64,000 nt of DNA, taken from positions 18,395 through 82,394 of the forward strand of contig JBGSSW010000011.1 in the NCBI GenBank assembly GCA_041736805.1, written 5' to 3'. Positions within the stretch are counted from its first letter, which is position 1, and the number at the start of each line of letters is the position of its first letter. The position numbers were made by a program, and so were the translations under genes. Below are positions 1 to 64,000 of the stretch, piece by piece. Source of the DNA: Minisyncoccia bacterium (GTDB lineage Bacteria; Patescibacteriota; Minisyncoccia; Phycocordibacterales; UBA918). The notes beneath the pieces were generated by a model that ran no database searches, had not been told where the DNA came from, and worked only from the letters and a program-made list of their open reading frames with translations.

Positions 1-237
1 GTTGCCGATCCTCAAGCATACAAACCAATGATGCGGGACCTTTCGGTATTAAGTGGAGCGGCACTTGATAAGGTGTTCTTGGAAGACATGGTGATGCACC
101 ACAAGGGAGCGGTTATGATGGCAGAAAGTGTGCAACCGTATATTGAACATAAAGAGATTACTGATTTATCTAAAACAATAGTTGAAACACAGACTGAGGA
201 AATTCGACTGATGACACAGTTGCTCGGGGGGCTGTAA
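1..237 (+). CDS. DUF305-family protein, C-terminal fragment (ORF continues upstream of window)
   Basis: Translation ...HHKGAVMMAE... matches the conserved HH-G-A-x-MA core of DUF305. The reading frame is open from base 1. Confidence 0.45.
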   Translation, partial: VADPQAYKPMMRDLSVLSGAALDKVFLEDMVMHHKGAVMMAESVQPYIEHKEITDLSKTIVETQTEEIRLMTQLLGGL

Positions 238-408
238 CCGGTGTTACCAGCCTGCCCCAGGCTGTACAGCTTCCTCGTACGCACCACTACTCATGAACCT
301 GGCCTTCTCCGGCGCGGGATGGGTTTTGTGCGTGCAGGTACTGCGAAGCGGTGCTACACTATTTAGGTACCATTTACCATTTACCAGTTACCATTAACGA
401 TTACGCCT

Positions 409-1464
409 ATGAGCCCGCTTGGACAACGTATTGCCCCAATTCTTCTACTCCTGTTTCTCTCACCGTTTCTCACCGAGGTCTTTACCGGCAGTAGCCCGGT
501 ATACGCATTTTTTATGCCGGTAACGTTTATTCTCTTTACCACGGCGGGCTATGGTTTTCCGGTACTCATCCTGCGCGAATTGTACATTAGAAAAAAGTTG
601 AGCCTGCTCGCCCTTTTTATTCTCGGTCTGGCCTACGGTCTTTGGAATGAGGGGCTATTTGCGCAAACTATTTTCTACCCCCTCCACTCCCCCATTGATA
701 GCTTCGGGGCCTACGGAGTATACGGCGATATTCGTATCCCCTTCATGTTAGCCATTAGTTCGTGGCATGCACTCTTTGCGGTTGTCTTCCCGGTTTTGTT
801 TGTTAATTATTTATTTAAAGAACAAGCGAGCAAATCGTGGATTTCTAAAAAATTGGCCTGGGCACTGGGAGGACTATCGTTCGCGTTTGGTACGCTCGGT
901 TTCTTTATCAATACCCACCAAGCGGAATTTGGTGACACAACGCGAGAACTAACCGGCAACCCCTCTCATTATGTCTTCCTGGTCATCGCCGCTATTGTTT
1001 TAACTATTATTGCCCTAAAACTCCCGCGCTCCATGGACACAGGGAAGGTACTACTGATCTCAGCCAAAAAACTGCTGCTGCAGGGTATGGGGCTATACCT
1101 GGCAGTATTTTTCCTCCCCTCTCTACTAGCGAGCGCTGGGCTTCCGGCACCACTATTTATAGGCTACTTTGTGCTGGTTTTTATCGCGGGGGCGTATCGT
1201 TACTACCGTACACCATCACTCACTCCGGAAGGTACCGTACTCGTCGCTCTCGGTGGAGAAATAGGGGTTGCTCTGCTTGGTATTTTTGTGGCCGCCATCA
1301 CCGGTCAGTTTATGCAGGCGGGATTTGTAGTATTGTGTCTGCTGTTCTGTTTTTGGGCGGCGTATCGCGTCTCACACAGACTACCAAAGGAAAAGATGCC
1401 GATTCCACTACCTAGAGAGGATAGGGATACATCACGCATACAGCCGTCACAAGTGGACAGTTAA
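409..1464 (+). CDS. polytopic integral membrane protein, function unknown
   Basis: 351-aa ORF made almost entirely of hydrophobic helices (8–10 predicted TM segments). GC-rich codon usage, unlike the backbone. Confidence 0.5.
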   Translation: MSPLGQRIAPILLLLFLSPFLTEVFTGSSPVYAFFMPVTFILFTTAGYGFPVLILRELYIRKKLSLLALFILGLAYGLWNEGLFAQTIFYPLHSPIDSFGAYGVYGDIRIPFMLAISSWHALFAVVFPVLFVNYLFKEQASKSWISKKLAWALGGLSFAFGTLGFFINTHQAEFGDTTRELTGNPSHYVFLVIAAIVLTIIALKLPRSMDTGKVLLISAKKLLLQGMGLYLAVFFLPSLLASAGLPAPLFIGYFVLVFIAGAYRYYRTPSLTPEGTVLVALGGEIGVALLGIFVAAITGQFMQAGFVVLCLLFCFWAAYRVSHRLPKEKMPIPLPREDRDTSRIQPSQVDS

Positions 1465-1520
1465 CAGATTGGCAATTTACCGCTATACTGGTGGCGCTCT
1501 CAAGGACTAGGGAGAACCAG

Positions 1521-1608
1521 GGAGGATTGGATGAGAGGTTGATATCAGCGGTTTACTAAACCGCCAGACTTTAATCGGTCTCGTGGGTTCGAATCCCACA
1601 TCCTCCGC
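1521..1608 (+). tRNA. type-II (long variable arm) tRNA, Ser-like; anticodon loop reads UUACUAA (anticodon ACU?), assignment uncertain
   Basis: Acceptor GGAGGAT pairs with ATCCTCC, discriminator G. T-arm GTGGG-TTCGAAT-CCCAC. Long variable arm GAC..GTC. Anticodon stem GCGGT/ACCGC. CCA is not encoded. Confidence 0.6.
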
Positions 1609-1682
1609 ATTGACAACCTGTTAGTTGTGTGTTCCCACATGCTCGATGCCGAGCTGTGACCCACAAAGCTAGCGCGTTGCAA

Positions 1683-1710
1683 AAAGAGCGGCCTCGTGCC
1701 GCTTTTTTTG
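1683..1710. terminator. bidirectional rho-independent terminator between the tRNA and the minus-strand island genes
   Basis: A-run, then stem AGCGGC-CTCGT-GCCGCT, then TTTTTTT. Confidence 0.5.
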
Positions 1711-2280
1711 CTATTTGTTCACAAACTTTGCGACTATGCGACCGTGTATTTCGTGCATCTGATCTTCGCTGAATAGCTGATCGTATCTCCAAATCTTTCC
1801 TCCAAGAGAAAAAGCTTTTAGATACGCTTCGCAATAGATCCTTGGATTAATGACCAGAATGTCATCCCGTCTCTCCCATCCAAGTGTCGATTGGTAGTCG
1901 TACTCAATCCTGTGACCCATAGATCCGAGCCACTGGTGAGCGAGAATGTTCCGCCAATTATGAATATCCTCTGCGATTAAGGAGAATTTCAGATCGTCTG
2001 TATCTCCATCAACGAATGTTTCCAAGAATTGCTTGTAGTCCTTGAACATAGAATCAGGCTTGCCGTTAGCGAAGAACACCTCGCCTATGGTGAGTGCGGC
2101 TGCGTGTACGCCAAGAAACATCAGGGATGTTTGGTAGTGAGCGGGGGTGATCCCGATCTCGTTGTTGAAGTAATTTGCAATTGAGTTGAGTAACGTTTCA
2201 ATTGCTTCGACAGGATGACTCTTGAGTCGCTCTAGTCGATGTTCTTGTGACTCCGAATTGTGCGTGCGGTTTTTTCCCAT
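1711..2280 (-). CDS. hypothetical protein with HEPN-like R-x4-H motif (DIHNWRNILAHQW)
   Basis: 189-aa ORF. The motif W-R-N-x-L-A-H resembles the HEPN RNase signature Rx4-6H and recurs in the neighbouring gene. Confidence 0.4.
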   Translation of the reverse strand: MGKNRTHNSESQEHRLERLKSHPVEAIETLLNSIANYFNNEIGITPAHYQTSLMFLGVHAAALTIGEVFFANGKPDSMFKDYKQFLETFVDGDTDDLKFSLIAEDIHNWRNILAHQWLGSMGHRIEYDYQSTLGWERRDDILVINPRIYCEAYLKAFSLGGKIWRYDQLFSEDQMHEIHGRIVAKFVNK

Positions 2281-2284
2281 ATTT

Positions 2285-3127
2285 TTAAATTATTCTGTTA
2301 TCAATTTCGTGGAAGAGGTTGTTGATCATGATAAGCCGACCTAGTGCGTCGTGATGTGGAAGCTGATTTTCGTCGCCGTGGCTAAGATTATTCCTCCACC
2401 AATGCATGATGCCCATCACCGTCAACTTAAAGCCAAGCTGTTTGTTGACCTCCTGCGGTGTGGAAAGAGTGTTGAATTTTATCTTCGGATTTTGCTCGTT
2501 GAAAACGGTAGCCATCAGATCCGGACCTTGTTTATCATGAGTGCTTGTCAGATCTTGGACAGTTTTTTCAAATCGCTCAAGCGCTTTTCGTACGGACTCG
2601 TTGATATGTCCTTCAATGAACATCTTTTTGCAGTCAGGTAGCAATGATGGGTGAAGAGTATATGCATCCAGAATCTTCTGGATGGCGATTGGTGGCGGCA
2701 CCGTTCTCGGACGTTCCTTCGGAAGATTCATTGCCAATATTTCTTTCTCTAGGTCTATATTGAGAACCTTCAGTTTCAGATAAAGCTCAAGGGCTTCAGC
2801 TTCCAATACAGGCTCACCTTTCTCGTGACGCTTCTCTATAGCCTTGGGAAGTATCTCGCGCACGAGAATCTTTATTGTCCGAGGCTTATGGCAGTACAGA
2901 TTGCGAAGAAATTCGTAGAAGGCATCTTTTTTGTTTGAGGTCTTGGTTGAGAGATATTTACCGAGACCTCGTTCTTTGGCTATTGTGGTCAATGAAAACG
3001 AGCTGCGAAATCCTGAAAGCGAGATCAGTTTACCGAGCTGTTCCGCAAGCGCACGGATTGCCTGCGCTTGTGGCGCTGTGACTATCACTCTTTTCTTTGC
3101 AACCTTTTTCTTGATTTTCTTTTTCAT
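2285..3127 (-). CDS. HEPN-like protein (Abi_C / Ymh-like C-terminal domain; motif HWWRNNLSHGDE), Lys-rich N-terminus
   Basis: 280-aa ORF. The C-terminal W-R-N-x-L-S-H-G motif matches the HEPN Rx4-6H signature. The gene abuts another HEPN-motif gene in the same orientation. Confidence 0.45.
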   Translation of the reverse strand: MKKKIKKKVAKKRVIVTAPQAQAIRALAEQLGKLISLSGFRSSFSLTTIAKERGLGKYLSTKTSNKKDAFYEFLRNLYCHKPRTIKILVREILPKAIEKRHEKGEPVLEAEALELYLKLKVLNIDLEKEILAMNLPKERPRTVPPPIAIQKILDAYTLHPSLLPDCKKMFIEGHINESVRKALERFEKTVQDLTSTHDKQGPDLMATVFNEQNPKIKFNTLSTPQEVNKQLGFKLTVMGIMHWWRNNLSHGDENQLPHHDALGRLIMINNLFHEIDNRII

Positions 3128-3130
3128 AGA

Positions 3131-3661
3131 TTATTTGGTCGTATGCACATGGAATCCGCACGCCCGGCAGAGACCATTCATATTCGTGTTACCGTTGATA
3201 TGAAATTCAAAGTTTTCCTTACCACAAACAGGGCAAACCACACGACCGCCAGTGAGTTTCGTAGCATTAATCGTGTCCAGAACATCCCGCACGTCTCGTA
3301 CGTATTTGTTCACCTGCTCTCGATCATTTAAATAACCCTGCACCCACAGATTCGTTGTGATCCGCCCCGCTGACGTTTCCTTGTAGTGGATTTTCCCTTC
3401 GTTCAAAAGCTTCTCCCAGTACTGACGCGTCTTCCCGTACTCTCTGGCGACATCACCAGAGGACATGAGTGTCGCATTGTATGGAATGTAACCTTGAGCT
3501 TCCATATTTTCGACACAAGCACGAATACCTTCCGCAAGTGCGCTTTCTTTTTCTTCTTTGGAAAACTCACCAGTCAGATCAAGACCGAGGCTTAAAGTGC
3601 CGCCACTACTTGTATTGGCGTGCCAATAGAATTTTCGCTTGTCGTCCTTGGGTGCAGACAT
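3131..3661 (-). CDS. hypothetical protein with C-terminal CxxC...CxxC zinc ribbon
   Basis: 176-aa ORF ending ...VVCPVCGKENFEFHINGNTNMNGLCRACGFHV. No other recognisable motif. Confidence 0.45.
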   Translation of the reverse strand: MSAPKDDKRKFYWHANTSSGGTLSLGLDLTGEFSKEEKESALAEGIRACVENMEAQGYIPYNATLMSSGDVAREYGKTRQYWEKLLNEGKIHYKETSAGRITTNLWVQGYLNDREQVNKYVRDVRDVLDTINATKLTGGRVVCPVCGKENFEFHINGNTNMNGLCRACGFHVHTTK

Positions 3662-3704
3662 GCCACAAGTATATTCTCATTGGTTTCTAAATGCAACCAA
3701 TATC

Positions 3705-5057
3705 CTATTCCTCCAGCAAGGTAATCTGCTTGTCGTTCAGCACTAGTCTTGATCGTAAGTGTCCCATCAGTTCACGCTTCTCCAGTGGAGTACCCTCGCG
3801 GAGTACGTACTTCGCGTACTCTCTGGTTGCAATATCATCCTCGTCAATCTGCATCTTCGGCTTGCCTTTGGTCGCCAATCGTTGCAGTCGGTTGAATCGT
3901 TTAATTTCTTCTTCAAGTTTCATCCGCATACCAAGTTCGTTGATACTCACTTTGTCGATGACCTTGAAGAGTTCCTCCACCAGTTCTTCCTCACGGATGT
4001 ACTTGTTCTTGCAGTTTCTGTCTTTTGATTTTGAGCAAGAGTAGTAGATGTATTTGGCGTTCGTGCCGTCTTTTAGTTCTTTGTATTTTTCTTGCGCTGT
4101 TATCCCTGATCCGCACATACCGCAGGTGAAGAGTTTAGTGAAGGCGAACTCTCGGTTCCCTCGCACAATCTTATCTCGCTTCAGTTGCTCATTTACTTTC
4201 TTGAACAATTCTTCAGTGATAATAGGTTCATGTGCTCCTTGGTACCAGTTGCCACTGTTCTTTGGATATTCAAATGGTCCGTAGTAGATCGGCATTTGGA
4301 GCATGCGGTATACGCCACTTAAGGTGAGTGGTCGGTTTCCTCGCGTATGGAAGTTGAGATCAAAGCGGAGCCAGTTATATACCTTGCGCCCACTCCAGTG
4401 TTCATATGCCACCTTCTCAAACATTTGCTTTACGACCGGTGCACGCTCTGGATCTATGACGATCCGACACTTCCTGTCCATCAGCTTTTGATTGAGGTAC
4501 CCGAGTGGTGCCATGCCCGGCCATAGTCCCATCTCAACTCTTGTTCGTAGTCCTCGCTTCACGTTGATACCTCGGTTGTCGTTCTCAAGCTTTGCTTGTG
4601 ATCCGAGGATCATTAGGAGGAACTTCTCGTTGGGGTTGTTCCTAAAGCTCTGTCCAAAGGTACGTATCTCATGGAGCTTTCCCGCGTCCATCAAGTCCAC
4701 AATCTTTCCGAGGTCGCCTGCGTTTCTTGATATACGGTCTGGTGCCCAGGTGAGGATGCCGTTAAACTTGTTGTCTCTTAGTTCATCTATGATCTCGTTG
4801 AAGACCGGTCGTTGCCCAGTCTCCTTGGCTGAGTGTGATTCTCGCTTCATGGTCACGATCTCCAGACCCTCTCGTTCGGCGAGTTGGAGCATCTCACTGA
4901 TTTGTGAGTCGATGGACAGCACTTGCCGTTCCTCAGATTCACTACTTTTTCTTGCGTAGAGGCAGTATTTCACCCTTACAGGGATTGCTTCTGGTTTGAC
5001 CACCATTCCATGTGGCGCTTGTATTGTGTTATTCATACAGCTACATTGATGACGCAA
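3705..5057 (-). CDS. large serine recombinase (resolvase/invertase catalytic domain + recombinase domain + zinc ribbon)
   Basis: N-terminal YARKSSESEERQ..SIDSQ motif holds the catalytic serine. LTWAPDRISRN matches the resolvase R-x-SR motif. The C-terminal CGMCG...CSKSKDRNC is a zinc ribbon. The true start may be an internal Met (5036 or 5006). Confidence 0.85.
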   Translation of the reverse strand: MRHQCSCMNNTIQAPHGMVVKPEAIPVRVKYCLYARKSSESEERQVLSIDSQISEMLQLAEREGLEIVTMKRESHSAKETGQRPVFNEIIDELRDNKFNGILTWAPDRISRNAGDLGKIVDLMDAGKLHEIRTFGQSFRNNPNEKFLLMILGSQAKLENDNRGINVKRGLRTRVEMGLWPGMAPLGYLNQKLMDRKCRIVIDPERAPVVKQMFEKVAYEHWSGRKVYNWLRFDLNFHTRGNRPLTLSGVYRMLQMPIYYGPFEYPKNSGNWYQGAHEPIITEELFKKVNEQLKRDKIVRGNREFAFTKLFTCGMCGSGITAQEKYKELKDGTNAKYIYYSCSKSKDRNCKNKYIREEELVEELFKVIDKVSINELGMRMKLEEEIKRFNRLQRLATKGKPKMQIDEDDIATREYAKYVLREGTPLEKRELMGHLRSRLVLNDKQITLLEE

Positions 5058-5216
5058 ACCGCCCTAGGAGTCCAGAGCGTCCCGAGTGGGTAAGAGTTGG
5101 TAACCTTAGCCCATTAGGATTCTGATGTGTGCATATTTCTCTTTCGAATAAATGCACGGTGCGTCACAAATTCACGGTTTATATAAATACCAATACTGAT
5201 ACAATGTTTATTACAA

Positions 5217-7331
5217 ATGAGCCCACTAAAACAACTTTTTAACAACACTAGTAAATACAGAAATGCTATTACTAGATATAAGTATTTTCTCTCCGCACTG
5301 CTGATAGCTTTATTCTTTCTATCACTATGGATGACTGCTCAAGATGCTGATAAAAGATATAATTCACTTCTTTCGGTGACCATTTATGATCGAAATAACA
5401 CACCTCTTAGTATCAAAGAAAATGACAAAGGTCATTATGTGAGTTCTTTACAAACATTACCTGACGATTTTGCTCATCTCCTTATAGAAAAAGAAGACAA
5501 GTACTTTTACTACCATTTTGGAATCAATCCGTTCAGTACAGCAAGAGCTATGTACTACTATGTCATGGAAAGCAAGGCAGGTGGCGCGAGCACCATTACC
5601 CAACAACTTTCAAAAAATCTATTGGGCACTGAACTTAACAGGAATGTATTTAACAAATTACTTGAGGTTTTTTATAGCATTAGTATAGAGCTTTTTAATT
5701 CAAAGGAGGAAGTCTTAGTGATGTATGCGAACACGGTCTATTTGGGTAATCAAGTGCAAGGATTTCAAACTGGTAGTTATGCTTATTTTGACAAGCCGCT
5801 TATCGAAACTACGCATAATGAACGTATTTCACTTCTCGCAACGCTTTCATATCCAAACGCACGCAATCCATGGGAAGAAAAAAATAAAGACTTTGCAGAA
5901 AGTTTAAGTAAAAGAATTTCTCCGAATGAGATTTTTATTGAACCAGAAGCAACTGCTCGCTATTCATTTCAAAGTGAAACATTTTTTGAGCTAAAGTCCG
6001 CTGGAGTTACGTGTGAAGATACCTGTTATACTAGTGTTGATGACACACTCACAAAAAATATTCGAGGGATTCTCAAACGACATATTTCTGCTGAATGGGA
6101 GCGTGGAGCGAGAAACGGCGCAGTAGTCGTTATTAATCCACAGACCTCTGAAGTGCTTGCACTCGTGGGTAGCAAAAATCCAAAGAATGCAACTGGGGGA
6201 GATCAGATCAATATGGCTTTACAACCACGTCCAATTGGTTCAACAGTCAAACCTTTTATTTATCTTAAAGGATTTATTGACGGATTGCGTCCATATACAC
6301 TTGTAGACGACCGTGAATACAAGTACTCAATTGCAACAGGATTCCCTTTGTATCCCAAAAACTATGATGGACAATATCGTGGTGAAGTTACACTACACGA
6401 ATCATTAAGTAATAGCTTAAACGTACCCTCAGTGAAGGTTCTTGAGTATATTGGACTTCATAACTTCTACGCTTTTTTAAGTGAAAAACTCAAGTTTCAA
6501 CCGATACAAAGTTATGACAGCTACCAGTATGGCATCGCACTTGGTGGATTGGAAATGGATTTATTAACTCTTACACATTACTTCACAATATTTCCCCGCA
6601 TGGGTACTATAGAGCCGATACGTATTCTCAAGAATAACCCCGAAAACTACTCACTACCGCGACAGTCTGAAATACAAACAAAACAAACCGTATCAGACAA
6701 AAAATATACGCAACTAGTCCACGCGATAATCAGCGACCGTCTTTCTGGGGTAGATCAATTTGGTCTTGAGAGTACCCTCAATATTGATGCTAGTGATTAT
6801 GGATTAAAAACAGGCACATCAAGAGATTTCCACGATAGTTGGGTTGTGGGCTACACAGGAGATTTTGTTGTTGGGGTATGGATTGGGAACACTGAGAATG
6901 AACCTCTGAAACAAGTTACTGGCCAGTCGGGAGCTGGAGCAGTGTGGCACGATGTTATGGGTGTATTGCTCGAAACCACTTACAATAATAAGACTGCTAT
7001 ACCGAGAGACTTAGTGACACAGTTTCCAATTAAAAACTCAAATGAGTGGGGACTAATGGATGACAAAATTGATGATCATCGAATGCTTTTGTTAAGCGAT
7101 AATCTTATTCAAAGCCCATACAGCAATGACTCTTTCGAATTTTTTCAAGGTATAACCATACCTCTTAAAGGAGCGAAAGATTTGGAATGGTCAGTAAATG
7201 GGAAAGTGGTCGGTTTCGGTAAAGATATAGTGTTTCATCCTGATAGTAGTGCAACTTACGAAATCATAGCATTAGATAAAGAATCGAATCGCCGTGAAAT
7301 CATTCAAATATCTGTTATTAATCCTCAGTAA
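5217..7331 (+). CDS. class A penicillin-binding protein (GT51 transglycosylase + transpeptidase), PBP1C-like
   Basis: The GT51 motif GGASTITQQLSKN is present. Transpeptidase motifs are STVKPF (SxxK), SLSNS (SxN) and KTGTS (KTG). It is convergent with, and overlaps by 14 bp, an alpha-2-macroglobulin gene, as in the known PBP1C–A2M linkage. Confidence 0.8.
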   Translation: MSPLKQLFNNTSKYRNAITRYKYFLSALLIALFFLSLWMTAQDADKRYNSLLSVTIYDRNNTPLSIKENDKGHYVSSLQTLPDDFAHLLIEKEDKYFYYHFGINPFSTARAMYYYVMESKAGGASTITQQLSKNLLGTELNRNVFNKLLEVFYSISIELFNSKEEVLVMYANTVYLGNQVQGFQTGSYAYFDKPLIETTHNERISLLATLSYPNARNPWEEKNKDFAESLSKRISPNEIFIEPEATARYSFQSETFFELKSAGVTCEDTCYTSVDDTLTKNIRGILKRHISAEWERGARNGAVVVINPQTSEVLALVGSKNPKNATGGDQINMALQPRPIGSTVKPFIYLKGFIDGLRPYTLVDDREYKYSIATGFPLYPKNYDGQYRGEVTLHESLSNSLNVPSVKVLEYIGLHNFYAFLSEKLKFQPIQSYDSYQYGIALGGLEMDLLTLTHYFTIFPRMGTIEPIRILKNNPENYSLPRQSEIQTKQTVSDKKYTQLVHAIISDRLSGVDQFGLESTLNIDASDYGLKTGTSRDFHDSWVVGYTGDFVVGVWIGNTENEPLKQVTGQSGAGAVWHDVMGVLLETTYNNKTAIPRDLVTQFPIKNSNEWGLMDDKIDDHRMLLLSDNLIQSPYSNDSFEFFQGITIPLKGAKDLEWSVNGKVVGFGKDIVFHPDSSATYEIIALDKESNRREIIQISVINPQ

Positions 7332-10300
7332 CAGTAACGATGCCCCCCGAAGTTCTACCAAAGACCTCTGGGAAGTAAAGCTCTTCTGCACGAGCTGGAA
7401 GATGCTGGAAAGTACCTGGAATAAGTGCACGTAAGTAATACTCATACTCATATACACCTGGTTCCAGTCTTTCGACATAGAGAAACACTCTATCATCATG
7501 AGACTCAACGTGCGTTGGGTATAGTTTGCGATTTTCTTTTGAGTAAACGCCTCCAGAACTAAATGATCCGTATACCTGTGCTACTTGGGAATCGCTAAAT
7601 ATATTCTTTACTGAACCAAAAACACTCGCCGTAAAGTTTGAATTACCAGCGGACCATTCGTCATATACATCTTCTTGCTTATTCAATGACTGATCCTCAG
7701 TGCTCAAGTTAAAATTAACAATCTCAAACCCTGCTGGGATGAAGTCTTCGACCGCAACATTTTGATATTCGTCTGGAATAGTAATGGTCAATTTTCCACG
7801 GACGACATCTCCGACAGATACAGTTTGTAAACTTTCTGAATCACGCTCGTCACTAAGAGCATATAAATCTCTTGTTATAGTGATACCTTCGTCTCTTGGG
7901 GGGAGAGAATCAACAGGAAGGTAATACTTGAGCGACATGTCATAATACAAATTGTTCTCTCGACCATTCTTGTCTTCTTTTTCAAAAGCTAACGGTAGTA
8001 ACTTTTCTTTCGGTAATGCATCAATTGAAACAAAATGAGTAAACGTCTCGAAAACGGTCTTTGGATTAAATTCAAAACCAAATATCTCGACTCCATCTAG
8101 CAATCCTCGTAGGGTGAAGTGTGATTCAGTCTCGTGTTGCCATTTAAGATAATCAACCATGGCGCTCACTACTGTAAATGTATTGTGCGTACTGCCCCAA
8201 ACACCCTGATGATCACGGCTAGCGAGTAGCCACCTAAGCATATTTGGTAGAGTCTCATGTTCGTCTTCGTGAGCTGCAAATACTGCCACAGCAAGTGCTG
8301 TATTTTTAATAGGTGTCTCATAAAAGTCTCTATTTGAATGTTCGGTACTTGCGAGGTATGCTCCACGACCATCAATATCGATACGATTTTGGAATGCATC
8401 ATAAACCCTATTACGATCACTTCTACTGTAATCTTTAGATGTCAGGATTGCGAGGTAAGCAAGTGACATACTACTAATTTTCTCATTGAGGAAGGAGTCA
8501 TCTTTGATCAAAGTTATAACAATATCAGTAAGTGAGGTTTTGGTTTCTGGTGAAATCTTTCTGAGAACAGATTCTGCAAGAATCACTGTCTCGTTATTCT
8601 GATCTGGATATTGAGTATATAGTCGCTTTGTTTCAGATTCGATGTATCCAATACCTCGACTTAATACATCTTCACGTATTTCGTATCCAGCCATCTTTAA
8701 GTCATATAAAGCAGATACAACATGGATAGTAAGTGACAAGTTTGCATTCAGTCCTTTGTAGTATGCAAAACCACCACCAAGCGTTTGAGCTTCGTATACT
8801 TGTTTAAGACCATCAGTGACTACATTTTCAACTGTATACGTCACTCCATCGTGCTCGATAGTGTCAAATTCTCCTTCAACATTTGGCAATGTGAGTGCTT
8901 CTGTCAAAATACCAATAGTACTAAGCGAACTTGCCAATTGTTCACTGCAACCGTATGGATACGTAACCATGTACGACAACGCGTCAGTCATGAAGACTGC
9001 CATGGTAGCGTTAGCATTTATAGTGAGACCACCTTCACCATCAACTACTGTATCCGGTACATATAAATATTCTACGGCAGTGTCATCTTTTGTAGCATTT
9101 GCAGTTGCAACTGTTTCATAAGTCTTATTAGGTGTTATTGCAATTGATTGCTCTACACTATCAACAAAGGTATTAGCTTTATCAGAAGCAGTGAATGTAA
9201 ATACATGCTCACCAGCTCGCATTGTCTCTGGCGCTTCAACATCAAAGTAAACTGTTTTAGATTCTCCAGGGTTAATAAAGACAGACTCACTAGCATCACC
9301 CTTGAAGGCAAGTGTTTTACTCTCTAGAGTAACGGAAATCTCTTTACCGTCCGCTGTCTGATTAAATATTTTTGCTCCCAACGAGAAGACGTCCCCCGGT
9401 ACCACAAATCGTGGTTTAAGTGGTACAGCCATTAAATCTTTTTTGGTTGTAAATTCTTGATAATCAACACCCAGCTTAGTGTCTTTAGTAACACCTAGTG
9501 ATTCTATCTGCCACGTCGTCAAATTATCAGGTAGAGTGAAAGTAACACTCGCATCTCCGTTTTGATTAGTCTCTACCGATGCCTCCCAGAAAGCTGTATC
9601 CTTAAATACCCCTCGCTTTTTCTTGGCCAAGTCATCAGGCTCTGCTCCACCACCACCCTTAGTACCAAGAGGGATATCCACCTCGTGGAGAATATTTTTT
9701 ATATTACTTGCAGTGGTCACTGATAGTGGAAATCCGTTATAGAAAAATACGAGAGGATTTTTCTTTGGATTACCTTTTAGAGCAAGTACCGAAAGATCTG
9801 CAACAGCAACGGACACTTCGGCAGGGACACCTTGTCCTTGATGATTTTTAGTTTTAACTGTAAGTTTGACCTCCTCACCGGGTAAGTAGTGTGTTTTATT
9901 CGCAGTCACCTCCACTGAAAGCTCCTTCTCCTGCGTCCCAATATTGTAGTAAACGTTTCCGTATTTGACCTCAGGATCAGATGAAAGCAACAAGACTGAG
10001 ACATATACGTTAGGTGAATACTCACTTTTAATTGGGAACTTGTGGGAGTAAAGTCCTCCTATTACATCAACTATCCAATAGTCATACACTGTTCCGCGCT
10101 CTACTGAAATAAGTGCTTTTGCTTTTGGATATGGAGATTTGATTAAAACTGATGCTTCGTCGCCAACATCTAAATCAGTCTTATCGACTTCGAGATCGAG
10201 CTCATAATTATTATTTGGAGGAACAGTGACAGAGCCTGAACCATATATGTATACATTCGCAACAGTTTTAAGTTTATTGCCTTTATCGTCAGCTCCTGTC

Positions 10301-13300
10301 ACATGCACTTCGTACTGACCTTCAGTTGAAATCGAGAGATTTCCACTCCAGTCACCTTTGTTATCAGTCTTAACTTTTTCTCGATTAATCTCCGTTAGCT
10401 TTTTCTCAGACCGATAGTAAAAACCTCCGTCAACTTCTTGTCGTTTAAAAGTTTCCCATTCGACCTTGTAAAGGGTTTTTTCAATGTTGCCGATTGATAC
10501 GGGTTTTCCCTCCGTAGTAACAGTCTTCACACGAAGAGTGTTTGGAGAGTTAACACTTGTATAGTATTCATCTGTCTTCACGCCGAGATAAAATTCTCCC
10601 TTATGGACGACGAAAGATTTCTGTAGCGATACAGACCTGCCGTTAACGTCTTTTGCTGTTACTGACACCGTAACAAGCTTACTGCCTTCGCTCTCCACAT
10701 CATCAAAGTAGTCATCGAAATTGAACGTACGCTCAATAGTAGCCCGTCCATTTTCGTCAATCGTCGTCTCTCCTCTAAATAAGAAGTTGTCACCATAACC
10801 ACATGAGTAGCAGGAGTACCAATCACTACCGAAATTAAAGTAATCATCAGTGTATCTGTCGAAGTAATAGTCCTGCGCTGTAACAGCATAAGAAATTGCA
10901 CCCTCATCAAGTGGTACACCGAAATAGTAGTCTGCTTGAACATCAACCTTGAAGGTATCTCCATTTGTGTACTCCTCTTTATTTGTTGTAGCCTCTAGTT
11001 TGAATGCGGCTGGAACATATTCTTCAACATCAAAGTAAAAGCTCTGCCCGAACACTTCGATTCGGTAGGTTCCGAGAGGGGCATCACTCGGTATATCAAG
11101 TTTCGTTGAAAACGTTCCGTAAAGATTCTGTTCCAGATTTGTGTCGTAAATTCGAGCGCCTTGAGAATCAAATACTTCTAGAGATACCTTTTCTCTGTTC
11201 CAGACTTCATACTTTCCATCAAAACCAATGCGATCAATGCCTCGTATATTTACAGTGTGTCCAGGACGATAAATAGGCCTATCAGTATACACGTAGGTCT
11301 TGGAAGCATCTTGCGCAGGACTCGCATTACGTAGTGTGTCAGCCCAGTCAGTAATAACGGCGCTATCAAGTCCTGATTTAATCACTGCCCCACCTAATCC
11401 TTCATGAATCGCAACTCGTGCAATTCCTTGACCGTCAGTGACTCCTGAAGTTTTTTGTCCAAAATTACGATTGTACCCACCTTCAAATTGTGTGACCACT
11501 GCACCTGCAACTGGCAAAAGGGTCTTGTTGTTACTGATCCAATACAGGTTACTGGACGCACCCAACTCTTTCGTAAGGATGTTATCTTTACTTGGATTAC
11601 TGGAAACGCTCCAGGCTTCGTCAGAGTATTCGATCTCTTTTTTGCCTACGGCAAGATTCGTTACGCTTACATATGTTCTGTCAAATAATTGACGATTTTC
11701 ATATGTCTCTTTGTATAAAGGATTACTAAACGTCAATACGTAATGACCACGAGTATCAGAAAAATATTCAGTAAGATTAATTTGGAAGTAGTTATTGACC
11801 CAGTATCGAATCGGTAGTGGTATTTGCTTAGTGATTACTTCAATACATCCATCACTACGTGCGGGAGTATATTGATCATCGCGATCAATAGTTCGTGCAA
11901 GAAATGTCTCAGGGCTCATCTTGCAAATATGCATATCCACATACTCAAGATTCTCAACCGCGTACGTGAACTTAGACTTGTCCGGAGAGGTTACATTATA
12001 TTGCTGTTGCATATTATGGAACCGTGTGTACTGCTCTTTGGGTGGACTGGTTCTAAACGACAATTGATTTGATGCTTGCTGTCCAAAAACATCTACTGGT
12101 TTTACCTCTAAACTATAATTAGTCTCTGGTAGCAAACCATACGACAGCCGAGTTTCAAATTCTCCAGCTTGACATTTGTTATAAGAATTCTGAGATTCAA
12201 CATAGAAAGAATTAGACCAGCGCCCGAATACTATGTAGCCGTCAGTTTGTACATACGAATCTAGCCCGTCATCTTCAGGGTCTCGTAGAGGAGTGTTGGA
12301 ACAGATAGTTATTCCATCAAGATCAGCACTTGTTGATTGATTTTGAGGGAGTGAGCGGAGTATTTGGAATGCCGGATAACTCTTAAGTGCGATATTTATT
12401 GGCTCTGCATTGATACGAAAACCTTCCTTTGTAAGCACTTTCTTCAACTCAAGATTAAATGATTCGTTCACTCCGATCGCGCTTGGTTCAAAAGAAAATA
12501 TCAGTGTTTTTGTATCAGACTCTTTCTCACACGTTGATCCAAGTTGAATAGGTTCACCATTTTCGTCAGTCTTACATCGCTCTCCATAGGAAATATTTTT
12601 AAGCCCCTTAACTCCGATACTTGATTGATCTTTATCTATATCATCAAAAAAAGTTACTGTTACAGTGCCTTGTGGGTCAACTAAATCTGGACGAACGAGT
12701 GACGTACGATCTGACTGAGCAGTAACACTTTCAACGATATTAGCTACTGAAACTACGGTGTTTTTTCCCTCTTCTAAGTTCATTGTTCCGACAAAGGGTG
12801 TGGCGCCAGTCACAGATACTGAATAGGTGGTATCAAAATCCCAGAGTCGACTACGACCGTGAGCATCTTTTTTCTGATACACAAACAACTTACTCTTGTC
12901 TTCGTTTGTAATATATTTACGATCGCTTCTGTCATAGACAGTTACCTCACCGTATTCGACTTCGATTGAAACTTTACTGCCATCAGATTTTGAAACAGTA
13001 ATCTCCTTTTCAGTTTGACTTAAATCCACTGGCTGATTAAAAGCAATAATGATAGGTGAACTGTATCCGATTTGTTCTGTGGAGACATTTTCATAGCGAA
13101 GGGGGCGCGTTACAAAAGTATGGGTTACTGGAGCGACTGGCAGACCATCAAGAGAATAAAAACCACCCTTTACTTCAACTGTATATTTTGATGATGGAAT
13201 GAGAGTAGTTTCAGGTATAAATTGCAAATTTCTGGTACTAATCCATTTAAATTTACCTGGTGTTGGAGGAGATATGGTGATTGGTAGTTCAATTGATTCT

Positions 13301-13917
13301 TGCTCTGTTAGCGTTGTGAGTGGAACCATTGGACGATTGAAGACAATGGTGATTTCGCTATCTTCATGAGCTTCACTGAGTGAAGCTGGAAAAATTGTCT
13401 CAATTTTAGGATCTTCGTCAACGTAAAAATCTCCTGACATCTGGACAGAGCCCGTGTCCATATTGACTGCATAGTAGACTTTCGTACGAAGTGGTTTTTT
13501 TGGCTTAAATGAGACAACTCTTTCGAGATCCTCTGTCTGCCACTCTCCTTCGACTTCAGGACTAAAAGTAATGCTGGCACGCGCAACATCTTCGCTTACA
13601 CCTTCTGGGAGGTTGATTTGAATTGAAGCACTTTTTGATATTTTTTCCGGAACAAAGGAGTAAACATTTGTAAACTGCTTTACTGCCACATGCCTATCCT
13701 GCGTAGCATAAAAGAAAAGTGCTGCCCCAACAAAAATAAGAATTCCTAGAGCTATTAAAAATGGCGCCCTTTTACGTCCTAGCATTTTTAATGCATTTAG
13801 GAATTTCTGTTTAATTGATAGTTTTTCGGAGGTAGGAAGTACTGTCGGCAAAACTTGTTCAGTTGGTTGCGAATCAGGGACAGTGACTTTAGATGTAAAA
13901 TCTTCTTGTGAATCCAT
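7318..13917 (-). CDS. bacterial alpha-2-macroglobulin family protein (2199 aa) with thioester motif and N-terminal TM anchor
   Basis: MVTYPYGCSEQLASSL contains the CxEQ thioester signature. The size and repeated beta-rich (MG-like) domains fit the A2M family. The N-terminus has one TM helix (FLIALGILIFVGAALFFYA) and no lipobox. The gene pairs with a PBP gene. Confidence 0.75.
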   Translation of the reverse strand: MDSQEDFTSKVTVPDSQPTEQVLPTVLPTSEKLSIKQKFLNALKMLGRKRAPFLIALGILIFVGAALFFYATQDRHVAVKQFTNVYSFVPEKISKSASIQINLPEGVSEDVARASITFSPEVEGEWQTEDLERVVSFKPKKPLRTKVYYAVNMDTGSVQMSGDFYVDEDPKIETIFPASLSEAHEDSEITIVFNRPMVPLTTLTEQESIELPITISPPTPGKFKWISTRNLQFIPETTLIPSSKYTVEVKGGFYSLDGLPVAPVTHTFVTRPLRYENVSTEQIGYSSPIIIAFNQPVDLSQTEKEITVSKSDGSKVSIEVEYGEVTVYDRSDRKYITNEDKSKLFVYQKKDAHGRSRLWDFDTTYSVSVTGATPFVGTMNLEEGKNTVVSVANIVESVTAQSDRTSLVRPDLVDPQGTVTVTFFDDIDKDQSSIGVKGLKNISYGERCKTDENGEPIQLGSTCEKESDTKTLIFSFEPSAIGVNESFNLELKKVLTKEGFRINAEPINIALKSYPAFQILRSLPQNQSTSADLDGITICSNTPLRDPEDDGLDSYVQTDGYIVFGRWSNSFYVESQNSYNKCQAGEFETRLSYGLLPETNYSLEVKPVDVFGQQASNQLSFRTSPPKEQYTRFHNMQQQYNVTSPDKSKFTYAVENLEYVDMHICKMSPETFLARTIDRDDQYTPARSDGCIEVITKQIPLPIRYWVNNYFQINLTEYFSDTRGHYVLTFSNPLYKETYENRQLFDRTYVSVTNLAVGKKEIEYSDEAWSVSSNPSKDNILTKELGASSNLYWISNNKTLLPVAGAVVTQFEGGYNRNFGQKTSGVTDGQGIARVAIHEGLGGAVIKSGLDSAVITDWADTLRNASPAQDASKTYVYTDRPIYRPGHTVNIRGIDRIGFDGKYEVWNREKVSLEVFDSQGARIYDTNLEQNLYGTFSTKLDIPSDAPLGTYRIEVFGQSFYFDVEEYVPAAFKLEATTNKEEYTNGDTFKVDVQADYYFGVPLDEGAISYAVTAQDYYFDRYTDDYFNFGSDWYSCYSCGYGDNFLFRGETTIDENGRATIERTFNFDDYFDDVESEGSKLVTVSVTAKDVNGRSVSLQKSFVVHKGEFYLGVKTDEYYTSVNSPNTLRVKTVTTEGKPVSIGNIEKTLYKVEWETFKRQEVDGGFYYRSEKKLTEINREKVKTDNKGDWSGNLSISTEGQYEVHVTGADDKGNKLKTVANVYIYGSGSVTVPPNNNYELDLEVDKTDLDVGDEASVLIKSPYPKAKALISVERGTVYDYWIVDVIGGLYSHKFPIKSEYSPNVYVSVLLLSSDPEVKYGNVYYNIGTQEKELSVEVTANKTHYLPGEEVKLTVKTKNHQGQGVPAEVSVAVADLSVLALKGNPKKNPLVFFYNGFPLSVTTASNIKNILHEVDIPLGTKGGGGAEPDDLAKKKRGVFKDTAFWEASVETNQNGDASVTFTLPDNLTTWQIESLGVTKDTKLGVDYQEFTTKKDLMAVPLKPRFVVPGDVFSLGAKIFNQTADGKEISVTLESKTLAFKGDASESVFINPGESKTVYFDVEAPETMRAGEHVFTFTASDKANTFVDSVEQSIAITPNKTYETVATANATKDDTAVEYLYVPDTVVDGEGGLTINANATMAVFMTDALSYMVTYPYGCSEQLASSLSTIGILTEALTLPNVEGEFDTIEHDGVTYTVENVVTDGLKQVYEAQTLGGGFAYYKGLNANLSLTIHVVSALYDLKMAGYEIREDVLSRGIGYIESETKRLYTQYPDQNNETVILAESVLRKISPETKTSLTDIVITLIKDDSFLNEKISSMSLAYLAILTSKDYSRSDRNRVYDAFQNRIDIDGRGAYLASTEHSNRDFYETPIKNTALAVAVFAAHEDEHETLPNMLRWLLASRDHQGVWGSTHNTFTVVSAMVDYLKWQHETESHFTLRGLLDGVEIFGFEFNPKTVFETFTHFVSIDALPKEKLLPLAFEKEDKNGRENNLYYDMSLKYYLPVDSLPPRDEGITITRDLYALSDERDSESLQTVSVGDVVRGKLTITIPDEYQNVAVEDFIPAGFEIVNFNLSTEDQSLNKQEDVYDEWSAGNSNFTASVFGSVKNIFSDSQVAQVYGSFSSGGVYSKENRKLYPTHVESHDDRVFLYVERLEPGVYEYEYYLRALIPGTFQHLPARAEELYFPEVFGRTSGGIVTVTED

Positions 13918-13995
13918 AATATTGAGTAAATTATAGCATCTTACGCATAATCAAAATGATGATTTAGTCACAACTTAGTAACACGTTCACAACTT

Positions 13996-15528
13996 TTACC
14001 CCACCCGCTCTTTCTTAAACTCCTCCGCATACTTTTGCACGATATTGGCTGTGTCATCCTTCTCTTCAAGGTCAAACCAGAACTTTCCGTCCACGATGTG
14101 GATGCCATACCTGAAATCTTCCTTAGCGTTCGTATGCAGATGTTCTGTAGCCATGTCGGTCAGCTTCACGAGTTCGTGATTGAGAAGCATTACCTCGTCT
14201 TTGTACGATTCAATAAGCTCGTCATACCTTTCAGTAAGATCGGTATCAAATATATCTGACGCCTGCTTCCCGAGCTTCCGGAACTCGCAGAGGGTGTTGT
14301 ATTTCTCGACAGGCTTCGCATTCTTCTCGATGAACAGAGCGAGGTTCGAGAATGACAGAATCATCTCGACCTGTTTTTTGTATTCGTGCACGAACTCCAA
14401 ATCCTCCTTGCATGCATACAAGCTCTCACCCGTGAGCATCTCCACAACTCTCATTTCGCCGAACATGGACATCTCCGCTTCTTGCCGTTTCAGTTCCTTC
14501 GCGCAAAAGAGACTCGCAAAATACTTTCTGGTTTGCTCCATCTCAGCATACCAAATAGCGAACAGCTCCTTGTGGCTTTTTTTAGTGTTGCCGTTCCAAG
14601 TATCGAAGCGGTCACTTGCAAAGAATGGTGCAAAATCTTTGGTGAACAATCCGTTATCGAGCCATGAGTGAAGTGTCTCCCTAACCACATGCTCCATGGT
14701 CACGTCGTTGCCTGTAGCGTATTCCTCTATATTTTCCAGAACTTCGTCATCGTTCCGATCCTTGCACTTGATACGCGCATCGTGAGCAACTTTATACATA
14801 ATCTCCTTGAGCGGAAGCTCGGCGAAGAAGTCACCGATCATAAAGCCGTCCTTCTCCGTGCCACTGCGCATCTTTTTAATACCTTCGTAATACATGCGAG
14901 TGAAGATGGTATCGACGAGGGTGTCTTTGTCCTTCTTGCTAATCTTTCCGCCTTTGAACATTTCATAAAGGAGCGTGTGATCTTCCAGATATTGTTTGTT
15001 GTACCCCACAGAATCATCAAGTAGGACAAGGTCTTCTCGTATTTCCAGAGGTAAGTTGAAGAAAGTGAAGGTGTGGAGGACATGGCGGTACTCGAGGTAC
15101 GTATGAGCGAGAGCAAAGGAGAGACTTTCTTCCTTGGTGATGTTGTCCTGCATTAGACTGTTCACAGGTATGTCTGTCGTCTTCTTTAGATCAGCAAGAC
15201 AGTACGTGAGTATTCGCTCGTTCCTAACCAAGGACAACTCAGCATTGGTTGCAAACATTTGTGCATCAAGACGCATGGACTGTTCCAAGCGGACAATACC
15301 GATGTATCGGTTATATTCATTGATCTTTCCTGTATCTCCAGACCACTTTTGTGTTAGGGTATGAAGCTGCGAATCAGAGAAAATACTTGTACCAGTCTTT
15401 TCTCTATGTCTATCGTTATGCACAAGTGCAGTCACCCGTTCAAGCGGGGTCATGTTTGATCGCAATAAGATGTTGTTGAGGTTTTTCATACTATCTTGTC
15501 TTCTTGAGCATACTCTCAAGAAATTCAA
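13996..15528 (-). CDS. hypothetical protein (510 aa), acidic, no recognisable motif
   Basis: Long ORF in operon with the methyltransferases. The likely start is an internal Met (MKNLNN, ~15489). Confidence 0.5.
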   Translation of the reverse strand: MNFLRVCSRRQDSMKNLNNILLRSNMTPLERVTALVHNDRHREKTGTSIFSDSQLHTLTQKWSGDTGKINEYNRYIGIVRLEQSMRLDAQMFATNAELSLVRNERILTYCLADLKKTTDIPVNSLMQDNITKEESLSFALAHTYLEYRHVLHTFTFFNLPLEIREDLVLLDDSVGYNKQYLEDHTLLYEMFKGGKISKKDKDTLVDTIFTRMYYEGIKKMRSGTEKDGFMIGDFFAELPLKEIMYKVAHDARIKCKDRNDDEVLENIEEYATGNDVTMEHVVRETLHSWLDNGLFTKDFAPFFASDRFDTWNGNTKKSHKELFAIWYAEMEQTRKYFASLFCAKELKRQEAEMSMFGEMRVVEMLTGESLYACKEDLEFVHEYKKQVEMILSFSNLALFIEKNAKPVEKYNTLCEFRKLGKQASDIFDTDLTERYDELIESYKDEVMLLNHELVKLTDMATEHLHTNAKEDFRYGIHIVDGKFWFDLEEKDDTANIVQKYAEEFKKERVG

Positions 15529-15685
15529 CTCGTTCCTTCAGCTCGGTGTTGGCGATGTTCCTTGAAAGGGTTGAAGCGAGCTTAGCAATCATCGATGCCT
15601 GTTTGAACGATATCTCGCGACTCACCACTTTGCGGAGGGTGTCAGAGAGAATGTTGTTTATTTCTTCTAAATTAATTGATTCCAT
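15491..15685 (-). CDS. small hypothetical protein (64 aa), predicted helical
   Basis: ORF packed between two operon genes, overlapping both ends by a few bp. Confidence 0.3.
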   Translation of the reverse strand: MESINLEEINNILSDTLRKVVSREISFKQASMIAKLASTLSRNIANTELKERVEFLESMLKKTR

Positions 15686-15686
15686 A

Positions 15687-16061
15687 TTAGTGATGTTCTA
15701 CGATCTCAAACCACGCTCGTACCTCGTGTGCTCGGCCGCTCTTGATGATGTTCTTGTACAGAGCAAAGATGACGTTTGGCGTGAGTTTGCGTGCCCAGGC
15801 GTTTAGATCTTTGGTTAGACCGTCTTTCTCAAGACGTTTGTTCCAGTCGGTAAGGGTGCCGACATCGACCTCATACTTCTTCGAGAAGTCGAGCTGGGTC
15901 TTGAGCGTGAGCAGTTCAAACACCGTTTCCTCCTCGATACCAAACTTTTCAAGCGCTACTCTCGGCTGTCCTTTGAGAAATGAAGGTAGAGACTTCCAAA
16001 GAGCGTAGGTTGTGTATACCTGGCTTTTATACGTATCTTTGGAAAAATCTTCTTCATTCAT
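15687..16061 (-). CDS. small HTH-like protein (124 aa), resembles phage small-terminase/transposase-type HTH
   Basis: The segment FSKKYEVDVGTLTDWNKRLE has the pattern of an HTH followed by W-x-[KR]-R. It lies inside a mobile-looking operon. Confidence 0.35.
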   Translation of the reverse strand: MNEEDFSKDTYKSQVYTTYALWKSLPSFLKGQPRVALEKFGIEEETVFELLTLKTQLDFSKKYEVDVGTLTDWNKRLEKDGLTKDLNAWARKLTPNVIFALYKNIIKSGRAHEVRAWFEIVEHH

Positions 16062-16065
16062 ATGC

Positions 16066-16815
16066 TTATATCTTCACCGCCTTCGTGCCAGTGAGTTTTT
16101 CAAGTCGCTTGAGTGACGCTTCCACGTATGCCTCATCAAGCTCAATGCCAATGCACTTTCGACTCAAGTGCTCGCACGCGACAGCCGTTGACCCACTTCC
16201 AAGAAAAGGGTCGTAAACAACGTCGCCAACCTTCGTTGAGTTAGGGATAATCTTTCGCAAAAGACCCACAGGCTTCTGTGTTGGATGTAGTTTCGACCGT
16301 GATGGTCGAGGGTGGTAGATAACATTCTTCGCTTTGGCACGTTCCATCTTGTGCTTCCCAAACCAGCCGTAGGCAATGAGTTCGTACAGGGACAGGTAAT
16401 CCTTCCGGCTCATGACGGGCTGGTTCTTGAGCCAGATGATCATTTGGCTGTAGTAGAAGCCAGCAGACTTCATGCCCGAGCGAAGACTCGGGAACATTGA
16501 GTCAGCATTGAAGATATACACTGCGTTGTATTCGGTGAGATATGGGACAACGATTCCAAGATACTTGCGGGTGAATTCCTCGTATTCTACTTCACTCTGT
16601 AGGTGGTCGCCCATGATTGCTTTCGTTTCGTCCGTACCGATTTTTACGAACCCTTTCTTGTTCTCGACATAAGCAACGCCATAAGGCGGATCGCTGACCA
16701 CTGCTCGGATCTTATGTTGACCAATGACCTTGCCGACAAACTCTCTATCAAGCGAATCACCGCAGGCGATGATGTGACCACCGACCTTGAAGATATCTCC
16801 TTTAATTATTTTCAT
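16066..16815 (-). CDS. beta-class DNA methyltransferase (N6-adenine / N4-cytosine type)
   Basis: Motif IV VSDPPYGV precedes motif I DPFLGSGSTAVA, which is the beta-class order. The start is taken at the internal MKIIKGD; the longer ORF would overlap the upstream gene by 107 bp. Confidence 0.8.
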   Translation of the reverse strand: MKIIKGDIFKVGGHIIACGDSLDREFVGKVIGQHKIRAVVSDPPYGVAYVENKKGFVKIGTDETKAIMGDHLQSEVEYEEFTRKYLGIVVPYLTEYNAVYIFNADSMFPSLRSGMKSAGFYYSQMIIWLKNQPVMSRKDYLSLYELIAYGWFGKHKMERAKAKNVIYHPRPSRSKLHPTQKPVGLLRKIIPNSTKVGDVVYDPFLGSGSTAVACEHLSRKCIGIELDEAYVEASLKRLEKLTGTKAVKI

Positions 16816-18046
16816 AGATTCGCTTTGCTTTAAGTCCGGTAAACTTCTCCCATCGATCGATGAGGATGGTTGCGAAGATGAGATCCTGCTCAACTCCTCG
16901 CCACGCACGATTCAGTTCCTCGCACGCAATCAAGTCGCTACCGCTTCCAGCAAATCCGCTGTATACGATATGGAGCGGAGCGCTGCACCTTTTGAACGGC
17001 TTTTCGTTTAGGGTCACTGGCTTCTGGGTAGGATGCTGGTATGACTGGGCGCTGTCTCGCTTCTCAATCCAGATATCGATCATGTCGAATATTTCGTCAT
17101 GCACCTGATTGCCGGTGGTCACTTCCTGATTGAGGATTTCGTTCACGTTATTCATTCCCGTATTGAGATACGGCTTGCCGATCGTGCCGTACACGCATGG
17201 CTCGTACACCTTGTTGAAGGCAATTTTGTGCGTTGGGTTCTGGTTGTTCTTAAGCCAGAGGCAGACACGCTTGGCGTTCACCAGGTGTTTCTGATACAAG
17301 CTCTGCACCATTCCTATGTACGAGGAGTCGCACCAGTAGAAGTAGTGGGCATTCTTTTGGCTTATACCCTTCGCCACCTCTATGCTCTTGTCCAAGAAGT
17401 CTCGGTATTCACTGTCTTTCTTGGAGTCATCTTTGCTCGAATATGATCCCTGATACTTCTCTTTGTTGCCGACGCCTTTGGAGTAGTCCAAGCCGATGTT
17501 GTATGGAGGATCACAGTACACGATGTCCGCCAGGTCTCCGTTCATGAGCTTCTGCACGAGTTCACCATCAGTAGAGTCCCCGACGAGCAGTCGATGTTTG
17601 CCGAGTTCCCAGATTTCTCCAGTTTTAACTTTCGGCGTAATCATATCCTTGAGTGCCTTTTCGAAATTGAAGTCGTCATCGACCACATCAACATCGTCGA
17701 ATAAGCTTTGGAGCTCTTCGTCCCCAAAGCCAACATCGAGGAGCAGGTTCATATCGAACTCCTTGAGGAGCTCCTCGTTCCAAGAGCCGGTGTTTTTATT
17801 GAGACGGAGATTTAATTCTCGTTCCTCTTCGAGTGAAATCTCACGCGAAGGAATCATACACTCGACCTCCTTAATGCCGAGGTCGGCATACACCGTGACT
17901 CGTTGTTCACCGCCAATTATAGTATTGGCTCGTGAACCGATGTTGAGAACTATCGGAACAACTGTCCCAAATTCATGCACCGACTTCTCCAAGTCTCTGC
18001 GCTCGTTTTCGCTTAACTTGCGTGGATTGTATCCGTTCTTGATCAA
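16802..18046 (-). CDS. ParB-like nuclease domain fused to a beta-class DNA methyltransferase
   Basis: The N-terminus GYNPRKLSENERRDLEKSVHEFGTVVPIVLN matches the ParB/Srx domain. It is followed by CDPPYNIG (motif IV) and SGFAGSGSDLIA (motif I). Confidence 0.8.
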   Translation of the reverse strand: MIKNGYNPRKLSENERRDLEKSVHEFGTVVPIVLNIGSRANTIIGGEQRVTVYADLGIKEVECMIPSREISLEEERELNLRLNKNTGSWNEELLKEFDMNLLLDVGFGDEELQSLFDDVDVVDDDFNFEKALKDMITPKVKTGEIWELGKHRLLVGDSTDGELVQKLMNGDLADIVYCDPPYNIGLDYSKGVGNKEKYQGSYSSKDDSKKDSEYRDFLDKSIEVAKGISQKNAHYFYWCDSSYIGMVQSLYQKHLVNAKRVCLWLKNNQNPTHKIAFNKVYEPCVYGTIGKPYLNTGMNNVNEILNQEVTTGNQVHDEIFDMIDIWIEKRDSAQSYQHPTQKPVTLNEKPFKRCSAPLHIVYSGFAGSGSDLIACEELNRAWRGVEQDLIFATILIDRWEKFTGLKAKRIYENN

Positions 18047-18274
18047 GTCGCCGAGCTTGAAAGTGGCAGGTGACCAGGTGATCTTTTTTTTTCATGGGGT
18101 TAATTTCAGAAGAGGATCTAATTAAGCTCTTCTACCCCTATTCGTCATCCGATGACCAAATGACAATTGGTTTTCAGCGAGTGCGAGTGAATGACAAAAA
18201 ACTTCCTAAAACAAAAGACCTTTCACTACTTGAGTGAAAGGTCTTTTGTATCGTCATCTTTAACGAAATGACTA

Positions 18275-18982
18275 TCAGTCTCCTCGGATGACAAAGAGGG
18301 TCATGTATCCATGCCGACGAGTGTACCTTGGGATTGGATTTTTGGTCATGCCGAAAAATTGTTTCAGTCCTTCGTTGAGTTCATATTTAATGTTGCGATG
18401 GAGGCGGAAATCCCAGTGTTCTTTAGTGAGTGCACCACCGTGGTCAGCGATTGCCCGAAGCATTTCCCATTTCATGTCTGGTCGCATGGTTCGTTCATTG
18501 ACGAAGCCCATATCTTTGAAATCAAACTTCTTCGTCTGTTTACCTGGGTACGAGACACGAACAACGTGTCCATCGATAAATTGCATCTCAAGCGATTCCC
18601 ATGATGCGTTTCCGGGTAGCTGGTATGAAGCTTTCACATACTTTGTTTCAGCCGCTGGGATAGCGTCATCCACAGTGTATTCCTGAACAGATCGGTCGAG
18701 TGCGGTCATAATGAGGTCTTCGTCTGCACCCTCATAGAGAGAAGGAATGAACGGGGGCGCTATCTTTGGAACCATCTGAATTCTGCTCATCATTTCAAGT
18801 TGTGGTCGAACGCTTTCCATCACTTTATGCATATTTTCCATCGGTTTTCTCAGTGTCTCTACAAGTTTCTGAGATTGCTCGGCTGTTCTATTCAACGTCG
18901 AAAGGAACGACCCATCCGAGAAGACGGTTGTGGGTGTGTATCCATCCTTTGCTTGTTGAAGTATCAATTCGCCGACTGTCAT
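18275..18982 (-). CDS. hypothetical protein (235 aa), first gene of the block-2 operon
   Basis: ORF with no recognisable motif. Confidence 0.45.
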   Translation of the reverse strand: MTVGELILQQAKDGYTPTTVFSDGSFLSTLNRTAEQSQKLVETLRKPMENMHKVMESVRPQLEMMSRIQMVPKIAPPFIPSLYEGADEDLIMTALDRSVQEYTVDDAIPAAETKYVKASYQLPGNASWESLEMQFIDGHVVRVSYPGKQTKKFDFKDMGFVNERTMRPDMKWEMLRAIADHGGALTKEHWDFRLHRNIKYELNEGLKQFFGMTKNPIPRYTRRHGYMTLFVIRGD

Positions 18983-19235
18983 ACCTCCATATTATATCTT
19001 AAAAATTACTTCACGAAAATTGGCATTTGTTGGCATTTGGGACACACTCCAAAACGCCCTTGGTGTGTCTCATCTGTCTCATTCTCGAGAAAGAGACCCC
19101 GACCCACAAACCTCAAATTCTTCAAGGAAAAAGTGCTAGAATACCCTTATGTTGCTTGGAGCTGTGGGTACCATACCCGAGTACACCGCAGCAGTAGAAA
19201 GAAAAGGCTTGCCTGCGTACTGCTGCGGGAACCAG

Positions 19236-19305
19236 AACGATGTGAGTTTACGAACGAGTGGCAAAACAATGTTTAGACATTGTTTTGCGGGTTGAGAGTA
19301 CTTAG
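19236..19305. repeat. structured repeat family A, copy 1 (GAACGATGTGAGTTTACGAACGAGTGGCAAAACAATGT-TTAG-ACATTGTTTTGCGGGTTGAGA)
   Basis: ~88% identical to 37321–37382. It contains an 11-bp hairpin CAAAACAATGT/ACATTGTTTTG. The second copy has base changes in the stem that keep the pairing, with one mismatch. Confidence 0.6.
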
Positions 19306-19567
19306 ATTTTTATAAGCGTGCGCGACATTGTTTTCTTATGAGCTGGCGAACTATAAAACAAGAAGTACCCTTGTGGTGAAATAAAAAGCTTAGTAACTCG
19401 TGACCGCATGCGGGAGCCGCAGAGATGTCTTCTTTTTCTTCAAAAAAGAAGACTGCGAGGTGGTTTCAAGAAAGCTTAATATATTTGCAGTCGAAGACGA
19501 ATAAATATACCAAGTGGTCTGTGACCGCTAGAGTGACCTAGCTCATCTGATGAATGATTATGTACAC

Positions 19568-20452
19568 TTAAAGACTTATATGGGTGTGATTATTTTCAAA
19601 GTTGAAGGTACCTCCACACTGGGCCTTTTTTGCCAAAAGCAGCTGATGGAGTTTTTGTTCCGCAAGCAAATTTTGACCTCTGGCATTAAAGTCTACCGCT
19701 TTCGCACCGGTTCCACTTCCTCTTCCATAGTGCATAGAATTATTACTATGGCTACATGGACCACAAACGGTGTTGCCATTAGTCAAACTACATCTTGGAT
19801 TAGTTAGGTCTATAGTATATAACTGGCTTTTATCGGTTGCGGCATCTATAGCTGAATCACTCAAATAGCAATTTATCATTGTTCTTAGTCTTGGATCTTC
19901 AACTCCCACTGGTGAACCCTTATACTTTGCCATCAAGGCATTATCGTCTGTACAAGCCGCCGTCACATTGGGATCTGGAGGAGTCCCTCCCGCAGAAGGA
20001 AGTTCTAATTTGTCACCACCTTGTGGAGAAATTTGCTTCTGGCACTCAACCTGTGACCATGGACCATAACCAACCACGTTTCCATCAGCAATTCCATCTT
20101 GGTCACCATCTAGTAAACTTCGCATTATAGTATCCACCATCAGCCAGCCAGCCATAACGATTATGAGACCAATTATCGCATTCTGGAAACTACTTTTGGC
20201 GGCCTCAAGAGCAGATTGACTACCAGCAGAAGTAACTAGTCCAAAACCCGCTTTGGCCATCAAAACAGCAAAAAGTATAAATACGATTCCAAACAACCAC
20301 TTAATAATGGCATTTACCATCGATACAAAATCGCACGCACTACAATCTGCCCCGTTACACGGCACAAAGTTCCCAGTCTGTGCTTGCACGATGTCTGCTG
20401 GCAAGGCTGCCAGTAGTAAAATCGGAACGATAAATAAAATTATTTTTCTCAT
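19568..20452 (-). CDS. secreted protein: signal peptide + VirB2/TrbC-like two-TM pilin-like module + C-terminal LAS/M15-like zinc peptidase-like domain
   Basis: Signal peptide MRKIILFIVPILLLAALPADIVQA, then a CxxxxCxxC segment, then two TM helices (AIIKWLFGIVFILFAVLMAKAGFGLVTSAG ... IIGLIIVMAGWLMVDTIM). The C-terminal SMHYGRGSGTGAKAVDF ... NNHTHISL has an H..D...HxH arrangement. Confidence 0.55.
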   Translation of the reverse strand: MRKIILFIVPILLLAALPADIVQAQTGNFVPCNGADCSACDFVSMVNAIIKWLFGIVFILFAVLMAKAGFGLVTSAGSQSALEAAKSSFQNAIIGLIIVMAGWLMVDTIMRSLLDGDQDGIADGNVVGYGPWSQVECQKQISPQGGDKLELPSAGGTPPDPNVTAACTDDNALMAKYKGSPVGVEDPRLRTMINCYLSDSAIDAATDKSQLYTIDLTNPRCSLTNGNTVCGPCSHSNNSMHYGRGSGTGAKAVDFNARGQNLLAEQKLHQLLLAKKAQCGGTFNFENNHTHISL

Positions 20453-20459
20453 ATTTAAA

Positions 20460-21473
20460 TTATATCTTAGTAGCAATGGCTTTAATGTTAGCTACGTAGT
20501 TTCTGGTTTGTTCGTAAGAACTAAATCCGGTATTGGGAGTACAATTTGTTTTTGCCGTTCCATAACAACCTGGACTATTCCAGACACATTGCCAACGTCG
20601 CAAACCAGGACAATCAGCACTAGCCAGATTAGCGCCAGGACCACCATTGTAGGCCGCTAAAGCTAAATCTGAATCCCCTGCATATTTATTTATTAATTGA
20701 TTGAAATACTTGGCGCTAACTGAAAGGTTATAAGCATTATCATTTTGCAATTTATCAGCCACCTGAGCATCAGTAAGACCTTTGAGAGAAGGGTCGAGAG
20801 TTCTAGCTGTACTAACCAGCATCTGTCCACAACCATAAGCTATGCCGGAGTTTGTCGAAGGACCTACTTTATTTGTACAGTTACTAGACTCCTGTGAAAT
20901 TAGACCCTTTAGAAGTTTTACTTGATTTGGATCAGTGATTCCAGCTGCTGCTGCTGCATTTGCAATATCAGTCTGTAAAGCTCCTGAATTAACAATGCTG
21001 TTTACTCGATTATTTATATCGCCAGCTGGCAACACTGTAGAGTTATCACCAGAAGCAGTTGTTCTAGACCACTGCTGAGCAACTGGCTGAGCTACACACG
21101 ATAAAGTGTTCCAGGTACCATTGGTTAATAAAGTCTTAAGGACAGTATCTACCATCAGCCAACCTCCCAGCACTATCACATAACCAATCAATAAACTGGT
21201 AATAGTTTTCTTGGCCGAAGTCATGGCCGAAACATCACCGGCAGAAGTAACCAGTCTAAATCCAGAGATAACAATCAAAATAGCTGCAATGATGCCCATT
21301 ATCAATACTAACCAGCCCGCCAGACTATCAATCAAGCCGACAAAATGACAAGTTTGACACTCCGGCTCCCCTGGTCCACCACAAGGTACTAATCCGGCTG
21401 CCGACACAACATAAGGTAGAGCAAATAAAACCGTACTTAAAAATACTTTCCACATATCACTTAATAGTAGCAT
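20460..21473 (-). CDS. secreted protein: signal peptide + VirB2/TrbC-like two-TM module fused to an SLT-type lytic transglycosylase domain
   Basis: The N-terminus has the same architecture as the neighbouring gene (VPCGGPGEPECQTCHF, two TM helices). The C-terminal LLKGLISQESSN holds the catalytic E-S and AYNGGPG is an SLT family 1 signature. Confidence 0.6.
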   Translation of the reverse strand: MLLLSDMWKVFLSTVLFALPYVVSAAGLVPCGGPGEPECQTCHFVGLIDSLAGWLVLIMGIIAAILIVISGFRLVTSAGDVSAMTSAKKTITSLLIGYVIVLGGWLMVDTVLKTLLTNGTWNTLSCVAQPVAQQWSRTTASGDNSTVLPAGDINNRVNSIVNSGALQTDIANAAAAAGITDPNQVKLLKGLISQESSNCTNKVGPSTNSGIAYGCGQMLVSTARTLDPSLKGLTDAQVADKLQNDNAYNLSVSAKYFNQLINKYAGDSDLALAAYNGGPGANLASADCPGLRRWQCVWNSPGCYGTAKTNCTPNTGFSSYEQTRNYVANIKAIATKI

Positions 21474-21571
21474 GTTTACCTCTTTGAAAATGGAACAAGG
21501 TGTGGTAATTTGTACGCTACGTACTGAAAAATCTTTCGGTGCGAACAAGTAAAATCACCCTAAAATAAATC

Positions 21572-21614
21572 GCGTCGGTACGGTAGCGGGAAGCGGAGGC
21601 AGACTGTAAGGCTG
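21572..21614 (+). repeat. partial duplicate of the 5' half of tRNA-Tyr (first 10 nt identical, ~75% over 40 nt)
   Basis: GCGTCGGTAC...GGCAGACTGTAA aligns with the start of the intact tRNA-Tyr ~190 bp downstream. Confidence 0.45.
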
Positions 21615-21768
21615 TCGCTACGCGAACCTGGCGGTCTTTCTAGCAAGGGTGTTGCCCGCCGGCAACACAAAGTGTATAGTCGCCAGAGGCGACAGGGCTA
21701 GCAAATCTTTACGATTTCCAGTCTGCATAGATTCAGAAGAAATTAAAGAAACACAAAAGTATATAAAT

Positions 21769-21851
21769 GCGTCGGTACTCAAGCGGTCAACGAGGGCAGA
21801 CTGTAAATCTGCTGACTTATGTCTACGAAGGTTCGAATCCCTCCCGGCGCA
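21769..21851 (+). tRNA. tRNA-Tyr (GTA), type II
   Basis: Acceptor GCGTCGG/CCGGCGC with discriminator A. Anticodon stem GCAGA/TCTGC, loop CTGTAAA. T-loop TTCGAAT. CCA not encoded. Confidence 0.85.
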
Positions 21852-21860
21852 CTTTTGCGG

Positions 21861-21890
21861 AAAACACCCATAGGGGTGTTTTCTTTTTTT
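21861..21890. terminator. rho-independent terminator after tRNA-Tyr
   Basis: AACACCC-ATAG-GGGTGTT followed by TTCTTTTTTT. Confidence 0.6.
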
Positions 21891-21998
21891 CAGAAGTGTG
21901 CCGAGAGGGATTCGAAGGCCGGAGCCTCATGTGAATTTCGGAGCGTAGCGGAGAAAGAGAGAGGCGAGGCAGGGTCTGGAGTACTTAGATTTTTTTTA

Positions 21999-22226
21999 CT
22001 AAATAATCTTTATTTGCTTCAGCTGCTTCCATGTGCTCGACGGCTGTGCTTCAGCATGGACTTCTGCTGCTTCCTTATGCACCTCTGCAGCTTCCAAATG
22101 CACATCAACAACTGTTTCTCGCGCTTCCTCAACTTTGTTCTCTGCATTTTGCACTTTTACTTCAACGCCTACTACTTTATTATTTTCTGTCACTGGGCAT
22201 ACATCCTTTTTAGAATCATTAGTCAT
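21999..22226 (-). CDS. possible small repeat-containing protein (75 aa; EAAEVHKEAAEVHAEA)
   Basis: ORF only, containing an internal tandem peptide repeat. No other support. Confidence 0.25.
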   Translation of the reverse strand: MTNDSKKDVCPVTENNKVVGVEVKVQNAENKVEEARETVVDVHLEAAEVHKEAAEVHAEAQPSSTWKQLKQIKII

Positions 22227-22479
22227 ATTGTTTTAATTATTTTAGCCCTATCCACCTAAACCACTTTTTATAGAATCAATACATACCAATCCACTTACTT
22301 AAAATGTATTAGTTGATAAGAAATGATAATGCTAAATATTTTTGATAATGGGGTGACTTTTTTCAAGAGATTCAGAATACCTTTCTGGATAACTTGTTTC
22401 CTGCTAGACAATGATTAAATAGTAGCACAAAAGTGTCAAACCTTCTCCAAATCGGCGCACAAAATCAAACCCAGAAAGA

Positions 22480-22740
22480 AGTTTTTAATTTGCGCCGGAG
22501 TGAGTGACTAAACGTCACTCACATAAGGGATTCGAAACCGTGTCAGAAAGTTTTCGACCGAAGGGAGTAAAAATACCGACAACGGATACTGGTCGTGTAA
22601 CGACCGAAACTTCTTACAGAAGCTGTCCACTCATTGGGTTTTATTTCACTTCGTTACATAAACCCACAATGAGTCTTGCGAAAGTTCCAAGTATTCACTT
22701 TCTCACCCTCCCGGCGAACCTCCAAAAATATTGTTGCTTT
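22480..22740. ncRNA. candidate structured non-coding RNA (unclassified)
   Basis: ~250-nt gene-poor stretch. Terminal pairing GCGCCGGAG ... CTCCCGGCG. Internal hairpins GTGAGTGAC-TAAAC-GTCACTCAC and GGTCG-TGTAA-CGACC. No convincing ORF. It fits no RNase P, tmRNA or SRP consensus I can recall. Confidence 0.2.
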
Positions 22741-23307
22741 GCAATAGTATTTATTGTAGGCCTGGAGAAAGTTCGACACTTGATTGACTTTGACACTCTA
22801 TTCAAGTTTACTAGTCTCATCGTGCCATGTCGGCACGCGTTCTTGGAGAAACAACATGCAGAGAGTTCGTTTCATTAAATCTCCCCGACCCAGTGACCCT
22901 GAGCCATTACAGGCTCTCTGGATCGGCCTAGAGGCCACCGTCGTCGCGACACCAGAAGAACCTCTACCCGAAACCTTGCTTTGGGTCGATTACGAAGAGA
23001 TCATCAACGAAATCGACAAGCGGGGTCACACGGCCTACACTGACTTCTTCCGCAGACTGCGAGCTTCACCAGGTGGGTCGGCCGCTCCTGGATTCTGTGT
23101 TTTCAGCGAAACATGTAAAATAATCGTATAATCAGCTTCCGCAGTACGAAGACAGCCCGTCTTCCCCGCCGGAGCTGTTTTCTTTTTTTAAAAATTGTTG
23201 CTGTACCTAAATCAACAAAAATTGACTTTTGATACATAAAATAGTTTACTGTTCCCAATCCTGCCTCAATTTGTGCAGGCGATTCTTTAAATTTTGGAGT
23301 AAGTTCC

Positions 23308-23673
23308 ATGGAAAAAGTGACGTTGCGGCACTACGGTGGACGTGTTTCAAACCTACTAGCTCAGATACTGGTAGCTCGAAACAGCAGTAAAGGAGACTTC
23401 CAATATAGCCCAGACCAAGTGATCAACATCCCAGCAAAAAATTTCTTTGTGCACCTCAAAGACAATCCATTACCGCAGTTGAATGACGATAGCATCAGTC
23501 CTGAAATCTTGAAAGAAGCAAATCTGCTTATTGGTTTCATCAACACCACAGATGACATCTACAATCTAAAACGAGCTATTCATGTCTTGCTGCGGTTGGG
23601 TGGCAACACTAATGTCGTTTTTGCTGGACAAGACTATGAGCCTGAACGACTCAATATGGAAGAAGCTGACTAG
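23308..23673 (+). CDS. hypothetical protein (121 aa)
   Basis: ORF followed by a GC stem plus T-run at ~23690–23735. Confidence 0.4.
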   Translation: MEKVTLRHYGGRVSNLLAQILVARNSSKGDFQYSPDQVINIPAKNFFVHLKDNPLPQLNDDSISPEILKEANLLIGFINTTDDIYNLKRAIHVLLRLGGNTNVVFAGQDYEPERLNMEEAD

Positions 23674-23875
23674 CTTATCTTCACACAACCCGCCCTCGAA
23701 ACCATCTGGCTTTGTTGGGCGGTTTCTTTTTTTCTTAATAAATTTGTTAACAACAAGAATATTTTATAAATTTTGCAAATTATTGACAAAATGATACTGT
23801 AATGGTGGTTCGTGAATCCTTACGGACCCGGCAGACCACCAATAGGTCTGCTGAAATAGACCTAGGAGTGAGAGC

Positions 23876-24220
23876 ATGAAAACAAGCAAGGGGCTAATCG
23901 CCCTATACCTTGTGGTAGTAATACAACCAAACCTAGCCGTGGCTGCGGGGGAAACCCCAAATTTCTCGGTTGAGCTTGGCCAACGCATGACCTGTAGACC
24001 GTCACCAGAATGGCGGGTAAACAACGGACCGAGGCAGCAAAACTGCTTAGGGTTCGACCTTGGTTATTCCATTAGTCGAGATCCGTGGATTCAGGTTTAT
24101 GCTGGAGTGCTACCCGCCGGATTTGGCATCCGGTATCGGTATAACGAACTCACCTTTGTCGAATTTCGAGCTAATCGAAGTGGTGAATTCTTTTCCGTCA
24201 ATTTTAGCCATAAGTTCTGA
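23876..24220 (+). CDS. small secreted protein (114 aa) with signal peptide
   Basis: N-terminal MKTSKGLIALYLVVVIQPNLAVAAG. A terminator follows immediately. Confidence 0.45.
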   Translation: MKTSKGLIALYLVVVIQPNLAVAAGETPNFSVELGQRMTCRPSPEWRVNNGPRQQNCLGFDLGYSISRDPWIQVYAGVLPAGFGIRYRYNELTFVEFRANRSGEFFSVNFSHKF

Positions 24221-24236
24221 GCTTGAATTGAAGGAA

Positions 24237-24272
24237 GGCCCTACCAGTGTTTGGCAGGGCTTTTTTCTTTAG
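24237..24272. terminator. rho-independent terminator
   Basis: GCCCTACCA-GTGTT-TGGCAGGGC followed by TTTTTTCTTT. Confidence 0.55.
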
Positions 24273-24455
24273 ATCATTAAAAACTTATTCAAACTATTTT
24301 CATTTAATCCAATTACGATGGCGTATAATATGTTTACATGAAAAGAGTTTTACCTTTTCTGACTGTATCGTTGACCTATCTACATTATTGAACGTTTTAA
24401 TAGCGAGGACGATATCAGTATAGCCTCACAAACTTCCTCTATTAAAAAATAAACC

Positions 24456-25811
24456 ATGTCGAAAAAAATTCTCATGCCTTCCTTAAAAAAGCTTTTCGAC
24501 CTGCGTGAAGGGGCCGAGGATAAAAACACTATAATTGAAAATGTTAAGGACGACTCCGATTTCAGCAGTGCGCGTTTCTGGACACTAGTTTCAGCCATTG
24601 TAGTTGCCTCAATTGGTTTAAACATCAACTCCATCCCCGTAGTAATTGGCGCCATGTTAATTTCACCACTGACGGGACCAATTGTCAGTATTGGCTTGGC
24701 CTTGGCGATTTATGACTGGGGTCTTATGCGTAGATCTCTGCGAAACTTATTTATTTTAGTAGCCATTAGCATCTTCATTTCAACCCTTTACTTTGCCTTA
24801 TCTCCAATCACCAATGCTCAATCAGAACTATTATCTAGAATTCAACCAACAATCTTTGACGTCTTGATTGCTGTCTTCGGTGGTATTGCTGGTTTTATTG
24901 GCATTAGTCGATCAAGTAGACACAATAATGTAATTCCTGGAGTAGCTATCGCAACGGCCATCATGCCCCCACTTTGTACCGTTGGTTACGGAATTGCAAC
25001 CTTCCAACTAAAATTTATTTTTGGCGCTTTTTTCTTATTTTTAATTAATTGTATTTTTATTTGCCTCTCTGCTCTAGTAGTTGCTTCCTATATGGAGCTA
25101 CCTAAGAAAGATTACCCAGATGAAAAAAGGAGAGCCAGAGTGAAAAGAATTATCTCAGTCATCATCTTTATCATAGTTGTGCCGGCAATTTATTTAGCCT
25201 ACACTTTCGTTAGTCAAAACAACTTCTATCTTAATGCCGATAAATTTATTAAAGCCACTTTTGAGGATCGGGGTCAAATAGTAATCTATAAGAACATCAA
25301 ATATCACTCTCCTGGAAATATAATCGAATTAGCTTTTTTGTCTGACGTTTTTTCTGAAGAACAAATTGCTGAATTCCAAGCCAGACTTTTAGATTTTAAA
25401 TTAGATAAAACTACTTTAATTGTTAGACAAAACAGCTATGCCTTATCTCAAGAAGAATGGCAAGAAGCTCTTTCTGGTGTTCAAAACGGCATTGAGTCTA
25501 CTAATGTGTTGGAAGCTAAACTAGAGGCTGAACGAAATAAGGGACGTAACCCAGATAGACTTTTAAATGAATTGAGAACCTTAAATCCTAAAGTAACAAA
25601 AATTTCACTAGGGGTACTAAACACCAGCTCAGAAATACAAATCAATGAAACCCAAAACACAATAGTTTTTGTACATTCTGATATTGAAAATCCCTTAGGA
25701 CTAGCCGAGGCTAATTCTGTCTCTAATTGGCTTAAGTCACGCCTTGAAGATGATAATCTTATTATTCACTTTAACCCTCAACCAACTACACCAGAAATTA
25801 AAGTCAATTAA
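24456..25811 (+). CDS. DUF389-family membrane protein
   Basis: GAMLISPLTGPIVSIGLALA matches the DUF389 / TIGR00341 hydrophobic-domain signature. Multiple TM helices plus a C-terminal soluble domain. Confidence 0.65.
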   Translation: MSKKILMPSLKKLFDLREGAEDKNTIIENVKDDSDFSSARFWTLVSAIVVASIGLNINSIPVVIGAMLISPLTGPIVSIGLALAIYDWGLMRRSLRNLFILVAISIFISTLYFALSPITNAQSELLSRIQPTIFDVLIAVFGGIAGFIGISRSSRHNNVIPGVAIATAIMPPLCTVGYGIATFQLKFIFGAFFLFLINCIFICLSALVVASYMELPKKDYPDEKRRARVKRIISVIIFIIVVPAIYLAYTFVSQNNFYLNADKFIKATFEDRGQIVIYKNIKYHSPGNIIELAFLSDVFSEEQIAEFQARLLDFKLDKTTLIVRQNSYALSQEEWQEALSGVQNGIESTNVLEAKLEAERNKGRNPDRLLNELRTLNPKVTKISLGVLNTSSEIQINETQNTIVFVHSDIENPLGLAEANSVSNWLKSRLEDDNLIIHFNPQPTTPEIKVN

Positions 25812-25864
25812 TCATAAAGAGAAAAGGTGCTATAATTTAGTCAGCTTATAGACTGGAGACGAAA

Positions 25865-26251
25865 ATGAGCAAACTTTTTCTGACGCTTCTTCTCTGCCTT
25901 CCCCTTTGCGCTGAAGCTGAAAACACAGCTTCAAATTTCTCCTTTGATCTTTCCATGAGTAACACTTTTCGCTGCACGGAGCGAACATATCTTCAGTTTA
26001 ATCAACATGGCCAAGTCCCAACAGAAAACTTTCTGGAATTTCCGCTTTTAAGCAAATGCTTACCTTCAAGTCAGTTGAAATCTGAAGATTCAGAAAAACT
26101 TGTGACCTCTACAACTACTTGGCTTAAAGTGGGCGGGAGTTCATCTGTTCGTTTTGTGGGGCTAGGACTTAGATTTACTTCTGACAAGAGCTTTACTCAA
26201 TTCAGATTTAAAGGTAGGGGTTTCTATATACTTTACCGAACTGAGTTTTGA
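25865..26251 (+). CDS. small secreted protein (128 aa) with signal peptide
   Basis: N-terminal MSKLFLTLLLCLPLCAEA. Confidence 0.4.
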   Translation: MSKLFLTLLLCLPLCAEAENTASNFSFDLSMSNTFRCTERTYLQFNQHGQVPTENFLEFPLLSKCLPSSQLKSEDSEKLVTSTTTWLKVGGSSSVRFVGLGLRFTSDKSFTQFRFKGRGFYILYRTEF

Positions 26252-26459
26252 GTAAACTTAGATGGCGTCCGACCTTATGGTCTGACGCCATTTTCCTTAT
26301 TTATATAAGTCACCGGTTAAGGGTTAGAATCCGTATACTACTAGCGCTAGTTGCTGGTGAGAAGAGTGAATAAAAACTTGATATTTACAACACTTAACAT
26401 TTATGTTATGATATTTAAGGTGTTGATCTTAAAAAATCTGCTACTCCTAGGAGGTTATC

Positions 26460-26951
26460 TTGAAAGTTTCTGCTGTTGTGGCTTTTGCGTTTGGTACCCC
26501 CAAGACAATCTTGTCCAACCAAATCATTGGTGAGCTGGCTTCCAAGCAGGCTTACGATGAGGAAATTCCTGTCTATACCCAGTATGACGTTCCAATAATC
26601 AAGGGAGTTCGGACAACCTACGCCGACGAAAAAATCGGCACTCCGCCCCCTACCCTGCGCATCGCACGCGGTGCCGTAGCCTGGGCAAAGTACAGGCTAA
26701 TCAACCATTTCTATGTGGTTGCTGCTAAACCTCACCTTTGGCGAGCGGTGAGAGATCTCGAAAGGGCGACTCAAGAATACCGCGTACCAATCGAGATTCA
26801 GGTCTGCCCCGAAATTGAGCTCTATCCTGAAACTTCATGGTTTTGTGCAGACTCAACCCAAGAGCGGGTTAGAACGCCCAAGGATTGGAACAAGCGGGAA
26901 AGGATTCTCAAATTGATGCCCTTTTCCATCTACAAACTGGTAGCCAGCTGA
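26460..26951 (+). CDS. hypothetical protein (163 aa)
   Basis: ORF with an AT-rich promoter-like region upstream. Confidence 0.4.
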   Translation: MKVSAVVAFAFGTPKTILSNQIIGELASKQAYDEEIPVYTQYDVPIIKGVRTTYADEKIGTPPPTLRIARGAVAWAKYRLINHFYVVAAKPHLWRAVRDLERATQEYRVPIEIQVCPEIELYPETSWFCADSTQERVRTPKDWNKRERILKLMPFSIYKLVAS

Positions 26952-27041
26952 GTAGGTGACAAGATAGTCGAATAGCCTTAGTGAAATACCAAGGCTATTT
27001 TTTAATAAAGAATCACTAAAAATTATTTATTAACCAGCAGC

Positions 27042-27734
27042 TTAAACTTCCTCTGAAAAAACGGTACCTTCTTTGAGGTCTTTTATTACGCAAGCCGGAA
27101 TAGCCTGCTTTTCACAATCTGATTTTATTAAAAAATTTTTAATTATCTCTCTTTTTCTTTCGCCTACGGCGTATACAATTGCTTCATCAACCAAAGTCCT
27201 AAGGAAAGTTTTGGTCACTGTGATTCTCTCTGTATATTCGTTAATTGTTTTTGGTATTGAGTAGGAAACAACCCACTCACTACCATCAAAATCTACCTCA
27301 AACTCGCCAGCAAAAATACCGGCGGTATGCCCATCATTTCCTATCCCCATAGTGACAACAACAATTCCTTCTTTATTAAAATTTTTCCATTCTTTTAAAG
27401 CAGACTCCCATCTTTTTTTCAATAAGCTTGTAGATTCTCCGTTTGACACTGAAGTAACAATATAATTGACTCCGTTACTTACAGCCAACTTGAAAAAATC
27501 CGTTTGTGATAGTTGTAAAAAATTGTTGACTTTAATATCAGTCGAAAAACGTTCATCTAAAACACTCAAAGTTATATTTGGACCAAGGACGCTACCCGAA
27601 ACAGCCTGCAAAATATCAAATGAGGAGCCTCCGGAAAGCATTAGCAGAACCGGCCGAGTAGTGTTTATTTTTAAGACCTCACTTAGTTTATGACCAGCTG
27701 CCTCAAGTGGTGTTTTAGACCAAACAATTTCCAT
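27042..27734 (-). CDS. pgl: 6-phosphogluconolactonase
   Basis: LMLSGGSS and MGIGNDGHTAGIF motifs of the Pgl/NagB family. Last gene of the zwf-gnd-pgl operon. Confidence 0.7.
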   Translation of the reverse strand: MEIVWSKTPLEAAGHKLSEVLKINTTRPVLLMLSGGSSFDILQAVSGSVLGPNITLSVLDERFSTDIKVNNFLQLSQTDFFKLAVSNGVNYIVTSVSNGESTSLLKKRWESALKEWKNFNKEGIVVVTMGIGNDGHTAGIFAGEFEVDFDGSEWVVSYSIPKTINEYTERITVTKTFLRTLVDEAIVYAVGERKREIIKNFLIKSDCEKQAIPACVIKDLKEGTVFSEEV

Positions 27735-27735
27735 G

Positions 27736-28635
27736 TTATTTTTTACCGATTACTTTATGTCCACCAAATTGATTGCGCATCGCCGCCACTAATTTGCCTA
27801 AGTATGATTCTTTTTCTCTTGTCATTTTTCTTTGTTGTAAAGCAGCTTCAAGAACTTTTACTTCACCAATTGTGGTTATGTGTTCCATTTCTTCTTCAGT
27901 CTCGCCTCGAGGCACCTCACCAGCAATTAAATCAATTTGTCCTTCGCCGTAGGCTTTAGCTAACCAAGAGACCAGCTTGCTAGTAATAATACTTTCGTTT
28001 TCATAAGGCTTTAACACCTCAGCTAAATCAATACCAAATTTTTCTTCATTATCATGCAGAACGGTCATCCCTTCGGCAATTGCACCCATCATGCCATATT
28101 CAATACCATTATGTATCATCTTAACAAAGTGCCCCGCACCTTCATTACCAACTCTAGCATAGCCGTTTTGGGCTGCTAGAGCTTTAAAGACATGCTCATT
28201 ATCATGGAACACACTTAAAAGCCCCCCGACCATAATTGAAGCTCCATGACGAGCCCCCAGCATGCCGCCAGAAGTGCCGCAATCAAGGTAATTTATTTTT
28301 AGAGCTTTTAATTGCTCGTGCCTTCGAATTGAATCTTTGTAAAAACTATTTCCTCCATCAATAACCGTATCTCCAGGACTAAGTAGTGGTAACAATTCTT
28401 CCAAGATACTATCTACAGCATTGCTAGACACCATCAGCCAAATTAGTTTAGGTGAAGACAAAGACTCAACCATTTTAACCAGAGATGAAGTCCCCTCAAT
28501 CCCAATCTCCGATGCCTCTTTCAAGACTTCTTCGCTACGATTGTAACCAACGACACGATAACCTTTCTCAACTAAATTGGTAGCCATATTCAAACCCATT
28601 CGACCCAAACCAACAAACCCGATTTCTTTTTTCAT
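27736..28635 (-). CDS. gnd: 6-phosphogluconate dehydrogenase, short (~300 aa) form
   Basis: N-terminal Rossmann motif GFVGLGRMGLNMATNL and 6PGD-like body. Sits between zwf and pgl. Confidence 0.7.
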   Translation of the reverse strand: MKKEIGFVGLGRMGLNMATNLVEKGYRVVGYNRSEEVLKEASEIGIEGTSSLVKMVESLSSPKLIWLMVSSNAVDSILEELLPLLSPGDTVIDGGNSFYKDSIRRHEQLKALKINYLDCGTSGGMLGARHGASIMVGGLLSVFHDNEHVFKALAAQNGYARVGNEGAGHFVKMIHNGIEYGMMGAIAEGMTVLHDNEEKFGIDLAEVLKPYENESIITSKLVSWLAKAYGEGQIDLIAGEVPRGETEEEMEHITTIGEVKVLEAALQQRKMTREKESYLGKLVAAMRNQFGGHKVIGKK

Positions 28636-28645
28636 GTTAAATAAA

Positions 28646-30067
28646 TTATTTTTCTTCTTTAATAACAGGTCTTTCTGCTCCCTTTTCGTATTTATATAAA
28701 GGCAAGGCTGAAAATGACTCTAATATAGGTGTAATAAAGCTCCAAGCTGCTTCTACTTCCTTACCACTAACGAATCTAGTCTGGTCCCCAATGATACAAT
28801 CATACAAAACTCTTTCGTAAGCTTCTGGTGAACGAAATACCTCAGTCTCATGTTTGGTCAAAACTAATTTTCTCTCTTGAAGTTTAAATTCAAAACTAGG
28901 CTCCTTAACCCACATTGTTAATGAAATGCTTTGTTCTGGAGAAATTGTAATTGTTAAAACATTACGATGACTATGTACTTCGCTCTCAGCTACACAAACA
29001 CAATTATCAATTGGTTTAAAGGTAATTACCGCTTCAGTTAAGGATTGATTTAAGGCTTTACCGGACTCTAATGTCACTTGGACATTTTTCCAAAGCTCAC
29101 TATCAATATGTGTTTCTAATTTAAAATAAGTTTCTGTTTTGCTTTCGGAAGCGACTCCAGACGTTTCTAAATAGCCATCGTATTGAGCTCTTAATCGTAA
29201 ATCAGTGTCGTGAATGGACAAAGATTTCAAAGCTGACAAGCGACTAGCCCGAACTGAGTCTGCTGAATTAATATCAACTGGTTTCATGGTCAGAAGAGAC
29301 AGCATTTGCAACATATGGTTTTGACCAACGTCGCGCAGTGCCCCAATCCCGTCATAAAATGAACCGCGAGTTGAAACATCTTGTTTTTCAAATAATCGTA
29401 GTTTAATTGACTCAATTCTTTCACCGTTCCATGAGTCAGAAATAATACTATTTGCAAATCTTAACGAAATTATATTTTCAATGGCATCTTTGGCTAAATA
29501 ATGATCAATTCGATAGATTTGTTCTTCGGTAAATAACTCACAAAGTTGCTTTTCTAGACTTTGAGCTGTTACTAAATCGCTACCAAAAGGCTTTTCTACC
29601 AACAGCCGAGACCAAGAGCCTAATCCGTCGCAAAGTGACATAGCTTGGCTCTTTTTTAGATTCTCAAATATTTCAGCGTAGAGATTTGGTGGTACAGCTA
29701 AATAAAATAATTTACTTGTGCATTGTCCAACCTCTGTGTCAAAAAGATTTAATTCATCTTTTATCCTTTCGTAGGCTGCTTCATCTGCAAAGCTACCGGA
29801 AGCAAAGCGAACGTGCGAGCAAAAATTAGCCAATTCTTCTTCCTTATATTCACTTACCTTGGTCTTGATACTTTGTCTAGCAAATTGTTGATACTGTTCA
29901 TTTGATAGTTCTTTTCTGGAAAGACCAATAATTGTAAATCGGGTTGGTAATAGTTTGGTCTGGTACAGATTGAAAAGAGCTGGTAATAATTTAGTTTCGG
30001 CCAAATTTCCAGTACCACCAAAAATAACAATTGCTGTTGGGTAGTTTAAGTCATCTTTTTTTGCCAT
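28646..30067 (-). CDS. zwf: glucose-6-phosphate 1-dehydrogenase
   Basis: IFGGTGNLA NADP-binding motif. EKPFG (VEKPFGSD) and RIDHYLAKD (G6PD active-site motif). Start taken at MAKKDDL. Confidence 0.8.
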   Translation of the reverse strand: MAKKDDLNYPTAIVIFGGTGNLAETKLLPALFNLYQTKLLPTRFTIIGLSRKELSNEQYQQFARQSIKTKVSEYKEEELANFCSHVRFASGSFADEAAYERIKDELNLFDTEVGQCTSKLFYLAVPPNLYAEIFENLKKSQAMSLCDGLGSWSRLLVEKPFGSDLVTAQSLEKQLCELFTEEQIYRIDHYLAKDAIENIISLRFANSIISDSWNGERIESIKLRLFEKQDVSTRGSFYDGIGALRDVGQNHMLQMLSLLTMKPVDINSADSVRASRLSALKSLSIHDTDLRLRAQYDGYLETSGVASESKTETYFKLETHIDSELWKNVQVTLESGKALNQSLTEAVITFKPIDNCVCVAESEVHSHRNVLTITISPEQSISLTMWVKEPSFEFKLQERKLVLTKHETEVFRSPEAYERVLYDCIIGDQTRFVSGKEVEAAWSFITPILESFSALPLYKYEKGAERPVIKEEK

Positions 30068-30162
30068 CAAACTATAATACACTTTGAAACCTAGTTCGGA
30101 CACCCCTTTATTTTTCAAGTAAAAGTAAAAGCCCACCGCTTACGCGATGGGCTTTTACTAGT

Positions 30163-32871
30163 CTAGGCAGCCACCATATCTCTCTTACTAACTACTTTTT
30201 TCTTTGTTTTGTTAGCTTTATTCTTTACTCCTTGTCTTTTGACTTCAAATTGTAGTTCGTCCTTTTTTACCGAAACCTTTACAAATCCTCTTTGTAACAT
30301 CCCTTCACCGACCATCATATTTGCTACCGGTGTCAAAATCCTACTTTGAATCACTCGCTTTAATGGTCTAGCCCCAAACTTTGGATCGTAACCTTGCTTA
30401 GCCAAGTAATCTAATACATCATCTGTAACAGAAAGTGCAATTTCCTTTTTCTCCAAACGCTTTCTTACATCCTCAATTTGAATATCAACAATACTGCGAA
30501 TTGTAGTTGGGGAAAGAATGTCAAAAATAATTATTTCATCCAACCGGTTCAAGAATTCTGGACGGAAGAATAATTTCAAACTATCCATAACCTTATCCTT
30601 GGCTTGTGTATACTGGGCAACATCTCCCTTATCGGAAGCAAAACCGAAACTAGACATACGGTCTATATGCTCAGCTCCAATATTGGAAGTCATAATAATT
30701 ACAGTATTACGGAAATTTACTTTACGTCCCTTGGCGTCAGTTAGATGGCCTGAGTCTAGTACTTGTAACAAAATATTAAAGACTTCAGGATGAGCCTTTT
30801 CAATCTCATCCAACAAAATAACTGAGTATGGCCGGTGACGCACTCTTTCAGTAATCGAACCTCCTTCTTCATGACCCACATATCCAGGTGGAGAGCCAAT
30901 AATTTTTGAAACTGAATGTTTCTCCATAAACTCAGACATATCAATACGAACCAATGAATCAGGGTCGTTGAACATAAATTCAGTCAAAGCTCTTGAGAGT
31001 TCTGTTTTACCAACTCCGGTTGGACCCAAAAATAGAAATGACCCAATTGGCCTATTAGGATCAGAGATGCCGGCTCGCGAACGTTTGATAGCATCAGCGA
31101 CTAGTTTAATGGCGTGTGTTTGTCCGACTACTTTTTCTTTTAAGAAATCTTCCATGCGAGACAACTTCATGGCTTCAGCCTCTAGCATTCTTGATACTGG
31201 AATACCAGTCCAGCGTGAAACCACTCCAGCAATGTCTTCTTCAGTCACCTCTTCTTTTAACAATCTTCGATTATGCTGTAGTTTCTTTAATTTCTTTAAT
31301 TTTTCATCCAATTCACGCTGAGTAGAAGGAATTGAATCGTAGCGAATTTCAGCAGCCTTAGTTAAGTCAGCAATAGCTTCAGCATTTTCAGCCTCAACTC
31401 TTAATTCTTCCAACTCTTTCTTTAATCTACTTATTTCACCTAAAGCTGCTCTTTCGTTAATCCACTTTGTTTCGATTGCTGAAGTAGTTTCTTTTAAATC
31501 ACCAACTTCTCTTTCGATTTCCTTTATCCTTTCTTTAATTTTCTTTTTATTTTCAGAAATTTCTACTTCTTTGCGCAAAGCTTCTCGTTCTATTTCCAAA
31601 CGACGCACTTTTCGGTCAGCGATCACCAATTCTTCAGGCTTATTCTCTAGAGAAATACGTAAAGCTGAAGCAGCCTCATCAATCAAATCCACTGCCTTAT
31701 CAGGCAAGAAACGGTCAGAAATATACCTTGAAGAAAGGTTTACGGCTGAGACAATGGCGTCATCACTAATACGAACCCCGTGGAATAACTCATACTTTTC
31801 TGACAGACCACGTAAAATCGCAATCGCATCTTCCGGAGATGGTTCGTTTACAAACACGGGCTGAAAGCGCCTTGTTAGGGCTGGGTCTTTTTCAATATGT
31901 TTTTGGTATTCTTTAAGAGTCGTAGCGCCAATCACTCTCATTTCTCCCCGAGCCAAAGCTGGCTTTAGCATATTTGAAGCATCCATTGAACCCTCGGCCT
32001 GACCCGCTCCCACAATTGTATGTAATTCATCAATAAATAAAATCACTCCGCCATTTGAAGCTTCAACCTCTTTCATAACTGACTTCAACCTATCTTCAAA
32101 TTCACCCCGAAACTTTGTTCCAGCCACCAAGAGACCCAAGTCCAAAGATAAAATTTCTTTATCTTTAACTGATTCTGGCACTTGACCAAGGACAACCTGT
32201 TGAGCCAATCCTTCAGCAATTGCGGTCTTGCCGACACCGGCTTCTCCAATCAAAACTGGATTATTTTTGGTGCGACGTGAAAGAATTTGTATCACTCGCT
32301 GGATTTCCATATCACGACCAATTACTGGATCGAGTTTGTTTTCTTGAGCTAACTTAGTCAGGTTTCTAGTGTACTTTGTGAGAGCGCGATATTTTTTGGG
32401 AGCATGAACATCTGAGGCACTACTATGCTCTCTGATTTCCTTTACCGTACGAACCACTTTTTCTTTTTCTACCCCCATACGCTGCAGCATTTCCGCTGCT
32501 GGACCGGGATGTTCTAAAGTAGCAATAAATAAATGCTCAACTCCAACATAAGAATCTCCCATTTGTTCTGCCAATTGTCCAGAAAATTCTAACGCCTTGG
32601 CTAGTTCAGGAGTTAGGTATAGTTGATAAGAGGGCGAAATGGTAGTTTGGGCCTCAGCCGCCTCCAAAGCTTCAAGTAGCAAATCTGTGAACGCAATAAT
32701 ATCAATATCTAAACGGTCTAACACGGAAATCACAGTACTTTCATCTTGCATGGCTAAAGCAGTCAAAAGATGAATTGGGCTGACATGATTTTGTCCACGC
32801 TCAATAGCAAGCTCATGGGCTTTTCTAATTGCTTCCTTTGCTTTTGATGTAAAATTTTGAAAATTAGGCAT
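30163..32871 (-). CDS. clpB: ATP-dependent chaperone ClpB
   Basis: Clp N domain and two AAA+ modules ([16 protein letters not shown]). A long coiled-coil M domain between them points to ClpB rather than ClpC. Confidence 0.85.
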
Positions 32872-32982
32872 AGTTCAAACTTGATTATACGACACGTTGT
32901 TACAAGACAGAAAAATGGCTGTGCTTAAACAATCAGATACTTTATTATACGTGTTCGTTTCCTCTATATTGCAACGAAAAAA

Positions 32983-34191
32983 CTAGTTGGTCAAGTTATT
33001 CATTTTTTTGAAGTATTTCACCAAAACAACTAGAACATTCTGCATATCTGATTTTGTTGTCTCTTCTCCTAGAGATAAACGTAAAGTTGATTTGGCTCTT
33101 TCACTATTCCCTGTCATTGCTAAGACTACTGCGCTTTCTCCACCATCAGCCCCAGCACAAGCACTTTTAGTACTAACAGATATACCATTAGTATCTAAGT
33201 AAATCACCGCAAACTCGGTATCAAGTTTTGGTAAGGAAATATTTATATTATTAGGTAAACGATTTTCACCATCAGGACCATTTAATAAAGCTTCGGGTAA
33301 AGCAGCTTGTAGCTCAACAATAAAAGCCTCTCTGATCGCTTGGACTTTTTTTGCTCGCTCTGAATAATTCACTTGAGCAATTTCTAAAGCTTTTGCTGCT
33401 CCGACAATTCCAGCCACATTTTCTGTCCCCGGTCGCAGCCCAGACTCCTGTCCCCCACCATACAAAATTGGTGACAAAGCAGTCAAAGAGCGGTTCGCTA
33501 AAATACCGACCCCTTTTGGTCCATTACATTTTCCGACATCTAGCGACATCATATCTACTCCCAATCTTTCTAACTCACAAGGTAACCAGAGTGGAGCCTG
33601 GGCCGCATCTATGTGTAATGAAATTTTAGTATTATTTTCTCTTTCGTATTTTCTTACTACTCTGGCTAAACGAGATACGGCTTGAACTGTACCAACTTCA
33701 CTATTAGCATACGCAAAAGTAATCAATTTGGTTCTAGAGCTCAAAACACTACTCAAGGCCTCAACTGTGACTTTACCTTCACTATCAATGGGCACATATT
33801 TAATCACGGCCCCTTTGTTTATTAAAAGTGGTAGTAATTCAGTAATTGAAGGGTGTTCAATTTTTGTGGTAATTATCTCAATCTCTTTATACGCCAACCC
33901 CTGAATATTGTGAAGATTTTCTACAAAACCCAAGATGGCTAAATTGTTACTCTCTGTACCCCCAGAGGTAAAGACTACTTCGCTTGCTTTTATTCCTAGT
34001 ATCGAGGCTACTTTTTCTCTAGCTGACTCAACGGCCTGCCTTGCTTGTACCCCTTCAAAATGAACAGCACTTGGATTACCAAAAGTATCTTCCCAAAATG
34101 GCAACATTACTTCCTTCACCTGTGGGTGTATTGGCGTAGCCGCGGCGTGATCAAGATAAATTCGCTTTTTTTTAGGCTTAGTGAAAAACAT
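32983..34191 (-). CDS. cysteine desulfurase (class V aminotransferase, IscS/NifS-like)
   Basis: N-terminal IYLDHAAATP and a PLP-lysine region (SLDVGKCNGPKGVG) are typical of the family. Confidence 0.7.
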   Translation of the reverse strand: MFFTKPKKKRIYLDHAAATPIHPQVKEVMLPFWEDTFGNPSAVHFEGVQARQAVESAREKVASILGIKASEVVFTSGGTESNNLAILGFVENLHNIQGLAYKEIEIITTKIEHPSITELLPLLINKGAVIKYVPIDSEGKVTVEALSSVLSSRTKLITFAYANSEVGTVQAVSRLARVVRKYERENNTKISLHIDAAQAPLWLPCELERLGVDMMSLDVGKCNGPKGVGILANRSLTALSPILYGGGQESGLRPGTENVAGIVGAAKALEIAQVNYSERAKKVQAIREAFIVELQAALPEALLNGPDGENRLPNNINISLPKLDTEFAVIYLDTNGISVSTKSACAGADGGESAVVLAMTGNSERAKSTLRLSLGEETTKSDMQNVLVVLVKYFKKMNNLTN

Positions 34192-34326
34192 TTCAAAATC
34201 ATGACACAAGGTGAAAAATATGTAAATCTTTGCTATACTGCCTGCACTTATTTATTAGTACGCCATTTTAAGGCTTTTTAAATGAACAAACGAGCACACC
34301 AGTGCGACTATTGTGAATTTATACCG

Positions 34327-34371
34327 TTGCCTCGACAGATTCGACCTCATAGAGAGAATCTGTCGAGGCAA
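34327..34371 (+). promoter_or_regulatory. perfect 16-bp inverted repeat in the infB leader (TTGCCTCGACAGATTC ... GAATCTGTCGAGGCAA)
   Basis: Arms 16/16 complementary with a 13-nt loop, ending 20 nt before the infB ATG. No T-run follows, so it is not an intrinsic terminator. Confidence 0.5.
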
Positions 34372-34390
34372 TCAGTTGCTTGTACACACC

Positions 34391-35890
34391 ATGAAAAAAC
34401 AAAAAAATAACAAGGAAAATATAGTTAAGCGACCGCCGATTGTGGTTGTGATGGGTCATATTGACCATGGCAAATCTACACTATTAGACTACATTCGTAA
34501 AAGTAACGTGGTTGACGCTGAAGCTGGCGGAATCACCCAACACCTTTCAGCTTACGTAGTTAGTCACAAGACCAAGGAAGGTAGTAATGAGCAAATAACT
34601 TTCTTAGACACTCCAGGCCACGAAGCCTTCCAGAAAATGCGTCTGCGTGGAGCTGATGTGGCCGACATCGCGATTTTGGTTGTTTCAGCGGAAGATGGTG
34701 TTAAACCACAAACTCTAGAAGCACTTAACTCCATCAAGCAAGCTAATATTCCTTACATTGTTGCTATCAACAAAATTGACAAGCCTGGTGCTGATATTGT
34801 TCGTACTCAATCTAGTCTGATTGAGAATGAAATCTACGTTGAAGGTATGGGTGGGGATATACCTTGGGTTGGTGTTTCCGCTAAGTCTGGTGAAGGAATT
34901 CATGAACTACTAGATTTAGTAATTCTCTCAGCAGAATTAGTGGGGTTGACGGGAGACACTAACGCCGCCGCCGTTGGACAAATTATCGAAGGACGTCTTG
35001 ATCCCAAACGAGGCAATACGGCCACTTTAATTGTAAAAGACGGGACCTTAAAAAAAGGTACTTTTGTAGTAGCAGGGACTTCATACACTCCGGTTCGCAT
35101 TATGGAAGATGACCTGGGTAAAACAATTTCTGAAGCCGGCCCATCTGTTCCAGTCGGAATAGTTGGTTTTAATGAAACTCCAGCTATTGGTACCAACTTC
35201 TACACTGTTAACTCAAAAAAAGAAGCTGAAGTAGCTATTGAAGCAAATCAAACTAAGCCAGCTGAGTATGTCCGCCAAGTGAACTCATTGCCAACTATCC
35301 CGATTCTAATTAAAGCCGATGTATTGGGTACAATTGAAGCCATTGAACACGAGCTTAGTAAATTTACTTCTGACCGTATTGCCGTAAGAATTATCAGTAC
35401 TGGAGTGGGAGACATCACCTCAAACGACATTCAAAATGTTAGCGCGACCAAAAACTCAATCGTGGTAGGTTTTAATGTAAAAGTCGAAAGACAAGCAGCT
35501 GAACTAGCAGAAAGATTAGGGGTTGAAATCGATACTTTTAGTATCATCTATGAATTATCTGATTGGTTAAACACGGCCCTAAAAAACCGCACTCCTCAAA
35601 TTGAAGAAATGAAAGTTACCGGAAAAGTAAAAGTACTAAAATTCTTTAGTACGCAAAAGAATCTTCATGTTTTAGGAGCCCGTGTAGAGGAAGGAATGAT
35701 AAAAATGAATCAAAAAGTAAAAATCACACGTCGTGATATTGAAGTTGGTAAAGGAACAATAAAAAATCTGCAGCAGTACAAATCTGACGTACAACATGTT
35801 GAAGAGGGTGAATTTGGACTCCAATTAGAAACCAAGAATGAAGTTGCGCCTGGTGACCACCTAGAACCGTACGATCTAATAATTACATAA
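34391..35890 (+). CDS. infB: translation initiation factor IF-2, short form
   Basis: G domain [28 protein letters not shown]. Followed by rbfA. Confidence 0.85.
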
Positions 35891-35898
35891 TCTCTCTT

Positions 35899-36258
35899 AT
35901 GTCAGACCGTCATCTTCGTGTAGAATCCTTGATTAGAGAACTAGTAGCTAGCTTTATTCAGCAAGAGGCAAATACTGATCCTTTGATTACAGTTACTCGA
36001 ACTTCGACTTCTCCTGATTATCGTCGGGTAACAATTTTCTTTACTACTATTCCCGATGGCCGCGAAGAAGATGCTTTAAATTTCTTGAAGCGTTGCGGAA
36101 GTGAACTTCGCGGTTACATCAAAAAGAAGAGTAATCTGAAAATAATACCCTTTATTGAGTTCAGTGTTGATTATGGAGAACGTCACAGGCAAGACATCGA
36201 TGTTATTGCCAGAGAAATAGAAGACCAAGCAAATAAATCGTCTGAGGGCAGAGTCTAA
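35899..36258 (+). CDS. rbfA: ribosome-binding factor A
   Basis: RbfA-like sequence (RVESLIRELVASFI...VTRTSTSPDYRRVTIFFT) directly downstream of infB, the conserved gene order. Confidence 0.75.
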   Translation: MSDRHLRVESLIRELVASFIQQEANTDPLITVTRTSTSPDYRRVTIFFTTIPDGREEDALNFLKRCGSELRGYIKKKSNLKIIPFIEFSVDYGERHRQDIDVIAREIEDQANKSSEGRV

Positions 36259-36308
36259 TACTTTTGTTTTAGTCGAAAAAAATGCTAAAGTAGTGCGTAC
36301 AGAAATTA

Positions 36309-36382
36309 AGTCCTGGTGGCGAAGTGGTTAACGCTGCGGTTTGCAAAACCGCCATACGTGGGTTCAACTCCCACCCAGGACT
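36309..36382 (+). tRNA. tRNA-Cys (GCA)
   Basis: Acceptor GTCCTGG/CCAGGAC with discriminator U. Anticodon stem GCGGT/ACCGC, loop TTGCAAA. Confidence 0.8.
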
Positions 36383-36570
36383 CAAGTGTTTGCCGCGGCA
36401 AACACGAGTTCTGGGTGGGAGTTGAAAAGCGAGCGATGTGAGGTGCTTTTCATTAAGCAACCGAACCAGCGAGCTATGGTCAAGCAAATAAGTTTATTTG
36501 TGAGTCATCAGACGAAACAAATAACCATGAAAGTGACCGACCCCCATTAGCAGAGATAATATATTGCTGT

Positions 36571-36654
36571 GCCCAGATGGTGTAATTGGTAGCCACGCAA
36601 GACTTAAAATTTTGTGGTCGCAAGGCCGTGCGGGTTCGATTCCCGCTCTGGGCA
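36571..36654 (+). tRNA. tRNA-Leu (TAA), type II
   Basis: Acceptor GCCCAGA/TCTGGGC with discriminator A. Anticodon loop CTTAAAA. Long variable arm. T-arm CGGGTTCGATTCCCG. Confidence 0.8.
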
Positions 36655-36778
36655 CCTAAAATTAAAGACCTTATTCCTTTTAGGATAGGGTCTTTAATTT
36701 TAGGCGAGGGAGTCGAAAAGCTTTTGAGATAGATTGACTGAAAGGAAATATATCCAAAAGGTGTACCGAACATGTAAT

Positions 36779-36800
36779 GTTCGATTCCCGCTCTGGGCAC
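36779..36800 (+). repeat. 22-nt exact duplicate of the tRNA-Leu(TAA) 3' end (GTTCGATTCCCGCTCTGGGCAC), att-like scar
   Basis: Identical to 36634–36655, located 125 bp downstream of the intact tRNA. Confidence 0.6.
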
Positions 36801-36845
36801 AATAATAAAAGATGACGGACAAATTGTCCGTCATCTTTTATTATT
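36801..36845. terminator. long perfect palindrome / bidirectional terminator (AATAATAAAAGATGACGGACAA-A-TTGTCCGTCATCTTTTATTATT)
   Basis: ~22-bp perfect inverted repeat with A/T-rich flanks. Confidence 0.55.
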
Positions 36846-36898
36846 GCTAGCGGAAATCGAAGCCTGATTGAGCTTGATTATGAGCTTGCGAAATAATC

Positions 36899-36935
36899 AA
36901 GCCAATTGGGATACTGCTTCTGTAAGAAGCGATTC
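36899..36935. repeat. repeat family B, copy 1: AGCCAATTGGGATACTGC + hairpin GCTTCT-GTAA-GAAGC
   Basis: The same 18-mer recurs at 37427. Each copy is followed by a hairpin with a different stem sequence but the same GTA(A) loop. Confidence 0.5.
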
Positions 36936-37153
36936 CCAGCAAGGTGGCCAGAGCGAGAATCGAAAAGCGGAGCAATGTTAACTTGTGAGCCAGTGTACCA
37001 GGACCCCGGAACACTTAGTAAATTTGAGCCGAAGACTAAAAATATACTTAGTCACGCGCGACCTATTTATTTTTATACATCTTAATTAGTCCTTGCAAAG
37101 CAATCCCCCTAACCTTGTTTAAAGAAAATATATATTGTACACTTCTTTCCATT

Positions 37154-37226
37154 GCGCCCTTAGCTCAGCTGGTAGAGCAGCTCCCTCTTAAGGAGAAGGT
37201 CCAAGGTTCGATCCCTTGAGGGCGCA
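37154..37226 (+). tRNA. tRNA-Lys (CTT)
   Basis: Acceptor GCGCCCT/AGGGCGC with discriminator A. D-arm GCTC-AGCTGGTA-GAGC. Anticodon stem GCTCC/GGAGA, loop CTCTTAA. T-arm CAAGG-TTCGATC-CCTTG. Confidence 0.85.
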
Positions 37227-37233
37227 CTAGAGC

Positions 37234-37279
37234 AAAACAACAAGACCATTATTCAATTGAATAATGGTCTTGTTGTTTT
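37234..37279. terminator. perfect 21-bp palindromic terminator after tRNA-Lys (AAAACAACAAGACCATTATTC-AATT-GAATAATGGTCTTGTTGTTTT)
   Basis: Perfect inverted repeat flanked by A/T runs. A second hairpin, GTACCTGCC-CCGA-GGCAGGTAC, follows at 37281–37302. Confidence 0.65.
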
Positions 37280-37320
37280 AGTACCTGCCCCGAGGCAGGT
37301 ACGGCTCTAGTGCGAACTGG

Positions 37321-37411
37321 AACGATGTGAGTTTGCGAACGAGTGGTAAAACAGTGTCTACACAATGTTTTACGGGTCGAGAAAATTTCTGAAAGAAATT
37401 ATTCGTGACCA
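37321..37411. repeat. structured repeat family A, copy 2, fused to a GGGTCGAGAAAATTTCTGAAAGAAATTATTCGTGACCA module
   Basis: ~88% identical to 19236–19305 with stem changes that keep the pairing. The 3' module is near-identical to 37836–37873. Confidence 0.6.
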
Positions 37412-37426
37412 CATGTGCGCCTCAAT

Positions 37427-37460
37427 ATAGCCAATTGGGATACTGCCCTCGTAGAGGGAG
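37427..37460. repeat. repeat family B, copy 2: AGCCAATTGGGATACTGC + hairpin CCCTC-GTA-GAGGG
   Basis: See copy 1 at 36899. Confidence 0.5.
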
Positions 37461-37651
37461 ATACCCCTTGAGGTATCAGTTTAAGTCACTGACTAACAAA
37501 TATACTTAGTAACTTGTGTCAGACGTTATACTTAATGCCCACGAACAGTTGACTTTTAACTCGTGACTACAAACATATCTATGTATATTTAATTATTTAA
37601 ATTCATCCTCTCGCCATCTCCTCATTTTATGATATACTCTTCCCCACACCC

Positions 37652-37733
37652 GCGTGGGTGGCGAAATTGGTAGACGCGTTAGTCTTAGGAACTAATAGGG
37701 TAACCTGTGGAGGTTCAAGTCCTCTCCCACGCA
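37652..37733 (+). tRNA. tRNA-Leu (TAG), type II
   Basis: Acceptor GCGTGGG/CCCACGC with discriminator A. Anticodon stem TTAGT/ACTAA, loop CTTAGGA. Long variable arm. T-arm GGAGG-TTCAAGT-CCTCT. Confidence 0.8.
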
Positions 37734-37835
37734 CAAATCGACAGACTCAGAAATTTTGTTTCTGAGTCTTTGTCGTTTGTAGTGAGGGAGAGGACTTGAA
37801 AGACGGAGCCGGGGCCCCTTTGGGCCGGCGAGTCC

Positions 37836-37873
37836 GGGTCGAGAAAATTTCTAAAAGAAATTATTCGTGACCA
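37836..37873. repeat. GGGTCGAGAAAATTTCTAAAAGAAATTATTCGTGACCA module, copy 2 (37/38 identical to 37374–37411)
   Basis: Direct sequence comparison. Contains the hairpin AATTTCT-AAA-AGAAATT. Looser relatives (GGGTYGAGAGTACTTA ... TAGTAACTCGTGACC) occur at 19296, 21963 and 59814. Confidence 0.6.
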
Positions 37874-37974
37874 AGTCTTTTTCTCACAAAAGCTATCTAC
37901 TAATTAGCTCAAATTCCTCCGTCATTGAGACAGTATACTCATTGGCTAAAATTTTTCCTTATTCTAAATTATTA

Positions 37975-39012
37975 TTACGCAACCGACCGTAATCTTGCCT
38001 TCTTAAACTGTGCTCCCCTGAAATAACGATTGTAATAACGAGCAAAACGTTTTTTTAAGCCAGTCGGAGCCTTGTCACTTAATTCACACCATCTTGAACA
38101 ATAACCTTGTCTTTTACTAACACAATCTTCACAGCCCAAGAAAAGAACGTGACAAATTTGATTTTTACAATGATAGTGTTTATCACTCTTAGTGGTCCGA
38201 CAAAGATGGCAGTGAGAAATTATTTCGACCCCAATAGTCTCCCCTAGTCTTTCATCAAAAACAAAGTTCTTACCTTTAAATTTATTTGGTAGGCCTTCTC
38301 TTTCGACTTGATGTTTATAATCAATTACTCCCCCTCTAAGGTGTTTTACATTGCTGTAGCCTTGGTGCTTGAGCCAAGCACTAGCTTTTTCGCAGCGAAT
38401 TCCCCCTGTGCAGTATAAAGCAATTTTTTTATTCTTGTGGATTTTCAAGAGCTCAGGTACCACCTTTAATTCTTCACGAAAAGTATCCACATCTGGAGTA
38501 ACAGCATTTTCAAAGTGGCCAATTTCACTTTCGTAAGCATTTCTCATATCTATCACTACCGCTTCTGGATCATCAATATATTTATTCATTTCCGCTGCCG
38601 TCAGGTACTCTCCAGTGTTAGTAACATCAAAACTATCATCATCAAGACCGTCGGCGACAATCTTTGGACGGACCTTAATGGTAAGTTTATAGAAAGATGG
38701 TAAATCACCCTCTTCGACGGCAATTTTATACGGAACACCGGCTAATTCAGGTTGAGCGTGCACCCAGTTGTCAAACTTTTCCCAATTTTCCTTCGGTACA
38801 TTCATTTGGGCATTGATACCTTCGTGAGCAATATAGATTCTACCTAAACAACCCATTTCAGTCCAAGCCAGCAAAAGACGCTGTCTAAACCCTATAGGGT
38901 CAGCGATTTTTACGTAGCGGTAAAAAGACAAGGTGGTACGAGGACGAACATCACCTAAAGCCGCTTGTCTTTTTTCACTTCTTGGCCGGAGATCTTTGGT
39001 AATAGCGGGCAT
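37975..39012 (-). CDS. trhO: rhodanese-related sulfurtransferase / tRNA uridine(34) hydroxylase TrhO (YceA family)
   Basis: Rhodanese active-site loop YCTGGIRCEKA, UPF0176 N-terminal region, and a Cys-rich C-terminus. Confidence 0.7.
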   Translation of the reverse strand: MPAITKDLRPRSEKRQAALGDVRPRTTLSFYRYVKIADPIGFRQRLLLAWTEMGCLGRIYIAHEGINAQMNVPKENWEKFDNWVHAQPELAGVPYKIAVEEGDLPSFYKLTIKVRPKIVADGLDDDSFDVTNTGEYLTAAEMNKYIDDPEAVVIDMRNAYESEIGHFENAVTPDVDTFREELKVVPELLKIHKNKKIALYCTGGIRCEKASAWLKHQGYSNVKHLRGGVIDYKHQVEREGLPNKFKGKNFVFDERLGETIGVEIISHCHLCRTTKSDKHYHCKNQICHVLFLGCEDCVSKRQGYCSRWCELSDKAPTGLKKRFARYYNRYFRGAQFKKARLRSVA

Positions 39013-39430
39013 AAAATAGTTTAAGCAGATGAGAACAAAATGTTACCAGAGTAACCTAAGCGGTGCAACCAAAACTAAATTAATTTGCTTGCACCATCAT
39101 AAATATCAAGAGAATTATTAATAGTAAAAGCTTTCTTAGTTAAATAAGATAACTGTGGATGACCGGGGCAGAAAGCTTCGCTTTCTGCCCTCACTTTATC
39201 CCAAAACCCCCTTCCTCTCCAATTCTCCCCCAAATCCTAAAATTACCCTTATTTATAAGGCTAGAATAAGCACTGTAAACTTGACTTTTCTACCTAAATA
39301 TGGTATCATGGTAAATGGAAGAGGTTGTATTAAAAACAGCCCCTACAAAAGTTGGAGCGGCCCACAAGCCACCCCGTCACTTCTTTGACAATTGATTTAC
39401 GTCGGAATTAATCCGACAAGGAGAACCTAT

Positions 39431-40789
39431 ATGAACAAAGTTGAACAACCCATGAGTATTTTCGGGACTTTCTTCAAAGTGACCATTCCAGATTTTCTGA
39501 CAAAGAATCTCAAGTCCACAATTCACGTGGGGGTACCGCCTGAAAGCAAAGAACTAACAAGAGTTGGTTGGTACCTCAATACCATCTCAGCTCAAGTCGC
39601 TCGGGTATTGGTAAGTATTGCTGGGGGTTTTGTTCTAACCTATTTCCTGGCTTTCATCTTCGGAATATTCAATATCCAATACTTGAACGGCCTTTGGTGG
39701 ATAATCGGTTCAGCTATGGCCATTACAGTAGCCTGGAACGAACCGAAAATCACAGTTCCAGCGAACCATGTTGGAATCATTACTTTCCTTGGTACGAGAT
39801 ACCATGTCTTTATCCAGGAAGGTGATTACTGGTGGCTGGGTCAAAGGTTCTTTTTTGGTATCAGCATTCAACCTCTACCCAAGGCGGAAAATGTTCAAGC
39901 TGGACCAGGCGAAGCACAAGGCTTTGTCTTCATAGGCAAGAGAATTTTGCAAATTTGGAACTCAGCAGACTCAAAAGTAAAGGACACTGTAATTCTTCTA
40001 CAAACACAAGGAGGAAGTACTGTAACGTCTTCTTTGGACGTTAATACAACAACAATAGACCCTATCAAAAGGGCTCGTGTGACCGATGCTAACCTTCGGA
40101 TTGCAAATACAACCAGAACCGGCCTTCGGAAGGCGGCTGGTCTAATTCGTGACACTGACTTCAATGTTGCAAAGGAAATTGTTACTGACTTAATCGTCGG
40201 GGACAGGGTTCTGGTAGTTTTCACTCTCAAAAAGAAAGACTCTTACCTAGAAGGTACGATGGTGAAGGACAATTCTGGCAGCCCTATATACCACAGACTA
40301 GTGTTGGAGGGTAAGCCAGAAACTTTCCCAGATCAAATCGCTCCTCAAGTGGTGGAATTTGCCAGGTTGGTTGAACAAACCGGCAATCCAGAACAAGTGT
40401 CTGTGTCGAAACGCGACGGAAATCTGGCAGTAGCGATCCTGGATGTGCGAGAGAAGCTTAGCCCTATCCTTGAAGAGGTGGGTGAGGCTTTAGATAACCT
40501 TATCCTGAGTGACGCTCAACTTTCAGGGACAGTCAGAGAAGCTGGCGAAAAGGCCTCATCTGAAGGTTATCAGCGTACAGCACAAGTCATTAGTGCACAG
40601 ACGCAACAGGAAGTTGCGGCAATCCTGTCATTTGACTCGAAAGGTGAACCGATTAGCGATTTCGCCAGAGCACTTGCTGCTACCGCCGATGGTAACAAGG
40701 GTGTTTCCATCGTAATGGTACCTGGTAGTGATCCACTTACGAGAGCAGCTATTGCTGGCGGCCAACAAATAGGGGGTAAAGGTAAATGA
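39431..40789 (+). CDS. membrane-anchored hypothetical protein, weakly SPFH/band-7-like
   Basis: One N-terminal TM region, then a large soluble domain. GC-richer than the backbone. Start taken at MNKVEQ. Confidence 0.35.
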   Translation: MNKVEQPMSIFGTFFKVTIPDFLTKNLKSTIHVGVPPESKELTRVGWYLNTISAQVARVLVSIAGGFVLTYFLAFIFGIFNIQYLNGLWWIIGSAMAITVAWNEPKITVPANHVGIITFLGTRYHVFIQEGDYWWLGQRFFFGISIQPLPKAENVQAGPGEAQGFVFIGKRILQIWNSADSKVKDTVILLQTQGGSTVTSSLDVNTTTIDPIKRARVTDANLRIANTTRTGLRKAAGLIRDTDFNVAKEIVTDLIVGDRVLVVFTLKKKDSYLEGTMVKDNSGSPIYHRLVLEGKPETFPDQIAPQVVEFARLVEQTGNPEQVSVSKRDGNLAVAILDVREKLSPILEEVGEALDNLILSDAQLSGTVREAGEKASSEGYQRTAQVISAQTQQEVAAILSFDSKGEPISDFARALAATADGNKGVSIVMVPGSDPLTRAAIAGGQQIGGKGK

Positions 40790-41586
40790 AGAAGATTAAC
40801 TGGATATGGCTATTCACAGCAGCTGCCCTGTTGTTTGTGGCTGGAACTATCACTTTTCGAGGAGTAACTGATCGGGACCTTTTTACCGGTGACAAACAGC
40901 ATGAGGAGACGATAAGCAAAAAGGTTGATAACAATACCGGTGCTGCTAACACTACGCGGAGCAAGCTCGACAATACGGAAGCTGGCAAGCTTCTGGAGAC
41001 TTGGGACTGGAACGTCACCACACCTGGGAAGGCACTCGGTGATTCTATTGGTCCAGAGTGGACTAATTGGGTAATCTGGGGAGTAATCCTCTTGGTTGTC
41101 TGGTTGGTAGTGCGGAGTTTTCTGCCTTCAACAAGGAAGTCATCTAGCGGTGGCTTCCCTACCTTCTTGGGGTGGATGTTGGCCATCCTGATGATGGTGG
41201 GTATTTGGTTCCTGTACCAAAACTACAAGCCAGTACCGTACGCCGAGCTTCCGCCCTTGAACTTTCGCAATGCGGTTCCAGGACAAAGCGCCAGCACAGT
41301 GATGGGACTCAACTCCCTCGCCGTGGTCGACGTCAAGCTGACCAACATCAACTTGGGATATCGGCATTTTATCTGCCCGGAAGCCCAGAACCAAGGGGAC
41401 TTCAAGTTCTCGGTGATGTACGTTGAAGTAAAGCCGGTTGGAACAGATCGGATGCGCTTTCGGTTCACCGATGAAACGAAAGCCAAGTTGGCAGCTCTAA
41501 GTGTGAACTCGGTTGACACCAAATTCACACTTGTGAAAGGAGGTTTTCACGAACAACCTTGTCCATATGGGCAGAAAGGAAACTGA
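40786..41586 (+). CDS. hypothetical membrane protein (266 aa)
   Basis: N-terminal TM plus two central TM helices. Overlaps the upstream gene by 4 bp, so likely an operon. Confidence 0.4.
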   Translation: MKKINWIWLFTAAALLFVAGTITFRGVTDRDLFTGDKQHEETISKKVDNNTGAANTTRSKLDNTEAGKLLETWDWNVTTPGKALGDSIGPEWTNWVIWGVILLVVWLVVRSFLPSTRKSSSGGFPTFLGWMLAILMMVGIWFLYQNYKPVPYAELPPLNFRNAVPGQSASTVMGLNSLAVVDVKLTNINLGYRHFICPEAQNQGDFKFSVMYVEVKPVGTDRMRFRFTDETKAKLAALSVNSVDTKFTLVKGGFHEQPCPYGQKGN

Positions 41587-41618
41587 CTGCTCAGAAATGT
41601 TCCTTGACGAAAGGATTC

Positions 41619-41654
41619 AAGCCCACTAGATTGAAAATCTAGTGGGCTTTTTTA
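41619..41654. terminator. bidirectional rho-independent terminator
   Basis: AAGCCCACTAGATT-GAAA-ATCTAGTGGGCTT followed by TTTTTT. Confidence 0.65.
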
Positions 41655-41684
41655 TTTATAATTAAAATGATTTAAGTCTAGGGA

Positions 41685-42020
41685 TTAAGGAGAAAACTTA
41701 AAAACTTGATCACAACCTGTGGCAGTGGGGTCCAAAGCACAATCGGTCTGCTTATCTAAGCCAAAAGTGCCGGTTGCAATAGCTAAAATAGTGTAAGCCG
41801 AGAGCATTACCACCAAGCCGATGATGCCATACATCATATGCTTTTTACCCTCTTCTCGGGCGGAGTCGTTATCAGCGTTTAAAATATAGACAGCACAACC
41901 CCAAATAAAGAATAAAAAAGCAATCCCTGATAGTAGGGCTATCAAAGGGTAAAGGATGATGTCGTTTACCTTTGAAACAAACTTTCCGGCTTCTTCAGCG
42001 GCCTGTTGTTGCGGTGTCAT
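41685..42020 (-). CDS. small VirB2/TrbC-like (T4SS-pilin-like) two-TM protein, paralogue 1 of 4
   Basis: Two TM helices separated by a charged loop (NADNDSAREEGKKHMMYGIIGLVV). Shares the pattern hydrophobic-helix, [DN]-x-[DE]..EEGK, hydrophobic-helix with the three neighbouring genes. Confidence 0.5.
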   Translation of the reverse strand: MTPQQQAAEEAGKFVSKVNDIILYPLIALLSGIAFLFFIWGCAVYILNADNDSAREEGKKHMMYGIIGLVVMLSAYTILAIATGTFGLDKQTDCALDPTATGCDQVFKFSP

Positions 42021-42070
42021 AATGCTTAAATTATAGCAAATTGTTAATAAAGAAGTATCACTAATACACA

Positions 42071-42095
42071 AAAAAGCCCCTGACGGGGCTTTTTT
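42071..42095. terminator. bidirectional rho-independent terminator
   Basis: AAAAAGCCCC-TGAC-GGGGCTTTTTT. Confidence 0.65.
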
Positions 42096-42120
42096 GTGCA
42101 TTAGTGCATTAGCTAGAAAA

Positions 42121-42519
42121 CTATGGAGCCGGAGTCAGAGTCGGAGTGGTTGGAATAGTTACCTGTGTAGACTTTCCAGAAAGACCAATTGTATCGACCA
42201 AGAAGGTTACGATTCCCCAGAAAACAAAGATAAGGACGAAACCAAGAGTTGCGTAAATCATCAAACTCTTTCCTTTTTCCTTTGAATCATCATTAGCGCC
42301 GCCAAGAATAAAGTATTGGAACATTCCCCAAACAAATACTAGGAAACCAATTCCGATAATGAAAGGAATAAGGACTTTGTTAGTAAACTCAAGAATATTC
42401 GCTAGTAGAGTACCAAAAGGTCCTCCTGAACCAGTAGTAACCAATCCTTGTGCAGCCACCATAGCTACTGGAAGTAGGAATAGTGAAGCTGAACCGATAA
42501 ATAATTTTAAACTTCGCAT
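42121..42519 (-). CDS. small VirB2/TrbC-like pilin-like protein with signal peptide, paralogue 2
   Basis: Signal peptide MRSLKLFIGSASLFLLPVAMVAAQG, then two TM helices around GGANDDSKEKGKS. Confidence 0.5.
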   Translation of the reverse strand: MRSLKLFIGSASLFLLPVAMVAAQGLVTTGSGGPFGTLLANILEFTNKVLIPFIIGIGFLVFVWGMFQYFILGGANDDSKEKGKSLMIYATLGFVLIFVFWGIVTFLVDTIGLSGKSTQVTIPTTPTLTPAP

Positions 42520-42627
42520 ACAAACTATATATTTATACATTAAATAATAACACTACCCACTATTATACAGGTAATATCACCAATAATCAAGTTTTTTTGA
42601 CGACCTGTGTATAAGTAAGCTACTGGT

Positions 42628-42921
42628 CTAAATGCCAAAAAGTGAACTCCGGATCATTCGTACTATGCCCCAAGTGACAACCATAACGACAAAGACAACA
42701 ACAGCCACGAGAGCAAACTGCTTACCTTCTTCACGCTTTCTTTCATCGCCAGCATTAATAATCCAAGCATCAATTATTTTCCAAACTAAAAAAACAAAAA
42801 CGACAGCAAAAATTGCTGGGATAATTAAATTGATTAAACTTAGAAATAAATCTACTATCTTTCTAAAGGTGGTTGGTGGCATAATGACAGATAATTTAAG
42901 GAGTGGTAGTAAATGAACCAA
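42628..42921 (-). CDS. small VirB2/TrbC-like two-TM protein, paralogue 3 (start uncertain)
   Basis: Two TM helices around INAGDERKREEGKQ. Confidence 0.45.
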   Translation of the reverse strand: MVHLLPLLKLSVIMPPTTFRKIVDLFLSLINLIIPAIFAVVFVFLVWKIIDAWIINAGDERKREEGKQFALVAVVVFVVMVVTWGIVRMIRSSLFGI

Positions 42922-43279
42922 CTAGATTTTTAACAATCTCGGCAATAGCAACCGCACCGATAATAAGTACACCACCAATAATGGCATAGGTAAGGGCTCT
43001 GGTGGCTTGCTCCACTTGAGCGGCATTGCCTCTGGCTGTAACATAAAGAAAACCAGCGTAGATAATAAAGAAGACTACAATCGGCGCAGCGAGGACAATT
43101 AAAATATTTAGAATGGCTACTAGCAAGTCCTCTAGAGAATTTATTTTAAGAGGATTAACGATAGAAACATTTTGTGTAACCCCTAACCCTTGAGCCGCGA
43201 CAGTAGTAGCCGAAACTAAAAAAATTACTGTGACCAAAGGTAAAACTTTACTTGAAAATTTTTTGATTTTACTAAACAT
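42896..43279 (-). CDS. small VirB2/TrbC-like pilin-like protein with signal peptide, paralogue 4
   Basis: Signal peptide ...LVSATTVAAQG, then two TM helices. Confidence 0.5.
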   Translation of the reverse strand: MFSKIKKFSSKVLPLVTVIFLVSATTVAAQGLGVTQNVSIVNPLKINSLEDLLVAILNILIVLAAPIVVFFIIYAGFLYVTARGNAAQVEQATRALTYAIIGGVLIIGAVAIAEIVKNLVGSFTTTP

Positions 43280-43298
43280 AAGCCTATTATAATATAGA

Positions 43299-44600
43299 TT
43301 AATAAATTTGCTGGATACGATTCATAGCATCTGTTGTAGCAGAGTATATATCACTCCGATTAGCATTAACATCACCAATCATTCTACTTAGTATTTCATC
43401 TAAACGATTCTTGTCTGGAGAAAGCCAGCCACGAGCGTAATTGGCTGATTTGTAAGCAATACGTCCGTATATATCGTTACTACCTGATATTATGGAACTT
43501 CTGTAAACCGGTACCATATTGTAGCCACTTGCCAATTCTTTTGCATTCTCTTGACTACCTAAATTTTGCATCACACTAAATGAACCATTCTTATTCTTAG
43601 CAGCCTTTGGAATCATTAGCGAATAAAATTGGCCATAAGTACGCTTCACGCTAGCTTCAGCTCCTTGAGGCACTTCAGCTATATCAAAGCTGAGGTTTGG
43701 ATTTTTAGTTTCAATATCTCTTCCTTCACTAGCAAAGCCAAAATAAATGGCTAAATCTTCGCTCAAAAACATGTCTCTGTCTAAAGGAAGTGAGCGATTC
43801 CAACTATATAGCGTATTAGAGGTATTGCTAAAATTTGTAAAGAAAGTAACAGCATTGGTAAAGGGTGTTGCACCAGACCTGTTTAGAGTCTCATTTAGTC
43901 GAATGCTATATATCTTATTCTCTTCTGTTACTAAAGCACTACCACCCTGTAGTAATAATAAAGATAAGATAGGAAAAGCATTTTTGATATTACTATACTC
44001 GCCCATCGCTAAAGCAGAGCGCTTGATGGTTCGATTAAAGTCTCTATTGGTAATAGTCGGAACAATATCAGCCACAATCTCTTCCCAGGTACTTGGGGCA
44101 GTCAGCAAACCGTTACTGGCAAAAATATCCCGGTTCCAAAACATTACCAAAGGATCAACGAAGACTGGGTAGCCATAAATACCGTCACTCAAAACAAAAA
44201 TATCTGCTCCATCAATGTAAGTGCTTCTAAAGTCTCGTTCTGGAAAAGACTCAAGGATTAAAGGTTGTAAACGGGAACGATGCTTGGCTAACAAGTCGTG
44301 TGGAAGAAGCAGTAGGTCGGGGCTATTTTGGTCGGCTAGGGTATTGAGAAAAGCTTCATCAAATTTTTCTGGGGGAAAGTAGCTATAAGTGACCATCTCA
44401 TAGCTTTTGTCTTTGAGGCTAATTTTTTTGATTAAATCATTAATTGCACTTGGGGGTAATGTACCCCAAATTGAAACAGTACCTACGACGGTAACACTCT
44501 CGTCTGCGGGGGGGTCATAGGTACGAATCAAAATAAGGGCCGTGATAAAAAGAGCTCCAAATATAATTACTAAAGTTAGCTCAAATGGTCTTAATTTCAT
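43299..44600 (-). CDS. membrane-anchored extracellular protein, possibly a solute-binding-protein-like fold
   Basis: N-terminal TM anchor plus a 400-aa ectodomain. The SBP assignment is only a weak pattern impression. Confidence 0.35.
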   Translation of the reverse strand: MKLRPFELTLVIIFGALFITALILIRTYDPPADESVTVVGTVSIWGTLPPSAINDLIKKISLKDKSYEMVTYSYFPPEKFDEAFLNTLADQNSPDLLLLPHDLLAKHRSRLQPLILESFPERDFRSTYIDGADIFVLSDGIYGYPVFVDPLVMFWNRDIFASNGLLTAPSTWEEIVADIVPTITNRDFNRTIKRSALAMGEYSNIKNAFPILSLLLLQGGSALVTEENKIYSIRLNETLNRSGATPFTNAVTFFTNFSNTSNTLYSWNRSLPLDRDMFLSEDLAIYFGFASEGRDIETKNPNLSFDIAEVPQGAEASVKRTYGQFYSLMIPKAAKNKNGSFSVMQNLGSQENAKELASGYNMVPVYRSSIISGSNDIYGRIAYKSANYARGWLSPDKNRLDEILSRMIGDVNANRSDIYSATTDAMNRIQQIY

Positions 44601-45145
44601 ATTTTACGAAAAGCTAAACCGTAGTGATGGCCTCCCGCCTCAAATTCTCGCTCAAAAATAAACTGCTGTGATTCAAATAAGTCAGTGGCCATTTCTTTGG
44701 TGATTACGTCTTTACTTTGTGGACCCAAACCACCAAAAGACTCTGACCAATCTATGACGTAGACAACACCACTTGGCCTAAGTACTCGCCTAATCTCGGT
44801 TAAGGCTGCTTCCTTTAACTCGAACTGAAATAGTGTGTTTACCAAAATCGCGGAATCTAAAGTATTATTTGGTAATTTGATTCCTCCCACCTCTTCTAAG
44901 TCACACCATAAGGGTTGAATGTTGGTTAAGCCATTTGCACGCGCATAGTCACCTAGTTTTTCAACTAAAACTTTTTGTATCTCACAAGCATAAACCTTAC
45001 CTTCAGGTCCCACGGCTTCAGACAGTGGCTTCAAGAAAAAGCCCGCTCCAGAACCAAGGTCAGCTACTTTTTCACCTTCTTTAATGTGAAAGTGTGTAGA
45101 CACTACTTCTGGAATTACAAATCGACCAGGTAAAACAAAATTCAT
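44597..45145 (-). CDS. class I SAM-dependent methyltransferase
   Basis: Motif I VADLGSGAGFF. Confidence 0.65.
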   Translation of the reverse strand: MNFVLPGRFVIPEVVSTHFHIKEGEKVADLGSGAGFFLKPLSEAVGPEGKVYACEIQKVLVEKLGDYARANGLTNIQPLWCDLEEVGGIKLPNNTLDSAILVNTLFQFELKEAALTEIRRVLRPSGVVYVIDWSESFGGLGPQSKDVITKEMATDLFESQQFIFEREFEAGGHHYGLAFRKI

Positions 45146-45251
45146 TACTTCTAATTATACATGAAAAAGAAGCTACTTCGGGTAATGGTTGTGAAATAAA
45201 GGACGGCTGCCGTAGGCAGTCGTCCTTTATTTCTAACTATCCAAACATACT

Positions 45252-47723
45252 TTAGACAAAAACCACACTAGCAATCGCATCTCCTTCGCGCATTTTCATT
45301 ACCCGTACTCCTTGTGTCTGGCGACCCAGGGTAGGTACTGACTTGAGAGGAAGTTTAATTACCTGGCCCTTTTGACTCATGATGACTAGTTCTCCATCGT
45401 TTTTTTCATCTTCTCGCAAGACAATACCGCACACTACTTCACCGGTCTTGCTAGTGACTTTTGCAGTTTTGATACCAGAACCACCACGTTTTTGTGTCTT
45501 ATACTCCTTGGCCGGAGTAGCTTTACCATAACCTTGTTGGGTCACGATAAGGACCTCGGTCTTTTTTTCATCTTTGTTAAAGACGTCCGCCGAAACAACC
45601 ATGTCGCCCTTAGAAAGTTTCATACCAGACACGCCAGCGGCTGTTCGTCCCATCTGACGAACATCACTTTCCTTAAAGCGTATCGATTGTCCATGCAAAG
45701 TTACCAAAGAAATCTCATCTCCTTTACCAACAAACTTGGCAGCAATCAGTGAGTCGTCGTCTTTTAAAGTAATAGCAATTAGTCCACTGCGTCTTACATC
45801 TTTGAAAGAAGCTGCATCACTTTTCTTAGCTACACCATTTTTTGTAACCATCATTAGACTCCAATCCCCAGTCCACTCTTCCTTTCGGACCGCCAAAACA
45901 GAAGTTACCTTTTCTTCTTGTGTCATAGACAGAAAATTCATAATTGATTTCCCTCTGGTTGCCCGACGACCTTCTGGAATTTCGTACATCTTGCTTTGAT
46001 AAACTTTTCCTTTGTCAGTAAAGAAAAGTAAGTCACTATGAGCAGAAGTAGTCAACAAAACAGTCACCACATCTTCCTCTTTGGTGTTGAGGTCAACTAC
46101 TCCCACTCCACCTCTTTTTTGAGTTTTGTATTCTTCTGGGTTAGTTCTTTTAACGTAACCACCCGCAGTCAAGACCAGCACACTTTCATCATCTGGTACC
46201 AAATCTTCTTGTGAAAGTTGTTTCACTCCCCCTTTAACAATTTTAGTTCTTCTGTCGTCTCCATATTTTTCAGCAATTTCTAGCAAATCTTCTTTGACGA
46301 TTTTCATCATCTTTTCTTTACTCTTAAGAATGGTTTCCAGTTCCTTAATCAGTTTTTGTACTTCGGTTAACTCATCCTCAATCTTCTTGCGTTCTAGTCC
46401 AGCCAATTTCTGAAGGCGCATGTCGAGAATAGCCTGAGCTTGAATAGCTGAGAACTTAAACTCTTTCATCAATGCGGCGTGGGCGGTCGGAACATCTTTT
46501 GAAGCTCGAATAGTCTTTATAATCTTATCAATATGATCAAGAGCTTTCTTGAGGCCAAGTAAAATATGTTCGCGATCTTGAGCCTTTCTCAAATCATAAG
46601 CGGTACGACGACGAATTACTTCGAGTCTATGTTTTACATACTCTTGAAGAATCACCTTTAACGATAAGGTCTGAGGGATTCCGTCAACTAAAGCCACCAT
46701 ATTATAGTGGAAAGTATCTTCCAGTTGAGTGTGTTTATATAATTTATTTAAAACAGTTTGCGGTTGAGCCCCACTCTTAAGCTCGATAACAATTCTGATA
46801 TCAGAAGTAGACTCATCGCGCATATCGCGAATTCCTTCAATTCTCTTGTCTCGTACCAGGTCAGCTATTTTAACTTGCAAATCGGCCTTGTTGACACGAT
46901 AAGGAATAGAGGTGATGACAATCATAAAAGCGCCCCGTTTGTCCTCAACAATTTCGGCCTCTCCCCGCACAACCACCCCACCCTTACCGTTAGAGTAGGC
47001 ATGTAATATATCCTTTTGGTTGAAAGCCACCGCTCCAACCGGAAAATCAGGACCTTTAACAAACTTAAGCAAATCATCAGTAGTGGCAGCAGGATTATCA
47101 ATCAAGTGAGCTACGGCCGCAGCAATCTCGCGCAAATTATGCGGTGGGATATTAGTAGCCATACCCACTGCAATACCAAGTGAGCCCATCAAAAGCAGGT
47201 TGGGTACGGCAGCCGGCAGGACAATTGGTTCTTTCTTGGTGCCGTCAAAGTTGGGTCGCCAGTCAACAGTGTCTTTCTCTAGATCACGAAGTAGTTCTTC
47301 AGCCAGTTTTGACATTTTTGCTTCAGTGTATCGATAGGCGGCCGCGGAGTCTCCGTCAATAGAACCAAAGTTTCCCTGCCCAAGCACGAGTGGGTAACGC
47401 GTAGAAAAAGGCTGAGCCAATTTTACCATTGCTTCATAGACGGAGGCGTCGCCATGAGGGTGAAGACTACCAAGAACGTCTCCTACTACTGTAGCTGACT
47501 TCTTAAATTTAGCGCTAGCAGTTAAGCCGTTTAAGCGCATAGAATAGAGAATTCTTCGGTGTACTGGCTTTAGACCATCACGAACATCTGGCAAGGCTCG
47601 CTGGGTAATAACTGACATCGCATAATCAAGATATGCGGTCTCCATTTCAGTCGTAATATTTTGTACCACTATTCCCCTAGGTGAGGCCGGTATTTCGTCA
47701 ACAACAATTGTCTTTTTCGGCAT
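45252..47723 (-). CDS. gyrA: DNA gyrase subunit A
   Basis: The N-terminus is classic GyrA, including the active-site region [11 protein letters not shown] and the [17 protein letters not shown] motif. 823 aa. Confidence 0.9.
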
Positions 47724-47767
47724 ATGTCTTTACAGCTGGAATAAAAATAATAATGAGTATAACACAT

Positions 47768-48223
47768 TTACTGAGTGTTGGTGCTAGTACCAACAGAAGT
47801 CTCAGTCGAGTTGGTAGTGGTAGCAATCATTACCTCATTGTAGCTTTTATTTTCAATAACCCTGTTTTGTTCAGAATTTTGACGCAGTAATTCTAAATCT
47901 TCATCATTTAGAATGATTCCACTAGGATTACTACTAGAAGAATTGGCAGCTGAAGCAGTTTGAGAATCCTCAACTTTTGAAGTCTGTGAAATAGAATCCT
48001 TCATCTGAGATATTTTTTCCTTAGACTCACTAATGAGTGTCGAAAAAGGGGTGGTGGAATTTTTTTCGACTGAAATTTCTTCGTTTGATTTAAAAACACC
48101 CCCCGGACTAGCCACCAACCAAATGAAAAGTACCAAGGACGTAAAAGCTGTCGCTATACCTAAAGCATAATTATCCCTAACTGACTTTGGCTTTTTATTG
48201 ATGTAGAGGAAGATTTTTTTCAT
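47768..48223 (-). CDS. hypothetical membrane-anchored Ser/Thr-rich protein
   Basis: One N-terminal TM helix, low-complexity S/T-rich tail. Confidence 0.35.
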   Translation of the reverse strand: MKKIFLYINKKPKSVRDNYALGIATAFTSLVLFIWLVASPGGVFKSNEEISVEKNSTTPFSTLISESKEKISQMKDSISQTSKVEDSQTASAANSSSSNPSGIILNDEDLELLRQNSEQNRVIENKSYNEVMIATTTNSTETSVGTSTNTQ

Positions 48224-48260
48224 TACAATTATTTTGCCGAAGCGGCAACGTATTTTGAAT

Positions 48261-48884
48261 CTAAGCCGCCTTCAAAACCTTTACTTCTCCTTCCATTTCG
48301 TTGATATCTTTCTTTTTAAGGGTCAATTTGTCTACAGACGTAGTACCGTCAGCCCCAATTTCTTTTAGAAAAGCTCCGAGGGAATTTTTGTCATAGTGCA
48401 TAGGGATAATCAGTTTAGCTTCTAATTTGATAGCTAGTTTTGAAGCTTGAGGTACATCAATTACATCCCCTCCCCCAATTGGGACAAACAAGATGTCTAT
48501 TTCACCTAGTTCGGAAAGAATCTTTGGGTCAATCTCAGCATCGCCGAGTGCGCCCAAGAAAATCATATTGATATCTTCGAGTCTGACTTGATAAATGGTG
48601 TTGTATCTTTCGACTCCTTCGTAGGTAGTCTTGGTGCCATAACCTCGGGCCGTGACTTCTCCGACCTCATACTCGCCCGGACCTTGAATAACATAAGCTT
48701 CTTTGCTGCCGTGTGAGGCTTGGTCTACTCCATTAAAATTAGGATGATTTAAAGAAACAAAAGCGATATCAGCCCCGAACTTGGCGCTGGGTAATTTTGA
48801 TTGTTTCGCGATGGGATCAAATGCTAAAGTGGTGTCGCCAAAAGACACTTTAAAGCACTGCCCTCCCTGATATGTAATAACCAT
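48261..48884 (-). CDS. UPF0173/MBL-fold-like hydrolase family protein (tentative)
   Basis: Size and N-terminus (MVITYQGGQCFKVSFGDTTLAFDP) resemble the YtkL-type family. The His motif is not obvious. Confidence 0.35.
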   Translation of the reverse strand: MVITYQGGQCFKVSFGDTTLAFDPIAKQSKLPSAKFGADIAFVSLNHPNFNGVDQASHGSKEAYVIQGPGEYEVGEVTARGYGTKTTYEGVERYNTIYQVRLEDINMIFLGALGDAEIDPKILSELGEIDILFVPIGGGDVIDVPQASKLAIKLEAKLIIPMHYDKNSLGAFLKEIGADGTTSVDKLTLKKKDINEMEGEVKVLKAA

Positions 48885-49134
48885 AGTGTCAGTAGTATAC
48901 GATATACCAGCCAGAACGGGAAATCTTTTGACTGACCAAGAGTGTAGCTCTGGCCTTTTCTATTAAGCTAGACATTTTCACTTTTTTATACTATATTTGG
49001 CGGACCATTTTTGGTACATGGATTTATGTCCATATTTATTAGTTCCTAGCGACACACGTTAACCCTGTACTGATGCTTACGGCCCTGAGACTCGGCAGTA
49101 CAGACGCGTGTCGTCGGAATAACACAAAAGAATT

Positions 49135-50244
49135 ATGTCAGAAATTACTTCTTCTGCTTTGTCAGAAGTTAGTGGTGTAATGCAGTCTTATGCTGCCAAC
49201 ACACCAGTTGCCCCGAAGGAAGGTCATCTTATAGACAGTACGGTATCAGCTATTGGCCGAGCTAGAGTATTTGTCGACCTACCACCATTTGGTACTGGAA
49301 TTATCTACGGTCGTGAATACATGAACGCCCGAGATATTCTGCGCAAAGTCTCCGTTGGTGACTCTATTACCGCCAAAGTTGTTACTCCAGAAAATGAAGA
49401 TGGTTATATTGAACTATCTCTCAAAGAAGCTAGACAAGCTCTTATATGGGCTGACGCTGAAGAAGCAGTCAAACGCGGTACGGTCATGAGTCTAGAGGCT
49501 AAAGAAGCTAATAAAGGAGGTCTTATTATTGAATGGCAAGGTATTCAAGGTTTCCTACCAGCTTCACAGCTTTCTACCGACAACTACCCACGCGTAGCTG
49601 ATGGAGACAAAGACAAGATTCTTAATGCTCTTAATGAACTGATTGGTAAGCACCTAAGTGTAGTAATGATTACTGCTGACCAAAAAGAACATAAACTAAT
49701 CTTCTCTGAGAAGGGACTACAGGAGAAAGAAGAGAAAGAAGAGAAGGTCGGTAAGTATGAAGTCGGAGACGTGCTAACCGGTGAAGTTACTGGGGCAGTT
49801 GATTTCGGTATCTTTGTTAAGGTTGAACAAGGCCTCGAAGGACTGGTTCATATTTCTGAACTTGACTGGGGTCTAGTTGAAGACACTCGAGCTCTCTACA
49901 AAGTTGGCGACAAAGTAAAAGTCAAAGTAATTGAAGTTAAGGATGACAAAATTTCTCTATCTATCAAACAATTACGTGAAAATCCTTGGATGGAAGCCGC
50001 TAAGAAGTTCAAGAAAGATCAAATTGTTGATGCGGTTGTTATCAAATACAACAAGCATGGGGCTTTGGCCTCAATTGAAGAAGGTGTAGCTGGTCTAGTT
50101 CATATTTCTGAATTCGAAAAGGAAGAAATGTTGAAGTCTTCCCTTTCACTTGGAAATGTTTACAAGTTCAAAATCACACTTTTTGAACCAACCGAGCAAC
50201 GTATGACTCTGTCTTACAAGGAAGGCAATCCAGTGGCGCAATAA
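49135..50244 (+). CDS. rpsA: 30S ribosomal protein S1, short form with four S1 domains
   Basis: Repeated S1-domain signatures (GEVTGAVDFGIFVKV...GLVHISEL; AVVIKYNKHGALASIEEGVAGLVHISEF). Confidence 0.75.
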   Translation: MSEITSSALSEVSGVMQSYAANTPVAPKEGHLIDSTVSAIGRARVFVDLPPFGTGIIYGREYMNARDILRKVSVGDSITAKVVTPENEDGYIELSLKEARQALIWADAEEAVKRGTVMSLEAKEANKGGLIIEWQGIQGFLPASQLSTDNYPRVADGDKDKILNALNELIGKHLSVVMITADQKEHKLIFSEKGLQEKEEKEEKVGKYEVGDVLTGEVTGAVDFGIFVKVEQGLEGLVHISELDWGLVEDTRALYKVGDKVKVKVIEVKDDKISLSIKQLRENPWMEAAKKFKKDQIVDAVVIKYNKHGALASIEEGVAGLVHISEFEKEEMLKSSLSLGNVYKFKITLFEPTEQRMTLSYKEGNPVAQ

Positions 50245-50307
50245 GTAGACCAAGGTGGTAAAGATAAAAGGCGGCGAGCGTAGCTCGCCGCCTTTTATCT
50301 TGTTCGC

Positions 50308-50895
50308 TTAATTTAAGGTGTTCATCGCCTTTACATAGCCTTCTTTCACCGTCAAAGTGACAGCTTCGAGTACTTTAGGAAAGACTTCCTCTTTCAATTT
50401 ATTTTTTTCACTACTCGTAAAATTACCCAAGACGAATTTTGGCAAAGCTTCGCCTGACAGAGGTTTGATTTTACCAGTCCAAAAACTTGTTATCCCAACA
50501 CCTATCCGCACTCTAATAAAGGCTCTACTATTTAAAGAGCTAATAATAGATTTAATTCCGTTATGTCCTCCATCACCTCGATCAAAAGAAACCTTTATTT
50601 CTCCGAACGGCAGAGCCACATCATCATAAAGCACAATTAAATTAGAAATTTCTTGGTCGGGGACAAATTTCCTAACTGCTTGCCCGCAGTGATTCATGAA
50701 GGTTTCAGGGTACAAGAAACTGACCGATTCATTTTCTACTATCCCGCTGGTGTGTTTTCCTAAAAAGTCATTTGATTTTTCTAAACTAGGAAAATCAAAT
50801 GACTCAATAATGAAATCCAGGGCTTTAAAGCCAACGTTATGACGATTGTTGATATATTCTTCTCCTGGATTTCCTAAAGCCACTACGTAATACAT
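50308..50895 (-). CDS. pth: peptidyl-tRNA hydrolase
   Basis: N-terminal VVALGNPGEEYINNRHNVGF matches the Pth signature. Confidence 0.85.
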   Translation of the reverse strand: MYYVVALGNPGEEYINNRHNVGFKALDFIIESFDFPSLEKSNDFLGKHTSGIVENESVSFLYPETFMNHCGQAVRKFVPDQEISNLIVLYDDVALPFGEIKVSFDRGDGGHNGIKSIISSLNSRAFIRVRIGVGITSFWTGKIKPLSGEALPKFVLGNFTSSEKNKLKEEVFPKVLEAVTLTVKEGYVKAMNTLN

Positions 50896-51305
50896 GATAC
50901 ATAGAATATCACAACCTTAAATCTGAGGTTGAGTAAATTATTTTCAGCTAGGGTATTTAGATACAATTTTGTGGTAAATACGAACCTCGAATTCGAACGA
51001 TTTGCCCTAGGAAAGGATAGTCTCCCTTTCCATAATACATAAGTAAAATAATGAGCGTGACGAATATATTTTAATTATATCCTGATTTTTTCTCTCCCTG
51101 ATAAAATCATCAGACAAAGTAACTTATATACTTTGCGTGGTTTGTTTTTATTACTACTTGGCAGGCCACTACAGTCGACCGCTCCCTGCGGGGTCGCGGC
51201 TCGACTAAGTGTCTGCATAAGTAAAATATAGTCGCGCTTTGCGCTCCTTATTTCTACTTATTGTTTTTACTTTTTCATTCAAGTATAATGATGTAAATTT
51301 AAGTT

Positions 51306-51965
51306 ATGAATTTGTTTTCACAAAAAAAACACGAAGAAAATAATGAGTATAAATGGCCTGAAGAGGACGAAAACAATGACGAACCCGAAGAAAAAAAAGA
51401 AAATTCTATTGTCGAGATTTTGCGGTTTTCTCTAATTGCACTTCTAATAGTTATTCCTGTCAGAATGTTTATTGCCCAACCTTTTATTGTGTCTGGAGCT
51501 TCAATGAAAGAAACTTTTCATAATGGTGAGTACTTAATTGTTGACCAAGTAAGTTATCATTTACATTCCCCTCAAAGAGGTGACGTAATAGTTTTCCGTT
51601 ACCCTAGGGACCCATCTAAATATTTTATTAAAAGAATAATTGGTGTTCCAGGCGATACGATTTCAATTGAAAACAGCATTGTCTCAATAACTAACGAAGG
51701 CCACCCTGAAGGCTTTAATCTAAACGAACCTTACATAAAATCCATGAAGCCTAATGTAGCCATGTCAGAAACTCTAGGCGATAGAGAATACTTTGTCATG
51801 GGTGATAACCGAGATGAAAGTTCTGATTCTCGAGTTTGGGGAGTTTTGCAAGAGGAAAGAATCATTGGGAAAGCTTTCTTGAGGCTCTTCCCCTTCAGTG
51901 AGGTTTCCATACTACCCGGTGAATCAGATGAAAGTATTATGAATAGCGTAAAAATAGCTAAATAA
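51306..51965 (+). CDS. lepB: signal peptidase I
   Basis: Catalytic-Ser box SGASMKETF, GDNRDESSDSRVWG box, N-terminal TM. Confidence 0.8.
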   Translation: MNLFSQKKHEENNEYKWPEEDENNDEPEEKKENSIVEILRFSLIALLIVIPVRMFIAQPFIVSGASMKETFHNGEYLIVDQVSYHLHSPQRGDVIVFRYPRDPSKYFIKRIIGVPGDTISIENSIVSITNEGHPEGFNLNEPYIKSMKPNVAMSETLGDREYFVMGDNRDESSDSRVWGVLQEERIIGKAFLRLFPFSEVSILPGESDESIMNSVKIAK

Positions 51966-51972
51966 GCAACTT

Positions 51973-53139
51973 ATGAAATATTCACCCACAGAATTTCTAA
52001 AGATTGCCACTAACACCGCAGAACATTTCGGTTTTCGTACAGTTAATACTCTAAAAAAGGATCCTCTGTGTAAAAACTGTGAAATACCTCTCTCCTATAC
52101 TCCAGCCGAATCCGATAACAAGAAAGGTTCTCAAGAGGGTTTATTAACTAGTGGGGTATTCACTTTCTGTTCTGAAAATCTACACGCTTTAAATGCTCCT
52201 GTTTTACTTTACTCACTTGACCAACTTCCCGACTCTAATAGTACAGCTGTTACTTTCAGTATTTTCAACGTTCAAAAAAGTATTGCTGAAGCGATACTGA
52301 TTCAAGCCAGTCGCTCTCTCTTGCAAGAAGCCGGTCAAGAAAATCACTTAGTGAAAATTAATTCGCTTGGAGACAATGAGTCTAGTACTCGTTACAATCG
52401 AGAATTAACAAACTTTCTTAAGAAAAGACTAGATGTCATGCCCCCCTCTGCTCGAGAATTAATGAAAAAGCATCCTTTTTTGGCTCTCGCAAACTTGCTA
52501 GAGCTTGAACATGAGTTGGCCGTTCGTAGCCCTAACCCACTTGAATACTTAAGCGACCCGAGTCGAAAGCATTTCCGTGAAATTGTTGAATACTTGGACA
52601 TGACTGAAACCCCATACGAAATTGATCCAAAGATGATGGGTCATCACGAATATTTTTCTGACGCCTTATTTTCAATTGAATCAACCGATGAATTTATAGT
52701 TGGAGAACCAGCTATCTCGGTTAAGGGTGGCCGTTATGATGAATTTGTTTTCAGAAAAACCCGAAATCGTATCCCTGCCGCTGGTGCGGTTGTGACTTAT
52801 AGTAATGCCAAACAGCCCACTCGTTTACCAAAAGCAAAATCAATGAACCCTTCTGTTTACGTTGTACAACTTGGTTTTGGACCAAAAATCAGAAGTCTAA
52901 TGATAATTGAACAGCTAAAAAATGCTGGTATTCCCGTAAGACACGATTTGGCTAGCGATTCACTTTCCACTCAACTACGAGACGCTGAGTCAAAAGGGGT
53001 CCTTTATACCGTCATAATCGGACAAAAAGAATTTGTTGATCAAACAGTTATTTTACGTGACATGAAGGCCCGCAACCAAGAGAATGTCCCAATTGACACT
53101 ATGATTAAAAAACTTAAAAAACAGTTGTCTTTAGCATAA
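51973..53139 (+). CDS. hisS: histidyl-tRNA synthetase-like class II aaRS (motif 3 GGRYDEF, C-terminal anticodon-binding domain); catalytic motifs 1 and 2 divergent
   Basis: KGGRYDEFV matches HisRS motif 3. INSLGD...RLDVMPP resembles the HisRS insertion region. The C-terminal VYVVQLG...VIIGQKEF is a class IIa anticodon-binding domain. The FRYERPQ-type motif 2 is not recognisable. Confidence 0.5.
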   Translation: MKYSPTEFLKIATNTAEHFGFRTVNTLKKDPLCKNCEIPLSYTPAESDNKKGSQEGLLTSGVFTFCSENLHALNAPVLLYSLDQLPDSNSTAVTFSIFNVQKSIAEAILIQASRSLLQEAGQENHLVKINSLGDNESSTRYNRELTNFLKKRLDVMPPSARELMKKHPFLALANLLELEHELAVRSPNPLEYLSDPSRKHFREIVEYLDMTETPYEIDPKMMGHHEYFSDALFSIESTDEFIVGEPAISVKGGRYDEFVFRKTRNRIPAAGAVVTYSNAKQPTRLPKAKSMNPSVYVVQLGFGPKIRSLMIIEQLKNAGIPVRHDLASDSLSTQLRDAESKGVLYTVIIGQKEFVDQTVILRDMKARNQENVPIDTMIKKLKKQLSLA

Positions 53140-53190
53140 TCTAAAAACGCTTGCGAATATCCCTGCTTAATGATATGCTCTTGCCCACAT

Positions 53191-53436
53191 ATGGCAATAA
53201 ACGTCCAAGTTGAAAAAAACAACAATGAAAGTAGTGCTAACGTCATTCGACGTTTTACTAAGCGAGTGCAAGGAGCAGGAATTGTTCCTAAGGCCCGAGC
53301 AGGTCGCTACTACACTCGTATCAAGAGTGAAAATGTACAACGTACGGCAAAGTTAAAAAAACTAGCTAAGAAAGAAACTTACGAAAAACTTCTGAAGCTG
53401 GGAAAGATTCCAGAACAAAGAGGCTATCGTCGTTAA
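53191..53436 (+). CDS. rpsU: 30S ribosomal protein S21
   Basis: MAINVQVEKNNNESSANVIRRFTKRVQGAGIV fits the S21 pattern, with a basic C-terminus. Confidence 0.65.
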   Translation: MAINVQVEKNNNESSANVIRRFTKRVQGAGIVPKARAGRYYTRIKSENVQRTAKLKKLAKKETYEKLLKLGKIPEQRGYRR

Positions 53437-53498
53437 CAAAAACCCCTTCTCTACTTGAAGGGGTTTTTGTTTGTTCTTTGGTATGTCATACTGACCTT

Positions 53499-53885
53499 AT
53501 GTCTGAACAAAATTTTTCTATTTCTAGCACTATTTCTAAATACCCAAATTTTCCCTACTTGGAAATTAAAGAAGCTATTTTAGGTAAAAAATACCTATTG
53601 TCTCTAGCTTTTATTGGTACAAAAAGAGCTCAAAAATTAAATGTCGACTATAGAAAAAAAACTTACGTACCAAACGTACTATCATTTCCACTCGATGCAG
53701 AGCAAGGTGAAATATTCATTTGTCCGGAAATTGCTTACCCTGAAGCTAAAGATTTTAATTTAACTAAAGATGGTTATATTGCTTTCTTGTTTATGCACGG
53801 TTTACTACATTTGAAAGGACATGACCATGGCGATACAATGGAATCACTTGAGCGACGTTATATGAAAAAATACTCTATAGCCTAG
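53499..53885 (+). CDS. ybeY: endoribonuclease YbeY
   Basis: HGLLHLKGHDH zinc-binding motif of the UPF0054/YbeY family. Confidence 0.8.
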   Translation: MSEQNFSISSTISKYPNFPYLEIKEAILGKKYLLSLAFIGTKRAQKLNVDYRKKTYVPNVLSFPLDAEQGEIFICPEIAYPEAKDFNLTKDGYIAFLFMHGLLHLKGHDHGDTMESLERRYMKKYSIA

Positions 53886-53898
53886 TATCAAAACCATT

Positions 53899-55068
53899 AT
53901 GGCAGAACACATTATCACAGGAATAGACGTAGGGACTTACCATGTAAAAGTGGCTATTGCGCGCCTACCCAAAAATGCCACCGAAAGGTCTATCCCCGAA
54001 ATAATTGGCACGGGCTTTGCTGAAACCCGGGGACTTAAAAGTGGCTACATCATGCAAAGCGATGAAGTATCTCGTAGTATAAAAAGTGCCGTTGCTCAAG
54101 CGGAAAAAAGCGCTGGTGTCATCGTCAAAAAGGCCCATGTAGCGATAGGAAGCATCGGTCTTGAGGAAACCTACTCACGCGGTGAAATTATTCCAGCTAG
54201 AGCAGATTCTGAAGTAACTACGACTGACATTGAAAAGGTCATGCAAGATAGCGAGGATAGGATTATTGACCATATTCCCAATCGAAAAATCCTACACAAC
54301 ATCCCCTTACGCTATTCTGTCGATGGCAAAGAGGTTTTAGGTCGTCCGCAAGGTATGCGCGGGACCAAACTGGAAGTTGATACTCTTTTTATTACTTCCT
54401 ATGAACAACATATTAATGATTTAATGTCAGCCATTGAAAGTATCGGTATATACGTCGAGGATGTTATTGCTTCCCCTTTGGCCGCAAGTTTTGTCATGTT
54501 GAACAAAACCCAAAAAAGAGCTGGTTGTATTCTTACCAACATCGGTTCCGAAACTACTTCAATTGTAGTTTTTGAAGACAATACCCCTATTTCACTAAAA
54601 ATATTTCCAACTGGCTCAAATGATATAACCAACGATATTGCCCTCGGACTCAAGGTACCGATTGAGGAAGCTGAAAAAATTAAAAGAGGAGGAATGACAA
54701 GTGCCACTTTTTCTAAAAAGAAATTAGACGAGATTGTTCAAAATCGCTTAAATACTATTTTTGGTCTAATTGACGCCCACCTCAAAAAAATTAAGCGTGA
54801 CGGTTTGCTTCCTGCCGGAATCATCCTAACCGGTGGAGGATCTAATACTCATGCCATTACTGATGTCGCAAAAAACGTTCTGTCTCTACCAGCCAGAACT
54901 GCCACTTTAGAAATAGGGAAAAATACTAAAGTAAAGGATGCCACTTGGGCTGTTGCTTACGGTTTATGCATGTGGGGAGCAAGTGATACTGAAGACTCCT
55001 CCACTTTAGGGATTGTTAAACAAACGAGAAAGAATATATTCTCTTGGTTTAATCAATTCTTACCATAA
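53899..55068 (+). CDS. ftsA: cell division protein FtsA
   Basis: Actin-like ATPase (ITGIDVGTYHVKVAI...) immediately upstream of ftsZ. Confidence 0.85.
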   Translation: MAEHIITGIDVGTYHVKVAIARLPKNATERSIPEIIGTGFAETRGLKSGYIMQSDEVSRSIKSAVAQAEKSAGVIVKKAHVAIGSIGLEETYSRGEIIPARADSEVTTTDIEKVMQDSEDRIIDHIPNRKILHNIPLRYSVDGKEVLGRPQGMRGTKLEVDTLFITSYEQHINDLMSAIESIGIYVEDVIASPLAASFVMLNKTQKRAGCILTNIGSETTSIVVFEDNTPISLKIFPTGSNDITNDIALGLKVPIEEAEKIKRGGMTSATFSKKKLDEIVQNRLNTIFGLIDAHLKKIKRDGLLPAGIILTGGGSNTHAITDVAKNVLSLPARTATLEIGKNTKVKDATWAVAYGLCMWGASDTEDSSTLGIVKQTRKNIFSWFNQFLP

Positions 55069-55207
55069 CAAAAGATAGTTTTTGTCAATCACATGAAAAA
55101 GATATGTGTCAATATCGTGACAGATAGTTTTTTAGGCTGTATGATTACAGAGCTTATTAAATAGAGGTACTCAGGGGTGGGTACGAGCAAAATTTTATAA
55201 AATTTTT

Positions 55208-56458
55208 ATGGAACAAATAAAATCAGACGTTGAATCATTTGCACGTATTCGTGTAGTTGGAGTCGGTGGTTCTGGAGGAAACGCCGTCAATCATATGGTT
55301 GCTTCAAAAGTTAAAGGTGTGGAGTTTATCGCTATTAATAGTGATGCTCAAGACCTGCACCACTCACTAGCTAAGAAAAAAATTCACGTTGGAAAAAATC
55401 TTACCCGTGGACTAGGAGCTGGTGGTAATCCAGACATGGGCCGCAGGGCTGCTGAAGAGACTCGTGAAGAAATTGCTAATGCTATTAAGGGCTCCGACAT
55501 GATTTTCATTACTGGTGGAATGGGTGGAGGAACAGGTACAGGAGCAGCTCCGGTTGTTGCAAAAATTGCCCGTGAGAGTGGGGCCTTAACAGTAGGGGTT
55601 GTTACCAAACCTTTCTTATTTGAGGGACAAGAACGTATGCGCTTAGCCATGCAGGGTATTGAAGAACTCAAAAAAGAAGTCGATGCTCTTATCACCATCC
55701 CTAACGACCGCCTCCTTGCTATTGTTGACCGCGAAACAACTGTGCAGAATGCTTTTGAACAGTGCGACAATGTACTTAAACAAGCAGTTGAGGGTATTTC
55801 AGACCTCATCACTATGCCAGGTATCATTAACGTCGACTTTGCAGATATCCGTAGTGTGATGGAAAATGCAGGCTCTGCTTTAATGGGAGTTGGATTATCT
55901 ACTGGTGAAAAACGAGCTGAAGATGCTGCCCAAAGAGCTATTAACTCTCCGCTACTAGAAGTATCAATTACTGGCGCTAAGGGAGTTCTCTTTGCTATAG
56001 CAGGTGGAGACGACTTAGCGATGCTTGAAATCCAAGATGCGGCTAGGATAATTACTGAGTCTATTGACCCTCATGCCAAAGTTATTTTTGGAGCTATTAA
56101 AGATGAGAAACTAAAAAAGAATGAACTCAAAGTTACTGTTATTGCCACCGGTTTCCCAGAAGAAACAACTTCTTCATACAATAGTATTTCAAGAAGAGTT
56201 CCTACGGCTGCTCCGAGTCGAGTGGAACCTGAAGATGAAGTTGTAGAATCTTCACGAGGAAAGATTTTTAATTCTCTTTCTATGCCAAAGAAAGTAGAGT
56301 CCGAGACAAACTCGCAAACAGCACCAACAAATTCTACTCTTAAACAACCTGAGGTTATTAAGCGTGAACCTAAACCAGTTGACCCTATTGATGAAGAAGA
56401 TGATGGAGATGATTGGGGCGCGGTTCCCGCTTTTCTCAGACGCTCAAAATTAAAATAA
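55208..56458 (+). CDS. ftsZ: cell division protein FtsZ
   Basis: Tubulin signature [13 protein letters not shown] and NTD. Confidence 0.9.
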
Positions 56459-56562
56459 ACTTTATCCGATCAAGAACAAAATGCTACCCTAACGGGTGGT
56501 TTTTTGTTCTTCTTACTATCCTGCGGTACAATAGCACCACTAAGAAATAATAATTACTTTTT

Positions 56563-57483
56563 ATGTACGAATTGACGATTATAGGTGGAGGTCCAGCCGG
56601 GATTGCAGCAGGAGTCTATGCTTCGCGTAAACAACTTAAAACCCTTTTTATTACCAAAGACTGGGGTGGTCAAAGTATTGTTTCGACCGATATTCAAAAC
56701 TGGATTGGTACACCTTCAATTGAAGGTTCTAAGCTGGCTGACAATCTACGCACCCATCTAGAAACTTACGCAGGTGAGTATGTTGATATAAAAAACGGTT
56801 CTTTAGTCAAGAAAATTGAAAAAAATGGGTCTGGTTTCAATGTCCATTTAGACAATGGCGAAACTTTTGAATCTAAAACTATTTTAGTTGCTAGTGGTTC
56901 AGAAAGACGCAAACTTCCCGCTACCAACTCTGATATCTTTGAACACAAAGGTCTTACTTATTGCGCCAGTTGTGATGGTCCTATCTTTTCAGGACAAGAT
57001 GTAGTAGTGGTTGGAGGAGGTAACGCTGCTTTCGAGACAGCTGCTCAACTACTAGCCTACACCAAGAGTGTCACCTTACTTCAGCGACATGATGTTTATA
57101 AAGCTGACCCTGTTACCGTTGAAAAAGTCCTGTCCCACCCAAACATGAGGGGTATTAAGAATGTTGAAGTAAAAGAAATTATTGGAGACAAATTTGTTTC
57201 TGGATTAAAATACCTTGATGAAAATAAGGAAATGCAGACCCTAGCGGTGACGGGCATTTTTGTGGAAATTGGAATGATACCAAATACTGATTATTTAAAA
57301 GATGTCGTTGAATTGGATACTTATAACCGTGTAATAATAGATCCATGGACCCAAAAGACAAAGGCGGAAGGTATCTGGGCGGCTGGTGATTGTACAAATG
57401 TTCTTTACCACCAAAATAATATTGCCGCTGGTGATGCTGTCCGTGCCATTGAAGACATTTATGTAACCCTTAGAGCAAAATAA
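56563..57483 (+). CDS. trxB: thioredoxin reductase
   Basis: FAD motif IIGGGPAGIAAG, redox-active CASCDG, NAD(P) motif VVGGGNAAFE. Confidence 0.85.
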   Translation: MYELTIIGGGPAGIAAGVYASRKQLKTLFITKDWGGQSIVSTDIQNWIGTPSIEGSKLADNLRTHLETYAGEYVDIKNGSLVKKIEKNGSGFNVHLDNGETFESKTILVASGSERRKLPATNSDIFEHKGLTYCASCDGPIFSGQDVVVVGGGNAAFETAAQLLAYTKSVTLLQRHDVYKADPVTVEKVLSHPNMRGIKNVEVKEIIGDKFVSGLKYLDENKEMQTLAVTGIFVEIGMIPNTDYLKDVVELDTYNRVIIDPWTQKTKAEGIWAAGDCTNVLYHQNNIAAGDAVRAIEDIYVTLRAK

Positions 57484-57931
57484 TTATTTCAGATATAGCA
57501 AAAGGCACCCCTCCAGGTGCCTTTTGCTTTTGTACAACGTAGAGTTGGCCTGGGCGCTTTGCTCTTAAATTAGAGCGTGTATTTAGAATACATCACCACC
57601 GCACAGGCCTGATACAAGCTTCTCATGTCTTTGACAGATAGGTCAATATTTGATAAAAGCCTTATTTTTAGCCAAACTGTGTATAAAGCTGTGTAAAAGG
57701 TCTGGAAAACTATGTATAGAACCTTGGTTATAAAGTATGTAAAAGCTTGTTGAGGCTTAAGTTTTTACGTTGCGGGAAAATATTGAAAAAAGCTAAATTT
57801 CTTACTTAATTTTTTTGCTACTGAAATCAATATCTACTAAACCAAAAAAAACTTTTCCACTTACTATAATATTAAATATTTTGTGGCTGGAATTTATTGC
57901 TATTTCTGTTACTATGTGGCGAACCCTAAAC

Positions 57932-58003
57932 GGCCCCATCGTCTAACGGCTAGGACACTTGGTTCTCATCCAAGAAATCGGAGTTCGATTCTCCGTGGGG
58001 TCA
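57932..58003 (+). tRNA. tRNA-Glu (CTC)
   Basis: Acceptor GGCCCCA/TGGGGTC. Anticodon stem CTTGG/CCAAG, loop TTCTCAT. T-arm CGGAG-TTCGATT-CTCCG. Confidence 0.75.
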
Positions 58004-58011
58004 CAAAATAC

Positions 58012-58049
58012 AAAAGACACATTCCCAAAGAATGTGTCTTTTGTATTTT
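58012..58049. terminator. rho-independent terminator after tRNA-Glu
   Basis: AAAAGACACATTC-CCAAA-GAATGTGTCTTTT followed by GTATTTTG. Confidence 0.6.
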
Positions 58050-58321
58050 GTGAGGAAGCAGATTATTGCATAGGAAAGGCCTATGCCAAGCAGGCCTATG
58101 CCAAGCAAAATACTGAACTAAATAGTCAGTCGTACTAGCGTAGACAAAATTTCTAACATTAAAAATGTTTGACTGTATCGCCTCCACTAAAAACGGCGGT
58201 CGGTAAAACTGTTTGATCAAGAGCCCAGTCTCTGTCCAGTGAAGGTCTAATTGAATGATAGTAAAAAATTAAAACTCCTATTACTAAAATATAAAAAAGT
58301 TTGCGCATATGATTTTTTAAG

Positions 58322-58357
58322 TATAACAAAAGACGTCTTACGACGTCTTTTGTTATA
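58322..58357. promoter_or_regulatory. perfect 16-bp inverted repeat TATAACAAAAGACGTC-TTAC-GACGTCTTTTGTTATA (operator or terminator-like)
   Basis: 16/16 complementary arms with a 4-nt loop. Followed at ~58390–58420 by tandem TTCCCCAGTAATT units, ~260 bp upstream of the EEP gene. Confidence 0.5.
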
Positions 58358-58619
58358 CTTTCAACAACTGAAAACTATCCTATATTTCCCCAGTAATTTC
58401 CCCAGTAATTTCCCATTGCAAAAGCGAAGCATAGAGTAACGGCCCACACCATTAATTGATTTGTCGGTACATTCTTCATAAAAAGATAGTAAAATATTAA
58501 AACTTCAGCTTTATTATTATACCACTAAATAAGGAGACCTTTGAAAAAAGATATAAACACCTAAAGAAGAGCTGTAAATATGACTTATTCTGGTATACTA
58601 AATTTTCACTTAAAAAGTC

Positions 58620-59372
58620 TTGGTCAATATGCTAAAAATCATCAGCCTAAACATGGAGACAAATAAGCATTACACTAAAATCCTTCCGTTTATTAAAAAA
58701 GAAAATCCAGACGTTATTTGTCTTCAGGAGGCACCAGAATCCTTTGCTGAAGAACTACAAAAGAAAGGTTATAAAACTTTTTTTGCTCCCATGTTCTTAA
58801 GAGATGATTTGGGCGGGAATGAATTATATACTCTCGGAATAATGCTTGCTTCTAAACTACCTTTTCAGGCCAAGAGTGTCTATTACCACAAACCGAACGA
58901 AAAAATAATCCTTCATGATAGGAAGAATAGAAATAACACAGTGGCTACAGCCTATATATTTGCAAACATAATGACATCAGATGGATTATATAATGTCGCT
59001 ACTACACATCCCTTAAAATCTGATGACGGTAAAGCGAACGATTTTCAAACTAAAATGTTTAGTTCACTTCTCAAACTTTTAGCACCAGAGGAACCACACA
59101 TGATCTGCGGGGACTTTAACATGCCTCGGGGTTACAACACTATATATGAAGAAGTAACTAAAAAATACACCGACGCAGTCCCCCTAAGTTACAAAAGTAG
59201 TCTTGATCGGGATATTCATCTACTTGGAAACAAAAAGACAGATGTCCCTATCTTTGATATTTATATGGTTGACTACGTTTTTACCCAGCCACCCTATCAA
59301 GCTGAAAATGTCCGTCTTGAATTTGGACTTAGTGATCACGCGGCTGTTATTGCCACCGTTACAAAACGTTAG
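58620..59372 (+). CDS. endonuclease/exonuclease/phosphatase (EEP) family protein
   Basis: VICLQEAPE, CGDFNMPR and GLSDHAAV motifs of the EEP fold. Confidence 0.7.
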   Translation: MVNMLKIISLNMETNKHYTKILPFIKKENPDVICLQEAPESFAEELQKKGYKTFFAPMFLRDDLGGNELYTLGIMLASKLPFQAKSVYYHKPNEKIILHDRKNRNNTVATAYIFANIMTSDGLYNVATTHPLKSDDGKANDFQTKMFSSLLKLLAPEEPHMICGDFNMPRGYNTIYEEVTKKYTDAVPLSYKSSLDRDIHLLGNKKTDVPIFDIYMVDYVFTQPPYQAENVRLEFGLSDHAAVIATVTKR

Positions 59373-59444
59373 TTTTTAGATATTCAAGTCTAGATTAAAA
59401 TATGCTATTATCGAGCCACAGAAACGAACAAAGGTGGATTAATC

Positions 59445-59609
59445 AAAGCTAGTAGCGGTTCGCAAGTGTCCCACACTTACTTACCATTTCCATTTGCAGG
59501 GCACCATCGTAGAGTACAAATGACCGATTAGCTCAGCTGGTAGCGGTTCGCAAGTGTCCCACACTTACTTACCATTTCCATTTGCAGGGCACCATCGTAG
59601 AGTACAAAT
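59445..59609 (+). repeat. two tandem ~88-bp units upstream of tRNA-Val; each full unit begins with the first 22 nt of tRNA-Val (GACCGATTAGCTCAGCTGGTAG)
   Basis: Unit 2 (59522–59609) starts with a 22-nt match to 59610–59631. Unit 1 (59445–59521) is a truncated copy that retains only a degraded remnant of the tRNA 5' segment (...AAAGCTAGTAG...), followed by the same 66-nt non-tRNA body. Confidence 0.7.
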
Positions 59610-59682
59610 GACCGATTAGCTCAGCTGGTAGAGCGCTACATTGACATTGTAGAGGCCACAAGTTCAAGTCTTGTATCGGTCA
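59610..59682 (+). tRNA. tRNA-Val (GAC)
   Basis: Acceptor GACCGAT/ATCGGTC with discriminator A. D-arm TAGCTCAGCTGGTAGAGCG. Anticodon stem CTACA/TGTAG, loop TTGACAT. T-arm ACAAG-TTCAAGT-CTTGT. Confidence 0.8.
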
Positions 59683-59691
59683 CACAAGTAT

Positions 59692-59726
59692 AAAAACGCC
59701 TAGTCTTTTAAGACTAGGCGTTTTTA
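59692..59726. terminator. rho-independent terminator after tRNA-Val
   Basis: AAAAA-CGCCTAGTCT-TTTA-AGACTAGGCG-TTTTT. A second hairpin, GGAAGCAAA-CTG-CTTTGCTTCC, follows. Confidence 0.65.
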
Positions 59727-59995
59727 TAGGAAGCAAACTGCTTTGCTTCCGCACTTGTGTGACAGGCGGAAACATCTTTTCTTCCCTTTCATCAGAAAGA
59801 AAAGGGTTGCGCCGGGGTCGAGAGTACTTATGAAAGCAGTGAATTAGTAACTCGTGACCACAAGTAATTCAACCTAATGTTGCTTGCTGCCTCTGTGACA
59901 GCCATAGATAAAAATATATTAAAATGCAAATAATTTGCATTTTAATATAATTTTATAGACACTAGCTGCGTTCTCTTGTATAGTGCGAACTCAAT

Positions 59996-61165
59996 ATGAT
60001 TATTCTTTCCATCGAAACCAGTTGTGATGAGACGGCTATCAGTATTGTAGAAGCGGTTGGTGATTTTCCCAGTGCTACATATAAAATACTAGGTAACGCC
60101 CTGTTTTCACAAATAGATATTCATCGAGAATTTGGTGGAGTCTTTCCCACCATCGCCAAACGCGAACATATCGCTACTATTTTACCGATGCTAGAAAAGG
60201 CTTTGGCAAGTTCAGGTTTTAAACCAGAATACACCCCAGAATTAAATCCGGAGAAAGTAGAAAAAGTTAGGAAAATATTAGAAAGAGAAACGGGCCTAGC
60301 TGACCAATTAATTAATTTTCATAATAAATTTGGACAGCCACCGATTGATGCTATCGCTGTAACTAGTGGGCCAGGGCTAGAGCCAGCCCTGTGGGTAGGT
60401 ATAAATTTTGCTAAAGCTTTAGCCACGCTCTGGAACGTACTAGTAGTACCAGTAGACCACATGGAAGGACATATTTTAGCTTCTATTTATGATGGACATA
60501 TCTTAGCTCCTCTAAAATTCCCGGCTTTGGCACTTTTGGTCTCTGGCGGACATACAGAAATGATACTTATGACTGACTGGGGTCAGTATAAAAAAGTCGG
60601 TCAAACTAGGGATGATGCCGTAGGTGAAGCTTTTGATAAAGTCGCCCGCTTACTTGGTCTACCCTATCCCGGCGGACCAGAAATTGGACGTTTAGCCGAA
60701 GAAGCTCGAAACAAAAATCTTCCTGTCTTTGAAAGAATGCCTCGACCAATGATGAATTCTGGTGATTTAGACTTTTCTTTTTCTGGCTTAAAAACCGCCG
60801 CTAGATACGCAATTGCGGACAAGGACCTGTCTGAAGATAACAAGAAGTCTTTAGCTCGAGATTTTGAAGATGCGGCTATTGATGTCCTGATTCACAAATC
60901 AATCAAAGCCATTGAGAAGTACAACGTGGGTAGCTTTATTCTTGGCGGCGGAGTTTCGGCCAGTAATTATTTAAGAAAAGCTGTTACCGCTTTAAACTCA
61001 CCGCAATCTTTTCCTGACCTGAAAGTATTTCTGCCCGAAAAATCTCTCTCGACTGACAATAGTATTATGATTGCCTTGGCTGGTCATGCCAGAATCAAAG
61101 AAGCCCTGACTGCAGAAATTTTTACTAATACAATTAAAGCTGATGGAAACCGGTCTTTGGATTAA
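59996..61165 (+). CDS. tsaD: tRNA N6-adenosine threonylcarbamoyltransferase TsaD (Kae1/Gcp family)
   Basis: N-terminal ILSIETSCDETAISIV and ASKH-fold body. Confidence 0.8.
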   Translation: MIILSIETSCDETAISIVEAVGDFPSATYKILGNALFSQIDIHREFGGVFPTIAKREHIATILPMLEKALASSGFKPEYTPELNPEKVEKVRKILERETGLADQLINFHNKFGQPPIDAIAVTSGPGLEPALWVGINFAKALATLWNVLVVPVDHMEGHILASIYDGHILAPLKFPALALLVSGGHTEMILMTDWGQYKKVGQTRDDAVGEAFDKVARLLGLPYPGGPEIGRLAEEARNKNLPVFERMPRPMMNSGDLDFSFSGLKTAARYAIADKDLSEDNKKSLARDFEDAAIDVLIHKSIKAIEKYNVGSFILGGGVSASNYLRKAVTALNSPQSFPDLKVFLPEKSLSTDNSIMIALAGHARIKEALTAEIFTNTIKADGNRSLD

Positions 61166-61240
61166 TTTGTGACAATTTCTTTCTCTAAATACTTCAAATA
61201 AACACTTTTTGTGGTAATATTCGTTTCTAACTAAGTCATT

Positions 61241-63469
61241 ATGAACGAGTCCGAATCACAAAATAAGCCAAATATTCCAGAGGTTTTTCTAAATCCTTAT
61301 AATCCGGCAGACTATGAACAGAAACTATATAAAATGTGGGAAGATTCTGGTTTTTTTAACCCTGACGTCTGTATAAAAAAGGGTGTTACTTCTCCAGAGG
61401 CGGAGACTTTTTCGATTGTCCTTCCGCCTCCAAACGTCACAGGGACACTGCACATGGGTCACGCTGCGATGCTAGCAATTGAAGATATCCTGATTCGTTA
61501 CCACCGCATGCAGGGTAAAAGAACGCTTTGGATTCCTGGCACGGATTCTGCGGCACTAGCTACCCAATCAAAAGTTGAAGGGATTATTTTTAAGGAAGAA
61601 AAAAAACGTCGTGATGAAATAGGTCGTGAAGAACTTCTAAAAAGAATAACGGCTTTTGCTGAAGAAAGTAAAGATACTATTCTAAATCAAACTCGAAAAA
61701 TGGGCTCTAGTCTAGACTGGTCTCGTTATGCCTACACTCTTGATGATACCCGTTACAAGGCAGTGATGACGGCTTTTGTGAATATGTATAAAGACGATTT
61801 AATCTATCGTGGCGACCGTATCATCAACTGGGACCCAAACATGCAGACAACTGTATCTGATGATGAAATTGAGTACGTAGAAAAGACTGACCCCTTTTAT
61901 TATTTTAAATACGGACCATTTACAATCGGAACCGTTCGTCCTGAAACTAAGTTCGGTGACAAATATGTAGTCATGCATCCAGATGATGTTCGCTACAAGG
62001 AATATAAACATGGTCAAACCATTGAAGTCGAATGGATAAACGGACCAATTACAGCCACGATCATTAAAGACGAAGCAGCAGACCCTGAAATCGGTACTGG
62101 TGTTATGACTATTACTCCTTGGCACTCTACCGTCGATTATGAAATAGCCGAACGGCATGGATTAGATAAAGAGCAGGTTATTGATGAGCGCGGTCTTTTA
62201 CTCCCAATTGCTGGGGAATTTGCTGGACAACATATTAAAAAAGTCCGAGCTGCTATTCTTGAAAAAATGCAGTCCAAAAATTTGATAGAGCGAGTTGATG
62301 AAAAATACATCCACAATATTGCTACCAACAGCCGCGGCGGCGGGACAATTGAACCACAAATTAAACGTCAATGGTTTGTGGCCGTTAATAAAAAATTTAT
62401 TTTAAAACATTCTGAAATTCCTGGTGTCCCTAGTGGTAGTGAAGTAACCCTCAAAGAGCTTATGGTTGCGGCAGTTGAGCATGGAGGAACCGACATCTTT
62501 CCCGAACGTTTTAAGCGAGTCTATTTTAACTGGATAAATAACCTGCGTGACTGGTGTATTTCAAGACAAATTTGGTTTGGTCATCGTATTCCGGTTTGGT
62601 ACAAAGGCGATGAAATTTACTGTGGTGTAGAAGCTCCTACGGGCGAAGGCTGGTTGCAAGACCACGACACTTTAGATACTTGGTTTTCTTCTGGTCTTTG
62701 GACTTTTTCAACTCTTGGTTGGCCAGAGAAAACAGAGGATTTAAAAACCTATCATCCTACTACCGTCCTCGAAACAGGCTATGATATTATATTTTTTTGG
62801 GTTGCGCGTATGATTCTAATGAGTACTTATCACCTTGGTCAGGTACCGTTTAAAAACGTCTATATGCATGGTCTAATTCGCGATGAGAAAGGTAAAAAAA
62901 TGAGTAAATCCCTTGGTAATGTAATTGACCCGCTTACCATGATTGATAAGTATGGCACTGACGCGACGCGTCTATCGCTTATTATTGGTGCCGCTCCCGG
63001 TAATGATATGCCTTTATCAGAAAATAAAGTGAAGGGTTATAAAAACTTTGGCAATAAAATCTGGAATATTAGTCGCTTTATTCTTACTCATACTGCTGAT
63101 TTAGATACAAAGAACTTTGTGTCAAAGAGTATTCGGGATGAAGAAATTATTGCTCAACTAAAATCAACCGTAGCTGATGTAAGTAGTGAAATTGAAAAAT
63201 TTAATCTTTATTTAGCTGGAGAAAAAGCCTACCATTATGTCTGGAGTGAATTGGCTGATGTTATTCTTGAGGAATCTAAACTTATCTTAAACGGTACAAA
63301 CTTAGAGGAGAAAAATTCACGCCAAATTGTTTTACTTGAATGTCTAACCACCTCACTAAAACTTCTGCATCCTTTCATGCCTTTTGTGACTGAAGCAATT
63401 TGGCAGGAGCTACCTGTTGAAATGAAAGATAGTGACATGCTCATGGTTGCAAAGTGGCCAAACGCCTAA
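61241..63469 (+). CDS. valS: valine--tRNA ligase, short form
   Basis: Class I HIGH motif PPPNVTGTLHMGHA (typical of ValRS) and KMSKS (KMSKSLGN). 742 aa. Confidence 0.7.
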   Translation: MNESESQNKPNIPEVFLNPYNPADYEQKLYKMWEDSGFFNPDVCIKKGVTSPEAETFSIVLPPPNVTGTLHMGHAAMLAIEDILIRYHRMQGKRTLWIPGTDSAALATQSKVEGIIFKEEKKRRDEIGREELLKRITAFAEESKDTILNQTRKMGSSLDWSRYAYTLDDTRYKAVMTAFVNMYKDDLIYRGDRIINWDPNMQTTVSDDEIEYVEKTDPFYYFKYGPFTIGTVRPETKFGDKYVVMHPDDVRYKEYKHGQTIEVEWINGPITATIIKDEAADPEIGTGVMTITPWHSTVDYEIAERHGLDKEQVIDERGLLLPIAGEFAGQHIKKVRAAILEKMQSKNLIERVDEKYIHNIATNSRGGGTIEPQIKRQWFVAVNKKFILKHSEIPGVPSGSEVTLKELMVAAVEHGGTDIFPERFKRVYFNWINNLRDWCISRQIWFGHRIPVWYKGDEIYCGVEAPTGEGWLQDHDTLDTWFSSGLWTFSTLGWPEKTEDLKTYHPTTVLETGYDIIFFWVARMILMSTYHLGQVPFKNVYMHGLIRDEKGKKMSKSLGNVIDPLTMIDKYGTDATRLSLIIGAAPGNDMPLSENKVKGYKNFGNKIWNISRFILTHTADLDTKNFVSKSIRDEEIIAQLKSTVADVSSEIEKFNLYLAGEKAYHYVWSELADVILEESKLILNGTNLEEKNSRQIVLLECLTTSLKLLHPFMPFVTEAIWQELPVEMKDSDMLMVAKWPNA

Positions 63470-63534
63470 TCCCCTGAAACTGTTCAGGAAATTAAAAGTC
63501 ACGTATTTTGCTGATACAATGCTACTAGTATGGC

Positions 63535-64000
63535 CTCGACTAATTTTGCAGTCGCCTTTCTAGCTGGTCTAATACCAGCCCTTTTTTGGCTCTGGTTTTG
63601 GCTACGCGAAGACCAAAAAAAACCCGAGCCAATACTACTTATCATTATTACTTTTATTGCCGGAATGATTGTTGTTCCAATTGCCCTTCCTTTACAAAAA
63701 TTGGCGATTGGGCTTTATGAAGGAATGAACTTAACTTTAGTTTGGGTAATGATTGAAGAAATACTGAAGTACACAGCTGCTCTTATCGTTATTTTTTGGA
63801 ATAAAGCAGTTGACGAGCCAATTGACTATATTATTTACATGATAGCTATTGCTTTAGGTTTTGCTTCACTTGAAAATGCTTTATTTATATTAAATCCTCT
63901 AACTAATAATGAATATATCACCGTTGCTGTAACTGGTTCTTTTAGGTTTTTGGGAGCAACATTATTACACGTTCTAGCATCGGCAACCATCGGCGTCTTC
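63535..64000 (+). CDS. PrsW-family intramembrane protease-like protein (partial, runs off the window end)
   Basis: Polytopic membrane protein with the EExxK (MIEEILKY) and GFASLEN motifs of the PrsW family. Confidence 0.5.

Follow-up and report, generated by a model that had tools for sequence, protein, structure and literature searches.

Why should a cell couple a pilin-like membrane module to an enzyme that cuts peptidoglycan? This question is raised by two neighboring genes in a 64,000-nucleotide stretch of a Minisyncoccia bacterium contig, which we refer to as the window. geneA (20460..21473, minus strand) encodes a protein of 337 residues, in which a pilin module (PF18895) precedes an SLT lytic transglycosylase domain (PF01464); geneB (19568..20452, minus strand) encodes 294 residues, in which the same type of module (PF18895) precedes a domain of the Hedgehog/DD-peptidase (LAS) fold. 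The open reading frame of geneA extends over 20460-21548, and we took the ATG at 21473 as its start, which is preceded at a distance of 7 nt by an AGAGG ribosome-binding site and agrees with the start positions in an alignment of homologs. The ATG of geneB, at 20452, lies 7 nt past the TAA stop of geneA, and a co-transcribed pair is the best explanation. A previous sequence-only reading had described two paralogous proteins of the secreted type. Both open reading frames are indeed present on the minus strand at these positions, and their N-terminal modules are 39% identical over 113 residues and thus paralogous.

In both proteins, the module consists of a leader, a cysteine motif and a VirB2-like two-helix hairpin. 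In geneA, the hydrophobic N-terminus and the conserved junction between AA and GLVPC in homologs indicate a Sec-type signal peptide of about residues 1-26 (21396..21473, minus strand), with predicted cleavage between ...VSAA and GLVPC. It is followed at residues 27-117 (21123..21395, minus strand) by the motif C31-x7-C39-x2-C42 and the hairpin, which is delineated by PF18895, NF045849 and two hydrophobic segments (about 41-81 and 90-117, Kyte-Doolittle). In geneB, signal peptide, C32-x4-C37-x2-C40 motif and hairpin span residues 1-115 (20108..20452, minus strand), as seen from PF18895, the identity to the geneA module, hydrophobic segments at about 39-77 and 88-114 (Kyte-Doolittle) and AF2 model helices at 38-73 and 79-113. 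The leader is probably cleaved after ...VSAA in geneA, before G, and after ...VQA in geneB, before Q, as placed by the conserved A-x-A junction rather than by a dedicated predictor. According to the homolog alignment, the short loop between the two hydrophobic segments holds a near-invariant lysine. After the hairpin, geneB continues with a conserved GPW..V.C segment and a low-complexity linker (residues 116-165; 19958..20107, minus strand), which we delimited by conservation and by AF2 confidence, with pLDDT values that stay under 50 for the larger part of 117-148 (117-121, 127-130 and 132-148). W132 and C137 in this segment are invariant in 36 homologs, and C137, like C126 in geneA, represents a fourth conserved cysteine after the second helix. 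Each mature protein has ten cysteines: nine of those in geneB are invariant, and for the tenth, 36/36 homologs have a cysteine despite an alignment offset; of those in geneA, five are invariant across 28 homologs. Besides the cysteines, the homolog alignment reveals G69, G95, W52, W103, D107 and the GPW..C segment as invariant features of the module.

The assignment to the pilins relies on Pfam family PF18895 (T4SS_pilin), which matches geneA with 30.9 bits (E 2.9e-7, residues 45-110) and geneB with 27.3 bits (E 3.8e-6, residues 46-109), scores that barely exceed the gathering score of 26.6 bits. Residues 45-113 of geneA also weakly match NF045849, a pilin-like family of Mollicutes ICEs, and PF04956 (TrbC/VirB2, gathering score 27.9 bits) matches neither protein at E<=1. 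Among 107 diverse long relatives carrying the module, PF18895 is matched in 106, with a best E of 2.9e-13, and TrbC in seven (E<1e-3). Most of what the sequence-only reading had proposed for this region, i.e. a signal peptide, two closely spaced helices and a VirB2-like pilin module, thus stands; the CxxxxCxxC stretch that it assigned to both proteins is present in geneB, but geneA has C-x7-C-x2-C instead.

The window also contains free-standing pilins of the same family. Four small genes without the cysteine motif form a tandem array at 41685..43279 on the minus strand (41685-42101, 42121-42540, 42628-42921 and 42896-43279), where pilin-like genes had likewise been suspected. PF18895 recognizes the three open reading frames of at least 100 residues (40.8, 35.5 and 32.1 bits), and the fourth, 42628-42921, is recognizable by its BLAST similarity to the other array pilins. 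The product of 42896-43279 additionally reaches 26.6 bits with TrbC (gathering score 27.9). With the modules of geneA and geneB, the array pilins share 27-29% identity.

The enzymatic domain of geneA is easily identified. PF01464 (SLT) matches residues 184-282 (20628..20924, minus strand) with 36.9 bits (E 3e-9; gathering score 21.3), and the conserved region continues to the C-terminus. The catalytic residues E195-S196, Q217 and Y275-N276-G277-G278 are invariant in 28 homologs, in full agreement with the SLT domain proposed earlier. With the family 1 lytic transglycosylases (Slt70-type, PF01464), geneA thus shares the E-S, G-x-x-Q and AYNGG motifs; it differs in that its SLT domain sits behind a pilin hairpin and is followed by a Cys-rich C-terminal extension (CP...W.C.W.SPGC...C..N.G). 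The central part of this extension is missing in 4 of the 28 aligned homologs, and the terminal motif N.G…Y..TR.YV is invariant in all of them.

The C-terminal domain of geneB (residues 166-294; 19571..19957, minus strand) is recognizable by its fold. Its model has a pLDDT of 96.5, and the best 37 Foldseek matches are all Hedgehog N-domains (probability 0.92-1.00, E 5e-3 to 0.2), which have the same fold as the LAS enzymes of MEROPS family M15, such as VanY, VanXY, the Streptomyces albus DD-peptidase and phage L-Ala-D-Glu peptidases. H235, H241, D254, E286, H289 and H291 are invariant in 36 homologs and equivalent to H135, H141, D148, E177, H181 and H183 of Shh, with identical H-x5-H spacing. 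The H-x12-D…H-T-H arrangement noticed previously therefore corresponds to H241-x12-D254 and H289-T-H291. The usual spacing between histidine and aspartate is x6 or x3; here it is x12 and not x6, because geneB has a six-residue Gly-rich insertion (HYGRGSGxGAxAVD) relative to Hedgehog and M15 proteins. The domain is further set apart from these families by six cysteines that are invariant and by a helical sub-domain at its N-terminus.

At the sequence level, the domain is more isolated. It has no Pfam match, the Peptidase_M15_2/3/4, VanY and HH_signal models included, and a weak match to Peptidase_M15_3 (E 0.027) appears in just 2 of 31 geneB homologs. PDB sequence searches, both with the single sequence and with a profile, returned nothing relevant. 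In a set of 5.8 billion proteins, a search with the domain profile yielded five matches, two of them already among our geneB homologs and all apparently from the same family, and no annotated M15 family; it therefore offers no sequence bridge to the latter. In hhalign comparisons, the domain matched the M15_3-type domains of other pilin fusions with an E of 1.2e-4 and a probability of 55%. Against a single Shh sequence, the overall match was not significant (E 0.095), with the motifs in register: HSNNSMHY......AVD of Shh aligns with HSEESLHYEGRAVD of geneB. We conclude that fold and residue conservation support the classification as a LAS-type zinc peptidase with predicted zinc binding. The earlier suggestion to this effect is thereby backed by the fold, not by an HMM, together with the complete and invariant residue set of Hedgehog proteins and DD-peptidases. 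geneB represents a Hedgehog-like subfamily of bacterial LAS domains, for which Pfam has no model.

To what extent is this architecture peculiar to the window? A profile search with the module returned 46,718 cluster representatives, with top matches mostly of about 300 residues. The architecture of geneA is common to >120 homolog clusters at 38-68% identity, and geneB has about 45 full-length homolog clusters. In the 107 diverse long module proteins, the recognized partner domains are peptidoglycan hydrolases without exception: SLT_3, SLT, M15_2/3/4, VanY, NlpC/P60, CHAP, Amidase_5, Transglycosylas and Extensin-like_C. Judged by their predicted domains, this shows that a large subset of PF18895 'pilins' are chimeras with peptidoglycan hydrolases of many classes. 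The nearest named homologs come from Candidatus Nomurabacteria and Paceibacterota, which agrees with the previously assumed CPR origin. Some members carry the JGI label 'Type IV secretion system pilin/Transglycosylase SLT domain', and in the literature accessible without subscription we found no paper that describes pilin-hydrolase fusions. The fusion, which had been called unusual, is so by the standards of the canonical type IV secretion system (T4SS), but it is widespread within the Patescibacteria.

The pair also occupies a conserved position. In the eight related loci that we compared (L002, L004, L006 and L008-L012), it is found in the same slot of the core chromosome, ClpB ... pair ... 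MiaA-ParB-RelA-TopA-DprA, with IF2 also among the core genes, and the slot is kept in relatives down to about 40% identity. Such a place among housekeeping genes is just as compatible with a general role in the cell wall. An SLT fusion together with a geneB-type protein is found at L002 and L006, and an M15_4 fusion together with an SLT_3-like protein at L010 (21.6 bits, below the SLT_3 cutoff of 27 bits). The partner enzyme at the orthologous position differs between geneB-type, M15_3, M15_4 and unclassified domains. For the second genes of L009, L011 and L012, Pfam yields PF18895 alone; H-x6-D ... [E/D]-H-[F/W] motifs are visible by eye and suggest, as a lead, that these may be other LAS variants. 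Neither a T4SS ATPase (VirB4-type) nor VirB6 or a channel family was detected among the 42 open reading frames scanned in the window, and precomputed Pfam families show no VirB4 or VirB6 within 10 kb at the eight related loci. The neighborhood therefore lends no support to the link to pilus or T4SS assembly that the sequence-only reading had drawn.

Taken together, we consider it an evenly poised proposal that geneA and geneB are membrane-tethered wall hydrolases that open the sacculus for a VirB2-type pilus or T4SS. Both would be extracytoplasmic peptidoglycan hydrolases, held at the cytoplasmic membrane by the N-terminal VirB2-like hairpin. Sec export and leader cleavage would leave a short, Cys-bearing N-terminus outside the cell; the first helix would run inward, the Lys loop would lie in the cytoplasm, and the second helix would lead back out and display the disulfide-rich catalytic domain outside the cell on its flexible linker. 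Judging from the intact catalytic residues, geneA would act as a family-1 lytic transglycosylase that cuts glycan strands, and geneB, with its Hedgehog/DD-peptidase (LAS) fold, as a zinc peptidase that cuts peptide stems or cross-links. Jointly, glycan cutter and peptide cutter could make a hole all the way through the sacculus, and a pairing of glycosidase and peptidase recurs at L002, L006 and L010. Since their anchor and the structural pilins of Patescibacterial T4SSs are members of one family, the most likely task would be a VirB1-type job, i.e. the local opening of the wall where VirB2-like pilins insert and assemble, with the pilin module as a targeting or co-assembly device.

A serious rival, possible though on the unlikely side, is that the two proteins are instead housekeeping autolysins, which remodel the cell's own sacculus in growth and division and for which the PF18895-type hairpin is a mere lineage anchor, with no tie to a pilus or T4SS. 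The core-gene slot, which does not vary among eight relatives with identities as low as about 40%, would suit such enzymes, as would the lack of a detectable VirB4 (in the window and within 10 kb at the eight loci) and the size of the module family, which is as large as one would expect of a general-purpose anchor. Furthermore, the genome makes peptidoglycan, as indicated by a class A PBP at 5217-7331 and by FtsA and FtsZ at 53899-56458. An autolysin, however, could do with a single-pass or lipoprotein anchor, whereas the hairpin found here belongs to a two-helix family that marks T4SS clusters (PMC12102498, PMC10633639). Likewise, the conservation of the module, with its invariant cysteines, glycines, tryptophans, aspartate and GPW..C segment, exceeds what a plain anchor needs, and the same genome also encodes free pilins of this family. 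Far less credible, and in our view almost certainly wrong, is a lysis cassette of a phage or mobile element, in which the hairpin, attached to endolysins of an adjacent island, would function like a holin or as a signal-anchor-release element. Such an island does exist: two DNA methylases (16066-18046), of which one is a fusion with a ParB_N domain, are encoded downstream of geneB, a serine recombinase is found at 3705-5057, and the G+C content is elevated between 14 and 18 kb. In geneA, moreover, the SLT region matches PHROG endolysin families. Against this, a PHROG search with geneB gave no lysis-family match, and both proteins have Sec leaders with predicted cleavage and belong to PF18895. 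Above all, the methylase/recombinase island is missing from the eight relatives that carry the pair in the same slot, and this synteny effectively refutes a prophage or lysis cassette.

The remaining alternatives take the pilin module more literally. The chimeras could be true minor pilins that co-polymerize with the free PF18895 pilins, the resulting pilus carrying lytic transglycosylase and LAS-peptidase domains on its surface or tip and drilling through the cell's own or a host's peptidoglycan; we regard this as unlikely, and note that, if true, it would also explain the apparent lack of VirB1 in Patescibacterial T4SSs. In a version directed at the host, which we find quite improbable, chimeras built in as minor subunits alongside the free pilins would present enzymes at the surface or tip of the pilus to breach host peptidoglycan. 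In solved conjugative pili, such as the F-pilus structure of Costa and colleagues from 2016, the termini of the pilin are reportedly found on the outside of the filament, with the loop between the helices facing the lumen; an enzyme fused to the C-terminus would accordingly face outward. An extracellular location is suggested by the disulfide-rich domains, and the turnover of the partner enzyme at the orthologous position would fit varied host walls. Furthermore, T4SS and pilins are essential for the epibiotic growth of Saccharibacteria (PMC10633639). If each subunit carried a globular domain of some 130-220 residues, however, a VirB2-type filament would become crowded, so that chimeras could be incorporated only sparsely. 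Moreover, the pilin-SLT gene is conserved and not fast-evolving, as its identity and number of clusters indicate.

A role of the pair in opening the wall for a pilus or T4SS would have a bearing on Patescibacterial secretion systems at large. Patescibacteria rely on an unusual T4SS that is essential and equipped with VirB2-like pilins (PMC10633639). According to the main genomic survey, most VirB2-bearing Patescibacteria have no recognizable VirB1, and pilus biogenesis seems independent of a VirB1-type hydrolase (PMC12102498). This survey labels all PF18895 matches as VirB2 (PMC12102498), yet a large subset of them are hydrolase chimeras; the wall hydrolase that is seemingly missing from Patescibacterial T4SSs may therefore be built into proteins of the pilin family. 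This bears on the question of how ultrasmall epibionts pass an appendage through a wall, be it their own or that of a host.

The closest known relatives of the module are the PF18895 pilins of Patescibacteria, as in the pilin arrays of Ca. Southlakia epibionticum and Nanosynbacter lyticus TM7x, with which geneA and geneB share the Sec leader, the two helices and the short basic loop. PF18895 proteins are presumably pilins, and in the literature we found no report of an observed PF18895 pilus. In S. epibionticum, they lie in an essential T4SS cluster (PMC10633639). By contrast, geneA and geneB lie outside a T4SS gene cluster, have a Cys motif ahead of the first helix and a conserved GPW..C segment behind the second, and include a catalytic domain of some 130-220 residues. 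Of 1948 assemblies, only 1135 have a pilin gene in the vicinity of virB4 (PMC12102498), so that proximity to virB4 is not strictly defining for PF18895 pilins.

On the functional side, the pair resembles VirB1 and the hydrolases of monoderm T4SSs. In TraG of pIP501 and in PrgK, the enzymatic domains sit behind an N-terminal membrane anchor. Such proteins join SLT with peptidase domains (PMC12102498), and TraG (SLT+CHAP) and PrgK of pCF10 (LytM+SLT+CHAP), like our pair, thus represent a membrane-anchored combination of transglycosylase and peptidase for breaching the wall, which in our pair is predicted. geneA and geneB, however, split the two activities over two genes, the peptidase of geneB has a LAS/Hedgehog fold and not a CHAP or LytM domain, and their anchor is a pilin-family hairpin and not a single transmembrane segment. 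Finally, the pair is not located beside virB4 or other T4SS genes, which weakens the notion that it is a VirB1, but not the notion that it works like one.

The two genes lie on the minus strand. GeneA (20460-21473; 337 aa) encodes a pilin module followed by an SLT domain, and geneB (19568-20452; 294 aa) the same kind of module followed by a LAS-type domain. The longest geneA ORF extends to a TTG at 21548; an AGAGG ribosome-binding site precedes the ATG at 21473 by 7 nt, and this ATG agrees with the start positions of homologues. Since geneB starts 7 nt past the geneA TAA stop, the two genes almost certainly share a transcript, and their translation may be coupled; simple consensus scans returned no convincing promoter or terminator candidate between them. 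A divergent tRNA-Tyr gene (21769-21852) lies upstream of the pair.

Each protein opens with a hydrophobic leader ending at a small-residue junction, followed by a cysteine triad (C-x7-C-x2-C in geneA, C-x4-C-x2-C in geneB), two strongly hydrophobic helices separated by a ~15-residue loop in which a Lys is conserved, and finally a conserved segment, G-P-W-x-x-[VI]-x-C. With 30.9 (geneA) and 27.3 bits (geneB), both exceed the Pfam gathering score of 26.6 for PF18895 (T4SS_pilin), and geneA has a weak, below-cutoff match (E 6e-5) to the NCBIfam model of a 'pilin-like conjugal transfer protein' from Mollicutes ICEs. The two modules share 39% identity across 113 residues, and 27-29% with the free-standing small pilins at 41685-43279. 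In an AlphaFold2 model, geneB residues 38-73 and 79-113 form a helical hairpin. From the predicted signal-peptide cleavage and the Lys loop we infer an N-out, loop-in, C-out topology, which would place the catalytic domains outside the membrane, consistent with their many conserved cysteines. The free-standing array itself comprises four tandem PF18895 genes on the minus strand (138, 139, 97 and 127 aa; 20-33% mutual identity) that lack the Cys motif; beside it lie genes for a solute-binding protein and for two unclassified membrane proteins (39392-40789 and 40786-41586), and no T4SS ATPase adjoins it.

GeneA residues 184-282 match PF01464 (SLT, 36.9 bits), and PHROG endolysin and lytic tail-protein families match the same region. 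Across 28 homologues (39-69% identity) no variation occurs at the catalytic E195-S196, Q217 and Y275-N276-G277-G278, and the enzyme is predicted to be an intact family-1 lytic transglycosylase. C-terminal to it, residues 283-337 (20460-20627) form a Cys-rich extension, CP-x6-W-x-C-x-W-x-SPGC...C..N.G...Y..TR.YV, without family assignment; its end motif (N.G...Y..TR.YV) is invariant in the 28 homologues, and the central Cys-rich part is absent from four of them.

The C-terminal 139 residues of geneB match nothing in Pfam, NCBIfam, PHROG or PDB sequences. We nevertheless predict that they adopt the Hedgehog/DD-peptidase (LAS) fold, with none of its catalytic and zinc-binding residues missing, on the following evidence. 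H235, H241, D254, E286, H289 and H291 are invariant in 36 full-length homologues (43-64% identity), as are a number of cysteines. For the domain alone, AlphaFold2 gives a very confident model (pLDDT 96.5, pTM 0.87), and its top 37 Foldseek matches in the PDB are Hedgehog N-terminal signalling domains (probability 0.92-1.00, E 5e-3 to 0.2, TM about 0.45), with an M15 endolysin among the lower-ranked ones. Alignment with hhalign to eight M15_3-type domains of other pilin fusions (E 1.2e-4, probability 55%) brings S-x-H...D and H-x-H into register. Finally, a local alignment with Shh, not significant in its overall score, places CSHSNNSMHYGRGSGTGAKAVDF on GHHSEESLHYE------GRAVDI. In contrast to the known fold, geneB carries a six-residue Gly-rich insertion that brings the His-Asp spacing to x12; the sequence-only reading had read its H-x12-D...H-T-H motif correctly. 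Its observation of two pilin-hydrolase fusion genes is likewise confirmed, and its interpretation of the domains supported, by the ORFs, PF18895 in both proteins, SLT in geneA and the LAS fold in geneB.

This architecture recurs elsewhere. PF18895 and SLT co-occur in at least 120 clusters of geneA homologues (all those listed), and named homologues belong to Candidatus Nomurabacteria and Paceibacterota. Beyond its own family, the geneB module recruits ~300-aa proteins whose C-termini are Peptidase_M15_3, M15_4, VanY, M15_2 or HH_signal. A module profile searched against 1.84 billion cluster representatives matched 46,718 proteins at E<=1e-3 (6,315 at E<=1e-10); among the best 150 of these 46,718, 89 of 124 newly returned single-module proteins exceed 250 aa. 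In a Pfam scan of 107 long module members, 106 contained PF18895, and the partners were SLT_3 (10), SLT (7), M15_3 (6), M15_4 (4), NlpC/P60 (4), M15_2 (3), Extensin-like_C (3), VanY (2), Amidase_5, Transglycosylas and CHAP (1 each). These 43 matches, which may overlap, give a recognised partner to at most ~40% of the 107. All the enzymatic partners that were recognised are peptidoglycan hydrolases. Besides these, the scan matched only TrbC (7; a pilin model), Flg_new_2 (1) and DUF7220 (1); the remaining C-termini are unclassified, as in geneB. The homologue counts and partner scan indicate that the fusion is a widespread Patescibacterial design and no one-off. The profile search also returned at least 14 'poly-pilin' proteins with 5-17 tandem hairpin modules in one polypeptide, among them P0241 (552 aa, six consecutive two-helix units) and P0264 (1775 aa, 17 modules).

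Eight related loci share a single slot for the pair (IF-2/RbfA - aminotransferase - ClpB - variable - [pilin-SLT][pilin-X] - MiaA - ParB - RelA/SpoT - TopA - DprA), some homologues being only ~40% identical. As first and second gene, in that order, L002 and L006 carry pilin-SLT and a geneB-type gene, and L004 the geneB-type gene only; L008 has a small pilin and a pilin-M15_3/HH_signal gene (faint matches), and L010 a weak pilin-SLT_3-like gene and pilin-M15_4. L009, L011 and L012 combine pilin-SLT with a second gene (11028-11954, 11210-12145 and 11061-12134, respectively) whose Pfam-unclassified C-terminal domain differs from that of geneB; at this orthologous position one partner domain has apparently been exchanged for another. 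The domain has an H-x6-D motif and, at its end, [E/D/P]-H-[F/W], which may be signs of another divergent LAS subfamily.

The window keeps the upstream synteny (aminotransferase 32983-34209, ClpB 30163-32871). Between ClpB and the pair lie oxidative pentose-phosphate genes (27042-30136; G6PD, 6PGD-like, 6-phosphogluconolactonase), which are absent from this interval in the related loci examined. Downstream of geneB, methylases, alpha-2-macroglobulin, a class A PBP and a serine recombinase replace the MiaA-ParB block. The interrupting segment (3705-18046) is a probable inserted island, with a serine recombinase (3705-5057), a pair of DNA methylases at 16066-18046, one a ParB_N fusion, and unclassified ORFs; G+C is 0.46-0.49 at 14-18 kb vs ~0.40 elsewhere, and L010 has a serine recombinase in the same slot (6248-7954). 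The 2199-aa bacterial alpha-2-macroglobulin (7318-13917, minus) is convergent with the class A penicillin-binding protein (5217-7331, plus), an unexpected combination for a small CPR genome; the arrangement resembles the A2M-PBP1C pairing that occurs in other bacteria.

Functionally, the best-supported reading is that two enzymes tethered by pilin hairpins, one cutting glycan and the other peptide, would jointly open peptidoglycan. Because the anchor belongs to the pilin family, this points to a VirB1-like role for a VirB2-type pilus or T4SS. A general autolysin role is a serious rival, given the conserved setting among housekeeping genes and the lack of T4SS genes nearby: no VirB4-type ATPase was seen within 10 kb in the eight related loci, or among the 42 window ORFs scanned. 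That the enzymes are displayed on a pilus and attack the wall of a host is possible but unsupported, and synteny rules out a phage lysis cassette.

The architecture is already recorded in databases, JGI naming some geneA homologues 'Type IV secretion system pilin/Transglycosylase SLT domain'; we found no published description of it in the searchable literature. Patescibacterial T4SSs resemble those of monoderm conjugation, but with arrays of VirB2-like pilins; in S. epibionticum these arrays are essential (PMC10633639; PMC12857230). A genomic survey that called VirB2 by PF18895, entering matches simply as VirB2 in its tables, does not mention the fusion; it found VirB1 missing from most VirB2-bearing genomes and suggested that other glycosidases might substitute (PMC12102498). 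A VirB1-like role of the pilin-hydrolase fusions may resolve this apparent absence of VirB1 from Patescibacterial T4SSs.

Follow-up and report, generated by a model that had tools for sequence, protein, structure and literature searches.

Recent duplication of a conserved tRNA-Val-derived element as the likeliest source of an 88-bp tandem repeat upstream of tRNA-Val(GAC)

Introduction

Immediately upstream of the tRNA-Val(GAC) gene of the window considered here, that is, the whole 64-kb stretch of DNA that was analysed, two units follow one another head to tail, and each carries sequence from the 5' end of the tRNA itself. This arrangement raises the questions of what the repeated unit is, and of how part of a tRNA gene came to be multiplied beside an intact copy. 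A preliminary description of this DNA had suggested either serial insertion at a fixed position of the D-loop, or a disrupted tRNA that was regenerated by duplication.

Structure of the Repeat

Self-comparison of the region recovered a repeat with a period of 88 bp, which Tandem Repeats Finder placed at 59447-59631, with 2.1 copies and 98% matches. The segments 59447-59534 and 59535-59622 are identical at 87 of 88 positions, in agreement with the tandem repeat first described, and a pairwise repeat search located the sole mismatch at A59451 versus G59539. Each unit consists of the 22-nt tRNA 5' end and a 66-nt body, and the period, as read by the repeat itself, runs from the 9-mer AGCT(A/G)GTAG through the 66-nt body to GACCGATTAGCTC. 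The boundary 9-mers are AGCTAGTAG at 59447-59455, and AGCTGGTAG at both 59535-59543 and 59623-59631, the last of which falls in the D-arm of the tRNA-Val(GAC). The 29-nt core of the body occurs twice in the 64-kb window, in these two bodies, where 100 shuffles gave an expectation of zero.

Both units open with the sequence of tRNA-Val positions 1-22, as the preliminary description had stated. In unit 2, the copy is perfect (GACCGATTAGCTCAGCTGGTAG, 59522-59543), and the intact tRNA-Val follows directly at 59610, with a GAC anticodon called by ARAGORN and a score of 71 bits with the Rfam tRNA model (RF00005, for which the threshold is 29 bits). In unit 1, the segment had been considered truncated, but it is a full-length, decayed copy of positions 1-22 (GTGGATTAATCAAAGCTAGTAG, 59434-59455), which retains 12 of 22 ungapped matches. 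The covariance model described below recognizes unit 1 as complete (59433-59521, 59.9 bits), together with unit 2 (59522-59609, 88.3 bits).

No open reading frame of at least 40 aa is found within 59434-59609, and the same interval yields neither a tRNA call nor an Rfam match at E values of up to 1. The exclusion of a CRISPR array in the preliminary description is also upheld, given that such an array needs at least three short repeats with unique spacers of similar length, and usually has cas genes in its vicinity, whereas only two to three copies of the 22-nt tRNA fragment are present here, the 66-nt "spacers" are identical, and the neighboring genes encode an Exo_endo_phos protein and TsaD. 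The features of the region are presented in Table 1.

Table 1. Features of the repeat region and its surroundings, in window coordinates.
Feature	Coordinates	Strand	Basis or remark
Exo_endo_phos protein gene, upstream	58629-59372		
Putative promoter block TTAAAATATGCTATTATC, with extended -10 (TGcTATTAT, 59403-59411)	59395-59412	+	Same 18-mer before the L004 tRNA-Val
Decayed tRNA-Val positions 1-22 (GTGGATTAATCAAAGCTAGTAG), 5' fragment of unit 1	59434-59455	+	Covariance-model positions 1-22
Two 88-bp segments of the probable recent duplication	59447-59622	+	Bounded by AGCTAGTAG, AGCTGGTAG, AGCTGGTAG
Body copy 1, 66 nt: hairpin (59457-59485), ATTTCCAT motif, tail with tRNA remnants	59456-59521	+	
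29-nt hairpin, GGTTCGCAAGTGT-CCC-ACACTTACTTACC, copy 1	59457-59485	+	Exact match; covariation in 11 homologues; 29/29 in L119 and L022 unit 2
Perfect tRNA-Val positions 1-22, 5' fragment of unit 2	59522-59543	+	
Body copy 2, 66 nt, identical to copy 1; hairpin at 59545-59573	59544-59609	+	
Intact tRNA-Val(GAC), CCA not encoded	59610-59683	+	Same sequence in L022 and many metagenome loci
Perfect 19-bp hairpin between an A-run and a T-run, candidate tRNA terminator	59689-59728	+	Inverted-repeat search
Conserved type-1 structured element, core GGGGTCGAGAGTACTT at 59814-59829; outside the repeat	59729-59900	+	
tsaD, downstream	59996-61165		
Class-I aminoacyl-tRNA synthetase, read as ValRS, downstream	61241-63469		

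Reality of the Repeat

The tandem repeat upstream of tRNA-Val is confirmed as a real feature of the genome. A Logan unitig from run SRR28170465 (L003), which may be the window's own source, is 100% identical to the window and ends at 59481, exactly 30 nt past the A/G mismatch. A de Bruijn graph with k = 31, which we take to be the value used by the Logan assembler, would break at precisely this position if the reads hold both A followed by GTAGCGG and G followed by GTAGCGG. This separate unitig breaks exactly where the two repeat contexts would merge, and supports the repeat, for which the preliminary description had named read support as a check. The copy number should be understood as two or more, because it cannot be fixed by short reads.

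It is highly improbable that the repeat is an assembly artefact, in which the graph loop of a single-unit genome was walked twice by the assembler. The length of 88 bp, shorter than a typical read and longer than a typical k-mer, does leave the copy number uncertain, and an N-run lies inside a comparable array at another locus (L046). A single-unit genome could not, however, produce the junction between a perfect fragment and a body (GCTCAGCTGGTAG followed by CGGTTCGC), and the two diverged units of L022, a related locus, cannot be artefactual. A search for a same-species assembly with a single unit found none, and returned only Logan unitigs identical to the window.

Homologous Units in Related Genomes

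Relatives were recovered by TsaD synteny and by a scan for the tRNA 22-mer, and their loci are labelled here by L-numbers. The synteny search assigned the window to the Paceibacteria (Patescibacteria), a group of the candidate phyla radiation in which tRNA-Val(GAC) followed by tsaD is a conserved arrangement, and the 22-mer scan of the JGI metagenomes recovered 54 tRNA-Val loci. Comparison of these loci revealed homologous units adjoining tRNA-Val(GAC) in at least eight other Paceibacteria lineages, with single units in L088, L096 (= L101, L114), L109, L116, L124, L119, and L137. The only multi-copy case among the other lineages is L022, which has two diverged units, a TsaD 70% identical to that of the window, and an identical tRNA (100%). 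The closest relative, L004 (TsaD 80% identical), has a tRNA-Val without a unit. The element is thus patchy across the TsaD tree, a distribution that can be accounted for only by numerous losses or by horizontal exchange.

Eight of the units were used to build a covariance model, which was searched against 745 kb and returned 13 strong matches (56-98 bits), including both window units, all 13 of which adjoin tRNA-Val(GAC). A weaker match (30.5 bits) in L089 lies downstream of the tRNA, with T-arm and acceptor 3' sequence still present. A generalized body pattern (GGT-N10-CCC-N10-ACCATYNNCATTTGCAG) had no matches in either the JGI metagenomes or IMG/VR. A dispersed element of the MITE type can be rejected, given the location of all the strong matches next to tRNA-Val(GAC) and the absence of any other copy in the 64-kb window.

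The two units of L022 (3367-3546) have identical 3' tails and hairpins of two types, one identical to the window hairpin and the other similar to the L137 and L109 hairpins. This pattern suggests either the exchange of hairpin modules, or two old types of unit with homogenized tails; a simple history of duplication and decay fails at this locus, given the combination of identical tails and unrelated hairpins.

Anatomy and Conservation of the Element

The units share a common order, which begins with tRNA positions 1-22, in which the D-loop is often altered, followed by CG, a 29-nt hairpin of the form GGT-N10-CCC-N10-ACC, and the motif AT(C/T)TCCAT. The 3' part contains TG(T/C)AGAGG(C/T)C, which corresponds to the 3' strand of the tRNA-Val anticodon stem plus the variable loop, and the unit ends with GGTC, the end of the acceptor 3' strand, and an A/T-rich tail of approximately 15 nt, which is the least conserved part of the body. 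Alignment with the tRNA identifies ATTGTAGAGGCC and GGTC as tRNA-Val remnants. The hairpin replaces tRNA positions ~23-31, and the T arm and anticodon loop are absent. The bodies of the homologues measure approximately 60-72 nt. Even the best-preserved units (L109, L137, and L101) receive no ARAGORN tRNA call or Rfam match, and none of the families of Rfam 15 matches the units at E values of up to 1; the literature searches, in turn, yielded no account of elements of this type.

The predicted folds of the well-preserved units are rods, in which an acceptor-like helix is followed by GCTC/GAG, TGG/CCA, and the hairpin, with z scores of -7.0 (L096), -5.1 (L109), and -3.0 (L137). In L096, the unit has its own compensated acceptor helix (GCGCGAT/ATCGCGC), and the adjacent tRNA has GACCGAT. 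Folding, which had been proposed as a check on the insert, indicated a weaker rod in the window unit (z = -1.4). The whole precursor (59421-59686) is no more stable than shuffled sequences (z = +0.29), although the cloverleaf and both hairpins are kept in the predicted fold.

The covariation of the hairpin is based on 11 distinct sequences, in which 84% of the cells are paired, a fraction that falls to 37-56% after the 3' partners are shifted by 1-3 columns. Changes on both sides are found in 9 of the 17 hairpin pairs, and none of 500 shuffles reached either the observed paired fraction or the covariation score. Compensatory changes of the kind expected in a conserved structured RNA are thus present across these 11 sequences, and they are compatible with a DNA-level explanation as well. 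There are five G-U pairs versus eight A-C pairs, and given this lack of a G-U excess, an RNA-level structure on this strand is considered putative.

The hairpin is identical at 29 of 29 positions in the window, L119, and L022 unit 2, while the fragment, tail, and terminator regions of the same loci are 53-71% identical. At a per-site identity of approximately 65%, 29 straight matches have an estimated probability near 4e-6 per comparison. Since the rest of the unit has diverged, this identity points to purifying selection on the hairpin rather than to recent transfer. The CCC loop and the AT(C/T)TCCAT motif are also kept across very different stems.

These data bear on the possibility that the unit is a neutral relic, that is, an old tandem duplicate of tRNA-Val that became a pseudogene, with its hairpin maintained as a quasi-palindrome by template-switch mutation at the DNA level, and the repeat itself accidental and functionless. 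Template-switch mutation in quasi-palindromes can mimic compensation, and the absence of a G-U excess over A-C would be consistent with it, as would the clear tRNA-Val remnants in a sequence that is not recognized as a tRNA, the patchy distribution with its many apparent losses, the degenerate rod of the window, and the further arrays of decayed tRNA copies in L026 and L046. A relic of this type would not, however, be expected to retain a 29/29 hairpin in three lineages between diverged flanks, or a loop and a motif that persist while the stems change, and small genomes such as these are expected to shed useless DNA. A neutral relic is considered unlikely on this balance.

Origin of the Duplication

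The likeliest reading of the aligned sequences is that an older, conserved element was recently duplicated, giving the 88-bp repeat of the window. In some Paceibacteria, with a patchy distribution, this element would separate the promoter from tRNA-Val(GAC). The ancestral locus would have contained a single element, with its 5' fragment already decayed, and slippage or unequal crossover between two 9-mers, the AGCTAGTAG of this fragment and the AGCTGGTAG of the tRNA D-arm, would have duplicated 88 bp, giving rise to a second element in which tRNA positions 1-22 are newly copied. The duplication would have followed the decay of the fragment, because the two bodies do not differ, despite the advanced decay of the first fragment, and a single slippage or crossover event appears to account for the whole repeat. 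Near-identical head-to-tail copies and a short homology bounding the duplicated segment, as in duplications of the tyrT type, are both found here. The same type of exchange can delete a unit precisely, which fits the scattered distribution on the TsaD tree.

The junction at a fixed tRNA position, noted from the window alone, is a general feature, given that the tRNA-like part of every homologous unit stops at ...GGTAG, after G22. This position is where the similarity between the element and the tRNA ends, and recombination or slippage would thus be confined to that segment. The two mechanisms first suggested for the locus are not supported by the comparison, since the body forms part of an older, conserved tRNA-Val-derived element that is single-copy in the relatives, which does not support serial insertion in the D-loop, while the window copies are identical through one recent 88-bp duplication, rather than through the disruption and regeneration of a tRNA.

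In its most explicit form, serial insertion would require a mobile element that targets the D-loop of tRNA-Val and carries its own positions 1-22, and perhaps a promoter, leaving the displaced 5' end upstream, on two occasions. The units of the window and of L022 are indeed both preceded by an ancestral promoter and a decayed 5' fragment, the body has no relationship with the sequence found locally upstream, the tRNA junction is at the same position in all the homologues, and the flanks are conserved between species, which makes exchange by homologous recombination conceivable. On the other hand, the body is always ~60-70 nt in length and is itself derived from tRNA-Val, neither a recombinase gene nor a large insert is found at the 81 tRNA-Val genes (the loci plus the window), all 13 strong matches lie next to tRNA-Val, with no dispersed copies, the generalized body pattern is absent from IMG/VR and the JGI metagenomes, and the window copies differ in the boundary 9-mer only, as expected from a single local duplication. 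Insertion of this type is thus very unlikely, and no sign of a foreign insertion was found. Integrase-type insertion in a tRNA was also discarded, given that the repeated part is the 5' end (positions 1-22), only 66 nt separate the repeats, and there is no recombinase gene. The origin of the fragments as retro-copies of the mature tRNA was rejected in turn, since the downstream 3' copies lack CCA and the boundaries do not fit.

There is moderate confidence in the view that the 88-nt unit is a copy of a conserved, tRNA-Val-derived non-coding element of the leader, which was duplicated recently and is probably functional in the precursor or as a small RNA. The weak rod of the window, with the z scores of the unit (-1.4) and the precursor (+0.29), counts against this view, as do the lack of a G-U excess in the hairpin, the patchy distribution, with no element in the closest relative (L004), the combination of tails and hairpins in L022, and the -10-like boxes before the tRNA 5' ends.

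Promoter, Leader, and Expression

The TTAAAATATGCTATTATC 18-mer is also found directly upstream of the unit-less tRNA-Val of L004, where the tRNA starts 21 nt after the -10, while in the window, the decayed fragment starts 22 nt after it. Similar TATG(C/G)TATTATC blocks occur in L106, L126, L133, L134, and L137, and on the basis of its consensus, the block at 59395-59412 is considered a putative promoter. The L022 units come after a -10-like GGTATACTGT box of a kind that also precedes the unit-less tRNAs of L005 and L006. In fact, all nine unit-bearing loci have -10-like boxes upstream of the unit, of the same kinds as those of the unit-less loci, and the units are thus most simply understood as part of the 5' leader, with which the element would be co-transcribed. 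The upstream extended -10 promoter would drive the transcription of both window elements, in the form of a long 5' leader that RNase P would remove at tRNA position +1. The element itself would probably act either within the precursor or, once released, as a small RNA, in processing or stability, for example, or as a binding site.

The two tRNA 5' ends, that of the fragment and that of the tRNA (G+1), are each preceded at 6 nt by a -10-like TAGAGT, and internal promoters may thus also exist. This arrangement would be central to a tandem promoter duplication, in which the 3' end of the body is a working promoter (TTTCCA, 17 nt, TAGAGT, 6 nt, G+1) and its doubling increases the dose of a single-copy tRNA gene. 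A TAGAAT at a comparable place in L119, and an A/T-rich box abutting the tRNA-Tyr gene of the window, would be in keeping with this. The usual -10-like boxes are nevertheless located upstream of the unit in nine of nine unit-bearing loci, the tail is poorly conserved in comparison with the rest of the body, and no convincing -10 box is found in the tails of L109, L137, and L096, all of which makes promoter duplication a quite unlikely explanation. Leaderless tRNAs, with a promoter abutting the gene and no need for RNase P, were rejected as a general feature, given that most window tRNAs have -10 boxes 10-40 nt upstream.

The body hairpin was also considered as an intrinsic terminator and rejected, since it is followed by ATTTCCATTTGCAG, with no T-run. 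A consensus scan of the region for promoters and terminators listed no terminator-like site, but its silence on the body says little, because it also missed the conserved extended -10 and the obvious terminator hairpin.

Comparison with Known Systems

The repeat flanks a tRNA gene, carries a fragment of it, and would derive from a pseudo-tRNA, and its nearest analogue is the tyrT/tyrV locus. Repeats of the tyrT type arise by unequal recombination or slippage between copies of the tRNA fragment. In Escherichia coli K-12, the tyrT-tyrV repeat (rttR/tpr), checked here, has a period of 178, with 3.1 copies and 95% matches, and overlaps the 3' end of tyrV. As in the window, the repeats are arranged head to tail next to a tRNA gene, with a terminal fragment of that tRNA in each unit, and the last repeat merges into the gene. 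In E. coli, however, the repeats lie on the 3' side, contain the 3' end of tRNA-Tyr, and have longer units (178 bp) with an annotated small RNA and small protein, whereas the window units lie on the 5' side, contain positions 1-22, and belong to a cross-species family with a covarying hairpin.

The attL/attR sites of integrases are similar in that the inserted DNA is flanked by part of a tRNA in direct repeat, and one of its ends has an intact tRNA. In the classical att duplications, it is the 3' end of the gene that is duplicated, around kilobases of DNA with the integrase gene among them, whereas in the window, it is the 5' part that is repeated, and the 66-nt "insert" is tRNA-derived and non-coding.

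The leuZ 3' external transcribed spacer of E. coli reportedly acts as a sponge for small RNAs. It would be analogous to the window element as a conserved spacer segment of a tRNA precursor with its own role after processing, which is putative in the case of the element, but differs in being a 3' spacer, while the element is on the 5' side.

The tRNA-Other of Bacillus cereus is an example of a pseudo-tRNA or tRNA-like RNA (PMC3399842), which is similarly tRNA-derived, translation-incompetent, and retained beside tRNA loci. It keeps its cloverleaf, however, whereas the window unit has lost the T arm and anticodon loop, and has a 29-nt hairpin and a rod fold.

Implications for tRNA Precursors

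Considered alone, the repeat of the window is an ordinary microhomology-mediated duplication, and it is the duplicated element that is less ordinary, being tRNA-derived, conserved across the Paceibacteria, and absent from Rfam, with a hairpin that covaries between lineages and is perfectly kept in one clade. If functional, it would represent a new class of tRNA-precursor element in bacteria in which RNA processing is poorly known. Recombination between the 5' end of the element and the real tRNA would also provide a means for the leader to grow or shrink by whole units.

It is possible, although somewhat doubtful, that the unit, rather than being a relic, works as a small RNA or as a module of the precursor, within a wider, as yet undescribed habit of the Patescibacteria, in which structured elements share the ends of the neighboring tRNAs. 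This habit would include the tRNA-Val "rods" upstream, together with downstream elements of types 1 and 2, in which inverted and direct copies of the tRNA 3' end surround a core. Such elements could guide the processing of precursors where the set of RNases is reduced, and could spread between species through recombination in conserved tRNA sequences. The downstream elements suggest that the sharing of tRNA ends is a general phenomenon of the tRNA genes of these genomes, and they may merit more attention than the tRNA-Val repeat itself.

Other tRNA-Associated Elements

In 21 of 143 tRNAs (~1 Mb), the last ~20 nt are copied 80-250 nt downstream, after an inverted copy and one of two conserved cores. 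Type 1 elements are found in the window (59729-59900, a type-1-like copy after tRNA-Val), and in L119, L111, L084, L134, L096, and L021, in association with tRNA-Val, Ser, Phe, and Glu. After the terminator hairpin, the acceptor 5' strand is repeated, and a small hairpin and an inverted copy of the T-stem and T-loop come next, followed by the conserved core GGGGTCG(A/C)G..., which pairs with GTGACC, a direct copy of the last ~19 nt of the tRNA, and another terminator. Of the 29 pairs of the consensus fold, 18 have changes on both sides, and the outer helix tracks the identity of the neighboring tRNA. The window copy has a degenerate 3' tRNA copy and no Rfam match.

Type 2 elements are shorter, and occur in the window after tRNA-Leu(TAA) (36657-36800), and in L116 (Arg), L123 (Val), L132 (Val), and L108 (Ser). 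They end with GGTGTAC(C/T)GAAC(A/C)TGTA, after which come the T-loop-to-3'-end part of the tRNA in direct orientation (36779-36799 in the window) and a terminator of their own. The internal helix covaries, as judged by eye (CCCGATTG/CAATTGGG versus ACCTTTTG/CAAAAGGT). The two downstream cores had one and four matches in viral contigs, none of which is beside a tRNA gene; these were treated as chance matches, the one inspected being located inside a phage coding sequence.

Inverted copies of the T-loop-to-3'-end segment, 15-22 nt in length, are located in the window at 21896-21916, 36406-36426, 36943-36964, and 37786-37800, that is, 40-290 nt downstream of tRNA-Tyr, tRNA-Cys, tRNA-Leu(TAA), and tRNA-Leu(TAG), each exceeding the maximum of 200 shuffles. 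Four of the eight window tRNAs have a segment complementary to their own 3' end, and the 3' CCA is encoded in none of the eight genes. At the tRNA-Val, positions 59679-59689 (GTCACACAAGT, the last 5 nt of the tRNA plus 6 nt of the trailer) are complementary to 59753-59763 (ACTTGTGTGAC), and enclose the terminator hairpin. This pairing, which by eye is kept in L004, L005, and L022 despite altered trailers and acceptors, may represent a 3' processing stem.

Fragment arrays are also found at other loci. In L026 (2924-3217), three 22-nt tRNA-Val fragments with an altered D-loop lie upstream of tRNA-Val with a period of 124 and an unrelated body, and in L046 (3487-3871, minus strand), at least three units of ~135 nt, with an N-run among them and unrelated bodies, precede tRNA-Glu(TTC).

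Two further observations concern the window. The tRNA-Ser at 1521-1608 was assigned the anticodon ACT by ARAGORN; a serine tRNA with A34 is unusual, the normal anticodon being GCU. Upstream of tsaD, a promoter-like site (TAGACA, 17 nt, TATAGT), with a start at 59956, has its -35 abutted by a 24-nt near-perfect palindrome (ATAAAAATATATTAAAATGCAAAT / ATTTGCATTTTAATATAATTTTAT; 59908-59956), which may be an operator.
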